From: Ascidiella aspersa
Taxonomy: Eukaryota
Reading direction: 5' to 3'
Length of the DNA: 64,000 nt
Assembly: GCA_963924565.1 (NCBI GenBank)
Contig: OZ004613.1
Location: 22,382,001 to 22,446,000, forward strand
The first letter of the stretch is position 1. The number at the start of each line of letters is the position of its first letter. Under the pieces are notes generated by a model, which saw nothing but the letters and a program-made list of their open reading frames with translations, was not told the DNA's origin and ran no database searches. Shown here one piece after another: positions 1 to 64,000 of the stretch. Position numbers and translations under genes: made by a program.

Positions 1-190
1 GAATAAGTGACTGGTGGCACCGGAGCTGGAGCCGGAGTCATTGGGTGTGTATTTGATGGCTCCGGAGCCGGAGCCAAAGGGTATGAGTTTTACGACTCCG
101 GAGCTGGAGCCGGAGCCATTTAATAATTGCCTTATGGCTCCGGAGCTGGAGCCGGAGCTATTGCTATTTTACGGTGGCTCCCCAGCCCTG
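1..190. mobile_element. 3' end of a GGAGC(C/T)-repeat non-autonomous DNA element
   Basis: Four clusters of ccggagc(t/c)ggagcc ending in ggctcccagccctg (TIR-like CCCTG end); truncated by window start. Confidence 0.5.
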
Positions 191-565
191 GTAAATACCA
201 TAACATTTCCCTAAAATGAAAAACAATCGCGACATACAAAAATCTCTCGAGGCACACTCTTTGAAAATAACTGACATATACAATAAATACAAGTGTAAAA
301 AATTGTTGCTTTATAGTTCTTATGGTGCGGCCCGTTCTCGAATTGAAATACTTTTATGCGTCCCAGTAAGCCTAAGTTTGGCGTATATCATCTACAGAAA
401 CTAAACTTGTTTAACATTACAAACGAAAATGGTTAAATTCTAATGCACAACACTAACGCAATTTACCATTTCTTAACAAAAGTATAAAGCACATATCACG
501 ATATGTTCTGTTCCATTGTCTCAATGCTGCAAATAATTTGTTAAATTACATTGGGGCGCAGATAG

Positions 566-2055
566 AAATGTTTGAAGTTGTAAAAAAGCCTCTATAGGGC
601 TTGCTACAAACTATAAAAGTCTTAGGGTTTGCTACAAACTATAAAAGTCTTCTATAGTTGATCGAAATAATAATAATGAAATGATGTTGTGTTTGCGTTA
701 TGTTGTACGTTGTTCGTAAATTTGCGTCCAGTATAGGACGTTGCCGCGGACATCATTTTATCGGAACGACGTTGCTGATCGTTTCGGCTTAGTTTTACCA
801 CCTGTCTGCAGATAATTAGATATGACTCTATCTGCCTAAATTCCTTGTTTAAATGATCGATATTCGATTTGAACTAATCGGGCTGCAGCTGGTCTATGCT
901 ATCAGCTCACAGGAGCTTATATCGTTACTGGTCTATACCGACTTTCGGGGTATCAGTCTTATTTCATTTATGTCGCTCACCTGTATATCCACTGACGTAC
1001 AATCCTCATATTAAATTCTTAAAGGTTTTTGATAACTCTTCTGCTATTAAGTGGGTATGGTGACTGCTCCTATACTTGACAATTTAATGCTATTTATTAT
1101 TTGTATTTTGTTTTGCACATATTATGTGCAGTAATCGGAAGAATACCTAATAAAATATATACTTTCTTTTTTGGGGGATAATTGATTCAAAAACAAAACG
1201 CCACACCAATTTCTTAAAATATCATAATTCAGACCCATTCAATAGATTTGCATTCTTAATTAGTTAAGGTCAAGTGAAACGACTTTTACCAGTTAAACAG
1301 AAAACATAAAAATCGTTTACATTCCAATTCTATTCAGTTAAGAAAATAAAACTTAACGAATATTGAAAACTGAAAGTTTATAACGCTATTGAAATTGTTT
1401 GTTTGTCAAACCACTATTTGGGAGTGCCAGGAGAACTTGCGTATACGTCTCTTGCAAAGATTTTTAAGTAGTATTTCCGAATTTTTAAGGCAAAAATACT
1501 TCTCAATTTTTTGGTCGCTTTTGATGCAAAGATGTTTTATTTTCAGCGTTTTCTTAAATTGTTTAATTTCCTGAGCTAAAATAATTATGTGGGCGCTAAA
1601 GTCACTCTATTTCTTCCTATTTCTTTATGGCATTCTATAACGTCTGTATGTATTCTGCACTGTAAATTAAGGTAAAACTTTTGTAATATGCAACAAAAAA
1701 TGTAGTATGCGACACAAAAATGTTTGAAGTTGTAAAAAATCTTCTATAGGGTTATAAACTAAAATCTATACCAGTTGATCGAAATGTTAATAATAAAATA
1801 ATGTTATGTTTGTGTTGTGTTGTACGTTGTTCGTTGTGTCTGTTTGCTTCCCGCGAAAATTATTTTACCGGGACACCGTTCCGTCTTACTTTTACCACAG
1901 GTCTGCTGTTAATTGGATATGCCTCTATCTGCTTGAATTCCCTGCTTTAAGATCGATATTCCATTTGAACTAATCGTGTTGCAGATGGTCTACCGGAGTA
2001 TCAGTCAATTTTAATCTATACCGATCACCTGTATATCTGCTGACGACGTACAATG
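566..2055 (+). repeat. Two diverged direct copies of a ~350-440 bp repeat (566-1005 and 1718-2055)
   Basis: Shared blocks aaatgtttgaagttgtaaaaaa, tgttgtacgttgttcgt, gatcgatattc.atttgaactaatcg, tcacctgtatatc. Confidence 0.8.
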
Positions 2056-5000
2056 CTCGAAATATCGTTTCTAGTACGATTTGTATCCTCTTTTTCAAAA
2101 TATGATTCAAATATTCCACCCAATGCGATTACACCTTACGTCTACAACATACGGCTTTATCGCTTTCCAAACTTTCTATAAAGCAACGCATGTTCAATGG
2201 ATAAATAAACGTTGTCGAGCCCCGATTTATGCGACGACTTCGCAGCCGCTGTTTAAACACAAAGGTTAATTCCCTTCTCTATTTTTCCCTTTTAATGTTT
2301 TGGTTTGTTTCTATTTTTAAGGTTAGTATTGTCAATTTAATTAAACCATATTCACTTTTAATTGCTTTTTATTTAGTCAAACCTCAACAGAATAAGAATA
2401 AATAAAATCACAGAGCATTCTGCTGATAAGAAAACGTTTTTTGGTCACGCCTACATCAATACAAACATTCATGGTTTAAAAAGATGAAAGGGTATTACCC
2501 TTTTTTTGTTTTCTTTTGAATGAATAATACAGTAGCTCGTTACTCCTATGAAAGGGCTCAATCATGTCAATCCTTCATTAAGTTCATTGACTTCTCTATT
2601 AAAACAAACAAACATTGACCCAACAGCCTTTTAAATGCACTTGATTTCTATTCTGTCTAACAAAGTGGTTTTTCAATTGCGTGTTGTGTATTTAAGCTTA
2701 TTATTTTATATTGCCATACTCACAATAATATAAAACATTAGAAGATGGAGTACTGGTAGCCTACTATTCTATTACTACAATCGCATGATGTCAGTGAAGA
2801 GATGTAAACGTTGCACGAAATAAGCAGTTGTGAGATGAAGCCGCAACGTCCCGGAATGGCGTTTTTTATGCCGTATTGGTGAAAAGTAAGTTATTTATTT
2901 CACATGTGCAACCCTTTTTATAAATACTTACGTAGCGTAAATGCAAGTTTAATCTTTCACATGCTTTCAGACTAAATTTTTAGCACGAGGTTAAATGATA
3001 ACCCCTGCTTCAATCAGGTCACTTGTTTTACTTGAGACGTAGCTTTGTGATGTCATCTCTAAATTTTCATGTAATCTACTCTTGCCAATGTCATTTCATT
3101 GTACCTAACGTCGTACCATTGTGTTGAAAACATTGAAGTTTGTAAAAACAAAAATTAGCTGTCCTAAAATAAAGTTACAAACTGCAAAGAAACTAAAGCC
3201 ATGTCTGAATTACTTTTACGATTATAGTTCATTTCATGTATTTTAGAGTCATTAAGTTATTTTGGGACTTGAGAAGAGTAAAATAAAATCGGCCAATTAA
3301 AATATGGGACCGATATAACCTTTGTAGATCAATAAATAGTTCATAATTTTCGAAGGATATGTGGCGCTTTTTCATTAATTATATAACTTTGAGTTAAATA
3401 TTTACTTTGACTTAATTATTGCAGTTATTCGTGCATGTGGTTGATATGTTGTTGTGTTTTTCTGCTGAAAGCGTAAAAGTGAGGGTCGTCCATTATCGTA
3501 AGCGAAAATGGCTATATTTTGCTTTATTAACAGCAGCGTTTTAAAAGCCTAACCTCAGCAGAAAACCACTACTAAATCTTTCGACTACGTTTCGTAAAGT
3601 AACAAAAAATATTTAGCGAAAGAATGTATTCGGCAAAAGTCGAAATTTTGTAAGGGTATATAGAAACGAACGCGTGATTCGGTGTTTGTAAAAACTCACG
3701 TATCATACCGTTTATTGTTATGATATGCTGGTTTTGCCACAACAGACACAACAAAACACATTTACAAAAAAAGTTTGAGCTGGCAGCACTGGGTCAGTAC
3801 TAGCACTTATAAGTTTAAAGAGCCAGAAAAGCCTGTCGGCCAGCGAGTTTGCCTACCGCTGCTATATCGTATAGATTAGGTTCTTTTACAACGTTGTAGT
3901 CCGAATTAGTACGAACCATTGTGGAGATTAGATAGAGCTGGCGACAGCGGTCCAGAATAATTTGCGCATTAAGCGGTTAGCTAGCGACAAGAGTGGGAAA
4001 CAGCTTAGCGCCTCGACTGACGTGCCTTTGATGTCGGTAATCTAGTTCAATAAACTTGAACGCCATTTGCAGGACGAGCTAGCTAATGTCTAAGAGAAGC
4101 AAAGTGGCCGATTACCAGACGAATAGCGAACAAACAGAATAAAGAGGATTTGGACTATTCTTTTTGTTAGACCAGGCCATATTAAATTTATTGTAAAAAT
4201 TTTGCCTGTTGTTTTGAGCATCCGGTGGGACTGGAGGCACAGGTGGACTGCAGTGTTTGGTGTAGATATACGATGCTATATAGAAAGAAGGTATGCGTTG
4301 TAGGCTAAACCTGTTCTTTGCAGCACAACCATAGAGCGGTACTTTGTTTTTATTTCGTTTTCATACAGATAAATTGAGTATACAGTATGCCATTATTAAT
4401 TTCGATTTGTTAACTACTATTCAGGGAGGCCCAATAACTGAAAAAGCGGTAACTTGCTAAATGTGTTGTGATACTACTCAAAAACTTAGCATAATAGTAT
4501 TGCCACATACAAATTCACATAACGAATTATTACAGGCAACATGCTTTTAAAAAAATATTTAAAAATATTTTATGAAAGTTATGCACTAGGTTTTACTCAG
4601 TCGGCAATATCGATGAGTTTCAAACAACTATTGTGCTCTTAAAGGTATTCGAATCATTTGATCTGAGTGAAGCAATTCAATCCTAGTTTAATCACGCGAT
4701 AATTTCGACATAAAAATGCGGAGACTTATATGTGTTTGTGGTTTCGCATGAGAGCAGTTGCAGGAAAGTAACAATGAACAAAATCTAGTGTAAATCAAGT
4801 TATAGTTTGACCAATGGTTTTATCTCAGGGTTCATGATTCGGCAACCTCAGGGTCTAGGTACTCAACCATTGCCCGAGGTAATGGTTCGCTGCCCCAATA
4901 CTGGTCCTACAGTCTTTAATATGGGCGCCGTCGGTTTGAAAATCTTCTTATAGGTTGTTTATTCAAAATATTGAAGCACTGACTCTGTATTGCAACTCCA

Positions 5001-8000
5001 CTTTACCGGAACGCGAAAGTTGCATTAACCTGTAGGAGTGTAGGTCTTATTTTAAAACTACCGGTATAAACACTTATAAGGCGTAACTTTATTTAAATAT
5101 ATAGCATTTCCCTCAGTACATTTTTGCGTAAAACGAACAATTTAAATATATTTACTCTTACGATTTTAATTAGTAATTTGTTTCTGCTATTAAGAGGCAC
5201 CTACGCACGTCACGCTTTAGCCTGAAAACACATTGCACAAGTGATGGTTTACGGTTTGTCAATAAGTAAAAGTCTCTCTTTCGCAACGCTATTGTTCCGG
5301 CACCATGGGACAGGTACACACTTGTTTTACGATTACGGTTTACGACAGCCAATTGAAAGGATAAAACAAAATCAAAGTGGTTAGCTGCCCTTTTAAATTT
5401 ATCCAACTTTTGAACGGTATAAAGCGATTTTAAATACTATGTTATAAAGCGATTTAAATACTATGACTTGCAGCCGCAGCGCAAAGTGTTTATTTCAGTT
5501 CATTTACATCCTGTCTTAATCTTGAGGACATCATGTTAAGCAAAAAAGCAAAGTCAAAATTTAAAAATTCTAAATAACTTTTCAAAGCAGTCATAATTTA
5601 AAAAGTTTAAATAACCCATGAGTACGCCAGGTGTGAGGGTATATAGGGACAAGTCCCGAAGCCCGGTCGCCCGAAATGAAATATTGCGCTTTGATTTACT
5701 ACGGCAATCTGCAGCGTTCGAGCGTAATTACGACACAGCTTTGACGACAAGCCGCAGCAATCATTACTGTTTATTGCTCGAAAGCCGGACTCTTCTTTTG
5801 TGTGGCGAATAATAATAATAATCGATGGCGAAGAACTATACGTGCCACTACCGTTCGAGTCAGGCTTGCGTTTTCTCAGGATGGTATGGTGATGATTAAG
5901 AGGAGTGTCGGTCTTTGTTATCGAGCTTTGCCACACTGCTGGTTAATGATTTCTTCATTGGTATACGTGCCTGTGTGTGCGAGAGACCGCACAGTAAACT
6001 GTAAAGGTCTGAGCCACGGTGTGTGCGCCAGCATATGATAAAGCGCAATACAATTTCAAGTGGATACCATGCTGCGTTTTGAGAGGCAAGGTCTTCGCCG
6101 TTTGCGACGTGATCAAATTTCAATTCATCGGGAATATGTGCTGCGCTACCAAGGAACCCGATCAGATATCTGTGAAATCGCGGCTAAATTTGTTTTCCAT
6201 TGTGATGGCAGGTCGATATAGCTATTGATGAAGGTGTGGTACTAAAATATAGGTGACTTCAGCATAGTGAAAGAATAGTTGCCTTTAAACTGCCAACGCA
6301 AGATTAAAGGCATGACAGATAAGGTAGACTGTAAGTAAAAATCAAAAATCCTTAAAATAGCAGATTCTGATGCCAGATAGAATACCAATATGGAGCAAAA
6401 GGCGCACATCATCATTTAACAGCGTTTGGCACGTGTTTGTAAAGCGTGTGTCGAAAAAAGACATCAAAAAGAGTAATGTAAGCGCTAACGATTAACTTTC
6501 GATTTGCAGTTATTTGTCAACGTCCAACTTCAACACCCACTTTAATCTGGCGTATTAGTTAACAAAATACAGATTCTAGTAGGGCCAACAACTTTCTCTT
6601 TAATCGTTACGTGGGTGGCCGATTGCTACAGAAGTCAATATCTTGTTCGTTCAAGCAGTTCAAATGTTTGCTTAGCGATAAAATTAGGCCCTACCCGGAC
6701 AACACATCAAATCGACAACATGCCTTCTCTGCTGTTATTCATGAAGATGAAGATGTATCGTTAGTGGACAAAAAATTGATTTCTGTTATTTAAGAAAATC
6801 GTTGATCGTTTTATACGTGAAACCACGTTCGTCAATACAAGGCTTTTGCGTTTTGAGAACGGTTTTTTGTGTGTTTGAGAACGTTGCGAGCTGTCAGTCC
6901 GCGCAGCCAGCCAGCGCCGTATTTCATTCACGTCAGTCACCTGACCTTTTGGCACATTACGGCTGAAGCACGGGCAGATTGGCGTCGAGACGGTGCAAAA
7001 TGCGGACGCGCGTGTTTGTAGGAAGCTGGTAAGGCGTATTACTGTTGAGAGGACCTGATTTTCTGTTTTGAAAGTGTTATCGGCGCGAAAGCTTGACGGA
7101 ACGGTGGAAATTGAAGGTTTCTTAATGCGAAGGAGAAAGTATTGCGATCTGGTAAAATAACAAAATTTGCTCGGCCTAAAGTTCATCTTGAATTGGCGAA
7201 GATCGTTCAAGTAAGCGCGTAAACAGGTTAGGCAATCGCGAGCGTAAGTAGTACAATAGATGAGCATTTCACAGACCCGGGGTCGCAACCATCCATGGGG
7301 TAACGCCACCATATTTAGGGAGTCGCGAGGCAATATACATTGCGCTTTTTCGTTCGAAATACGTACGTAGAAATATTACAAAGACAATCGCAAGCTGAGT
7401 TGAACACTAGTTGAAATTCGTGCACGAAAACAGACAGCCAAAGATGTCTTACTTATCTCTTTTAAACTTGAATGGTCGCAGAAAGTTTTGGACTAAATTG
7501 GATCGCAGTTTAAAAATGTTTGGCAAACCCTGCAATAAGCTGACGCTCCACTTTAGCAGGTGATCCAACCAGTGGTCACGTGACAGCAGCGAAAAAATCG
7601 CTATGACGTCGGGCACTTTGTCGAAACAAAGGAGGACTTGCAAGCGACGTCGGCGGCAAACATGCGGGATTGCGCGTGCGCGAAAAACGCTGTGCGCCGA
7701 ACTGATTTGTAAACGCGGGCCGGTCTAGTTTACTACGTGCGGTAAGCGCCTGAAGTAAACACCCCGGCCGGATGAGGCGAAACGTCGCTGCTGTTTCGAA
7801 GGCGGCTGCTGAAGCGCGTGTTGGCCTTGTATTGTTCGTTCACGGCGCAAAGCTGGCTTGAAATTGAGACTGATATCTCGTTGGTTAGGGTTTCCAAATG
7901 AAGTCTTTATTATTATTATTACATTTCGCAGCACAGTTAGCCAGTACCATTCAAAAAAGTTTTAGGCAGAAATAAGGAGATCAGAGCAAGTGCCTGGTTG

Positions 8001-11000
8001 TATTGCTCAAGAAATAATGGTTGTCGATTGTCAGTGTAGCGAATGCGTAATAAAAAGCAGTATAGAAATTAAAGAATTTTTAACCCTTTATAAAACCATC
8101 ATTGTGATTAAAGCGTTTCGTAATAAGTAAAGTAATGATTCGACGTTAAACTATTAATAGCCTGTATGGTGTAGTGTAGAGGTAGTGTTTCACAAGGGAT
8201 TGCAATCCTAAACACAATTTCGCATTTATTGTGCTTTGCTATTGCATGTATTTACATTTCATTACTGAGTGACGATATAGATTTTTATCTGAATAGCACT
8301 GGTTACATACTTGCAATTCCACGCCAAAGATTATATTTTGCTTCTCTTACTTTACAAACTTTGCAGTTTGGGAAAATAAATACAGATACTATAATTAACG
8401 AAAAATTTTTATTAACGAAAAATTTTACTCCAGCGATGCACACGACGTCATAACAGTGATGGACAGCTATCGGTGGGAAGACCGCTGTTGTTGCGCGCCT
8501 CACGCGGCTCATTCCATCGATTCAAGTCCTATAAAGCATTCGATTGTCAAATGTAATTGCGCCGTGAACGGCTGACGGCGACCAAAACCAATTCTAACGC
8601 AATTATAAGGACAGTCGAAAATCTATACGTCGCCTGTTTATAAAGAATACATTTTAATGGTATCGCCCTCGTGAGACTCCTCTCCGACTGAACAAGGGTG
8701 ATGGGAATTTGTTGCAGTGCATTTTCCAAGCTTTTTGATGGTCTTTGCCGGGCATATTGAGTTTTTCAAGTTGAATTTTGTTTAGATTAAAACAGCAGGT
8801 TTACAGAAAGCGTACATTCTGTAAAGCGACCAACATTCAAAAGCCAGAACATCTATGTTGCACATTGTTGCGCGTTTGGAAAATTTAAACATTTCATCTA
8901 ACACGTTCAGGATTAAGATTAGTTTTATCCTGCTGACTTGCATAACATCCCGCCTACCAGAGCAGTTTTTCGCAACTGTAGACGTTGAAGCAGATTCCAA
9001 ATGCTGCGCCCGAAAAACGAAACAGAAAGAGTCGATTACAAAGCTATTTGACAAAAGTTCCAACTGTATTAGCATTCCAGCACGTGCCACTCTGCGGTTT
9101 GAGCTGTGTCAAGATAAAAGCGAGTCCTCTGTTTGCCCCACCGTATTGTGACGTCATGCGAGGGATTAGTCCAAACTTGTTGGTTGCGAGGCCACGCTTT
9201 AGGGGGCTTACAACGTTTAATCCCCTTGTTCCAGTATCGCAAGTAAACCGTATCCAAAGCCGCCCGAATCACGTTACTATATACACGGCTCGGCACCGTC
9301 TAATCGTTCGCGACGAGGCATAAGGCTACAGGACAAGGGCGGAGCACCCAATACCACACTGCGTCAGTAAACAGTCGAGCAAGATTAAGAATATAAGTAT
9401 GCACACTCCCTTTATTAACGCGCGCCTTTGGTAGCTGTTTAACCACATACGTTGACTGGGTTTTCTCAACGCGTAATAGAGGAATTGTGGTTTTGAAAGC
9501 AAAATTGATCAACTGAAAACACGATTATGAATACAAGCTAGAATGTAGTTTCATGTGTATTCGTTTATTACGAAAACCTGGTCGAACAAAACTCGGAGTA
9601 ATAACGTCCGTTGGTAGGCTGTTTTAATTGTAAGGTTCCACGCGATTAACACGGTTACATTTTCGAAAAATACAAACAAATGCCGCTAAGATACATTTTC
9701 ATCGTTTTAAATTGTCCTCGACTAGTTTTTCCAATAATATTTACGCTATCCAATTTACAGACTTACAGAGTAGCCTACTTAAACCCTGCTTTTAAGAGAT
9801 AAGACGAAACTCGAATCGTTGAAACCTGAGTTACGGAGAACTTAATGTCGTTTGGCTGTGAACTGTCGCGACGCGCAAACATGAGTTTAGTTGTTGCTTT
9901 CACTTTAATTTTTCCTTCCTTGTTTGAGCAATTAATGGTTCATAATATAGGTTTGGATGTATGTTTTTGTCGTTCAGCCCTGAAATGAGTCAGTTTTCAA
10001 AGCAACGTTCACCTCAATAAACGGATTGATTGCATGGCCCAAAAAAAGGAGAATGTAAATCAATGCAGTTACTCTAAGCAGCGACTAAACCTGGGCAGTA
10101 GTAGACGGCAATTTATTTTGCTGTTTGGAGAGAGACTTTGCTACCGCCACATAAGCGTAAACGTAAACTAAACCTAGTCTCGAGAGGTGTAATGTCTGTG
10201 ACGTCATAACTATGTCGCCGACAGTGATTATTAACATTTTCGCGTGTGTAATTCCAGCTATTTGTTTCGTAAACGCTGCGGTGTAAGGCTGTCGAGTAAC
10301 GTGCTTTTAAGTTTGGCTCGATTTCTCGAAAATAGGAGAGAGTTGATCGGCGTTTGACAGAAAGCGTTCAAACTAAAGAAAAGCGTAAATCGATAGACCA
10401 TAGCTAAGATAATTTGTAAGTGCTTGACATCTAAAGAATGAAGTTGGGTAATGCTTCTTCTTATTTTTAAACGAGATTTTATCTGTAAAGGATCTCTGTA
10501 AGTGTGGCTTAACTAAGAGCCTCAAGTAATTAGGGCTTATGACTTTTGACAGACTTAATAATGTCGCAATTAAATAATAAAAAAGTAACTTATCTAAATC
10601 TCCCAAGAAGCTTGACAGAATTGTCATATGTCAATTAATGTCTGGTCTGATTTCGCATTCTAAAACATTCGTATTTAACACTATTATGGTGAAACAGATA
10701 TCTAGGCATGTTTTGGTTGGCACACCGTATGTCCTGGTCGGATCATTATTCCTAACGACGGCTATGGAAATACGCATGGCACGGGCGCAATTCTACGTGT
10801 GTGTTAAAAATCTAAACATAGCCGAACTATAAATGAATATTACTCTTAGAGCGGTCAAGGTAAACATGCCTAATCACAATCACACCATTTTCTTTAAAAT
10901 AGTATTCGCGACAACGACTATAAATACAGGCATCCGTTTTTAGTTTGCCAAAGTTACACTAAAGCAGCGGCCAAGGTATTCGAGCAAATTCGAGAATTGG

Positions 11001-11316
11001 CAGCATTTTGAAATACGCCACAAACAGACTTGCCCCGAAAGTTAAGGTCGATTTTAATATAATTAGGTTGTAAAGCAACGAGCAGTTTTAATTGTGACAA
11101 GCTTTAGAACATTAGCAGAAAACAGTTTAGTACGTTTCGCTCAAGTTGATAATATTTACATTCTCTGTGGAATCTTTTTCAGACTATTGCCGGTAGCCTA
11201 TATATAAAGTTTGGTTACGAAGTGATCCGATGTGTAAGCTTTTCTCGGTGGAGCCTTGTTAGGAAAAACGCAGGACGGGCTCTAAAGCTTGCAAAAGTGC
11301 CAAGGCAACTTGCAAG

Positions 11317-11353
11317 ATGGCTGCTGCTTGTGTGCTGGAACATCATGAAGTCG
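11317..11353 (+). CDS. PDE putative first coding exon ([12 protein letters not shown])
   Basis: ATG in context gcaagATGg, donor GTAGGT, phase 1 matching exon 2. The join gives EVEEWLDDH, resembling PDE5/PDE11 N-termini. Short, so less certain. Confidence 0.6.
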
Positions 11354-14300
11354 GTAGGTGCTGGTCAAAGTTGGCAATTAGATTTATTTTAGCTTTTCGA
11401 AATTCAATTAAAATTAAAATTAGAGCATTTTAGTTTTTCAAACTAGATTAGAATTAAAATTAGAATTAGGCTACTAAATTATTAAAGTACAATTACATTT
11501 AATTAGGTTTAAATCGGAATTTATTCTCATTGCAATGCGTCCAATATTCCTGTGGTAATATTTATATGTTTCCTGTGGTAATTATTATTTATATGTAGAA
11601 CAGCATATGCCTTTCAGACTGCAAAACACACCTTGATATATAGTTGTGACTAAACAGTAATATTTCCAATTCATTGTTTCGACTGAAAGCCAAAAAATGC
11701 CGTTGGCCAAAGTCGCAGTTTTGATAAAACCCGAATTAGATTAGATCTAGAATTAGAGCATACAGGCAATTCACAAATTAGATTACTTTCAGAATATGTC
11801 GCATTTCGCTTGAATTATAAAAGTAGAATTATTATCTAGTTGTCTAAGTCTGGTGGTGGTTCGCTCATGTTGCAGCTGAATTTTAGATTAGCTTGACATT
11901 TTTATGGGCAAGTTACAGTTCGATTGATCACTCGCTAGAAGCGCAACAGTATACTATGGCCTTTCTTTAGGGTTTGTGTTTATGACTTCATATATACGCA
12001 GGCTTAAGCGCGACATAGCACGTCGTTGTTACAACTATGTAGACATGAACCAACTCATGTGATCGCGTATGGCTGAAACAGGAAATATATACAACAGTGC
12101 AGCTATAGTTAATGAATAAACTGTTGCAACCATCAATGATAGATTTGTATAGCTTTGTATAAAAAATGCAAAAATGGCGTAAAGAGTCTAATGTATAAAC
12201 GACCGTCCTTACGGTATTTTTTTGTAGTAAAGCAATAAGTTGTTTTGCAACTGGTTGTTTAACGAATTTATGTAGAAGTTTTATACCTAAAAATAACATA
12301 ATGAGTTCGTCCCAAAAGGAAGACACGTATAGAAAAGCTGTATAGCCCGAATCTGCAAAAAATAATCTCGACTATTTCTGTAGAGGAATGGTTGGATGAC
12401 CACCCGGATTTTACCAACGACTATTTTCTCCGCAAGGCAACGCAGTCGATGATCAACACTTGGCTGGCAGATCGAGTTATTCGGATTGCTGCCGACGAAC
12501 GAAAAATACCCAGCCTGGACCGAGCAAAGATGTCCGGTATGTTCGAAAATCGCGTTTGACGGGATCCCAAAATTACTTCAACGAACATAATGTAGTTAGG
12601 GTACAATGTTCACTAATATCGTTGTGCTAAACTAAAGGTTTGACGCTGAATAGCTATTTTGATTAACCCTTATTGTTAAGGTTTATGATGGTATCACTTA
12701 GGTCCTAATGTTAACCATATTTTGGGCATACGCTATAACAGTGGTTCTCACCTGGGGTGCCATTGTCAATGCTCAAGGGTGCCGAGAGATATTTGAGAAT
12801 CTTTAAGAATCTGTTTTTTGCTCAACTCTTACAACTTTTAGTGTAAGATAAGAGCGGAATAAATCCAGTTATAGCTTCCTACGTTGTATAAACTTAATTG
12901 AAAAGTAAGTTTAAAGTCTAAGTTTTACTTGACGCATCAGCGGTGCAGTCATAAAGATAAGCAAAAAAATTGCTGCTATGTATGGTTGGGGACTTATTAA
13001 ACAAATGGCCTTATCATGTTTGGCTAAAATATGACGACGCCCAAATAAAACACCAAGAACTGCAGCAGCACTAGCAGCAGCCAACATTTTTCTAACTCGG
13101 CTTCGATCTGTCGCTTAGACGACGACGCGTCGCGTCCGGGCAGCGCGGCAAGCGACACGAGCGCAGGTTGCAAGACACCCATCCGCAAAATCAGCCACGA
13201 GGAGATCAACCCACGCTACTTGCCGCTCAAGCCCATGGTCAATACCGACGAGCAGGGCGCCCCTAGTTTCTACATGCCAGAAAACCTATCGCCAACCACT
13301 CCGCGCCGTAAGCCGCCTGGCGCTGGACTGCGTTCACAAGACAAGCTAAGGACCAGGAGGATTTCGCACTATCACAGCCCGCCGCTGAAGAACGGTGAGA
13401 TACTGACGTCAGAGGACGGCGCGGGCGATGCTGGCGTGATCGACGAACGCGACATGATCATGGAGCTGGTGATGGACATCGCGATGGACCTCGACATGAC
13501 CTCGGTCAGTCACCGGATACTCCAGGTAGGCGACTGTTTTGCTGCGTGGTTTTTGTCTGATCAGATGATGTATTGTTTACAGAACAAAATACGACGCATT
13601 TTTACCGTAAATTGACAAAATGGTATTGGAAGTTACACCAGTAATCGACTTTTAAACTTTCTGGATCAGTTTAACCTTTGGGATCATCATTTTACTCTTC
13701 TTTTTTATTTGACTTGTTCAAAAATATATTTAGCAGCTTAATTGGGGGAGCTTTTATCAGTAACATCGTTACTTAATGGCTCCCGCTTTGGAGTTTATAG
13801 TGAAATATAGATTTTAGATTACAACTGTATTTTCATTTCGTGCCTTATCTTCTGGCAACAAAATTTTTTCAAAGTCATTATTTTGAAGATTTCTATCACA
13901 ATGTATTGTTACCTTGAAACGGTACCGACGATGAAGTTATACTGATTAAAAATATGCAACGAACAAGGGGAACAAGGCGAGAAATTAAAAATATATATAT
14001 CTAACAAGGCGCGAAATTCGGCAGGAACAAAATAAACGTGTTTTTTAAATCATGTTCTGCCACGGGATCCATTGCCGTCGTGATTAGACCCCCGTAATGT
14101 TGTTCACTCACGCGAAAGTCGTTTCCAGCCTTGGAAAAGGGCATCGATCAGGTTATAGTTGATGGGCCCATTGCAGCCCCAATAACGACGGATCCGGTTT
14201 CTCATAATTGCGCCGAAACGCGCAGATTGAACGGCTTGTTTCTTGCCTCCACTCCACGCCATAGACCTCCTAGGCGACGATAATGATGCAAGATTTATAA

Positions 14301-17300
14301 GGGCATACTTGCTGAGCGAGGCTATGTTAGAAATGTTGCAATTTCGCGACCCTAATACTCGGTTTAATGAGACGTTGATGAAAAGGTTAGTATAACGCAA
14401 ACATTATTGCCTGCCTATAGTAAAAACATTCTTTAGATATACAAAGAGCTATAGCATGTTAATAGGCATTTGCCGTGCTACCACTTTGCTGCAAAGCGTT
14501 TTAAGCATTTCTCGTCTGTAATAAAAAATGCATTGGCGCCTGGGATCCGCCGTCTCCTGGTAATGAGTCTTCGGATCTGAGATTATGTGGCCCTTCGTGT
14601 CGAAAAGGGGGTAACGCGATAGGACGGTTTCCCCAGTTATGTACGTCACAATTTGAAATAACAAATTACACGTGTCGTTTGCGGATTTGCCGCGGTCGTA
14701 ACTCAGGCCTGGGCTGATCCATCACTGGGATTGCGCCAGTCTGGCGGGGTCGTCAAACTAACACTGTTCCGATTTTTGCGGTCATGCACGACTTGTTGAA
14801 AAATCGTCTGCAATGCTTTATCATTAGGGGCGTTCGACGCACGTCATTCAAAACAATATAATCTATTGATTACAAATGCTTGTTTTAAAATTTCAGATAT
14901 TAAAATATAAAATTATGATTGCCTTTTTAGGGTATCCGTAACAAAAAAACATCGAGGGTACAGAACAACAACGCGATGTTTACTTTCAAAAGTGTTAAAT
15001 ATTTTTAATAGGTCAGCACAAATGCTATATACTAATATTTAACTAGTATTGAACGTAACTTTTGATAGATCAATTAAAGCTTATGTCCTTGCATCGCCTA
15101 CTATTTTTTATCGCTGACTGTAGGTTTCACTTTCCACAGCCTTGAACTATTCGGACAGCAAACGATTGTACATCATTTAGGAGCTAGGAAATTCAATCCG
15201 TGCTCAACGATATGGCTTGAAACTTTCCTCTTCAAAGGCTACGTTTGCGGACCTTATCAGTTTACATAGTTACGCTAGGCGCCTTAGCAGACACCCTGTC
15301 TCGCACGCCAATCCCGAATTTCAATAGACCAGCGAACACGGCCAATGTTGGATCAGTCAGCTTTTTTTCAATCACGTTTTGTGCTTTTTCGCACTTCGGT
15401 AGTAAAATCTATTTAGGCGTATTGAGGATGCTCTTAGGATATCTTTTTGCGACCTATTCAAATACATCCGGCATATCACTGTTCAAACTGTTTAAAAATT
15501 TTGGCAGCTTTGATTTTCACTAGGAAGCGTTAAAATGGAATTTAAATAAAACTGGCGAACGGGAAGTCAGTTGATGTTTTTAAACGTTATAGATAACTGG
15601 GCGTATTTTCCACAAAATATATACGCAGATATATACAAGGTGGCTTTGGAAATTGTGAAAACCTTTCAAAACTGAACATTTAACAGTAACCTGGATATTC
15701 AAAACAGGTCGTATAAACCGGTCTTCGTCGATTATATTTCCTAATTTGCCAGTTTCATGTACGCATGTCTAATACCACAGGCTCGCGCGAACTCACCAAG
15801 TCTAGGTGAATTGCTGTCTAGCTGACAGAACGTGTCCACGCGGTAATATGACGTTCGTTGATTCCGCGGTTGTGTGTTGTGAAACGTAATTAACAATCCG
15901 CCCCAAACATTGTGGCGAGATTTGTTTTGTGTTTTCTAGGTAGCATCCAATTGCTTTCAGTTGTTCAGGTATATACCATTCCGAAAGCGTTGGGTGTGTT
16001 TTCTGTAGCCTTATTTTGTTAAATAATTGCTTGCAGTGGTGGTACCTCTTAGGCTACATGGTTTTGGCCCTGAGTGGTATTCGAAACGCATTTTTTGGTT
16101 TCGATTCAATGGTAACAATAAAAGATTCGAACAAGGCAAGCAAATATCGGCGAAATGTTTTTTTAACTTATGGAATTTTTCCAACAAGATTAAATCAGGA
16201 CCGCTATAGGTTTAGATTTGTAAATATTGTGTTGTTTGGTCTTTACAAATAAAGATACAGGTTATCGGGCCTGATTTTAGATACACGTTAAGTTAATTTA
16301 AACAAATTACATTTCGGCTAGAGTGTTGTGCAAAGCCCTTATGTTTTCCATACGTTTAAGGTGTAACAGTGATTGTGGGCGCATTTTATCCGCGGAACAG
16401 TCGCAGGCAAGATAATGCACATTTCGGGAGCGCTACGGCAATCCTTAAAGTGCGTCCAAAAACCGCCAGACGGCAAAACAGTTTACGAACTTGCTTTAAA
16501 GTCGGCAGCGGCCCGGCAGGTGGTCGTATCGCGATGTCGCCGGCCCAACGACCGGTTAATGCGTCACTCAAAACGTTGCCAATCGGCAGACGACAACAAG
16601 CAAGTCGGTTGCGGCGACCTGATATCAAGCGTCGTTGTTTAGTCTCGGCCATTGCGCATATTTTGTGCGCAGCCGTGGCCGACTAAATGATACACGGTGA
16701 TGAATTAAAGGCTGCCCAAAACGCTTTCGTTTGTTCTCTTTTTTGATTTTAACCTACATTATTACGGTTTATTGGTAAATGCGGGAAATTCTTGCAATTC
16801 GAGAAATTCTGTACGTTTTGTGTTATTGTTTTTTCAATAACAGCAGTAGACAGTGGTGTATTTCCAGTTGGGCCGCCGTTCCGGTACGACACGTCCCGAT
16901 GGTCGTGTCACGTGCCAGCATAAACCTGTGTGACGTAACAACGCCATGTTTGCGGTTAGTGACGTCACAGTTTCGACAGGCGTTGATTTAATTTGCCGAT
17001 AACATATGTTTCCTAAACATTTTTTAAATTGGCGGAGATGTTGTTTATATTGCTACTATCGTCGAATACATAAGCTCAACTCTGTATTTGTATTACCCAA
17101 AATGTAAATTCGTGTATTTGCTCTTTTCTGAGTTAACCATAAAAACAATTCGGCCCTACGTTGTTAAATATGCGCGTTAAATGCCTAGTTAATGTGCTGG
17201 CATTAATGGTTGGTAATCAAAACGCTTCTCGACTATTCTCCATCGTGGTATTTCTTGTTAACAAAAAAGTATTGGCCTTTATCTTGAAACAATCTAATCT

Positions 17301-20300
17301 TGATATGAGCAACACCGAGTAGAAACAACCACAAATTTCCCTCTAAAGTTTACGAACTTCATAACTGTAATTCCGGGTGGAAGAGGATGTTATCCAAAGA
17401 GGATATATTTTACGTCAATTTTTAACGTGGTTAATAAATACAATAAAAGTGTATGAGGTACCCTGAAACGCGTGCGGCGTAATTCATTAAAATCAGTTAT
17501 CCGACTTTTTGGGCCGGCGCTGAATATACAATAAGAACAACAAATAATTGCATTTCATTTTGCAATGTATTGAAGGATCAGGTTTTGCTACTAGATGACA
17601 CAGGCTTTACGAACTTTGGCTATTATCGTCCCATTACCAGCACAGCAGTATAGATAAACATGGTGATACGGAAGATTACGACGTGCCGATTGGCATCTGA
17701 CACCTCTTGGTATTAACAACTGTTCATCTCCTGCTATAGACTCGAGCTTTGCATGAAATATCAGTTGTTTGTTTTGTGTATATCAAACTATCGAAAAAAT
17801 AACTGCTTTAGAGACCTCAATCATTTTGCATTTCTTTTTAAGGTTTTTGTTACAGTCCAAATTTGCTTGGAACTGTTTTCCTTGCAAGTGCAAAATAACG
17901 TTTAACCAACAAACCATAAGATCAACGCGATGATATGCCTAATACCCCATTATTGGCCGCTGATCCAAGCGATTATTTCTTTTAATCTTTCATGTGATCT
18001 TTGCCTAGACGTGTGATTAAGATATCATCGCTAAATCAGCTCGTACAAGTATTTTGAAAACCATACATTACGGTTTTACCTATATCTTAGTGTTAGTTTC
18101 TTATCCTTTTAATGAACTCTGGCTGCATAACATAAAAAGGCGGGACAAATTAACTTAAAATGCCAAGCAAGGCGAAATGCAAAGCAAGGAATTTATGTTG
18201 CGTGCTTGCGTTTAGCGTAGAAAAAAAGAAAATGTTTATGCTTAGTCATAATCTGCTTGACCCCATTATGTTTTGCTCACTATTAAAATTACCATACCCG
18301 GCTGCTACCACCTCAAGCCGATAAACCACACTATATGGGCACCCAGGAGTGACTGTACTACCCAAACTTGATTTATTGTCTATTTTAACTATACGTAAAT
18401 ACGCGAATCTAATTTACGTTTCTAGCAAGATAAGCCTGTATTGTTAAATGTTTTATGGCTTCTTGCATCTTATCGCACCCTCGAAAATAAAAGTGTTGGC
18501 AATTTAAACGATTTAAAGGCGCCCTTTCGCTTTGCGCGAATTGATAACTCTTGTTAATGTATAGTTTTGTATTATAAAAGCATCAACTCTCCAGCTGGCT
18601 GGATTCTTTAGCGTTAAACTATAACAAAATACACGAACTGTTTGGTGTTCTTAAAGTTACTTCTTTATGACGCCAAGCTACAACGAAGCCTCAATGACTT
18701 TGTGACGTCACAAAGCTACGATGACTTTGTTACCTCACGTTATAACGTAGATTTGTAGCCTTCCCGTTTGACGTTTTTCAAGGCCCCCTCCAAAGAAAAA
18801 TCCTTGATCCTGAGCCATGATTCCTGAGACATATGAATACATACAAATTCCTAAAGTTATTTTTGTCAGTATTTTACAGCACGTTTGTGTGCGGTGCAAC
18901 TGTTTTGTTTAGTAAAACTGTAGGCGGTCGTGCAACGTTCTACGTGATGCTTAGCGCAATCCGTAGCCCACCAGGCCTAAAAGCAAGTTAAATTGTACCT
19001 CAATGGCCTATTTTTAGCGCAAAAGCCCTTGCCACAAACCGTGAAAATTGCTCGAAACACGAGGAACAGTACGGCCATTATACAAGAACGTAAGGTATTC
19101 CAGGATCGTGTCAGGGCGATTTGTTTATTTGTTTACCGCATCCATATGGGCGCAGGTTAACGTGATTAAACATCGTGTGTGCGTAATGCCATAGGCCTCC
19201 GGGTTGGGCGCGGTAAAAAATGACGTTGCACATAAAAAGGATACCGAAAACCTGGCAACAAAAGCACACTTTGCAATGATTTAGGCGTTTTCAGGGGATT
19301 ACTTTATAGATAACCAATCCTTTATCTCCTAAAGAATAATTGCCTATCAACATTTTTTTCTGTTACTTAGTAATTTTTAAACCAACCGAACAAGCTACAT
19401 TTGGCTATAAGTTGAACGAACTTGGCACGTTGTATGTTGAAATGAACCCTAAAAAAGTAATGTTTTTATTCCTTGTCACAGATCCATGCGTGAAAGTGCT
19501 TACTGGTAAGGAACACGTAAAAATTACGCTTGTAAAGATAAGGAAACAATTGCACTATTCCCTGCCAAGTATGAAATTTCTCAGAAATGTTTTCAAAGGA
19601 AGGCCTCATGATAGATCCCCTTTTATAAAAATAAGAGCAGGAGCCATAAGTACAGTAAACTGTAAATTAAAGCAATCGAAGCCTAAAAACAGATTGACAA
19701 CGCATTGAAGTTGGTGCAAAATGCTACATTTGATTAACACAAATCCAATTCAAGTTCATATCCCGAAATCTTGACCATCCTCATTGCGAAGAGCAGCGGT
19801 TTTATGATGAGTATTTAAATCCCATTCGCAGTTACGCAATTTAACGCAATTGCAGGGATAATGGCATACTGCGGTAATAATTGTCGTAAAGCGAAAGCAT
19901 TAAGGCATAGCTAGCATCTCGTAAGAGATTATCTGTATGGAAAAGATGTTTGGGTTCCTTTGGGTTTGCAATAATGTGACAAGATAATGAAAATTATGGT
20001 TAATTTCAAACCATGTCAATCATAGGATTATATATATAAAAGAGAGAGAAAGAGTGGAATCAATTCCTGTGCCCCGTGTAAATGTTACTTTAAAGATAAG
20101 TTAATTTTTGCTATTCGTCGTTTAAAGCACCTCATACTCTTGTCAAAATTATCCCCTCTAAATTTTGAAATTACCCATTGGGGGTAATTATCCCCAGGTG
20201 AAAAAACACTTGCCCATGTCATCTTAATTATGTCAGTACCATACAACTATAACTGTTTTTCTTATTCAAATCAACACCGCCTCAAACATGCTAAATTTGT

Positions 20301-23300
20301 TCAGTATACTTGTACCGGTTCACGACGACGTTAAAAGCCCGCTTTTTTTCAGAACGTTGGAATGCTGTTGGACGCCGATCGTGGATCACTATTTCTTGTG
20401 CGCGAGAAAGGCGGCGAGAAGTATCTTGTCAGTCGACTGTTTGATGTAAATAAGGTAAATGAGTGTTTGTTAAAACATACAATAGGCCTTTGCAAGGGAT
20501 TGACATTCAGATGATAACCTAAATCAGTGCTTTCCAACCCGGGGGATGGTACGCACTTGCGGATGAAAAAAAATTGTAATGCGGATGACAAGCGTCGTGC
20601 GAATGAATATGCGTATGGAAATGGTGCATATTATTATTTTTTTATTATGTGTAATACAGTAATCAAGTAAGCTGGTGCGCCCAGTTACAGGTACAGTAAT
20701 ATATTACAGGAACAGTAATATAGTATCTCAGCGGTTCATTGCAGCTTAAGCTAACTATTTTATATCGGCCAAGGCTTAAGCACACGGTTTTAATACACAA
20801 ACCCTTTCATTGTTATTTCACAAATAAAACTAAAGGTTGCAAACTTACTGTGCTTGTTTCGTGCGGATGAAATTTTCCGAAATAAAAAGTGCGGATGGAA
20901 ATTTTACAGGTTGGAAAGCACTGACCTAAATGATAAAATTTGTTTCTGATGAAAGTTAAATACAATTACTGACTTTCATTACCTTCAAATTAAGTACAGT
21001 CAAAAGATTCGAGTTTCTTAGAAAAAACTTCCTAACTGGTATTGATACTTTCTTCAGGAAATTTGGGTTTTGAAAAGCTGATAACATAAACGGCCATAAA
21101 CAAGGTTAAGGTTGATAATAGAGTTGGTACGGTAACACTGTTAAACAAACTTACAGCTTTTTTCTGAAATATTTTGTAATTAAAAACTTATTTACATATA
21201 TCTTGAAATAGCGATGGAAGAAGACTGCTATAAACATTTTATAGTTTTGACAAGCTGTTAATGGTAAGTGAGGATGCCTTAAAAGTGTAACTTCAATAAA
21301 ATATTTTTTCACTACAATTTTCTAAAATTATTAATAAAAACATTATTGGAAGAATGCCGCGGGCCGGAATTGCCCTCGTAGTTTGCCCAGATCTTCTATA
21401 TAAGCCATATTTCACTTTGTCTATTGATTTTATCAAAAATTATTCCAGTCAGCAAGTACTGCTTTGTTATGCTCACAAGCAATTATTGATTCTCGTCCAA
21501 ATTAGTGACGCAAATAAACTTTAAATACAAGAGCCATGACGTATTGCTATAGTTATTTGCCATGTTCTTCGGTTAATGAGGTGGTTATATCTAAAAATAG
21601 TTCGTTAGATCTAAAAAAAATAATCATAAAAGTTGTGCGTTGCAAATTATGTTCATTTTTAGATTTGAGGTCCACGGTGTTAATAACAATTTAAATCAAA
21701 ACTGAGAATGTTTTTTTTTTCCGACTCGTTTTAAAAATACATTCGTGAACAACTCACCCAAGCTTCATAGGTTGGATATTGGTCACATGCTTAGCATCAG
21801 TTGGGACTAACTTATCCGATATCCATTATTCTGACATTCAACTTTAAAAAGCTTATTGAAAGTGACAAGACATATTTCGTAAATAAATTTCATTTTGAAT
21901 TATGCGATTTGGTGGTTGTAACGCTTAAATTTAAATCGATCACCTCTTACAGTACATATTCTTTTTCTGAATTTATAAAAAGGCAACACTGTATTTTATA
22001 CAAAAGACTCGACAATTTTCTATCTTTCTGAACGTAACCAGTGTATCCATGATATACCCGAAGTTTAATGCATAAACAGAATGGAAAACCCAAATTAAAA
22101 AAAATGAAATTCTAATTTGTAAATTTATTATCGGGCGTAACTAAAATGATTGACCCTTTCTTAAAGTTACGGTCTCGCGGATTTTCAGTTCTCAAATATA
22201 GAAAGTCTGTTGCAATATTTGACGCGAAAACTATAAATGCTTATTTAATTTTCTGTTGCAAAAATATATTGTCGAACCGCACGTGTTGGGCAACAGATTA
22301 ATTATTTTTCGTGGTTTGTGACAAAACACTTTGTGGGATCTTGTACTGCATGGTCATTTGGTTTCAGGAATCGACGTTAGAAGACAACGTTGTCAAGTCA
22401 AACGAAATTCGTATCAATTTTGGTCAGGGCATCGCAGGGATAGTTGCACTGACCGGAAAAACCTTAAACATTCCAGACGCATACATGGTAAGTAGCCGTC
22501 TATTTCTAAATCTTTAAACTAGTTTTATATGATATATAACTAATGGAAATCAAGCGACACCAGGTATAGGTTAAAAGTTACACAAAGAGCATTTACAATC
22601 ATTTGTCCTTAGAAAATTTATTTTTATACGATTAAACTTCCTTATCGCTATACCTTCTTTTTTGCAGGACAAACGTTTCAACCAAAACATTGACAATCAG
22701 ACCGGCTACAAAACCCGCTGCATACTCTGCATGCCAATTAAGGACCAAGGAAAAAGAGTAAGAATCTTTTTCACGAGATTGAATATTTGAAGTGCATTAA
22801 AGCTGCATGAGTATTGTGAAAGTAAAAAGTTGTGTGTTTGTATTTACAATAACCACCTCCAACAACAGCATTTAAATAATGCTTTTAATTCAATGAATAA
22901 AATAGAAGCTCCCGGTATTTAAACCTATTGATATGAAATGTTGTTGACAAGTAAATACACTGATAAGAAAGAAATAATATATATAGGCGACTGCGTGCTT
23001 TTTTTTCTTATTGGTTAAAAAAAGTTTTCAAATGGATTAAGTGGAGAAAAAGTGTCCCCCAGTACTGCATATATCACTTCGAAACATCCCTAATAAAGCT
23101 CGATATACTAACAATGAATCTATGCAATTGGACAAAGAGGGTACAATGCATGATGATAAGTGTGTCATTTGCTCCTAACACGACCAAACTTTAACTTTTA
23201 AAATGACGACAGCCCGAACAATGGTTTATTTGTACAGTCCATTGTTGGACATTGTTTGACTTAATATATACTTTATTAGACGAGTAGGTTGTCGGACGTT

Positions 23301-26300
23301 ATTTGACAAGTGCTTTATGTGGTCAATCTTTGCCAACGTTGTTAACGTTTGATCAGCTTAAACAAACGTCATTGGTTGATGTTTGTATGGGCTTGTTACA
23401 CCTGTCAGTTGTAAAACATTTTAGACCAAGGTAATATATTATTTTTCCAAGTAGTCGATATTTCGAATAAATTGTAGAAGTGGGAATAAATTAACGAAAG
23501 ATTGCCATGACGTTTCATTCGTTTATTGATTTCATATGTTTTTTTTATATCCATGCATAATTGCATATACCATACGAAAATCGATACTTAAGCATCGAAT
23601 GTGTACCTTTAATTAAAACTAAAGCTATAGAAAAATATTTCTTATTTGAATCTATTTTAAAACTTATGGACACTATTTGTAACAAAATGCAATCATGACA
23701 AATATAACTTTCACGTCTCATAATTTGTTTTCCTCGTGGCACAAAGAAGATAATACCAAAACAAGGCTTTTTACTAACAATTTTAAGAAAAGGGAAATCC
23801 CTATCTCGGTTTAGTTTTCTATTCAATTTCCTGTAGAAACAAATTTCAGCCCGTAGGCGTACTGTTTTTTTTTGCACGACGTAGGCCTACTGAACAGCAA
23901 TGAAATTATGATGTTTGCTAGGGCGAATAAACTCGTCTGTACCGATATCGACCGGCGCCTTGCTCCTAGGCCCTGATCTAATTTCGCACTGCCCTACTGA
24001 AGACGCAGCAATTTTGTCGTTTGAAAAGCCCCTTGCTTAAAGGATTTGCATTGCCGTTGTATGTTGCCTTAAGGCTCAAGCCAAGGCCCGGATATATCTT
24101 TGCTGTTGTGCTCTCAACCCGGGGGTACGATCGATTTGCCGGATTATTTTCAACACGCGATTAATAGAATCGAGTGTCCACTCTAGGGTTTATGTCTGTT
24201 AAGTGACCCGTCCTTCACTGACCAGTCCATTTGCGAAACCCATGGTCGCGTTTTGTTTACTGATCGGTTAATTGTCTTTTCGCAGCGGTTTAAGACAAGG
24301 GTTCAAGTAATCGACAATCGACGTATTGTTTCACATTCTAGTAGCAAAGCATTACCACCTTTTTCACAAAACACATTAAAACTTAAAGAATATACCAAAT
24401 TTGTTGGCTAGGTAATACCTTGTCACTGGTACATAGCGTGCATTAATTTGTTTTGAACGTATAAGCTAACACTAATGACAATTTTCGATTTGCAGCACCA
24501 TACCACTATAATCACAAAAAAGACACAAAATAGTCCATGTTTTGGAGCATAATGGTTGGAGTTAAAGGTTGTATTAAGACGTAGTAAGAATATCAAAACC
24601 CATACTAGTATAGGTAGCATTTTGAATGTTTCGAATATCTCGAATAAAGCCATGTTTTCGTTTTGGCATCATTTTCGACTACGACTTTTCGTTTCAGATT
24701 GTTGGAGTGGCACAGGTGATTAACAAGAGGGAAGGCTCCTTCACGAAAAAGGACGAGAAGATATTCGCCTCTTACCTAGGCTTCTGCGGCATCGCGATCC
24801 ACAACGCACAGATATTCGAAAAGATTCAGTTGGAAAATAGAAGAAACGAGGTATATGGCCGAAGGACACAAGGCAAACCGTATTGTCTGCGCTGGGTTTA
24901 TTTTGGAGTCTTTTTGATTCTTCGTTTCAAATCTTCGTACCACGGGTAAAAGTAGAATACTATTTTTTGCTGGAACGATGAAAATTTTTTCTACCGCAAC
25001 GCATTCAAACTTTCAGAGATGACGTCACAAAGTTACGTCATAACGGAACGTCTAAGAGAAGTAACTTTATGAAACCTTAGTTTAACGTTCGTCGTAGTTC
25101 ACAAAACTAAAATCTTAGTTTAAATACATTTAAGGAGATGGCGTGATGGCCTAGTGATAGAGGGACGTACAGGGAACAAAAATATTTGTTTCGTACACAC
25201 ATTTTGTTTTTACCGGAACCGTTCCGGCTTACTTGTAACCCTGATTAAAAAAAACTGTGTGCCTTACTGTACTCAATTTCCGTCTAAAACCGGCAACCTC
25301 TGACATTCAATTATATAAACAAGTTATGTTGGACAAAAAACTGCGACTCCTGGTCCGATGCTAAACGACGTCAAAAGGAAATTGATGAGATTACAACATT
25401 TATTGGTAGTTTTCCTCCGTATTAGTCGAGAATTTTAAAGTCGTTTGCTAAATTACTAGTTTTTGATAAATGTTGAAACCGCTGCTTTGGACCACACAAA
25501 CGATAACTATGGGTTGGGCAACCCTATACTACTCAAGTATCGGCGAGTACCGATATTGTCACTCGACATCGGTAAGGACTTTCCTAAATCCCTCCAAGCA
25601 GTGTTGTTCGCCAATTTGCTGGCATCAACCAGTTTACAATAAAATATTGACTTCGGGCGCCGGTGTTGCGAAAGTTTTCGAATAGTCCCGATTACCAGGT
25701 TTGGCAACACGACCTAATGTAAACGTCACTGGACATTAATCCACATCAAATATACATAAGAGTTCTCCACACTCGCGGACCCACGTGCATATATGCACGC
25801 TTTGAATTGCTGAAACTCAAGTTTCGAGTTAACCTCCACTAGAGTGCTGTTCAAATATTGACGTGTCCCACAATTGAAGAACCACAATCGAAGGTCTTTC
25901 ATTCGCTAGTCGACTAGGCTCGTATAAATGCAAAACAGTCATTGAATGATAAACCTTAATTAAATAATTGATTTACGAAGACTAACGTAAATCATTTTAG
26001 TATGTACACTTTCCGATTAATATTTTCGTGGAACAGGCACAGCTCCATTTAAATCGGTAGAAAAACTAAATACATTATTTTTTTTCTTCGCGTTGTTACC
26101 TTTCGGTTTTAAATCTTTAGAACAGAGTCCAAGTTTACAAGTAGGCTGATTCGCATACTAACAGTTGGATAAGTTCCCAAAATTTGTTAGCATGCAGATT
26201 TAAAATGACAAAAGTTGTAAATTAAATAACTTGTGTAAATGCTTTCTTGCCGCATGAATTTCCCAAAATCAGCAAACTTATTGATAAATGGGATATCCAA

Positions 26301-29300
26301 AGACGTATTATCTTTAATGCGGTATTAGTCGTATACACGCGGTATAATATAATCGGGAGAGTTAAGGACCACAATGAAAATAGGAGGTAAACGAAAATAC
26401 ACTGAGTTTGCAAAACTTGAAACGACTTCACTATTTGTATAAGCTGTGTTTTAATGTCACATGAAAATGTTTCTTAAAAGTTTACATTTATTTCAAACAT
26501 CCGGACCACTTTACCAAATTGACATATTCACATCCTGTATTGCCTTAGCACAGAACTGTATGACTCTTGTCGTACAAAATCCAAAAAATAATTTTATCGG
26601 TACATACTAAAAAAAGTGCTCTGTGTAAACAGAGAAACTAAACACCCCAAGCAAACTATTTTTTTATATTTGCTCTCACTCTTCGCATATTGCAGGTCCT
26701 CCTCGATTTGGCAAGGGTGCTCTTCGAGGAACAAAGCTCGCTCTCGGTCGTTATGAAAACCATCCTCACCCACACGACGTCACTACTCGGCTGCGACAGG
26801 GCTTCCATCTTGCTGGCCGACCCCAACAAACCGGGCAGTAAGTAAAACATCCTATCCTTATTTGAGCTTGGGATTCAAGTGCACCGCCTAATTGCCAGGC
26901 TTTTATCGTGTTTGAAAGTGACAGGTGCACTTAGAGTGTAGCAGAATAAACATGAGCCCTTACACTTGGCCATGTGTTACCCGAAGCTCTGTTTGCTCTT
27001 CTGACGCAAACGCCAAGTAATTTGATTACAATTTCGAACTTTGCCCAGTAACGCTTAGCGGCCTGTTGTACGCTGGTTTAAGATCAGAGCCAAGGGGCAG
27101 TATGTCATGTAGTTGGCATTGTTTCGTTTCACACTGTGTCAACTTTGTTTGTCACCCCGGCGATTTGAACTTCTATCCTAATTCACTTTATATATTGTTT
27201 AATTAGGAGTTTGTCTGGATGTTAGCTTTAGCATAATTACTACACCGTACACATTACAAAACACGAGATACATTACATTATACGTTTACCATTTTAATCG
27301 TAGTTTAGGGTAAACGTACGATTGGTGGACTAATTTTGTATTTTAGATTTAAGGGTTACGTTTATATAGACTAAATGCAGTTTTACTAATGTAAAATTGT
27401 CATTAATATTAAAATTATATATTTTTTCTAAGTCGTTATTTATTTATCAATGTTTTTTGTTGTATATCTGGCAATCTACTGTAGTTATATTGACAATTTA
27501 ACACGTGATATCAAGAAAAGTGTAAAAACAAAAACTCGTTCATGCTGATCTAACGTAAAGCTATGACATGCCCAAAATGATTTTGCAGCAGTGAAGCTCC
27601 ATGCATTGTTATATTGCTGTAAAATTTGAAAGTTAATTTACCTATATAGCAGTAGTTCCCAAACTTTTTTGGCTCGCGGTACGCTAAACAAATATTTCAC
27701 GGCACGCTTTTACCAGAACAACAATAGAGTAATTTTACAATCGCCCTTAACACACGACAAACGATATGTAAATGTCTCAAAATTGTGAATTTGTAATGAA
27801 TAGTGCGTATTTAAGTCTAAAATACTTGCGTGTATGCCTATCGGTAATACAAATACTCTCTTTCCCAAAATTACCAAAGTTTCGCGGCACACTTGGCAAT
27901 CTCTCGAGGCGCGGCACACAGTTTGGGAATCACTGACCTATAGTATCCATAACTTATGAATCATAAGTATTATTATTATTACTCGCAGAGCCCTTTACCC
28001 AAACCTTCGAGCATCTTTCTGATCAAGCCGCACTCGAAAGCAAGCTAAATGAGATTGGTGGAAATGAGGGAAAGCGAAAGGTTCCCTTCAACATCGCAAT
28101 CACATCTTTCGTTCGCCAAACCGGACAAGTAAGCTCTTTGAGGTGTATGTAGTTTCAACCGCCTTTAGCAAGCATTGGTTTCGCGCATCAAACGGCAAAA
28201 AAGACGATGTCAACGTTTACTTAACTCCTGTAAAATGGTTTAGGAAATCTTGCAAAACTCTTCCGACCATTATCAAACGGAACACAGTGTTTCCTTCAGA
28301 AATTTAATCCGCTAGTTTACCATACGCTTAATTAGATTGTCTATTACTTATTTTTTGTATGGCCTCCATACGACCCCCTAAGGCAGTGGTTCCCAAACTT
28401 TTTAATTCCGTGGCCTAATTTTTTTCTTAAAACTGTTTGTGGCCCACAATGTGCCGTTACCTTTTTGTAACTCCAATTTACGCCTACATCGTCGAACAAT
28501 TTCTCAATAAATACATTGATTCTAACAACATCGAAATAATCCTTTTTTAGTTCCGGTTCATTTTTAGATTGGAAAAAAATATCTGGATGACAACAAGCTG
28601 AATTTAAAATAAACTGACGTGCTAACTGCGTAGAGAAACAAAACATATGTCGTGAGATTTTACCTTTACGTATATATAGTTCACAAATAGCCGAAAAATG
28701 GCCTCGTTCCTATTATAGTTTTAAATATGCTAAAAGCTATTTTCGTAAACATAACTTATTTAGTTGCAATATTTTCAAATAGCTCTATGGCCCAATGAAA
28801 ATAATTCGTGGCCCACAGTTTGGGAACCACTGCCCTAAGGCATGTCCTCAAAAAATGAGTTTTAAGACATTTCATCTCTAATTTTTTGTCAAATTTATAT
28901 TGCATTATCCTTTTTTTTCTCAAAGAGACAAAAACGTGAGTATAACAGCAGTATTTATATTTTTGCCTAAATATGTTATATATTATATAACCCTTATTTA
29001 AAATACAGTACCTTATTGGACAAAGACGTCGTATAGCCTAGAAAATTATCGATACTTTCGCGAAAAAGAAGATGCAGCTACAATACAGTTCACAAAAAAC
29101 AGGGAAACTAAAAAAAATGAGGCGCCAGCGAAATTTTATCGAGCCAATGTTAAACACTTGAACCAGGGTCGAATACACATCCGCAACAGAGTAGTTCACT
29201 GAATAGAACACCCAAAGTAAATGGTGGCTGCTGGCTGCTGGCTCATTACACAAAAAGGTCACCAATGTCAGGACAATACCACGTGCATAAAAAAACAAGA

Positions 29301-32300
29301 GCATGTCCGGGCAAATATTTACCTCCAAATAGTCCTGCGGCCTTGCGTCATTATTATGCCCTCCACAATTTATTGATAATTGGCTCCTACAACTTAGTAA
29401 CAGGTCCACCAATTTTGGCCTGTTTTAGTAGGTTAGAAAATTAGCTAAAAAATGCTTAGTTTGATGTGTACAATTATTTAATTGTTGACACAATTGTCTT
29501 AACGTTTTAACCTATTTTAATATTCAGAAAATTAAAAAATTGTTTTATAGATTGGAAAAACTAATGGTTTGGATAACAAAGCATTGAAAACAAGTTGAAT
29601 TAGAATTTAACACAAAAACTATAGCAGTGCGTCGTCATTCATACGTTTGAATAGATGGGTAAATATAATTAAATAAAGGACTCCTTTATTCGATTTTTCG
29701 TATATTCATACAACCGGAGAATCTATTATGTTACAGTCTTCTTCGCTTAAAACAATGTTTATTTAAATACATAGTTTAGTTTAGTTTAACAGAAGGTTAA
29801 TAGACTTAAAACACAAAAGAAATAAGTAATTTGACCATAAACTACAATAGTGACAAGTCTTTCTTATGGTTGTGTTTGTGTTGCCAAATATTGGTAAATT
29901 ATATAATGTTTTCATATTACAAATGAAAGTGAAAACAACGAACCGACTAATATTTAAAAAAATGTTATTAAACATGTTCGATGAATATAATGTCTGTCTT
30001 TCAATTTCACGTCATAGGATAATAAACACATCTTAAAAATCTACTCAAAAGCATAACCATTAACAAAATCAAATATACCGTGTAAGGATATGAACACGAA
30101 TTATGTAATGTGACAAATATAATGTCTGTCTTCTAATTTCACGTCAAAGGAATATAAACACACCTGTCAAAATTATTCCAAATCAAAAGCTACAAATTTC
30201 ATTACAAAGCAAGATAAAGTTGCCGATTCGTTTCCATCAGTTTCTGAGCCCACCAGATGCTCGCTAAACGCAGCCAATCACGAAGCTTCTGGGATGATAA
30301 GATGGGCAGACGTCAGCCACTCATTTTGTTTGGATTGGCTCGAGTGGCTACAGTGCCCATTTCGGCTGTACACATATGCTTTTGGTCGGCAGTGCACAAA
30401 ACAGCGTGTTTGCGCTTCGTGATTAATGTTCCGGGCAATTTTCTTGAAATAAAGTCCGCTCAAAGTACACCGAGATTTGTTTGTTAACATAACCCGGTTT
30501 GGCGTCGATATTGTTGACTAGTTATCGGTGGACCCAAGGTCCGAGTATGCGTACGGAAATTTACGATTTTTTTGGTAAATATATCTATTTCCTTTTGATT
30601 CATCTGTACGACGTACCCCTTCAAATAATGAATTGAATATAAAAAAACACTTGTTTTTAGGTTTGGAATAATTCATCTGTAATAAAAGTGTTAACTTAAA
30701 AAAGCCTTATAGTAAATTATCGCGCATTCTTACTTACGTCATACTTACAACTATTTTTATTTTCCCCATGGTTTTATGAAATAATCGCTAAACCGTGTGA
30801 AACTATGCCGCAATCTATTTCCCGTCTCAATTTTTCACATTGCAAAATTGTTTTATACCACCATATTATTTGTATTTTCTAAAAATTCCACGTTAGCCAA
30901 TTCTTGTAATGCTGGGGGTTATTAGTTAATTAGTGTCAGCAAAGCATTAAACAACTCGATGGTTAAAAAACAGATTAAATATTCTAATTATTTGCAACCC
31001 GCAATTTTATTTTATTAGAATTACGTTGTTTCACATTACACACAGCCCTTTTATTATTTTTTGGCAATCGTACGTGGTCTAATGCGCGGCCGTGTTCTAT
31101 TGTGACAAGCTTAGTGTGTGAGATTGCAATTCTGAGTTTGTTTTAAGTTTTCGTTGTAGCTATGCGCGATAATAAAGTATGTCACAAGTGGCACAGAAGT
31201 AATGACGGTGCAAGTTGTAACTGTTTACAAGAGAGCCACTTATACGCGCCTCGAGTGTGTTGTGCTTCACCTGATTTCTTCGGGTGGTGATTATATTATG
31301 TTATTTCTTGCAGATAGTGAACGTACGGGATGCTGAACGAGACGGAAGATTTCAATTTGTGGTGAGTCCAATTGAAATTTACAGGGCCCACGCAGAAGCG
31401 CGAGTGTTCCACTTAAACCGCTAAATTCCCAAAGTTTTGGAGAATTGTTTTTGACTTCTGCGTCCGCTGTTTCTGCCACGAAATTACGAGCGTTTATATT
31501 GTTTGGCAAGCTTACCTTAAATTTAATTGCTTATAATGCAGTTTTGATAAAGAAACGTTGTTATTTTGGCAGTTTTTTATTTATCATACTCTACCGCTAT
31601 GTTATTTAATACGCTTATTGTATTATGCAATTAAACAAATTATTATCGGCCTGCTAATAAATCTTATAAAATAAAAGTCAACATTAAGACGTCACAGTGT
31701 AATACCCAACAAATGATGCATTGAGGCTTAAAATGCCTATCCCAAAATAGTAGCAAATACCGCTATATAATTATTTCCAATCTATATTTTACGAAATCTA
31801 AATTCGTGCCCGCAACAAGATGCTGCCAATAACGCTGTTTACAACCGAAATTTTGTTTTCCGACTGCTTTAAATCTATGTCGTCACACCAGCGTCACTAT
31901 AAAGAGGTGGATGTCACATTTGCTATAATTTTTGATGTTCGCGTGGAGTTTTATCTAAATCCGTCTTGTAAAACACGAAGTTTACTGCCCGCAGATTCTT
32001 TTGGCTTATGTGGCAATTTGTCGTGGTCAAGCGGCACTTGTGTCGAGTTAATTGTAGCGCTTGGCACGGTGGCAACTGTCACATCGTGTCACCGACAATG
32101 TATCAATGCTGTAAGCCGGTATATCGGACCTTATACGTTGTAATAGAATGTCGGACTTCAGCCAAGATCAAAATAAGAATAACAGCAACGTCGGAATAAA
32201 ACACAGTTGGGAATAACACCAAAATAGGACTAGTACCTAATAGTTGTAAGTTTTGTAATAAATTAAAAATCATAATAAATCCCAAATCCGTCGGAATTCA

Positions 32301-35300
32301 GAAATAGGCCTATAAAACAGTTTACTTAAACCCAATTCCAACCCCTAAATACATCACTAACTTCCCTAAAAATTTCAACCCTGACCCATTTTAACCCAGG
32401 TGGTTCTTAATCGGAAGGGTGGGGGTCGGATTCAACTTCTTTATTAAGGTTCAACTTTCGTATATTCATGTTGTCTTACTGATATATACTCCAAAATTAC
32501 CAAATTTATTTTGATATGATAATTATTCAATATCCAAGGGGTCGGGAGGCTCAGGGCAAATACCAAAGAGGGACGCGGGAGAAAAAGGGTTAAGAACCAC
32601 TGTTCTAACCCATCCATTATCCACCACTAACCCCAAACAGAGTCAAATAATCCGGTGCAACCTTAACGGCGCCGTTCCAACTAGGGCGCTCAAACGTCAG
32701 TACCAAATCGGCCGATTTAAAACCGATGGCCCCAGTTCGCTCATACCCTCTCAATACAGTTTTATGTGTTTTTTGGCCATTTTGGCCTTATTCCTAAGAA
32801 TTAAGAACCAATTCCGACGGGTTAATGTTTTGTTTAAACAATTTATTCTTTATCTTGTGGCTGATATTACTGCGAATTTGGCTTCATTATTTCGTAATAC
32901 TATGGTATTGTAGATTTTTCTGCTTTAGGTTTTGTTGTGCTGTAGATTTTATTGTATGTTCCCCGAATGTCGTTTTTAATCAGTTGCGAAACTAAATTAA
33001 TGCGATTGTTTTAAAGCTTTCGGCATTTTATTGTTTTGCTCTATATATATGCAATGTTTGGCGTTCTCTAAGTTCTGGAAGGGCATCCATGTTTATAAAG
33101 ATAAACTGCTAAGCTGATGCTCAAATCTTGCATTTGATGTTTTTCTCGTGATTATTGTAAAGAACAAAAAAAAGTTCAAAACGTTCCAATTTGAACTCTG
33201 TGTACACAATAACATACATTTTTTTAATGTTTACATTTTATTGTATTGCCTGAAATTCATAAAATGGATCTGATACTGAGTTTAAATATACCAGGACACT
33301 ATGGTTAGAAAATTTTTATTTTTTATTTTTGCAGGAAGACAAAGAGCTGGGTTTGAAAACTGTCTCACTTCTTTGCGTTCCGATTCGGGACAGTTTGCGG
33401 CAAGTTATAGGTAGCTGTTCAACATTTTTTTTTGTTCTAACGGTTTGTTAATATCTACGTTTGATTATTTGCTATGCAAACTGATTTTAACTTTGGAACA
33501 CAATACACGTTTGTTTTAGTAATGTCAATAAAATATCAAAGCCATAATATTCGATAAAATCGACATTTCGCAATTTACAGACGTTTCAGCAATAACTCAT
33601 GCCATCATCAGTGTAAAAATGAAGTGAAGATAAAAGCGATAAAACACAAAAAATAAAAACATTTTTTTAAACATTTTTTTTGTCCTTTTTCCTTTTTTTT
33701 TTATGTTTTATCACTTTTATCTTCACTTGATTTTTAGACTGATGATGGCATGAGTTATTGCTGAAACGTCTGTAAATTGCGAAATGTCGATTTTATCGAA
33801 TATTATGGCTTTTTTATTTTTATTGATTTTAACTTGCTGTACAAATTCGAGGAAGAATGCCTACTTTAGACATGTACTGTTCGTTTGTCAAAAAAAAATT
33901 TTTTTAGGGGTAATTCAGCTCGTAAACAAACAGCACCGACTGGGAACCTCGTTCACCAAAAGCGACGAGCAGATACTCGAAGCCTTTACAATATTTTGCG
34001 GCCTCGGCATTTCCAACACTAGGATGTACGAGGAAACGGCGAGGCTGGCCGCCAAGCAGCAAGTCATTTTGGAAGTAAGTCTGCGCTGTGTCAGTCCAAA
34101 GACTTGTTGTGGTCTTTTGGCATCTTGAAAATTTCTTCAAAAAATTGACTCGGACTACCGGTACTAATGCAGGATTAGTCTTGACGTGGTACGATTAAAG
34201 TATTATGTCATTTGATTTGAATTTATCCTATCCTTCTCATTCAACGTGGTGGAGAAAAAGGAAATTCATGATAATATTATATTTGGTATAGGTAAGATGC
34301 ATTGGCAGATATAATTTTTTATTTTTTTATACACGATTACAAAGCAAAAGTGCCAAGCCTCTTGAGCATATATAAAAATGCAGTTGCTTTGTGTCTCTTG
34401 AATATAATCCTATTTAATTTGGTTTATTTTAGGTGTTTTTTTCTGTTTTTTAGCAAAACTATATATATTTTGTTTTCAGTACAAGAACAAAAATTAGCCT
34501 AAGGCACCGGTAAAGGACAGGCGGCCAGTAAATTGTTTAAAGCGACCTAAAATGAAAACAACAAGTTAATACTTGTGTTTTTTAGCCCGTTTGCATGAAT
34601 CTATCCCATTGACAATTTTTTTCTTTGTTTCAGTCACTACTTATATGTTAACAATTCCTTGTATTTTTGTTACAGGTTTTGTCCTATCACGCTATTGCCC
34701 CACCACAAGAAGGCCTTCAGCTGTTGGTAAGTGTATAAATCTCATAAAACGTGTTTCAAGATTTTTATTAAAAACTTACCATTATGGGCTTGCCAATCTT
34801 TAGGTCAAAACACATTTGAGAGGTTTATTAGTTATTTTTTTAAATTATTGTTTATCTTTTAGAGACTCGGACAAAACAGAATTAGTTTTTACTACTTACT
34901 CTTATATGGAATGATAAATGTAGGTCTGTAAACAAGTGTTTCTTCTGTTTGGTCACTAAATGAGGTAATAACAACAATATTGCTAATACTCTTACGAGCC
35001 AAAAAGTCACTTTCGTATTCATAAATATTCGTGAGTATGGTATATCGATTGTGGACATGGCCGTGATAGCCATACCGTCATATGAACTATGACTGCTAAC
35101 ACGCCCACAGTTAGTGTTGGTGTCGCCTGGACTATGGTGTAATGTTAGTTAAACATTGCACTAATAAAGCCGTTGACTCTGCGAAGCTCAGTCGTTAAAG
35201 CGGCGGCTCCACCATGGCTGAGGTCATGAATTCAAATCAAAGGCTAATGTTCTAGCTCCCTATTTGCCAACGCCCTTGGTAATACCATTCAGTTTAGGGG

Positions 35301-38300
35301 ATCTTTTTCGTTGGTCGGCCCTGTCATAAAATAAACACAACAAATGGAATTGCACAATTATTGAATCCTCATAATCTATATGTTCGGCCTTTTGAAAAAA
35401 CCATCAGCTACAAATAAAAGCTTGTATGACGCTTTCTCTTACCATTCGCACAAGGGTTTTATTTATTTATTTTTTGTTTCACACCATAACGTACTTTAAA
35501 CTAAATCGCCTTTCAGAGCCAGAAACCTACAAAAAGAATACCAACAAGTCCAAACGGCAATATTTCGATTATTATTCACGAATTTTATGTTTTTGTGGAG
35601 TAGTTAGAGCAGAGGTTGTTTAACTGGGGTACGTGGACCTCCTGGGATTACGAGGACTAATTTGACGAGATCCATTAGGGCCGGATTGAAATATTTGTGA
35701 ATAATTCTCTGAAAATTGCTTGCCAACCGTGGTCCACGCGACAAGAAAAATTTGGGGGGGGGGTCTGCAGTAAAAACAAATAAGAACTCCTGTGTTAGAG
35801 CGATATCAATTTGTCATTGAACATACAGAGCAGCGAGCTTCCGACCTCCAAAGCGCTGGGCCTCCTCAAGTACGAGTTTGATGACGCGTCGCTGTCCGAT
35901 TTCGACACCATGCGCGCCACCGTGCGGATGTTCCAAGACATGAACCTGCTCGACAAGTTTCACATAAGCCGTGAGGTGAGGACAGTAAAGCGCAATGGCA
36001 GATACTTTAAGGGGAAAAATGCTTTTTTAAGGATTTGGATATACTAAATTGCTTGGCATACTTGCGTATATCGAAGAGTTATCCCGTCAGACGCATGTGT
36101 GTATGAAACACATTACAGAATAGGTTTTTCTCACCTAAAATACCTGCACGGATAAACTGGACAGCACATGTCTGCCGAAAATACTGATATAAATAAGGAT
36201 AAATTACTAACTACGCATTTTTGCCCCAACATAATCATATTTTGCCTCAACATAAAAGTTATATGGTAGTGTAGACAAAATCAGTTCTTCATCTTATTTG
36301 GACAAATGAGGCATTAAAAAGTATTTTTTATGCTTAACTAATAATACAAAAATGTCAACAACAAGAAATGGCGTTCTTGTCCAAGAACTGAAACTTCAGA
36401 CTTAATGTAAAACAGTGTTTCTCAGCCTTTAATTACTAGCGGAACGCTTAAGAAACAGTAAATAGATTGCGGCACCCCTACAAGATTGTTTCGTCTTCGG
36501 TATTTTACTAGAAAGTCACCAGGTATTTTACTAGAATGTCACAATAAAACACACACATCAACTCTACACAACGTAGGAGGGTATAATTTGATTTATTTCA
36601 CTCTAATCTTTACAAAAAATTGTAAGAGTTGAGCAAAATTTAGTTTCTTAAAGATTCTCAAATATCTTTTGGCACCCTTGAGCATTAGAAATAGCACCCC
36701 AGGGTGCCGCGGCATCCCAGTTAAGAACCATACATGTAAAGCCTTTACCTTTGCCGTTACAGACGATTGGGCGATGGGTGGCGAGTGTGAAGCGCAACTA
36801 CCGCCCGGTCAAGTACCACAACTGGCGACACGCCTTCAACGTGTGCCAGAGCGCCTTCTGCATGCTCAAGCTGGGCGGACTGTTGAACGTCTTCAACGAG
36901 TACGAGCAACTCGCCCTGCTCATTTCCTGCCTGTCGCACGACCTGGATCACCGGGGCACCAACAACGCGTTTCAGGCAAAGTAAGTACATTCAACTGCAA
37001 CGTATCCAACTGCAGCTCGCCAATAGCTATTGCGAGATTATATACACACACATTTTCGTTACAAAGTGTGCGGATACTCTATATTTAGGAAAGAAGTTGA
37101 TTACAGTTGATATTTTGTAAGTAAGTACAACGTGTCGGGCGAAAGGCAGCTCAAGTAGCCTTCACGCGATTTTTTTTAATTTGGGGCAAAATACTTAGAA
37201 TAAAAACAATTGGTTATAAAGAAAAAAAAAATATAGCCATATTTATTTATAATTTCTTGTGATTTTCAAGACTATTTCTTGTGATTTCCCCTCACAGATA
37301 AAAGGTCTTCACTAGGAGCAGTTGCCAAAAAAGGAGGAAAGTCTCTGCGGTGTTAGGTATAGGGGGCCTCCGCCTTCACGAGACCAAATCCATAAAGCAT
37401 TATCGTTTCTTTAATATGGCAGCTATCATTTTTTTTCACTAATTTCGGCGCCAAGTTCAGAGCTAAAAAGACAAAGTGTACAGATGCTTTATTTTGGTAG
37501 TTTATAATTATGAAGTGTTGCACTGAATATGTGATATTGTGAATCACCTTAAACTTTGCAAGGTAAATGTCGACCTTAATTCTTGATCAGTAACACCAGA
37601 ATACGCTAGCTAAGCTAGCAATTCAAGTCGGACATTATTAAAAGATCTTAAAATATATTTATATATGTATATAAATATATATAATATATATTTATATAAA
37701 TTGCGGCAACCAAGGCATCGTCAGTATCCGGATTCGAATATTCGAATTGCCAGCTTTGCTAAGAGTATTCTGCTGTTTATAGAACGTAATATTTTTTCAA
37801 GTGTGTTTACTCCTTTAAGGTTTAATTTCTGGTAACATATATAACCTTCGTATATTTTTTGAATTTGTTAATTGGTGGTGCAATAAAACATATACGTGTT
37901 GATTATTCCTATCTACACAGCACATCGACATAACTTTCAGCATTTTACGTATATAACTGCTCACCATTGGTCAAATATTTTTAAAACCAACAGAACTCGT
38001 ATTTTGTTGTGCTGGAATCAGATACATCGTAACGAATCAATTTATTGCTGTGAGTGGAAAAGTTTTAAAATGAATTCTTTCCTTAAATCAAACGACGTAA
38101 ATCCCATTTCAATACATTTATCATCATCTAGTTTTTCGGAAAAAATGCGCGGCCATCGGCGGACTGAAATCAGTTTGCAGCAAGCACCAACGTTAACAGA
38201 ACGAAACTGCATTAAATGAGTCTAAACATGTTCACACTAATATCACTCCATTTATCCTATTCATCTAGGATCGAGCACCCTCTGGCGCGTTTATACTCCA

Positions 38301-41300
38301 CCTCAACGATGGAATATCACCACTACAACCAGTGCATGATGATTCTACAAAGTGAAGGTAAGAACGTTCTGTCTGAATCAATTTTACATTTGGTATTTTA
38401 CCTTGGTTCAAAGTGTTAAAAAAAACAGTGATTAATTGCGGTTTATTGTTTCGTTTTTAAAAAAATTTAGTTTGCTTTACTTTATTTGATTCAAGATATT
38501 GTTTTTCTTTGCTAAATGCACTATTTTTTGTATTTATACATTCGTTTGATGATATTGCCATGTTAACCAAACGCGAAATAAAGAATTCAATTTAATCTAA
38601 AATGAATTGCCTTTATTTAGGTGGGTATATAATAAATAATAAGGTTTGCAACTCAAATACAAATCAATATACTAAAGGCAAATTACTGAAGTACATATTT
38701 TGTTGATTGAAAATTTTTATTTTCATTTTTCTACCTTATCAGGAGAAGGTTTTATTTTCTAAAAAAATTGCCCGTTTCTTTTATTCACTTTTTAAATGGT
38801 AATTTTTTTTTTTAATTACGTATTGACCTATATAAGTAACCTATTAATTGTCGGTTTTATCGCTCGCCGACAAAATATCCTCATTGAAAAAGGCAATAAG
38901 GTTTCATTCATATTCCAAGCACAGAGCACTTTGCTCGTGCTTAAATTCGCGACAAGGACAAACCCGCTTTGCACCATTCGATGGCACACACGCGCAAGAA
39001 TAAAGCAGCTCGTCCGACTGAAAGATGCACTCCCCTCTATTGATGACGTAACTTGGAGCGTGACACGTCACAGATACGTCACGTTTGCCGCTTTGTCGAG
39101 CTTCGATTAGCTGCTGTTTGGGAAAAATGACCGTCGTGGTTGCGCAATCCACGCCGTTTGCTCGCAACACTTTTGTGGAATTGATTAGCGCGAAAAAAGT
39201 GCGCTCGCACACCATCTTGCGGCTAGCGCACGCGGCGGAACAAGATTCGCCCAGATGCGATAGCTGTACCTGCGCCATTAAAAAAATACGTTACGTTCTA
39301 CTAGCCGTTCTGTCTGGAGATATTATCTTTACAATTACGGTTTTGTTCTCATAAAGCGACAAGAACATAAATTGCATTTAAGTGTTTTATTCTTGACAAA
39401 TTACACTTATATGGCAGTCAGTGATGATGTTATTTAATCATGATCTTAGTTGCAAAAAAGTAAATACGTAAAATTCATCCATTCAATTACATTTTAAATA
39501 CATTTTAAGAAAGACATTGTTGTTTTGATCAAAACTATAAGCTAATTATTTAAAATGCTATCTTAAAATGTGCAGCAAGATAGTAGGCTAACGAAGGTTT
39601 GATTACGTTTTTAGATTGTTTATTGTTACGTCGGCTTATAGACTGACCTTCAATGCTGAAACTGGCGGCCATTTTCTTTTTTTCCGTTTCCAGAAGACCT
39701 GACTCGCCAGCGAAACAGACCGCAAACTTTCGGTGCAAAAATCCTGGTTTTCCAAATACGAGTTCAGTCTCTGTAAAAAAACATGTAAATGTTTTTTTGA
39801 GTTACATGTTGTAATTAGAATTACAGACGCATTCACAAATTCACCTCCAAGAATCCTTCGTGCGTAAACTCATAGGTAACGTAAGGGCGGGGCCTTTTGG
39901 AATTGCGTATTTGCTTCAGGGTTTCGTTCACTTGGGTGAGATTGCCAATGTTCACAGTAAACACGAAAGGCGGGCCTTGAAAAAAGGTAGGTTGTTGATT
40001 GCAGTAAAATATTATTTAGGTAATTCAGAAGACCAGGAAGTCCGTTTATAAAACTGGTCTAAACTAAAGAAGTGTTTTAGTATATATTCCATGCCTTTAT
40101 CTTTTACTGTTTAACGAAATGTTTTACATGATGTTTTCACGTTGTCCTTGGTCAGTAAAATTACAACAGGTGTTACTCCCATACAGGAAAGCTTGCTTAA
40201 ATAATGCATAATATAACAATAATTTCGATCTTTCCGCAACTATTCGATGTTAAAACTTTTATCACAACTTAAACAATTCAAAAGCTTTGTCCAAACCCAT
40301 AATAAACCTATGCATTTACGCAACTCACTGCTCACCGATGCTATTTTCTGCGTACGGATTTTGTGACGTCAGTCGGCGATTGGTCGGTTTATCTTTACCG
40401 ACGAAACGCGGGGGGTTGAAACGGGGATTTAGAAACACGGCCCCCTGGGCCAGGGCTTCTAAAGCGGCTGGTCCTTCCACCGGCAACCCCAGGCCAACGT
40501 ACACGGTCGACCGTCTCAGAAGGTCGAGGAACTCGGTTTGATGAAGACGACTATGATTGATGACGAAATCGGGCATATCTGAGTTATCTTCATCCTAAAG
40601 AGGTTTTGTGAAATTATGTTGTAGTGGGACAATATGTGGCACTGTAGTTTGACCTCAGCCGGACATTTTTCTAAGTGGTTTTGGATGATACCGAGCTGCT
40701 AAAATGAACTTAAATGAGGTTGAAATGTAACTTTAAGTATTCGTGGTGTGGCTTGTAATCCTATAGAAAAAAGAAAAGATATAGGTAAGCTAACGCTTTT
40801 TGATTGTATTTCAACCTTTCTTTTTCATCGCCAAGCCAAAGTGTTGATCATAGTTGGTCGCATCTTTCTGAACATTGTTTTAGAATTAGATGAATATCCA
40901 ACAAACCTTGTCGTCTTCCCGAACCGTGGCATGAACTTCGTCAAAGTTTTCGCTTAAGGTCTGAAGAAATCGCAGTTTGTTTCGCCCTTTGAAGATCCGT
41001 TTTCTTTTGCCATAAATCAATGCTATCTTCCTGGAACACACATGTCGGATTGATTACGGAAAGCGGTGTATTGTGAACTTAATGTCTTATTATGCATGCT
41101 AATTTCATGCTTTAAAGGAAACAAAAAACTTGCACCAATAATACAACGTAAAAGCAGGGCCGCTGACAAAAAGTACCAATAGTATAATACGTTGAGTTTT
41201 GACGGTATACACATAATCACGTTTGGTTTATTTACTTAAATACATTTAAAAACACTTGCCTGGTTGTACGTGTTGAGCCTCTTATGTTATTGTTAATGTG

Positions 41301-44300
41301 CTCGCTTTTTATTTTCTTTTTTTAAAGAGGTATTTAACCTACGAAACAACTAAAATCTTGCTGTTACTGATTTTTTTTGCAAAAATATATAGAAGGGCGT
41401 ATCTTTATGCAAAACCATTGGCAGCAGGTTTCTGCTTGTCGATCACTGTTCCGCTGACGCGTAAATAAACAATAAAGCTCAAAGTTTAAAAATCAGAATA
41501 AAATCAGAAAACAGGAATATATATTTCTCCCATACTGGCAAAGGCAGTTCCTTAATTGGAATGATTGATTTTTTAAAAACTGGTTTTTAAACTTTTGAGT
41601 TTTATTGTTTATTGTTTTTTTGCATAATGAGCGCGTGAGTTGAATTAAAAAAAAAGAAACACAGTTCAAATTTCCAACTGTACAATGAGTTGGGATATAC
41701 TTACTTGGTTGAATTTGGGATGTCCGTCGCCATTGCTTTCTCTACAACGAAACCAAGGAACGAGTTGTCCGGAGAATGCGGAAAGTGAGTGAGGAACTGA
41801 CCAGGATCCAATCCTCTACCTACATGCAAATTCCACATGGTCACTATTACATGTCTTGAAAATAGATTACTGCCTACTCGAAATTATTTGAGGCGTGGTG
41901 TGACCCCGAATATGTTACACTTTATAATGCGTGTTCGACACGTTAATTGAACTTTTTATTTCTGTAAAGGTACAATACTTTTTAAATTAATAACCAGGAA
42001 CACGGAGTCGTCGGTTAAAATCCTTCTCCGGCAGAAAAAAATAAACTCGAGTCCGAGTCCCGAGTAAGGAATACGTCTTTGGCCAATTTAATTCCCAAGT
42101 ATCGCTTTGACTTCCTATACCATTTAGGAACTGAAAAAGGGTGGATATACAGCAATCCGAACAGGTCGTCATATAAATTGTCTACCCGCAATTAATATAT
42201 TTGGACAATATTTAACTATTCGCCATTTTATCATTGCAATTTAGAGTTTGCAGTCTTATCAGTGCAATCAATATACTTACATGCATAAAGCGTCCAATAC
42301 TTTTACGAGCGAATATAGAAGCTCCAAGACAATTGGACAAGGTGTGTACTAATATAAGTTAAGGTACCTCCCCATCTGCGGTTGTTCGATCTTTGCGGGC
42401 TGAACAGCGGGTGATTGAACTCCGGCTCGGTTCCATAAACGTCCAAAATACGAATCACACATCGGTAAAGGTACAACGAACCAAGTTGGTCTTGAATCTT
42501 TGTAAAAAAACATCGTTTGTAAATTGATCATCCCCGCCTAAAATTAGGTGCCTTAAAAGGGTTAAACAAAACTATATGTTTAATTTGACGAGAAATTCGC
42601 ACGAAACAGTTACATTTGTATTTACCTGCTGGAGGCCAATAATATCGGTAAAAACAAAATCGTATCGTCTTGCCGATTGACATACGGACGTTTTGTGCTT
42701 TAAAACTTGTTCTAATCGTTCGGGGGACCAAGAAAGGGTGACGTCATGACCCAGGGCGTGCAGGCTTGAAGCCAAGTCGGCCCACTGAACCAGTTCGCCG
42801 AGTGGCCCACCATGAAAAGCAGCCAGGCCAAAGTTAAGCCCAATCTCTTTTGTAAGGAGGCCCATGTGCAGAAGAACACTGAGTTTGACGCGTCTAGTTG
42901 CTGTCGAGCTGTCGTTGTCGCGCGACACACCTTGTCGTTTGTCGCTTGGCTCGTGACGCTTAATCTTGGCAAGCTGAAGGGCGCTGCTGGTCCACTTCTC
43001 TTCCATTCGTTTCACGCGTTTAGAAATCCACTCACAAACCTAAAGGTAGAAGGTTAAGAAGTTGGGTATAACAGTTAATGTACAAAGTATACATGGTTTA
43101 CCTCTCCACATTCGTCAAGTCTGTTCAGCAAATCTTTAAAATCTCTACCGGAGCCTGCTCGAGGAATAATATCAAGAGCGCGGGACTTCGGGAGAAGAGT
43201 TCCGGCGAACACGAAAGCAGCATCACGCGGTTCAGGGCAACTTCTCTCAACGTACACAACATGTCGGTAGATGTAGCAGTCGATATCTAATGCAGTAGGT
43301 TTCAGCTTGATTTGCAAAAGCGAGAGAAATATTTGTGGCAACAAAGCAGGATTTTATCGCTATTGTACTGACAGGAGTTTATGGGCTACACAGAAATCAC
43401 TTTCAGTTGTGAATGACTGAAGATAATCAATAAACTTGAAGCTGTTGACATTTTAGGTTTATCATAGGCAAGACTTTATCTTTTGAATAATAGATATATT
43501 TAGTATATCATTTTACATAGGCAAGGTTTTAATTTTCTATAAAAGGTTTATTCAGTATATAATTTTACATGGACAAGTCTTTCACTTTAGGATAAAATAT
43601 ATATTCAGTATATCATTTTACACGGGCAAGATTTTACTTTTGTATAAACGATATATTCAGTATATTATTTTAGTTGTTAGGTATTAGTTCTACCCAGTGT
43701 GGTGCTGTCGTTGTGAGCGCTTTTCAGTTGCGAAAGGCAAGGGTCCAGTTTCCAATTTTCCAGCAACCAATCATAACGCTTCACGCATCGTCGATCGCCG
43801 TCGATCCGTAACCGTTGTTTTCCGCAAAAGAGCAATCTACCCCGCTGCGTTATTCGTTCCTAGAAATACGTTTTAACTAAAACTAACAGAATAATGCATA
43901 TATTTAACAAACGTATCAAACCAGCAAGACTGCACTAAATTTGGCGGGGGCTTAAAAGTTTCAAGAATATATTACACCAGTCCGTGATTGCGTAGTACGG
44001 GATAGTTTAAATTATTGGTTCCTAAATGCTTCCTTGAAACAATGACGGAACCCTTTAATGCTTAAAACTGCGAAAATTAAAATTCACGCGACTACAATTC
44101 TTCTAACCTTTAGTTCAGTACTAATACTCTATACTTACTGTACACAAGCTACCAAAAGAAGTATTTTGAAAAAAAAAATATTTTTTTAAGAAAAATATTT
44201 CCGCGACTAATATAGTTTTCAACCTATAAGATAAGAGACGTTGTGCGGCCCCTTTAAACAATCTTACGGACCCCAGTTTGACCTCTGGTTTAAATAATAA

Positions 44301-47300
44301 TCAAGCACTGTAAGTTGCCATTTTTATTTAGACAAGTGGCTTTTTAATCCAGTGCGATTTGTTCTGCTCTGCATTAATTCTATAGAGATAACTCGAATTC
44401 TAACAGTCCACCTAAATCTTACCACTGCGACGGCGTCGGTCTGTCTGTGCTCCTTAATCACCTTCTTATGCAGTCTCAGTAGCGCCGCCATCCAGAAGAG
44501 TGCGGTCAGAAGCACAGCAACCCTTACACTTGCAAATGAAACCCGCATTGCACTTTTCCATGGCTATAACAAGCCTTATGACCCCCTACAACACAGAGAG
44601 GGTAACACTGTTAAAAATTGTGCTAACAAATTGACAACCACAGTCTTACTGTTTGCATTTGTACTGTTTGCAAATGGATATATCATCTCGCATGGTGCAA
44701 TGTTTTGCAGATCGCGAGATTCTTCTGTTTAAACTTACAACTTTGTCATTTGATGACCAAGCAACAACAAAAAACAGTACAAATACACAGTAATTTTAAC
44801 AAATGACATTTGCAATAAAATCCCCTAAAACGATGCTTGCACGTGACTAAGGGAAAACGAATATTTGGTCTGTGTCAATACAAACAATACAAACAATACC
44901 AAGCAACAAAAAAATTATCAAAATAATGAGACTATTTTAGCGTGGCGAGAAAATAGCTGACATAGCCTACATAGGATAAAACGAATCTGATATGTGGCAG
45001 GGCGCAGCAGCTAACAGCCCTTAAACTAAAAGGTATACCATGATCCCTATCCATGTTTGGTTGAGAACCACTCTATTATTTAATGGCATACTGTTTTATT
45101 TGTAAACTGATCAAACACCTTTAACAGTAAAAGTGTGGTTTGTCCAGCAACTGAATGAAAAATGTGACCTTTATGATAGATACAACAAACTAAGGTAAAG
45201 CTAGCGAAACTGGGTTAACGCTTTCTAAACTTTTCTTGGTTAACTTGGTAGTACTTCACTGCGGCCTTAACATAAACGCACACAAAATTTTGTGTAATGC
45301 ATCGCATCACAAGTTACACAATGTTCTGAACGGGGCTACCACTGCTCACCATACAATGCAGCCTGAGCCTGAAACTCAAAATCACAACGCCTCGTATGAT
45401 GACAAGCGAACAGCATTCTGCGTCGCAAACGCCTTCCCAATACGTCTGCATCATTTACAAGAAACAAGAATTGCCCGAGGCACATTTGCGCTCAGGTCTG
45501 TTGATTTGTCCTCACATTGCCGAGATGTTGACTAGTCGCCTGAAAGCAGTCAGCGTCCTTGGACTGAATCAAGGCACGTCGGAATTGCGGTTTAGATGGT
45601 AGATAAGGCATAAAGTTCCAACCTGCTTTTCGGCAGGTGCAGTTTGACTTAAAATGTATGTGTCTTGGGCGTTGCCAGATATCGACGGTAGACCAAAAAT
45701 CCTTTGTTAAACGTGTAGGCTAAGTTGTGGTTTAATGCCAATTGGACATGAATGAAAAACAGGGGTAAAAATAAAAAGTAATAAACTGTACACCGGTTGG
45801 TTTCTTTCAAACATCGCACCAAACCGTTAACCAAAGCCGAAATCAAAGGCACTGTTTTAATATCATGCCACATTTTCGTCCGAGGGGTTATGTTGCTAAC
45901 ATAATTTGGGTTAGGGTGCGTCAAGCATTATTATTATATTTGTTCTCCCTATTTATTTGTTGCGTGCAATTTTAATTTTGACGACTCGTTTCGTTACTGT
46001 TCAAAAAGTGGTATGATTCGAAACCAGCCCTCAAACAACTTCCTGGCTTGGTTTAAAATTGTAAAAAAAATTGTTTTTTAAGGGTGTGAGATCTTGTCCC
46101 ACCTGAGCTCGAGCGATTACGCGCGAGTTATCAAGCTCATTCAGCACGCCATCATCAGCACCGACCTGGCGGTCTACTTCAAGAACAGGAACAACTTTTT
46201 CGACGTTGTCAAGTCGGCCAAACCGGATTGGCAAACCAACGACCAGCACCGCGATCTTTTGAGGTAGGAGGGCACGACAAGCTCCTATTTTGATCTCGTT
46301 AAAGCGACTTGGTCTTATGTTGCAACTTATGTCGCGCGCATTATATAAATATATATACATATATTTGACACCAGGGTAAAATGCGTAAGTAATGCGGACC
46401 TCTGTATGCGATTTTAGGCTGTTTACAAAAACCTTACGGTCAGCGTACATTGTCATTTTGCAACAGCCACTGTTTAAGCACTTCTTTCTAATGTTTTTTG
46501 GGCAAATTAGAAATTCTCGCCCCGGTTGAGCAAATCTGTTACACAACGAAAGATTGATTCGAAAAAAAACACGATTAAGTGTATTTTTAAAACCACAAAC
46601 ATATGTTTAAAAAACAATCTTTACCTTATATTATTACATTCTGGGGTGTCCTAATACCACCTTCCCCTGGTCGGAAGGTAGTTTTTTCAAACTATTGTTT
46701 GGTTTTTAAAAGTTTTAATGAACAAAATATATTTTTTTACATTAGTGATTAGTTATTTTCCGACGTTGGCTCACGTATGTTGCGTTTCTGCTAAAAAAAA
46801 ACCTTCTTCATATTAAAAAGAAATAAAATCCACCAGAGTTAAAACATTATTGGAACACGATGTTGAACTAAGTATGTCTGGCATTTTAGATGGACAAATA
46901 GAATAGCTTGTTTAAACGCTTTTACACATATTACAAATGTTGTCATACACTTTGATTTATTCATTTCTAAGAATAAAATTAAAATATGTCATTTTCTGTC
47001 AACTTTCGACACAAAACTTCGCCAAATGGAAATTTCACCACCTGCTTTGCATACTGGCCTATCTACTAACCGCTAAAGTCATTTGCATATACCAATAACA
47101 ATACATGGGTGCACTATGCACGGATTTGTAATGTAGCTTGATAATGAAATGCAAAGCCATGAAGGTCGAGTAGATTGACATAATCTTGATTGAGACATTT
47201 CCATACGAGTTTTGTCATCTTCAGTTAATGTGACTAAGAAGCAAAACAAGAATCATTTATAAAGGTGGGACGAAATTGTTATCAGTCTGCGTTTCTATAG

Positions 47301-50300
47301 TTGGATCATTATTTCTATTTTTTCTTTTATAAGTGATGCTTGTGTTGCTTCTCAGTCACATTAGCTAAATATAATACAAGTTCATATCGAAACGTCTTAA
47401 TCAAGATGATGTCGATCTATTCGACCTTTTTGGCTTTTCAATTCATTACCAATAGCCATACATCTGTCTGAAAATCTAAACACTGTGTTTTGCGGCACCA
47501 GGAGCGTTGTTATAACCGGGTGTGATATCGCCGGCATCACAAGGCCTTGGAACGTTCAGAAAAAGGTAGCTCTCTCTATCTCTCTCACCTGTCTGTTTTG
47601 TGTTTCATTCAAGCAGAGTGATGCTGTATATTGTGCCGCGACTTTGCACTTTAGAGCGCCCTATAATTTTTTCCTCGTGCCCGCACGCACGCATTGTCAC
47701 ACGCATTCGTGTTTTTGCACCCTCTACCCCCTCGTCGAAGCACACGGCACGCGTCGGCATGTGTATCGTCTCTATATAGTTTGCTAAAATACGAACCAGG
47801 ACCCTGAGAAGTCTATGAGAATGCTAGCTCTGAAATAATACCAGAAAATTCAGGATTGTTCTTTTAGTTGAAAACATAAATGCGATTTGGTTTATGAAAA
47901 TTTAGTAACTGTAGATAGTAAATTTTTCAACTTTGTTTAATACGGTTATATACATTTTTTTTGAACCGATTTCTAAATTTGTTTAACCCAGTATGCTTTC
48001 GTATTCTTTATACCACCGCCAAATTTGTGGATAGTTTTTCGCTTGAAATGTAATTTTGTTTGGGTATAAACTTAAAGTGAGGTCTTATCATGTCGCGTTC
48101 TCATAACGATAGTGTTCGTATGCGTTTTCTCCTATTTTTGGATGAGTTTAGGCGTTCTTTGCCAAAGGAGCGAACACACGTAGGAAACAAATCGCCGGTC
48201 ATCCCATCGCGTCATGCGTGTTGCGATTCAGTTTTCACCACTGTTCAACTACCTCGCTTCATCCTTATGCTTATTATCATTGCGATATAATAAGCTGTAA
48301 GCGGTTGGCTTTGAAAAAATCTCATACGCCGCATACTTGCGTTACCTGCTACATACGCATAGCAGCAACATGGCAGTAGCCATAAAAGTAATGCCTATAA
48401 TTTCTCATCATCATCATCGTAAAGTTACCAATTGTTTTCGCTCGTAAATCTGCGTTTGACGTGCAATCATATTGCCAGATTAAATATCGAATTAGACTTT
48501 TTTTGTATTCCATTGTAAAAGTCCTTTCGAAACTGAACTGTGGCCCTTATTGGAAAAAGGTAAGAAAACGAACCGTCGTCACATATATGCCTAAAGGAGT
48601 TGCTATACAGTTTTTTCATGAGTTTGACCACTCTTCCACAATAAATTACGGTGTATATTGTTAATAACTAACCTACCAGAAGTAAAGTTGATAATTTTTT
48701 AATCTGTGGTGGCTGTAACTTGGCTGGGTGAGCTTTTGCAATACCGTCAGGCCCTAAAACGGATTTGTGGCATTATTAGGCACCAATTAGACTCAATATC
48801 GACCCATTTTGATATTTTTGTCAAAATTCTACTTACCAACCTGTCATAATTTTCAATGTGCAAAATTGTACACTTTTAACGCTTGAAAATAGCAAAAGGC
48901 ACAGTAACTGAGATTGTTTTAATGTATTGCAGTATATTGGTCACATTTGTTTTAATACTCGGCAAACATGGAAAACTTATTTTGTTTTTTTCATTTGATA
49001 TTTTTTTGACAATAAATAAATATAAATTAATTTTACCTTACCTGCTTTGAGACAAAAATCAAACTGTTTTACACTTTTACTGCAACATCAGGCATTTAAA
49101 TTAGGTACAGCCAAAAGTGCCAGCCACGCTTATAAAGGCTATTTTATTTGTCAGACTGAAACATAAAATTGCTGTATTTTCAAATACATGATTTAAAAAA
49201 AAAATGAAATCCAATATATTTTAATTAAGGTAACAATAGCTCTATGTGAGATAAAACTGACTTATTAATCTGTTTCGTAAACAGTTATGCGATATATAAG
49301 CAACTTTTTTTGGTTGTAATATAAGTAAAATATATATATTTTGGCCAAACCATACTTGCGTCGGTTTCGCATGGTTAAACAGCTTCGTTATTATAAGATA
49401 CTTGTCCAACGCAGGGGCATGGTTATGACGGCCACTGATGTGTCAGCCATTACAAAGCCGTGGCTCATCGAACTAAAGGTACCTATTAAACTCGTTTTGT
49501 TATTGATCTATACCGCCGCGAAAATAGAATACGGTCATCGCTCGTGAATTCGTCCACAATTCTATTAAAAATGGTTACTAGAGATGTCCAAAGTTACGAG
49601 AGATGTCCAATCCCTCCTGTTTTGAATCGGAAACCACCACCTGGTGTTTTTTTTTGCGAAAGGTCAACCGTCCGATCGGATACCAAATGACGTCGATACT
49701 GTACTAAAATAGGCAAACTTCAACTTGCAAAGGTTTAAAATTGGTTTGGTGTGAGAAATTTCAATTATTTTAATAGAAATCATACGACTGATACCCCATT
49801 ACTATCACAATATGACATCAGACTTTAAACATCTCTGGTTTTTACCAACTCTACCACCCTTAACGTTTCACAGCGATCACCGTATTCTAATAACTGCGAG
49901 AATATAACATTACTTATTTTGCCGTTTTCTGTTGTTAGTATATAGTCTCGATCGGCAGTAATTTCCGTTCGTAGGCAAAGATTTTTATTTTTTGACCAAC
50001 CTATCGATTCGTATAGAATGGAATATTCCATTGTGCTAACGACAAATCTTTTCTAGATTACTTTGTGAAAGCGCAATATATTGTGAAACTACAAACAAAT
50101 TTTAAAACGCGTATATTAGAAATCCAACTGATAAAATATTTAAGTTTAAATGTAACCATGGAGAGTGGCGGACAGTAGGGTATTTGCCAAAAGGTAATTT
50201 GATTAATCATAATACACTTTAGAGTAAGCACGGTTGGTTACGAGTCATGCTTATACAACAAGAAAAAAAAGAATACGAATTGCCATTTTGCAACGACGTG

Positions 50301-52732
50301 GCACAATATTTTGGACATTGTTCACTGTTAGTTTAGTACAACATACCACCTACACCAGTGGTTCCCAACCTTAGCACCCCCCAGAAACAATAAATAGATT
50401 ATTCCAACCCTATCAAAATTTTCGTAATTCACTACAATGTCACAAAAATCGGAACTGGAACAACACACATCAATTCTACAAAACATGTAGGGAAGTATAA
50501 CTTAGCTTATGGTACTCTAATCTCACACAGAGAGTTGTAAGAGGACTACCAATTGAAAAAATCATGTTCTGAAATATTACTAAATATCTATCGGCACCCC
50601 TAAGGATAAGAAATGGAACCCCGATTGGGAACCACTGGCCCACACCTTCACCAAATATTTTCTTGCTACTTTTCGAACAACCGATCGTGGAGTGTTTTTT
50701 TACTGTACTGATATTTGCAGTCCAGCGCTGATCTCACTGTCCGTCACTCTTTAGGGGGTAGAGGGTTGTGATCATGGCAGTTAGTAGTATGCAGCACATT
50801 TTCTTGTTGATACCTGCATGAAACCGCTCGCAATCATAATACATACCGCTATAGCTTCGATGCGTGTGCGCGCGTGTGTGTGTGTGTGTGCCTGTGCATG
50901 CGCCTGTATATGTGCATTGTGCGTTTGATGCATGCAGGGTACTGCAAGTAGAGTAGAATAAAGTATTAACAAGTGCATTTACCGAACTAAAAAATACAAT
51001 CACGCTGGGTAATTTGCTCACAAGAAAACCTGAGAATAAATCCAACCAGGACAAGCCGATTTGGTGTATTAATAAGAGACGAAACTATTTAGTCAGTAAA
51101 TTTATAAACTCGTATAGCTTTCTAATTAGCTGACGTAAATACGAACATTAACCAAAGGGTATACGGTTAAGCTTTGAGTTAAACTATTGGATAATCTGAA
51201 GCCATTAGAATGCTTCGTTGCGTTTGGTATTAAAACGGGGTGCGTTCAGCACGCTTAAGCAAGAGCCCGATCGCGAATGTGCCGCTTCGCCAGGTCGCCG
51301 AACAGGTTGCTGAGGAGTTTTTCGAGCAAGGCGACATCGAGAAGAATCGACTGCGTCAGGAGCCGATCGACATGATGAACAGAAAGCTGAAACACAAGCT
51401 GCCCAACATGCAAGTCGGCTTCATCGACAGCATCTGCCTGCCGTTGTACAAGGTGGGAACAGGGACGGACCATGTTTTTTAGAGTACCTATAAGCACTTA
51501 GGACTCTGGTGCCCTATATGTGTCATTCAAAATATATTCACGATAAACCACACAATATTATTCATTGAAAATATACAGAGGTTTAAGATGATACTTGAGA
51601 ACGAAAAATAAGCACAAATTTATTTCAATCGGTTCAATATTGAGGTTTGAGTTGTCTGACCAACTCGAATTATTTCATTAAACACTGAGGCAACATTGGC
51701 AATTGAGCTATCGAAAATTCTGTAGTGCCCCCCATCTCTCTGTGCCCTAAACTCGTGCTTATTTTTCTTAATGGTTAAATCCACCCTGGCTGAGGTTAAT
51801 AATTCGACACGGCCGTATTCCAACGCTATTTGTCTAAAAAAATCCGTTTCGGCAGGAGAATAGTTTTGAGTTTCTTGGAAGTCTGATGCAGTATGTCGCA
51901 TGTTTTCTAGTCACCAACCAATAGCCTTCAGAAACAGTTTTCGTTATTAGCACATATCCCAAAATTTAGTGCAATTCCAAAAGTGATGTAACTACCATCT
52001 ATGTGCCGCCATAAATAAGGACGAATGAATAAAACAACGATTTTAATACGATACATATTGTGGTAAATTCAAACAAAGAAGCATATATTGGTAACTTTCC
52101 TTCCGTTGATCAACATTCTATCCTATTGTACAACTGCAGGCCGTATAGTCTTATAAAACAGTGGTCGGCAATCGCCGGTCCACGGACCGGTACCGGTCCG
52201 CGAGGAGTTCATTACCGGTCCGTAGCAGGGTTCCAGATGACATTTTGATCAAAACCCGATTTTTTTATTGTAAAATCGAACTCCTCGTACGTAGAATATA
52301 TCGAAAACGGGAAATATATAGCGTTTTTTTTATGTTCAAGCGTGCTCATATAAAGTGCAATAGAATTAAATCATGCAAACAATGTTTATAAACAATGTTG
52401 ATGTTCAGACAGAAAATTTTCGAAAAAACGGATGCATTTTAATTTGGACATTGAAAAAAGTTGTTATAAATTTCCTTTACAGAACATTTGTTTTTTTCAA
52501 GGCCGGTCCGCGACAAAATTTCAGTTTTAAACCGGTCCGCAGTGCAAAAAAGGTTGCCGACCCCTGTTATAAAACACTCTCACAAGGTTAAAACCAAAGA
52601 ATAGCTAAAAACACGTATTTTTCGTTACAGGCTCTTGTAGCGACTTCTACTGGCCTGCAGCCCATGCTAGCCGGTTGCCTGGACAATCGCAAAAACTGGG
52701 TGAAACTGGCCGAATCCGGAACCAGTCTGTAA
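11317..52732 (+). CDS. PDE5/PDE11: GAF-domain cyclic nucleotide phosphodiesterase, PDE5/PDE11 group (whole gene, 20 coding exons per isoform, ~881 aa, two mutually exclusive versions of exon 18)
   Basis: Hand-spliced join: 11317-11353, 12384-12536, 13119-13525, 20353-20454, 22368-22487, 22668-22757, 24698-24850, 26696-26837, 27989-28128, 31314-31361, 33335-33410, 33908-34074, 34676-34726, 35829-35975, 36763-36980, 38269-38357, 46083-46263, [47502-47565 or 49415-49478], 51294-51452, 52631-52732. All introns are GT-AG and phase-consistent, 2646 nt with no internal stop. Two GAF NK..F..DE motifs; catalytic motifs [21 protein letters not shown]....T(R/K)PW, EFFEQGD, MQVGFID. Confidence 0.93.
12384..12536 (+). 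CDS. PDE exon 2 ([27 protein letters not shown]...)
   Basis: tttctgtag acceptor, gtatgt donor; resembles PDE5A [27 protein letters not shown]. Confidence 0.88.
13119..13525 (+). CDS. PDE exon 3 (TPIRKIS kinase-site region, start of GAF-A)
   Basis: Branch-like ctaac, cgcttag acceptor, GC-rich codons; TPIRKIS...LKPMV resembles PDE5A TPTRKIS...LRPIV; gtaggc donor. Confidence 0.9.
20353..20454 (+). CDS. PDE exon 4, GAF-A ([16 protein letters not shown]...[10 protein letters not shown])
   Basis: ttttcag / gtaaat; ADR.SLFLV GAF motif. Confidence 0.93.
20525..20923. mobile_element. hAT-type MITE
   Basis: Perfect 15-bp TIR CAGTGCTTTCCAACC; perfect 8-bp TSD ACCTAAAT. Confidence 0.92.
22368..22487 (+). 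CDS. PDE exon 5, GAF-A ([21 protein letters not shown])
   Basis: tttcag / gtaagt; GAF GIAG..A.TG..LNI.DAY motif. Confidence 0.93.
22668..22757 (+). CDS. PDE exon 6, GAF-A ([26 protein letters not shown])
   Basis: tttgcag / gtaaga; RFN..ID..TGYKT..ILCMPI motif. Confidence 0.93.
24698..24850 (+). CDS. PDE exon 7, GAF-A NKFDE region
   Basis: tttcag / gtatat; [20 protein letters not shown]. Confidence 0.93.
26696..26837 (+). CDS. PDE exon 8 ([13 protein letters not shown]..., start of GAF-B)
   Basis: ttgcag / gtaagt; VLLDLA..LFEEQ. Confidence 0.92.
27650..27935. mobile_element. hAT-type MITE
   Basis: TIRs CAGTAGTTCCCAAACT / AGTTTGGGAATCACTG; flanks acctatatag / acctatag. Confidence 0.8.
27989..28128 (+). 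CDS. PDE exon 9, GAF-B
   Basis: tcgcag / gtaagc; phase 1 to 0; ...[14 protein letters not shown]. Confidence 0.85.
28384..28832. mobile_element. hAT-type MITE
   Basis: Perfect 16-bp TIR CAGTGGTTCCCAAACT; perfect TSD CCCTAAGG. Confidence 0.93.
31314..31361 (+). CDS. PDE exon 10, GAF-B ([16 protein letters not shown])
   Basis: ttcttgcag / gtgagt; N..DA..D.RF GAF motif. Confidence 0.85.
32150..32935 (-). repeat. Dispersed repeat, inverted homolog of 60730-61530
   Basis: Reverse-complement blocks shared, e.g. catcactaact.ccctaa, taaccccaaacag, taatactatggt, tagatttttctg. Confidence 0.75.
32397..32602. mobile_element. hAT-type MITE nested in an older repeat
   Basis: CAGGTGGTTCTTAA / TTAAGAACCACTG; TSD TTTTAACC / TTCTAACC. 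Confidence 0.8.
33335..33410 (+). CDS. PDE exon 11, GAF-B (SLLCVPIRD)
   Basis: tttgcag / gtagct. Confidence 0.9.
33574..33617 (-). ncRNA. Minimal type I hammerhead ribozyme-like motif
   Basis: UUUACA-CUGAUGA-U-GGCA(loop)UGCU-GAAAC-GUC-UGUAAA: perfect 6-bp stem I, 4-bp stem II, palindromic ACGU stem III. Confidence 0.6.
33733..33776 (+). ncRNA. Minimal type I hammerhead ribozyme-like motif (stem I mismatch)
   Basis: UUUAGA-CUGAUGA-U-GGCA...UGCU-GAAACGUC-UGUAAA. Confidence 0.5.
33908..34074 (+). CDS. PDE exon 12, GAF-B NKFDE region
   Basis: ttttag / gtaagt; GVIQLVNK...[20 protein letters not shown]. Confidence 0.93.
34676..34726 (+). CDS. PDE exon 13 (VLSYHA...)
   Basis: ttacag / gtaagt; LE-VLSYHA motif. 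Confidence 0.9.
35175..35345 (+). mobile_element. Possible degenerate tRNA-derived SINE
   Basis: A-box-like AGCTCAGTCGTT (35185) and B-box-like GAATTCAAATC (35228), A-rich tail; no cloverleaf. Confidence 0.3.
35610..35792. mobile_element. Degenerate hAT-type MITE
   Basis: CAG...CTG termini; TSD AGTTAGAG / TGTTAGAG. Confidence 0.65.
35829..35975 (+). CDS. PDE exon 14, start of catalytic domain
   Basis: atacag / gtgagg; ...[15 protein letters not shown]. Confidence 0.9.
36413..36733. mobile_element. hAT-type MITE (related to 50356-50637 and a fragment at ~12740-12890)
   Basis: CAGTGTTTCTCA start; TSD ATGTAAAA / ATGTAAAG; shared internal blocks such as ttgtaagag and aaatatct..ggcaccc. Confidence 0.72.
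36763..36980 (+). CDS. PDE exon 15, metal-binding core
   Basis: ttacag / gtaagt; [14 protein letters not shown] and [10 protein letters not shown] class I PDE signature. Confidence 0.96.
38269..38357 (+). CDS. PDE exon 16 ([22 protein letters not shown])
   Basis: atctag / gtaaga; HPLA.LY...ME.HH motif. Confidence 0.93.
38904..39269 (-). CDS. MGAT5: MGAT5 terminal exon 11 (Cys-rich C-terminal domain)
   Basis: GESCSAAC...RVCPCREF...ALC, stop; minus-strand AATAAA near 38780. Confidence 0.92.
   Translation of the reverse strand, partial: VQLSHLGESCSAACASRKMVCERTFFALINSTKVLRANGVDCATTTVIFPKQQLIEARQSGKRDVSVTCHAPSYVINRGECIFQSDELLYSCACVPSNGAKRVCPCREFKHEQSALCLEYE
38904..44548 (-). CDS. MGAT5: Alpha-1,6-mannosylglycoprotein 6-beta-N-acetylglucosaminyltransferase (GnT-V, GT18), 11 coding exons, ~712 aa, nested in PDE intron 16
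   Basis: Join on the minus strand: 44548-44423, 43859-43694, 43286-43102, 43039-42626, 42497-42368, 41819-41705, 41030-40907, 40594-40336, 39975-39845, 39770-39648, 39269-38904; 2139 nt, GT-AG, phase-consistent. N-terminal type II signal anchor; motifs [76 protein letters not shown] versus B paralog not resolved. Confidence 0.93.
39648..39770 (-). CDS. MGAT5: MGAT5 exon 10
   Basis: [12 protein letters not shown]...WPPVSAL. Confidence 0.9.
39845..39975 (-). CDS. MGAT5: MGAT5 exon 9
   Basis: GPPFVFTV...[14 protein letters not shown]. Confidence 0.9.
40336..40594 (-). CDS. MGAT5: MGAT5 exon 8
   Basis: [30 protein letters not shown]. Confidence 0.93.
40907..41030 (-). CDS. MGAT5: MGAT5 exon 7
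   Basis: ALIYGK...EVHATV. Confidence 0.9.
41705..41819 (-). CDS. MGAT5: MGAT5 exon 6
   Basis: [20 protein letters not shown]. Confidence 0.93.
42368..42497 (-). CDS. MGAT5: MGAT5 exon 5
   Basis: [17 protein letters not shown]. Confidence 0.92.
42626..43039 (-). CDS. MGAT5: MGAT5 exon 4
   Basis: [13 protein letters not shown]...FTDIIGL. Confidence 0.93.
43102..43286 (-). CDS. MGAT5: MGAT5 exon 3
   Basis: [15 protein letters not shown]; phase 1 to 0. Confidence 0.85.
43464..43672. repeat. Tandem repeat, ~52-53 bp x4, in an MGAT5 intron
   Basis: Units like ataggcaag...tattcagtatatcattttac. Confidence 0.85.
43694..43859 (-). CDS. MGAT5: MGAT5 exon 2
   Basis: tttctag acceptor; [17 protein letters not shown]. 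Confidence 0.85.
44423..44548 (-). CDS. MGAT5: MGAT5 exon 1 (signal anchor)
   Basis: [24 protein letters not shown]; gtaag donor, phase 0. Confidence 0.75.
46083..46263 (+). CDS. PDE exon 17 ([11 protein letters not shown]...HRDLLR)
   Basis: ttttaag / gtagga; missed by the ORF track on + but carries the TDLA motif; ends phase 2. Confidence 0.93.
47106..47452. mobile_element. Diverged foldback element with hammerhead-like cores
   Basis: 47138-47262 is an imperfect reverse complement of 47327-47452; internally deleted relative at 58541-58695. Confidence 0.8.
47502..47565 (+). CDS. PDE exon 18A, mutually exclusive ([21 protein letters not shown])
   Basis: caccag / gtagct; 64 nt, phase 2 to 0; invariant metal-ligand Asp and T.PW motif. 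Confidence 0.88.
47719..47732 (+). promoter_or_regulatory. Candidate intronic selector element downstream of exon 18A
   Basis: ACCCTCTACCCCCT is the exact reverse complement of 50753-50766. Confidence 0.6.
49415..49478 (+). CDS. PDE exon 18B, mutually exclusive ([21 protein letters not shown])
   Basis: acgcag / gtacct; 64 nt, phase 2 to 0; gapless homolog of 18A. Confidence 0.9.
50356..50637. mobile_element. hAT-type MITE
   Basis: TIR CAGTGGTTCCCAA / TTGGGAACCACTG; TSD ACCTACAC / GCCCACAC. Confidence 0.85.
50751..50768 (+). promoter_or_regulatory. Candidate intronic docking site upstream of exon 19
   Basis: TTAGGGGGTAGAGGGTTG pairs with 47719-47732 (14 bp perfect) and imperfectly with 49846-49863. 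Confidence 0.55.
51294..51452 (+). CDS. PDE exon 19 (EFFEQGD...[15 protein letters not shown])
   Basis: cgccag / gtggga; invariant Gln and Phe of the purine pocket. Confidence 0.95.
52159..52566. mobile_element. hAT-type MITE
   Basis: TIR CAGTGGTCGGCAA / TTGCCGACCCCTG; perfect TSD TTATAAAA; subterminal ccggtcc repeats. Confidence 0.9.
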
Positions 52733-54666
52733 CATCTATTAACTTTAAATAACATCAAATCGAAAGCGCCCATTAGTCTTCAAAATTTTTTGTGTAACGT
52801 TCCTCTTCTTGATGCATTTCCGCGTGTTTCGTATCGTTCGCCTTTCACCGTTATATCTTGTTCGCTTTTTTTACCCCACCTGTTTTCAGCGGTATACCAC
52901 CGAGGAACGGGTGGTGGAAAGGTCATCGGTCAAAAGCGTAATAGAAATTGCCGCCCGTAATTGCATAGACGGTGTGTCGTGTGTTACAGTTTGTTGCGAA
53001 AAAAGAAAGAAGGGGTTCGAGGCCTCTGGCATCTACCAGAGGTTGGCATCAAAGTAACAATAGGAGCAACTAGAAAGGGAAGCATAGACGGATCGAAGCC
53101 ATTTGCTCAAAAAAATAAAATGCAAATAGAAAATACCAGTTTATCTAGTAGATATACGGTACAAATTAATTAGAAAAAAATGGTCTTAAGTTAAGTGTGA
53201 ATTTGGAAGAAAAGTTGTGTGAGGTTATTGTAATGTTAACAATCCTACTAATCCGCAAAAGTAGAGTTCTAATTTGCAATTATCAAGCATAAAATTTACT
53301 TGATTTTTGAAATGAATAGATCATTAGAATAAACAGCCTGCGAAAAAGTGACAAATTTATTTTTAAGATCTTGGTATCCCCGGAACTGCTTACATATCTA
53401 TAGCGATCTTTTCAATCGTCCAGCTTTAGTTATTTCAAAAATTTCACCTTCCTTTAAATTTCCTTTATTTTGGTAAATATGATATTGGAAAGAGTAATTT
53501 CAGTAGTGTATATATTCTTACACGAGTAATGCCATGCTTGTTTGGTTTAGAACAGGGTTTGGCAACCTACGGCCCGCCACATATTTGACAAGAGGTCATT
53601 CTTCATAATTTTTGGTTGTTACAACTACCTAAAAGCAAGCTCCTGCATCGAGTGTAACAAGTAGTTAGAGCCTTTTCAATCACAAATACCCTAATTTTAT
53701 CTCTGAAAATCAGTCGTTGCGGTTGTTATAATAAGACGCGTAAAGTCTACACAGTTAACATGTAATTATACTTGCAGACTGCGAATCCTCATTACTCAGC
53801 ATCAAACGTTTGTAGTTTTGCTTCATGTGTTAAATTGGGGTTTAACGCATTGGTGTCCGAAACAGCGTTTTGATAAAGAAATTACTGCTGTACCGTCGTA
53901 CCGGTAAATATATTCACTTGTTTCTGGGCCATGTCCCAACAAAATAATTTTTTGCCTATGTAAAATGTCGTTCTTGGGCTGAATATACAGTTCCTTTAGT
54001 TTAAACGGACAAAAACGTAGTAAACAAGGACAGAAGTTAAATTTTGCATTTACATAGTGAATGTCGACCGAAAATATAGTCTGCGGGGCATGGCCCGATG
54101 CTCTCTGGATCCGATCATGGGCTCGAAAACACCATTGCAAATACAAACAAGAAGCTTATATTGTTTACTGAAGTTGAACAGCGACTTCCAACGTAACCTA
54201 TTTGCTTTGTGGTAGCTTACGTAACCACAACCTGAAAACCCATACGCTGATGAAATGTGCATAATTATGATTAAATTTTCAACAACGACAGAAAAGTGTT
54301 TACTTTGGAGTCGCCGATAGATTACGCTACCTAGTTGCTGTAAGAACTGTATTGACATAACTTACGGGTCATGTTTCAAAGGTCACTTCTCCCCAGGTAG
54401 CCAATGCTGTGCTGTCGTTGCCTATTTGAACGCAAATGTAAAATGAACTTTCAGAGCATACTGCTTTTGGCGAATAGCTTTAAAATTAGAGCGATTTTAG
54501 TTGGAATTTGCCCTACAGTTAAGTTTACCCTGTAATATAAACACGACAAGACGTTTAATTCCGAAACAACAGCAGCGTGAAGCTGTGCGTTTGCAAAGGT
54601 AAACGTGGTTGAACTGGAAACGGCTCGCCTTACACAGCCACGCAAAGATTGTTTCGCAGTCAAACC
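52522..54666 (+). repeat. Segmental duplication, copy 1
   Basis: Aligns with 61860-64000 (offset 9338 at its start) with scattered substitutions and small indels. Confidence 0.95.
52631..52732 (+). CDS. PDE terminal exon 20 ([33 protein letters not shown])
   Basis: ttacag acceptor; PML.GC..NR..W motif; TAA; no CaaX box. Confidence 0.92.
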   Translation, partial: ALVATSTGLQPMLAGCLDNRKNWVKLAESGTSL

Positions 54667-55544
54667 TAATTTCGGTGTCTATTTAAGTAGCGTTTAAATG
54701 TAAGAGATGGGATAACACAATTTACCCCATGTAAGCTATATTCTTAGTACCATATATTGCCCATAGGTATAATCGCAGTGTAGCAGTCTGATGGTTTATG
54801 AAAATACAGAAATGCTCCTGATTTCGCCCCATCGTGGTACCTCGCTTTATCAGCACCACAGAGCCGTAACGATGTTAGTAACTAGTTGGTAGCAATAGGT
54901 CACAGGCTGTTGCTGGCCTAGCCTTTACTCGAGAGAAGGTGTACTGTACTAGCACGTAACGGTCAATTTCAAGGACAGAATACAAAGTTGAAAATTGGCG
55001 CTATCGCTGTCGCAGAAAACCAAACAAATTTCCTTATCGCAAATATTTGATTTTCTTTATTTTGCAAAGCTGTCGTACCAGGCACGACACGATGTCATTT
55101 CACGAAGCTTCTAAATGTAAGCCAGTGGTTCCTAGTTAGTCAATTAGAAATATTCTTGTCTTATTTATGTCTAGTTTAATTGCCCTTGTTTTGATCTTGT
55201 ATTTGAGTTTTGATGTGCATGGGGTTGGATATAACATAATTTAGAGTTTATTACACAACCTATGACAATAAAGGAAGCCGAAAGCTCTATATATTCCCCA
55301 ACTCTATCATAAAACTCTATAGGTGCCAGGATATTTCAAGTAACAATGCCGGCGGGTTTTAATACAGTAACGATGTTCGGTTTGACTAAAACGCCGGATG
55401 TTACGTTTCAATGTTTTCACGTCACAGACAAGTCGATTCGGTTTGCGCTTTACGAGTTTACAGTTTTTTGTTCTGGTTTGCTTTAGATCAATTAACAGCT
55501 ATAGGTCGGAACATTGAATTCCAGTTGAAGTCAGAAAGGCCGAA

Positions 55545-58500
55545 ATGAAGGTGATTTGCGCCGGCCTGCCCAAGACAGGGACCAAATCGGTGGCGGCGGC
55601 TCTGAGAGTGCTCGGCTACAACGCCTATGACGCTCCGGAAACTTACAACTTCCACAACGACGCCTGGGCCGACATTTTCGCCGGCAAGCGGGAAGCAATG
55701 AAGGCCTTCGGCGAAATGTACAGCGACGTTGACGCTGTGGTGGATCTCCCAGCCTGCTGCATGTGGGACACCATTCTGGAGGCCTACCCGCAGTCCAAGG
55801 TTTGTTTGACACCCGCTATCAATTCTTGAAGTTCGTGTGTAAATGCTTTAGTTTTCTCAAAATAAAGACCCGTATTTTTAACGGGGTACAATACTACATT
55901 ATTAAGAGCAGCCACCTATAATATTGCCTAATGTGCAGTAATATCTACGACGGAAAAATACCTAAACCTAAGGTGGTAAAACCTAGCGGAAGGAGACCTA
56001 AATGGTCTAAATAGCATACAAAACAGTAGTGAAAGGTATGGGATGGGACAATTAACCGCACCCGTTTTGGCATTAGCCTTTCTGGCATCTGTCGTTCAGG
56101 CCGCTGTTTAGGTACTGTACTGTGTCAGTTTTGGAGTTAGGGTTGCAGTTTTGGTTGAAATTAGGGATAGAGTAAAACTATAGTATAGCAGTCCTGTTTT
56201 GATATCCTTTGAACTTTGTTTAATTCCGACGTTAATGTTATTCTAGTTTTGGTTATATTGCTAGTGTCCGTTTTTATTGCAAGGTCTGCTTCTGCTAAGC
56301 GCACTTTTTGACGGTTTTGTGGCGGGCGTATTCTTGTTCAATCAGCCCAATAGCTCAAGGGTCGCCAATTACTGGAAAAGCGTGCCAATCGCAGATAATA
56401 ATGAGTGGCTCAGTATTGTTAGGACAAGTGATTTACTAATCCATATTATAATCATACTAAATGTGATTAAATATTGCATTGTTGTTGTCAAATATATTAT
56501 GGTATTACGACAGTCTTCGTAGCTCATTGTTGTTGTGCACTATGGCTGGTTCACGCGGAGACAATTTTAATCATGCACTGCTTAAAATGCAATTTAAGTC
56601 CGCAAGTATTGAAAATTTAAAATATTAAGCGAAAGAATTGTAATAATTTCTTGTCTATAGGCATTTTTAATTTGGTAGCCAGTGAAAAAGGTCAATGACG
56701 TACTTTTTCGGGATTTTGTCATGAATATAAACCAACCTAAATGTTCTCAGCTTGATCCCTGGCCTAATATGGTGTTATCATTTACTAAGGGCCTTGACTT
56801 ATACACCGAATCACTGATCGACCGCCACAAGAAAAGCAATTTACCTAGGTATTAAACACCAAATGTCACTTTGACCGCAAAACCTAAAGGTTACATCAGT
56901 TATCGAGTCGTTTCTGTCAATGTACCAATGTTGAATGTAAGCTAATAAATTTTCTGCGAAATAACCTGGACCAAAATGTCAAACGCAGATCGTTTGAGCT
57001 GACGTTGACGTTGATTGTTATTTTAGGCAATCGAAATTCAAAGAATTGTTATTGGTTCTTCGTAAAACGCTTGCTTGCTTAGCCTTTGTATGTCTGTACC
57101 AGTAACCTGTAGCGAGGATTCTCAAATAACAGACCCTTGTCCCTATCAGGACCTTGGAAGTGTAAAAGGTGGAACTCAACAAAAAAGTACTAGGCCTATG
57201 CGGTACAATAGGTAACAGAAAACTAAAACAAGCAAAATCGTCTTAGGCCGACTATAGTACAGTAAATAGCTTTATGCTTTCGACAAGTATTTCATTCGCA
57301 CCATTTAAAAATATTCACCGAACTGTCCTGTCTTGAAAAATTATGTAGAGTATACTCTCGTAAATGAGCCTTTTTTTAAACTATGTAAATAGCTCTGACA
57401 TGTAATTGAAAATTTTCAAAATAGTCTGCCGAAACCAATTTGAGTTAATCAAACTCAATAAAGATACCTGATATTTTATTTTATTCTCCGGTGGTTAGGA
57501 CAAGAAGTATTCGGTCTTCCAAACCGATACCAAATGCCGTCTTTATTATATTTAAATTATTAAAATTCATTAAATTAAAACGCTTAAAGTTAGTTTTTAA
57601 GGCCACCTGAATATTTATGCGACTTCAGGCAAGCTTTTCCGAAAAATAATATATATATAACCAAACACCATGCATCTTTTTATTGCAGGTCATATTGACA
57701 GTCCGAAGTAGTGAAGAAAAATGGTTGAAGAGTCTTAAAAACCAAGCTGCGCAAATCCCACAAATATTGGTAGGAAGCCTATACGTCTATTGCTAGTACT
57801 ATTTTGGTATAATAAATAATCTGTCAATCGTTAGGCTATTTAAAATTAATTCACTCTATACTGGGAAATAATGTTAAGTCAGCACAGAGATCAACAATTA
57901 ATTGAGTAACCTTAATTAATTGAGTAACCTTGATTCTATATGCTAAAAAATGGAATTTTTTTGATTTCGTCAATATCTAAAATAGTCAAGGCCCACATGA
58001 GTGCATAACATTAGGCGACATACTGTAAAGAAAAACATAAAATTCCTTTAAAGCAAAATATTCCTACTGTATTTTGCTCCATATCTAAAACTTCTTAAAC
58101 GGTTCCTAAAGCCAATATGATATCAAGTTGCCTTTAAATACCAATATCAAAACGAAACAAAATACCTCATAGACGAGATTAAATCGGTCCATGCTCCTTC
58201 AAAAATGTTGCTTCAAGAAAGTCACGAAGCAGGCAAAGACCACAAAGGTATTTACGATGTTTTGCATACATTACTGACAGATTCCATTCATATCGTGCAA
58301 CTTGAATTCGGTGCTATTTTACTGCTGGATTATGTCGTCGTCCATGTACAAGTTGTGGACCAACTTTAAAATCTCCGCCGAGTTGTCACTTGGCTTCTTC
58401 CCCAACCGTTTTACGCCGATCAATGAGCACATTTCAAGGTATGAGTTGCCCTTAAAATAGTTATGTTTTTTTACTGTTTTCGCAGAACTGTCGACTGTTT

Positions 58501-59799
58501 ATTTACCAAAATAACATTACTTGGTAAATTATTACTAAAGTTGGGTACACTATGCACGGATCTGTAATGTAGCTTGATAATGAATTACAAAGCCAAAAAG
58601 GTCGAGTCATTTGAAGATGATACAAGCTCGTATCGAAACGTCTTAATTAAGATGATGTCGATCTAGTCGATTTTTTGGCTTTGAAATTCATTATATCATA
58701 TTACTAAATTGAATATAGAAACAGGTTGTTTAAAAGTCGTGGATTTTAAATACGCAATCTTTTATTAAAGATGTGACAACTTAAGGTTTTAAATGAATAG
58801 AGCTTTGCCCCCCGGCAAAAATATAACATTTTTTCGGCTCACCACGGATAAAAGGTGAGCACGGAATATTTTCTACACAGAAATGAAACTAACCTGTACC
58901 TATATTCATTGCAAATAAATAATATTTTCGGTAGAACATGTGTCGCATTTCCATATTTTCATCAAAGAGAAATATTAAAAAAAAACTCGACCGTGGAAAG
59001 TGGTAATAGCGTTTTTTATTTTCATCGAAAACATTGGAACATTGTTCTATATAATACTGAAGACCATACTCTTTTATTTTTCCGAGGCTGTGCAATTGCA
59101 CAGGAGGGGTGGGGGCAAATATTTGCGCAAAAAGGCTGTCTAACAACAATAAAATTCCGTGTGGGCCGAATAAAGATTAGGATCAGATGCATAATACGAA
59201 CTTGTTTCTTAAAATAAGCTGTAAAAGCATTGGTTCAATAAGCTATAGTGAGAGTTAAGGTGAGGTTACCTTACGAGTCTAAATCCATATAAAAATTAAT
59301 GGGTTATTTGCCTACGTGTATTTTATGTTTAGCCCATTAATCGTTATTTTTAGTTTCGTCAGCTCCGTTAAACCCGAGCGTTTCATGCGCTGAATTTGAC
59401 AAAGGCAACTTATGTGCGTGTATTACAGCTGTGTCTGTGTATCAAATGTTGCGTGCCAATAGATCCAATTAGAAGTCAGATATTTGCCTTTCAAGGTCAG
59501 CGTACCGGCGTCATACTGCTTACGTTGAATCGGTGTGCAAACAGCGCGGTGTCAAGCTGCTGATTTTTAACCTGGAAGAAGGCTGGAGACCTTTGTGCGA
59601 CTTTCTCGACCAACCAATACCCGAAACCGAGTTCCCGCATCTCAACAAGAATGCGGGAGTTTCGCGCGGCGAACTGCGTGACCAGATCAAGGTTTACGCG
59701 GACAGGGTGAAAGGCGAAGTGTCGGCACGAATTCGACTGGCGGTTTTATCGTTTTCGACATTGCTGGTCGTGTTTTTGTGCGTGTCTTGGACTTGGTAA
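55545..59799 (+). CDS. P-loop sulfotransferase-like protein (Sulfotransfer_4-type), 4 exons, ~265 aa, C-terminal membrane anchor
   Basis: Join 55545-55799, 57689-57769, 58281-58438, 59496-59799 (798 nt, GT-AG, in phase). Motifs MKVICAGLPKTGTKS, DAVVDLP, YPQSKVILTVR, EGWRPLCDFL..P.P...FPHLN; hydrophobic tail LAVLSFSTLLVVFLCVSW. Confidence 0.87.
58541..58695. mobile_element. Internally deleted copy of the 47106 foldback family
   Basis: Same 5' end (gggt.cactatgcacggat) and right arm; TTGAAGA-T-GATAC..GTATC-GAAACGTC at 58611-58642. Confidence 0.75.
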
Positions 59800-60012
59800 T
59801 TTCATAGCGCTGCAAAATGACTAATTACCTGTTTTAATTGCCAGACTACAAAATAACGTAATCCTCAGTCTTAAAGTGGAAAACAACAATTTATTGTACT
59901 TCTATTGAGAAGGTGTATGTTATATGAGTGAAACTTTGACGTTGTACGTATAGGCATGATTGATTGTCATGTGGCGACCTACGTGATTATCGTGTAAAAC
60001 CTTACTGTAAGC

Positions 60013-60418
60013 CAGGGGTTCTCAACCTGTGGTACGCGAAGGGTTTTCAGGTAGTACGCGAGTAGCTTCTCTTTTTTCACAAAAACACAACACAACTTTG
60101 TATTTTGTTTATCTGGTTTAGTTTGCAAAAAAATCTCCCGAAGCTTATTCATTGTTACGTAACTATCCCGGTTGTTTCGTAACTTTACGATCTTCAAAAC
60201 ACACGCCAAGTCAATTGTCCAAGAAGCACAGTTGCTTTGAAAAGCGGTACAACGCTGTGGGACAGTGGCCGTTAGTTATGTCAAACGATTGCTCTTGATA
60301 TACATCAACTACTACAAAATGCTAGTTGTACGATAAAAATATGCTTGGATCAAATTAGTTGTTCTGCAAGAAGTGGTACGCGTGGCAGTACAGATCGTGA
60401 AAAGGTTGGGAATCCCTG
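60013..60418. mobile_element. hAT-type MITE
   Basis: TIR CAGGGGTTCTCAACCT / AGGTTGGGAATCCCTG; perfect TSD CTGTAAGC. Confidence 0.9.
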
Positions 60419-60843
60419 CTGTAAGCTGTCGCGTTTTGCCACGAAACAAGACTTGTATGTGTCAACAATTACAGCCAGTAAACAAGGAGCAACTTTTACG
60501 ACTTGTAAACCGTCTTTGCTGTATTGAAATTTACTTGTCGACAATTCAATTTAAAAAAAATAAAAAGTCGTTTATGCTTCGATTGGTTTTCTAGAAAGTT
60601 GTAGCACTTGTAAATGTTACATGCTTACTATTAATAAGTTATTTAAAAACGTCGAATATTGTGTCAGTCATCTGTCAGATGGGTGAACATAAGAAATCTA
60701 GAGGGGAACACACAATAAGATTTAAAAGCCAAAATACCTAGAACAGAAAAATCTATAAAACCATAGTATTAAGACCAACGACATAATACAGCCAATTACT
60801 GAGTAATATCCCTTATATCCCCTACAGCATAAGTACAAAAACG

Positions 60844-61095
60844 TCTGAATAAGACCTAAATCTGTCGGAATAAGGTCTAAATTCATCGGAAAAGGGCCTA
60901 AATTCATCGAAATAAAGCCTAAATTCATCGGAATTAGTCCTAAATTCATCGGAATAAAGACTAAGTTCATCGGAATAAGGCCTAAATTCATTGAAATAAG
61001 TCCTAAATCCATCGGAATAAGGCCTAAATTCATCGGAATAAGTCCTAAATTCATCAGAATAAGGCCTAAATTCTTCGTAAGAAGACCTAAATGGC
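60844..61095. repeat. 21-bp minisatellite x12
   Basis: Consensus TCGGAATAAGGCCTAAATTCA; lies inside the dispersed repeat 60730-61530. Confidence 0.93.
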
Positions 61096-61859
61096 CATAA
61101 TAACGCCAGAATCTGTGGGTAGAGGGTATGGGACGATCGGGGGCCATTGGTCTGGCATCGGCCGTTTTGGTTCCAAGGTTTGGACGCCATAGTCTGGCCG
61201 GCGCCGTCAGGGCGCCGCTGTTTTGGCAACGGATTTTCGGTCCTGTTTGGGGTTATTGGTGGGTAATGGGTGGGTGGGGTTTGAAAATGGGTTAGTGTTG
61301 AAATTATTAGGGGAGTTAGTGATGTACTTAGGGGTGGGGTTAGGGGTTAGTTAAATTGTTATTTAGGCCTGATTCTGACCTTTTAGGTCTTATTCTGACG
61401 GATTTATAACTTATTCCGATTTAGACGTTAGTAATACCATTAGGTATTTGTCCTATTTTGGCCTTATTCCGAATTGTGTTTTGTTCTGACGTTGAGGTTG
61501 TTCTTATCTCGGTCTTATGGCTGGAGTCCATCTAGAGCCCTATTTTCGATACACATATGTTGTTTACCACAAATAGCGACACCATCAGGCCTACATAACT
61601 ATATATTCTTTATCTTGTTACTTGAATAAAACGCAACACTTCCCTCAAATCAATTATTTAAAAATATTGTGAACACAAAATCGCGAGCATAACCGTCACT
61701 CTATTTTTGCAGCCTAAAGTAGATAAATAATAAAACTTTATCTTCTATTTAAACATAAGCTAGCTTAGCGGATTTTAAGCTTTCTATAAGTTTTGGCCAC
61801 CTTCCATAGCCTCTTAACACTTTGCGGCCCCTTGCTCACGTTTGGCAAATGGGTAATGA

Positions 61860-64000
61860 CAGTTTTAAACCGGTCCGCAGTGCAAAAAAGGTTGCCGACC
61901 CCTGTTATAAAACACTCTCACAAGGTTAAAACCAAAGAATAGCTAAAAATACGTATTTTTCGTTACAGGCTCTTGTAGCGACTTCTACTGGCCTGCAGCC
62001 CATGCTAGCCGGTTGCCTGGACAATCGCAAAAACTGGGTGAAACTGGCCGAATCCGGAACCAGTCTGTAACATCTATTAACTTTAAATAACATCAAATCG
62101 CAAGCGCCCATTAGTCTTCAAAATTTTTTGTGCAACGTTCCTCTTCTTGATGCATTTCCGCGTGTTTCGTATCGTTCGCCTTTCACCGTTATATCTTGTT
62201 CGCTTTTTTTACCCCACCTGTTTTCAGCGGTATTCCACCGAGGAACGGGTGGTGGAAAGGTCATCGGTCAAAAGCGTAATAGAAATTGCCGCCCGTAATT
62301 GCATAGACGGTGTGTCGTGTGTTACAGTTTGTTGCGAACAAAGAAAGAAGGGGCTTGAGGGCTGTTGCATCTACCCGAGGTTGGCATCAAAGTAACAACA
62401 GGAGCAACTAGAAAGGGAAGCATAGACGGATCGAAGCCATTTGCTCAAAAAAATAAAATGCAAATAGAAAATACCAGTTTATCTAGTAGATATACGGTAC
62501 AAATTAATTAGAAAAAAATGGTCTTAAGTTAAGTGTGAATTTGGAAGAAAAGTTGTGTGAGGTTATTGTAATGTTAACAATCCTACTAATCCGTAAAAAG
62601 TAGAGTTCTAATTTGCAATTATCAAGCATAAAATTTACATGATTTTTGAAATGAATAGATCATTAGAATAAACAGCCTGCGAAAAAGTGACAAATTTATT
62701 TTTAAGTCCTTTGGTATCCCCGGAACTGCTTACATATCTATAGCGTTCTTTTCAATCGTCCAGCTTTAGTTATTTCAAAAATTTCACCTTCCTTTAAATT
62801 TCCTTTATTTTGGTAAATATGATATTGGAAAGAGTAATTTCAGTAGTGTATATATTCTTACACGACTAATGCCATGCTTCTTTGGTTTAGAACATGGTTT
62901 GGCAACCTACGGCCCGCCACATATTTGACAAGAGGTCATTCTTCATAATTTTTGGTTGTTACAACTACCTAAAAGCAAGCTCCTGCATCGAGTGTAACAA
63001 GTATAAGTTCGAGCCTTTTCAATCGCAAATACCCTAATTTTATCTCTGAAAATCAGTCGTTGTGGTTGTTATAATAAGATGCGTAAAGTCTACACAGTTA
63101 ACATGTAATTATACTTGCAGACTGCGAATCCTCATTTTCCAGCATCAAACGTTTGTAGTTTTGCTTCATGTGTTAAATTGGGGTTTAACGCAGTGGCGTC
63201 CGAAACAGCGTTTCGATAAAGAAATTACTGCTGTAACGTCGTACCGGTAAATATATTCACTTGTTTCTGGGCCATGTCCCAACAAAATAATTTTTTGCCT
63301 ATGTAAAATGTCGTTCTTGGGCTGAATATACAGTTCCTTTAGTTTAAACGGACAAAAACGTAGTAAACAAGGACAGAAGTTAAATTTTGCAAAGGTTGGC
63401 CGAAAATATAGTCTGCGGGGCATGGCTTGATGCCCTCTGGATCCGATCCTGGGCTCGAAAACACCATTGCAAATACAAACAAGAAGCTTATTTTGTTTAC
63501 TGAAGTTGAACAGCGACTTCCAACGTAACCTATTTGCTTTGTGGTAGCTTACGTAACCACAACCTGAAAACCCACACGCTGATGAAATGTGCATAATTAT
63601 GATTAAATTTTCAACAACGGCAGAAAAGTGTTTAATTTGAAGTCGCCGATAGATTGCGCTACCTAGTTGCTGTAAGAACTGTATTGACATAACTTACGGG
63701 TCATGTTTCAAAGGTCACTTCTCCCCAGGTAGCCAATGCTGTGCTGTCGTTGCCCATTGAAACGCAAATGTAAAATGAACTTTCAGAGCATACTGCTTTT
63801 GGCGAATAGCTTTAAAATTAGAGCGATTTTAGTTGGAATTTGCCCTACAGTTAAGTTTACCCTGTAATATAAACACGACAAGACGTTTAATTCCGAAACA
63901 ACAGCAGCGTGAAGTTGTGCGTATGCGAAGGTAAACGTGGTTGAACTTTAAACGGCTCGCCTTACACAGCCACGCACAGTTTTTCTCGCAGGGTCAAACC
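61860..64000 (+). repeat. Segmental duplication, copy 2 (runs off window end)
   Basis: Begins cagttttaaaccggtccgc as at 52522 and continues to the last base. Confidence 0.95.
61969..62070 (+). other. Duplicate of PDE terminal exon 20 (orphan or alternative last exon)
   Basis: 102 nt identical to 52631-52732 with intact ttacag acceptor and stop. Confidence 0.9.

What the first reader, a model, noticed from the sequence alone, without database searches (positions are those of the whole stretch)
47502..49478. Mutually exclusive exon pair that swaps the active-site wall of the phosphodiesterase
Seen: two homologous 64-nt exons, both AG/GT-bounded, phase 2 to 0 and stop-free: 18[22 protein letters not shown] and 18[22 protein letters not shown]. 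Skipping both or including both shifts the frame, so exactly one must be used. They differ at most codons yet both keep T, D, IT, PW and K, implying selection on both. Known: this segment carries the invariant metal-ligand Asp (PDE5A D764) and pocket residues L765, A767, I768 and Q775; Q775 helps orient the invariant Q817 linked to cGMP selectivity. Those positions are I/G/I/Q in 18A and V/A/I/E in 18B. Inference: one gene encodes two catalytic pockets, potentially switching cGMP/cAMP preference, kinetics or inhibitor sensitivity by splicing. PDE isoform diversity I know of is mostly N- or C-terminal, so this may be undescribed.
Basis: partly seen in the sequence, partly recalled or inferred. 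Interest (0 to 1): 0.92.

Follow-up and report, generated by a model that had tools for sequence, protein, structure and literature searches.

The report
Swappable active-site exon in ascidian phosphodiesterase
A sea-squirt phosphodiesterase gene holds two alternative copies of one 64-base exon, only one of which can be spliced in, so one gene can make two enzymes with different substrate-pocket linings. The pair is real, conserved across ascidians and already in public gene annotations, but I found no study of it.

Summary
Exons 47502-47565 (18A) and 49415-49478 (18B) are both 64 nt, AG/GT-bounded, in the same phase and stop-free. They lie between constitutive exons 46083-46263 and 51294-51452 of a GAF-GAF-PDE gene of the PDE5/6/11 clade, in an ascidian genome close to Phallusia. 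Using either exon alone keeps the frame. Using both or neither gives early stops.

The main evidence comes from relatives. Ciona intestinalis (two annotation releases), C. savignyi, Clavelina lepadiformis and Styela clava each have annotated isoform pairs of equal length that differ only in this 21-residue segment. Phallusia mammillata has a B-type protein. The A types group together across species, and so do the B types. Each type is as conserved as the flanking exons (about 0.78 identity), while A and B are only 0.41 identical to each other. About 110 isoform and member sequences from ten other animal groups, and a paralogue in this genome, show a single version.

The segment carries the metal-binding Asp (PDE5 Asp764) and pocket positions 765-768 and 775. 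A switch of cGMP/cAMP preference is plausible but untested. It is weakened because the Styela B exon keeps Gln at position 775.

RNA reads for this species were too thin to show junctions. I found no paper describing the pair. It is a new member of a known kind, of moderate interest.

The parts
12380..52699 (+). Span of the GAF-GAF-PDEase gene (PDE5/6/11 clade) as traced exon by exon with the Ciona savignyi and Phallusia proteins
   Evidence: tblastn of P0006, P0016 and P0017 on the window. Exon-wise matches of P0157 in the own genome. Pfam GAF, GAF and PDEase_I on the orthologues.
46083..46263 (+). Constitutive exon upstream of the pair ('exon 17'). It ends with two bases of an Arg codon.
   Evidence: It has an AG acceptor and a GT donor, and is 69% identical to C. 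savignyi.
47502..47565 (+). Alternative exon 18A (64 nt, A type: Ile760, Cys763, Ala766, Gly767, Gln775 in PDE5 numbering)
   Evidence: It is 76-90% identical to the A-type segment of four other ascidians. The A clade has 95/97 support.
47566..49414 (+). Intron of 1849 nt between the two alternative exons
   Evidence: It is too long for steric exclusion of the two splice sites.
49415..49478 (+). Alternative exon 18B (64 nt, B type: Met760, Thr763, Ser766, Ala767, Glu775)
   Evidence: It is 21/21 identical to the Phallusia mammillata protein P0157 and 67-90% identical to the B type of the other ascidians. The B clade has 87/83 support.
51294..51452 (+). Constitutive exon downstream of the pair ('exon 19'). 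It carries the invariant Gln and Phe of the nucleotide clamp (PDE5 Gln817, Phe820).
   Evidence: Best PDB match is PDE5A residues 776-833, E 1.5e-17.

Best explanation
This is a pair of mutually exclusive homologous exons. It arose by tandem duplication of one 64-nt exon of a PDE5/11-like phosphodiesterase gene, before the ascidians sampled here diverged, and both copies have been kept by selection. Each mRNA must carry exactly one copy. Because 64 is not a multiple of three, transcripts with both or neither copy are frameshifted, meet early stop codons and are expected to be lost to nonsense-mediated decay (inferred). The swapped 21 residues form the helix that carries the metal-ligand Asp (PDE5 Asp764), the pocket wall (positions 765-768) and the residue that holds the invariant substrate-clamp Gln in place (position 775). 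So the gene produces two enzymes that share GAF regulatory domains and most of the catalytic domain but have different pocket linings. Shown: the exon anatomy, the frame logic, orthology and conservation of both types, and annotated isoform pairs in relatives. Inferred: that both are spliced in this species, that some regulator chooses between them by tissue or stage, and that they differ in substrate preference, kinetics or inhibitor sensitivity.
For: Anatomy and frame. Both peptides match the same PDE5/6 stretch. Equal-length isoform pairs differing only here occur in C. intestinalis (two annotation releases), C. savignyi, Clavelina lepadiformis and Styela clava, with differences confined to a 19-21-residue span. 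The Phallusia mammillata protein has a B segment identical to the window's. Mean cross-species identity is 0.79 for A and 0.775 for B, against 0.68 and 0.81 for the flanking exons, while A versus B is 0.41. A and B form separate clades. Both C. intestinalis isoforms fit Pfam PDEase_I equally well (281.3 and 279.4 bits). Roles of Asp764, Leu765 and Gln775/Gln817 in PDE5: PMC10367598.
Against: There is no direct RNA evidence in this genome. The one RNA run laid gave depth of about 2.7 on exon 17, about 1.6 on exon 19, zero on both alternative exons and no junctions, and nearby intron bins had similar depth. The isoforms in the relatives are computed models, and I could not inspect the transcript evidence behind them. 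A 21-column tree is weak, and B is not separated from the outgroups with strong support. The Glu at position 775 is not universal in the B type, because Styela has Gln there.
Confidence: 0.85

Rival explanations
1. Only one of the two exons is used in this species. The other is an unused or rarely used duplicate, and the paired isoforms in relatives are annotation projections rather than real transcripts.
For: No read of the RNA run lies on either exon. The RefSeq and Ensembl isoforms are predictions whose supporting evidence I could not see.
Against: Both exons keep AG/GT bounds and an open frame. Each is 76-100% identical to its counterpart in other ascidians, although introns between those species are not expected to remain alignable. 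An unused copy would not stay as conserved as the constitutive flanks. Pairs appear in annotations made by different pipelines and releases.
Confidence: 0.06
2. Both exons are used, but the two enzymes are equivalent in substrate choice. The pair is kept for another reason, such as tuning of rate, stability, metal site or inhibitor binding, or splicing-coupled control of expression level through the frameshifted forms.
For: The Styela B exon keeps Gln at position 775. The only differences fixed in all species are at 760, 763 and 766, which are not the classical selectivity determinants. Both isoforms fit the family profile equally well.
Against: Five of six B exons have Glu in place of the Gln that is implicated with Gln817 in substrate specificity. 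The beetle PDE11-named cluster also has Glu at this place. From memory, insect PDE11 is a dual-specificity enzyme and the dual-specificity vertebrate families lack Gln there.
Confidence: 0.4
3. The pair is an assembly or haplotype duplication artefact.
For: A 9.3-kb near-identical tandem duplication lies further downstream in the same window.
Against: The two exons share only 61% of their bases, and the sequence between them is unique. DNA contigs of two other runs span each exon with its own flanks (table 8). The same pair is annotated in four other species.
Confidence: 0.01

Closest known systems
Homologous mutually exclusive exon pairs made by tandem exon duplication (for example pyruvate kinase PKM exons 9/10, FGFR2 IIIb/IIIc, and sodium- and calcium-channel exon pairs; recalled from memory). 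Arthropod muscle myosin heavy chain is a further case (PMC2257972, listed but not read).
   Same: Two adjacent exons of equal length and phase with recognisable homology, of which exactly one is used. Both are conserved over long times. They swap a functional surface of an otherwise constant protein. As in PKM, the swapped part lines a ligand pocket of an enzyme.
   Different: Here the swapped part lies inside the catalytic pocket of a cyclic-nucleotide phosphodiesterase and includes a metal ligand. I found no report of such a pair in any PDE. Among the taxa sampled it is confined to ascidians.
Known isoform diversity of PDE5A, PDE11A, PDE4 and other PDEs (alternative first exons and N-terminal regulatory regions)
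   Same: One gene gives several enzymes.
   Different: Those variants change targeting and regulation and leave the catalytic domain untouched (general knowledge; PMC2929239 covers PDE4, abstract only). Here the regulatory part is constant and the pocket changes.
Paralogous vertebrate families PDE5, PDE6 and PDE11, which differ at the residue that supports the clamp Gln (PDE5 Gln775)
   Same: The same positions vary between enzymes of different nucleotide preference. RefSeq's automatic naming calls the C. intestinalis A isoform 'PDE11-like' and the B isoform 'cGMP-specific PDE-like'.
   Different: In vertebrates the variation is spread over whole duplicated genes. Here it is packed into one duplicated exon of one gene. 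The same genome also has a separate PDE5/6/11-clade paralogue with a single canonical exon.

Membership tests
Mutually exclusive homologous exon pair (tandem exon duplication) | Neighbouring exons of the same length and reading phase with splice sites on both sides | tested here: met
   Both are 64 nt, with AG before and GT after, entering in phase 2 and leaving in phase 0.
Mutually exclusive homologous exon pair (tandem exon duplication) | Sequence homology between the two exons | tested here: met
   They share 39/64 bases and 8/21 residues. Each matches the same PDE5/6 stretch on its own.
Mutually exclusive homologous exon pair (tandem exon duplication) | Mature transcripts carry exactly one of the two | tested here: inconclusive
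   For this genome the RNA reads were too few. In four relatives, annotated isoform pairs carry one or the other and differ nowhere else, but these are computed models.
Mutually exclusive homologous exon pair (tandem exon duplication) | A mechanism that forbids both or neither | tested here: met
   Frame incompatibility: including both gives a stop seven codons into B, and skipping both gives stops in exon 19. Decay of those forms is inferred.
Mutually exclusive homologous exon pair (tandem exon duplication) | Both copies conserved in related species | tested here: met
   Mean identity is 0.79 for A and 0.775 for B across six ascidian sources, and the two types form separate clades.
Class I cyclic-nucleotide phosphodiesterase, GAF-containing PDE5/6/11 clade | Two GAF domains followed by a PDEase_I catalytic domain | tested here: met
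   Pfam on the Phallusia and Ciona orthologues. The window's exons match them along their whole length. The window's own spliced model was not searched as one piece.
Class I cyclic-nucleotide phosphodiesterase, GAF-containing PDE5/6/11 clade | Metal-binding His/Asp residues and the invariant clamp Gln | tested here: met
   The Asp aligned to PDE5 Asp764 is present in both alternative exons. The His-Asp motif exon lies at 36760-36981. The Gln and Phe aligned to PDE5 817 and 820 lie in exon 19.
Class I cyclic-nucleotide phosphodiesterase, GAF-containing PDE5/6/11 clade | Closer to PDE5/6/11 than to PDE2 or PDE10 | tested here: met
   The Phallusia orthologue scores 737 bits to full-length PDE5A, 425 to PDE6C, 324 to PDE2A and 235 to PDE10A. 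Assignment to PDE5 versus PDE11 was not resolved, because no PDE11 chain appears among the 60 matches shown.
Exon choice by competing intronic RNA pairings (docking site and selector, Dscam type) | Conserved complementary intronic elements that pair in mutually exclusive ways | tested here: inconclusive
   Two complementarities link the intron after 18A with the intron after 18B (21 nt at 86% and 14 nt at 100%). No orthologous intron DNA could be fetched to test conservation.

The most novel reading that the evidence does not exclude
Ascidians use splicing to switch the nucleotide selectivity of a single PDE5/11-like enzyme. The A exon (Gln at the clamp-support position) would give a cGMP-selective enzyme. 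The B exon (Glu there in five of six sources, with Thr next to the metal-binding Asp) would give a dual or cAMP-leaning one. If so, this is a natural, conserved test of the glutamine-switch model, and it is the first PDE I know of whose catalytic pocket is rewired by alternative splicing.
Probability: 0.3. Interest if true: 0.75.

Novelty: new member of a known kind. Interest (0 to 1): 0.5.

Why it matters
PDE isoforms are normally thought to differ in regulation and location, not in the catalytic pocket. This pair keeps everything else constant and changes 13 of 21 residues around the metal-binding Asp and the residue that orients the substrate-clamp Gln. It has been kept in both forms across all three traditional ascidian orders. 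That offers a ready-made comparison for asking which pocket residues set cGMP/cAMP preference and inhibitor selectivity in the PDE5/6/11 clade. It is also an example of exon duplication doing what whole-gene duplication did in vertebrates. The limits are that the isoforms are already in public annotations, the organisms are not pharmacological models, and no functional difference has yet been shown.

Tried and rejected
RNA evidence in this species. One RNA run (X5) and three contig runs were laid on 46050-51500. About 6% of X5 was read, with a few reads on exons 17 and 19, similar depth in nearby intron bins, none on 18A or 18B, and no junctions. This says nothing either way.

So there was no intron DNA of relatives, no dN/dS and no test of intronic pairings.

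It was redone from files by reference.

The window's spliced model was never sent to a search tool as a joined sequence. Exons were searched singly by reference, and database proteins of relatives stood in for the whole protein. The only joining was a local frame check in a script.

Search for the same pair outside tunicates. About 110 isoform and member sequences of amphioxus, an acorn worm, echinoderms, molluscs, spiders, beetles and Daphnia show one version per species. The 161 flank groups among all proteins fetched by then gave pairs only in ascidians. The own-genome paralogue on C4 has one copy.

Literature. Five full-text searches found no paper on mutually exclusive exons in a PDE catalytic domain or on this Ciona gene's splicing.

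Rejected: assembly artefact, because the copies share only 61% of their bases. Rejected: steric exclusion, because the intron between them is 1849 nt.

Structure prediction was not run. The tools return no coordinates, so it could not have tested side-chain contacts.

Full report
WHAT IS IN THE SEQUENCE.
The window carries, on the + strand from about 12.4 kb to 52.7 kb, a many-exon gene. Its pieces match GAF-GAF-PDE proteins along their whole length. Exon 17 is 46083-46263 and ends with two bases of an Arg codon. Exon 18A is 47502-47565 and exon 18B is 49415-49478. Each is 64 nt, has AG before and GT after, begins with the G that completes that Arg codon, and then has 21 whole codons. Exon 19 is 51294-51452 and starts in phase 0.

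The two exons share 39 of 64 bases and 8 of 21 residues. A motif scan of both strands finds this exon type only at these two places in the window.

In a local frame check (a script, not a search), 17-18A-19 and 17-18B-19 read through. The form 17-18A-18B-19 stops seven codons into 18B, and 17-19 gives stops inside exon 19.

WHAT THE GENE IS.
Exon 19 alone matches PDE5A at E 1.5e-17. The nearest full-length proteins are ascidian:
- Ciona savignyi H2YVD4
- Ciona intestinalis XP_078492494
- Clavelina lepadiformis, Phallusia mammillata and Styela clava proteins

The Phallusia protein matches the window exon by exon at 59-96% identity, and its B-type segment is identical to exon 18B. So the genome is an ascidian near Phallusia.

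The orthologues have two GAF domains and a PDEase_I domain. They are closest to full-length PDE5A among solved structures: 737 bits, against 425 for PDE6C, 324 for PDE2A and 235 for PDE10A. No PDE11 chain appears among the matches shown, so I file the gene under the PDE5/6/11 clade without choosing within it.

The same genome (308.6 Mb; the window is C7:22382001-22446000) has two other GAF-PDE loci:
- A PDE10-like gene on C8.
- A second PDE5/6/11-clade gene on C4. It has a single, canonical copy of this exon between its neighbouring exons.

EVIDENCE THAT THE PAIR IS A REAL MUTUALLY EXCLUSIVE PAIR.
The 90%-identity clusters of the ascidian proteins hold isoform pairs of equal length that differ only inside this segment:
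- C. intestinalis XP_078492494 versus XP_078492495: 14 differences, residues 777-797.
- The older C. intestinalis pair XP_026692985 versus XP_018669817: 14 differences.
- C. savignyi H2YVD4 versus H2YVD3.
- Clavelina X1 versus X2: 11 differences.
- Styela X1 versus X2: 9 differences.

In each pair one member is of the window's A type and the other of the B type.

Across the six sources, mean identity is 0.79 for A and 0.775 for B, compared with 0.68 and 0.81 for the flanking constitutive exons. Any A against any B gives 0.41, with a range of 0.33-0.57. A maximum-likelihood tree of the 21 columns puts all A exons in one clade (95/97) and all B exons in another (87/83). With so few columns this is only indicative.

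The species belong to all three traditional ascidian orders. The duplication is therefore older than their split, and both copies have been held by purifying selection since. This argument is by protein conservation. dN/dS could not be computed because orthologous DNA could not be fetched.

HOW FAR THE PAIR REACHES.
In ten clusters from other animals, about 110 isoform and member sequences show one version of the segment per species. They include 15 amphioxus sequences (from several Branchiostoma species), 15 Ptychodera, 12 sea cucumber and 14 Daphnia. Among all proteins fetched by then, the only sets with identical flanks and different segments are the five ascidian pairs. On this sampling the pair is an ascidian feature of one gene. 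Thaliaceans and appendicularians were not available. An unnamed 865-residue protein from a JGI contig (P0160) groups with the A type.

WHAT I COULD NOT SHOW.
There is no direct transcript evidence in this species. The run search found DNA-like holders and one RNA run of the same species label. Laid on 46050-51500, that run gave mean depth of about 2.7 over exon 17 and 1.6 over exon 19, with the first mate on the minus strand. Nearby intron bins had similar depth. There was nothing over 18A or 18B and no junction. That is uninformative, not negative. The isoforms in relatives are computed models, and I could not see the evidence under them. From memory, the Phallusia entry derives from a transcript submission, but I did not verify this.

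WHAT THE SWAP DOES TO THE PROTEIN.
On the 875-residue PDE5A chain 9lss_A, exon residues 2-19 align to 758-775. Both exons keep:
- Thr761
- the metal-ligand Asp764
- Ile768 and Thr769
- Pro771 and Trp772

The two types differ in every species at three positions:
- 760: Ile in A, Met in B
- 763: Cys in A, Thr in B
- 766: Ala in A, Ser in B

They differ in most species at two more:
- 767: Gly in A except Styela, Ala in B
- 775: Gln in all A exons; Glu in B except Styela, which has Gln

In PDE5, Asp764 is one of the residues that assist hydrolysis, Leu765 contacts cGMP, and Gln775 with Gln817 is implicated in substrate specificity (PMC10367598, citing the glutamine-switch paper of Zhang et al. 2004). 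The clamp Gln and Phe lie in constitutive exon 19. So the two isoforms share the clamp and differ in what holds it.

A carboxylate in place of the amide at 775 could reverse the hydrogen-bond pattern that fixes the clamp Gln. That would relax or change nucleotide preference. This is inference. It fits the Glu at this place in the beetle cluster that RefSeq names PDE11. From memory, it also fits the dual specificity of insect PDE11 and the absence of Gln there in the dual-specificity vertebrate families. The Styela B exon speaks against a simple rule. Compared with the consensus of other animals, B is nearer the ancestral form (15 of 21, by my own unscripted count against the sequences) and A is more derived (11 of 21). 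However, A keeps the ancestral Cys763 and Gln775, which B has changed.

HOW EXCLUSIVITY IS ENFORCED.
The frame rule is sufficient and is shown. Removal of the wrong forms by nonsense-mediated decay is inferred. The intron between the exons is 1849 nt, so steric hindrance is excluded.

Two intronic complementarities would loop out 18B if they paired:
- 47628-47648 with 50289-50309
- 47719-47732 with 50753-50766

Another note of this scan (s1-801680) raises this idea. Without orthologous introns I could not test it.

COMPARISON WITH WHAT IS KNOWN, AND NOVELTY.
Homologous mutually exclusive exon pairs are a well-known class. The nearest analogue in spirit is pyruvate kinase M, where the alternative exon lines a ligand pocket of an enzyme (from memory). 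PDE isoform diversity as usually described is N-terminal and regulatory.

Five full-text searches found no paper on mutually exclusive exons in a PDE catalytic domain or on the splicing of this ascidian gene. Papers on PDE6 evolution mention a Ciona or tunicate PDE only as a tree outgroup or sister (PMC4906994; PMC4948711). Both isoforms are nonetheless already in RefSeq, Ensembl and UniProt.

I rate it a new member of a known kind. It is real, old, conserved and placed at an interesting spot, but it is found by routine annotation and its function is unknown.

SCORES.
Confidence that this is a genuine, selected mutually exclusive pair giving two pocket variants is 0.85. Probability that the two forms differ materially in cGMP/cAMP selectivity is about 0.3. 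Interest is 0.5.

Noticed in passing
window 47138-47452: Nested inverted repeat (arms of 71 nt and 54 nt, 81-83% complementary) ending 50 nt upstream of the exon 18A acceptor. DNA contig depth over 46960-47505 is hundreds to thousands of times the neighbouring depth in three runs, so this is a very high-copy MITE-like element. Another high-copy stretch lies at about 50418-50599.
   Followed up: partly
window 47628-47648 with 50289-50309, and 47719-47732 with 50753-50766: Two long-range complementarities (21 nt at 86%, 14 nt at 100%) join the intron just after 18A to the intron after 18B. Pairing would loop out 18B and bring the 18A donor near exon 19. Conservation could not be tested.
   Followed up: partly
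window 52517-54359 and 61855-63691: Tandem duplication with about 9.34 kb spacing at 96-99% identity. Each copy holds a candidate last coding exon of the PDE gene (52628-52699 and 61966-62037, both matching the C-terminus of the C. savignyi protein). It is either a recent segmental duplication or an assembly duplication.
   Followed up: partly
window 55518-55826 and 59473-59796, + strand: Two long open frames between the duplicated blocks look, from memory, like pieces of a sulfotransferase-type gene. They were not searched.
   Followed up: no
G000:C4:26808000-26829000 (L007 = C4:26824000-26829000): A second PDE5/6/11-clade gene in the same genome, closest to PDE6 and PDE5/6 chains for its exon-19 equivalent. 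It has one canonical copy of the exon (L007 2851-2913). Its 3' boundary is the same as in the window gene, but there is no intron at the 5' boundary. It may be the tunicate 'PDE6-like' gene mentioned in PMC4906994 and PMC4948711.
   Followed up: partly
proteins P0153 and P0268 (Ciona intestinalis): RefSeq's automatic naming calls the A isoform 'dual cAMP and cGMP phosphodiesterase 11-like' and the B isoform 'cGMP-specific phosphodiesterase-like', although they differ in only 14 residues. The swap is enough to change the name-giving best match.
   Followed up: no

Follow-up and report, generated by a model that had tools for sequence, protein, structure and literature searches.

A predicted long-range intronic stem at a tandem pair of alternative phosphodiesterase exons in the ascidian Ascidiella aspersa

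Introduction

To our knowledge, proof that RNA structure controls mutually exclusive exons has so far come from arthropods and a few mammalian genes. In insect 14-3-3zeta, Mhc and MRP1, each variable exon has a selector of its own, and all of the selectors compete for one conserved docking site (PMC6071210). In human ATE1, the ultra-long-range stem R2-R5 promotes use of the upstream exon 7a over 7b and sets the ratio of the two, not their exclusivity; the authors of that work point out that conservation of competing RNA structures over long distances is the exception (PMC7797038). Exclusivity is enforced otherwise in FGFR2, where frame-shift and nonsense-mediated decay act on exons IIIb and IIIc (cited in PMC7797038, its reference 76).

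The stretch of DNA analysed here, referred to as the window, comprises 64,000 nucleotides of contig OZ004613.1 from Ascidiella aspersa (positions 22,382,001 to 22,446,000). An earlier note, made from the sequence alone, had proposed that docking-site/selector pairings of the insect kind could enforce a choice between two exons, 18A and 18B, in an enzyme gene of this window. One of the pairings proposed was found to be exceptionally strong, and a single stem of this kind may bias the choice towards 18A.

Results

A pair of 64-nt exons in a PDE5/11-type gene

The plus strand of the window carries a gene for a GAF-domain cGMP phosphodiesterase of the PDE5/6/11 type (PDE5/11-type), with about 19 exon matches to the proteins of relatives between positions 12380 and ~52730 (tblastn). 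Searches were run by reference with one exon at a time, the gene model being a set of unjoined exons, and single exons match Pfam PDEase_I in a profile search. Exon 17 ends at 46263 in phase 2 (..TTG AG/gt). Exons 18A and 18B (Table 1) encode the same segment of the protein, between PDEase_I profile positions 148 and 173, and both keep the Asp of the T-x-x-D motif, which we take from PDE structures to be a metal ligand; the neighbouring residues differ. As judged from their sequences, the two appear to form a tandem cluster of homologous exons that are mutually exclusive by frame. Because 64 nt is not a multiple of three, inclusion of both exons or skipping of both shifts the reading frame, and transcripts of either kind would presumably be degraded by nonsense-mediated decay. 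It follows from this frame rule that the exclusivity of 18A and 18B needs no RNA structure, where the earlier note had proposed that a structure could enforce the choice. In the ~6% of an RNA run of the species that was read, depth on exons 17 to 19 was about zero and no junction reads were present.

The proteins closest to the phosphodiesterase of the window are ascidian, and the insect host that had been assumed is thus replaced by a tunicate. Over all exons, Phallusia shows 72% identity and Ciona 65% (tblastn). Proteins of both exon types are found among these relatives, with Ciona savignyi having one of the 18A type (H2YVD4, P0001) and one of the 18B type (H2YVD3, P0152), Ciona intestinalis having the 18A type (P0153), Clavelina the 18B type and Styela an A-like form. 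The protein of Phallusia mammillata (P0155) is of the 18B type, with all 21 residues after the shared Arg identical to those of 18B in the window (21/21). A metagenome scan with exon 19 also returned three contigs from another tunicate (L001-L003, 99.5-99.7% alike). In L001, this second tunicate locus, both exon types stand in tandem, and its alternative exons are 64 nt each and laid out as in the window. The presence of both types in ascidian isoforms, together with their tandem arrangement in L001, argues that the exon pair is old within the ascidians; on these sequence comparisons, 18A and 18B can be regarded as real and old alternatives.

Table 1. Features of the 18A/18B region, in window coordinates unless indicated otherwise
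Feature	Position	Strand	Remarks
Exon 17	46083..46263	+	PDEase_I profile 92-148; start coordinate approximate
Exon 18A	47502..47565	+	64 nt; 21 residues after shared Arg
C-rich patch, alternating CA/CG	47682..47757	+	around the 5' 14-mer; holds the 5' sides of helices 2 and 3; unique in genome
5' arm of 14-bp helix ("selector A")	47719..47732	+	ACCCTCTACCCCCT
Exon 18B	49415..49478	+	64 nt; 21 residues after shared Arg; candidate looped-out exon
"Selector B"	49846..49863 (49838-49863 in pairing scan)	+	CAACTCTACCACCCTTAA; like background
18-bp inverted repeat, left arm	50159..50176	+	with G-U pairs, -29.3 kcal/mol
18-bp inverted repeat, right arm	50736..50753	+	1-nt overlap with the docking 14-mer
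3' arm of 14-bp helix ("docking site")	50753..50766	+	AGGGGGTAGAGGGT
GT/GC-rich simple-sequence tract, including (GT)8	50857..50935	+	holds the 3' sides of helices 2 and 3
Exon 19	51294..51452	+	PDEase_I profile 173-222
L001 layout (L001 coordinates)	exon 17 end 2064; 18A 3260-3323; 18B 5666-5729; exon 19 start 9697		

A perfect 14-bp helix between introns A and B

Pairing between introns was scored by helix and window scans. The longest exact complement between introns A and B is a perfect Watson-Crick helix of 14 bp at -29.1 kcal/mol, formed by a 5' arm that starts 154 nt past 18A and its exact reverse complement, which lies 1275 nt past 18B and 528 nt ahead of exon 19; the runner-up contiguous helix between the same introns reaches -19.2 kcal/mol. 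The sequences and coordinates given in the earlier note for this 14-mer, for helices 2 and 3 and for selector B were all exact. The idea that, with 18B looped out by the 14-bp helix, the 18A donor would come closer to exon 19 was likewise borne out as a prediction, the helix being strong, unique and correctly placed. It is part of the minimum-energy fold predicted for the 3819 nt that run from 18A to exon 19, and its pairing probability is ~1.0 in the ensemble of a construct with 335 nt of intron A and all of intron B.

In the 308.6-Mb genome, the 14-mer has four copies and its reversed control three; both arms are single-copy. Two origins of the arms were ruled out: they are not transposon terminal inverted repeats, since the arms are single-copy and the complementarity of their flanks is 10%, nor a decayed inverted duplication, since arm A aligns to the reverse complement of arm B at the 14-mer only. 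A separate 18-bp inverted repeat surrounds a MITE-like element in intron B; it adjoins the 3' arm and may provide a local structure that competes with the stem.

How unusual the helix is depends on the yardstick, as it is unremarkable by length and unusual by energy. Exact reverse-complement matches of at least 14 nt occurred in 3.1% of 2000 dinucleotide shuffles and in 13% of 114 real pairs of the same geometry, drawn from 190 kb of this genome, the matches in real pairs being mainly A+T-rich or derived from transposons and repeats. The chance of about 1 in 100 put forward previously therefore holds as a naive count only. By energy the helix is rarer, with -29.1 kcal/mol reached by 0 of 400 dinucleotide shuffles. 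With G-U pairs allowed, 3 of the 114 real pairs (~2.6%) reach the energy of the helix, two of these three being repeat-derived. Shuffling of the G+C-rich arms gave a comparable helix in 2 of 3000 cases. Perfect helices at spacings of 0.5-4 kb were also counted over 7.6e8 cells of real genome, or 226 times the search space. Eight helices at least as strong were found: one long inverted repeat accounts for five, MITE termini for two, and the last is the helix described here; the next orphan (non-repeat) helix is at -25.6 kcal/mol. The two 14-mers are ~3 kb apart in transcription and there were three intron pairs to choose from in the original scan, both of which were counted against the stem.

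Flanking tracts and helices 2 and 3

The 14-mers lie beside two tracts of skewed composition, a C-rich patch around the 5' arm and a GT/GC-rich tract past the 3' arm. Two further helices had been proposed to nest with the first: helix 2, in which CACACGCAT at 47698-47706 is complementary to 50860-50868, and helix 3, in which GCACGCACGCA at 47683-47693 is joined to 50881-50891, two of the pairs being G-U. Their complementarity is genuine but nonspecific, because shuffled arms pair equally well and pairing probabilities are low. The arm-arm duplex has an energy of -74.6, compared with -70.0 +/- 5.4 for dinucleotide shuffles of the arms, and is matched by 96 of 500 shuffles; the optimal duplex does not use the 14-bp helix. 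Helices at or below -19.2 kcal/mol appear in 6% of arm shuffles, and the GT/GC-rich tract pairs promiscuously with many CA/CG-rich sites. In the reduced construct, helix 2 pairs with a probability of ~0.1 and helix 3, in the proposed register, with one of ~0. The minimum-energy fold of the 3819 nt has helix 2 and a shifted helix 3. Helices 2 and 3 are a product of base composition alone and have no preferred register. No clear signal was seen in the strand asymmetry of the arm duplex (-74.6 on the plus strand vs -70.2 on the minus strand).

The tracts themselves are rare. In 248 kb of sequence from elsewhere in the genome there is one (GT)5 or longer run, and the geometry of the flanks reaches -19.2 at 0.08% of random real positions.

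Comparison with L001

Conservation of the elements in species that keep both exons had been expected if they control exon choice. L001 is the only other available species with both exons, and it is evolutionarily distant. Alignment of L001 with the window is limited to the exons and ~10 nt of their flanks, with no conserved intronic blocks. Both 14-mers are absent from L001 at the analogous place (within 3 mismatches), the CA/CG-rich and GT/GC-rich tracts were not found in the L001 introns, and the top-scoring pair in a window scan for a counterpart element there was diffuse. The best helix between introns A and B of L001 has an energy of -25.1 with nine G-U pairs and is reached by 15 of 150 shuffles (10%), the longest exact complement between these introns being 13 nt, so that neither the motifs nor a comparable helix is present. 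As L001 keeps both exons without the motifs, the exon pair is maintained in ascidians without this element. Judged by the expectation set in the earlier note, the L001 result speaks against the model, though its weight is reduced by the distance of this species. A weak likeness, CTC(T)ACCxCC...AGCACACGG, could be seen just past 18A in both the window and L001; it is reached by 20 of 300 shuffles, and the L001 copy has no partner in L001 intron B. Contigs from a closely related sample (X4) span both arms but are only ~1% diverged and uninformative, with no change in either 14-mer among the differences listed. A protein search with the open frame at 47485-47784, which runs from 18A through the 5' arm, gave no candidates, a test of little weight. 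Only two matches to known RNA families were obtained in the stretch, both sub-threshold matches to miRNA models and both on repeats.

These comparisons bear on an alternative that we consider quite possible: that the 14-nt complement and the tracts have no role, that trans-acting splicing factors choose between 18A and 18B, and that the frame rule and nonsense-mediated decay give exclusivity. Such a coincidence would account for an L001 locus with both exons and neither motif nor analogous helix, and it gains from the frequencies among real same-geometry pairs (13% by length, ~2.6% by energy with G-U pairs allowed), from a base composition that explains the flanking "helices", from a "selector B" at background level, and from the selection of the finding post hoc out of a very large scan. 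It accounts poorly for the lack of any equal orphan G+C-rich perfect helix in 225 further equivalents of the search space or in 400 shuffles, and for the position of the helix in what would be a functional topology, beside rare complementary tracts whose flank geometry is met at 0.08% of random real positions.

Possible protein-binding sites and competing pairings

The CA-rich tract past 18A and the (UG)n tract ahead of exon 19 could act without base pairing, as patches bound by splicing regulators of the hnRNP L-like and TDP-43/CELF-like kinds, the 14-mer being incidental. Both are simple sequences that are rare in this genome and lie near regulated splice sites, and their mutual pairing has no preferred register, all of which would suit protein binding. 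Nevertheless, a perfect 14-nt complement outside the simple repeats would be left unexplained, the tracts are absent from the L001 introns, and the ascidian sites are putative, so that this account is very unlikely.

With regard to competing pairings, the best partner of the docking element is selector A (-31.6 kcal/mol). Selector B, which had been proposed as a weaker competitor for the same site, is only the fourth-best partner at -20.2 kcal/mol, no better than background, and is outranked by two sites inside the MITE-like element. Pairings that exclude each other, with one selector per variable exon, were not found at 18A/18B. An upstream docking arrangement, in which intron 17 would pair with intron A or B, was ruled out, as nothing stronger than -19.8 was detected. 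Full competition as in insect 14-3-3zeta and Mhc, in which the docking site would be bound by either selector A or selector B and one exon enforced, is the least probable of the accounts considered: the layout does match genes with downstream docking sites (PMC6071210), selector B has CTCTACC..CCC in common with selector A and can pair with the docking site over 11 bp and a bulge, and a weak motif follows 18A in both loci, but selector B falls far behind selector A and below the two MITE sites, the motif of L001 lacks a partner in intron B, conserved intronic blocks are absent, and the reading frame already supplies exclusivity. The insect-style logic that had been read into this locus is unsupported with respect to competition, nested helices and conservation.

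Discussion

The reading that we favour, with a probability of roughly 0.43, has one long-range stem between the introns, confined to this species or close relatives of it, which tilts exon choice in favour of 18A and involves no docking/selector competition. According to this model, the C-rich 14-mer past 18A would pair with the G-rich 14-mer before exon 19 and close a loop of ~3 kb that holds exon 18B. The splice sites of 18B would be sequestered in the loop and the 18A donor drawn near the exon 19 acceptor, so that the join 17-18A-19 would be favoured. Where the stem fails to form, as might happen with fast elongation, helicases or arm-bound proteins, 18B would be free for use. The flanking CA/CG-rich and GU-rich tracts may contribute register-independent stickiness or protein binding. 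The stem would set the 18A:18B ratio, and exclusivity would come from the 64-nt exon length.

The analysis shows the sequences, how strong and how unique the stem is, that the predicted fold includes it, and that the exon pair is old; we infer that the stem forms in vivo and affects exon choice. Confidence is held down by a low prior, as only a few percent of mutually exclusive pairs would be expected to be regulated by structure. The chance of an orphan helix this strong in the exact topology is put at ~0.5-3%. The neighbouring complementary tracts and a comparative result that is negative but weak were also taken into the weighing.

A more far-reaching version of the stem model can be outlined, in which intronic RNA pairing switches the metal-binding helix of a PDE5/11-type enzyme between two ancient exons, with the 14-bp stem helped by CA/GU tracts that act as a register-free "zipper". 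It would be the first such switch described in tunicates and perhaps half of a competing system with an unrecognised second selector. We regard this version as unlikely.

Should the stem work, control by RNA structure over mutually exclusive exons would reach the tunicates as well and would be tied to the catalytic pocket of an enzyme. If it does not, the locus serves as a warning that a perfect G+C-rich 14-mer in the "right" topology can arise without function, and that "nested helices" driven by composition need checking against shuffled versions of the very arms involved. The locus is compact and easily tested, with 14-nt arms and a 3-kb loop, and fits electroporation of ascidian embryos.

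When compared with the systems described to date, the locus resembles insect 14-3-3zeta, Mhc and MRP1 in having a candidate docking element in the intron past the last variable exon and a candidate selector past a variable exon, the pairing of which would loop out the intervening exon. It differs from them in its single credible selector, its absence of conservation and its tunicate host. As in FGFR2 IIIb/IIIc, exon length (64 nt each) is not a multiple of three, with decay being presumed here; a frame-shift/decay mechanism of this type explains exclusivity, not which exon is chosen. ATE1 has a competing module (R1/R4 vs R3), and its elements, shared across mammals, have been proven with compensatory mutations and antisense oligos (PMC7797038), whereas the ascidian locus has one unconserved, predicted helix with a span of 3 kb rather than 30 kb. 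The likeness to ATE1 lies in the chordate host, in the cluster of two mutually exclusive exons, and in a single long-range stem by which, as predicted here, the upstream exon would be favoured.

Intron B and its repeat content

The intron between the alternative exon 18B and exon 19 (intron B) carries a MITE-like element with perfect terminal repeats, the interior of which (50416-50599) is high-copy. The terminal motif GGTTCCCAA(A/C)C was found again in the window at 28382/28817, 20524/20909, and 60013/60403, and is also present at other loci of the genome. The element is enclosed by an 18-bp inverted repeat, in which three A/G differences become G-U pairs in RNA (-29.3 kcal/mol) and whose right arm ends exactly at the start of the proposed docking 14-mer, the 3' arm of the 14-bp helix with 47719-47732. 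This inverted repeat may mark an older transposon boundary, or instead act as a local competing stem. Directly 5' of its right arm and the 14-mer lies a hypervariable patch (50655-50720), with five substitutions and one insertion in 66 nt; these changes are common to the compared samples X2 and X4.

Simple-sequence tracts of alternating purines and pyrimidines are rare in this genome, but three of them lie close together in this part of the gene: a (CG)n/(TA)n tract at 46333-46368, a CA/CG-rich one at 47682-47757, and a (GT)n/GC one at 50857-50935. A very high-copy repeat (47104-47471) was also noted, ending ~30 nt upstream of the exon 18A acceptor, with a contig word-depth ~10^3-10^4 times that of its flanks and numerous "opposite strands" joints; within it, 47231-47357 gives a weak hairpin-type Rfam match.

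Features in and around the PDE gene
Feature	Window position	Strand	Location	Description
Nested gene	38904-43015	minus	PDE intron	three open frames matching Pfam Glyco_transf_18 (MGAT5-like)
Open frame	55545-55829	plus	3' of PDE gene	Pfam Sulfotransfer_4 match (E = 1.6e-23)
MITE-like element	50355-50638		intron B	perfect 14-nt termini CCAGTGGTTCCCAA / TTGGGAACCACTGG
Inverted repeat	50159-50176, 50736-50753		both sides of MITE-like element	18 bp
Alternating tracts	46333-46368, 47682-47757, 50857-50935		three consecutive introns	purine-pyrimidine

Neighbouring genes and possible duplications

The open frames of the nested gene cover Glyco_transf_18 profile positions 72-194, 317-403, and 470-557. 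Two near-identical segments (52588-54358 and 61926-63690), spaced ~9.3 kb apart, were observed. In each, one stretch (52628-52729 in the first, 61966-62067 in the second) matches the C-terminal PDE exon, with 54% identity to residues 837-873 of Phallusia. The two segments may represent a last-exon or a segmental duplication.

The orthologous PDE locus of another tunicate was found on JGI metagenome contigs (L001, 1895-9855; also L002 and L003), all three of which contain both 64-nt alternative exons. Since exon 18 is single in the non-tunicate loci of the same scan (e.g. L007, L008, and L012), its duplication looks, from these sequences, tunicate-specific within the scanned sample.
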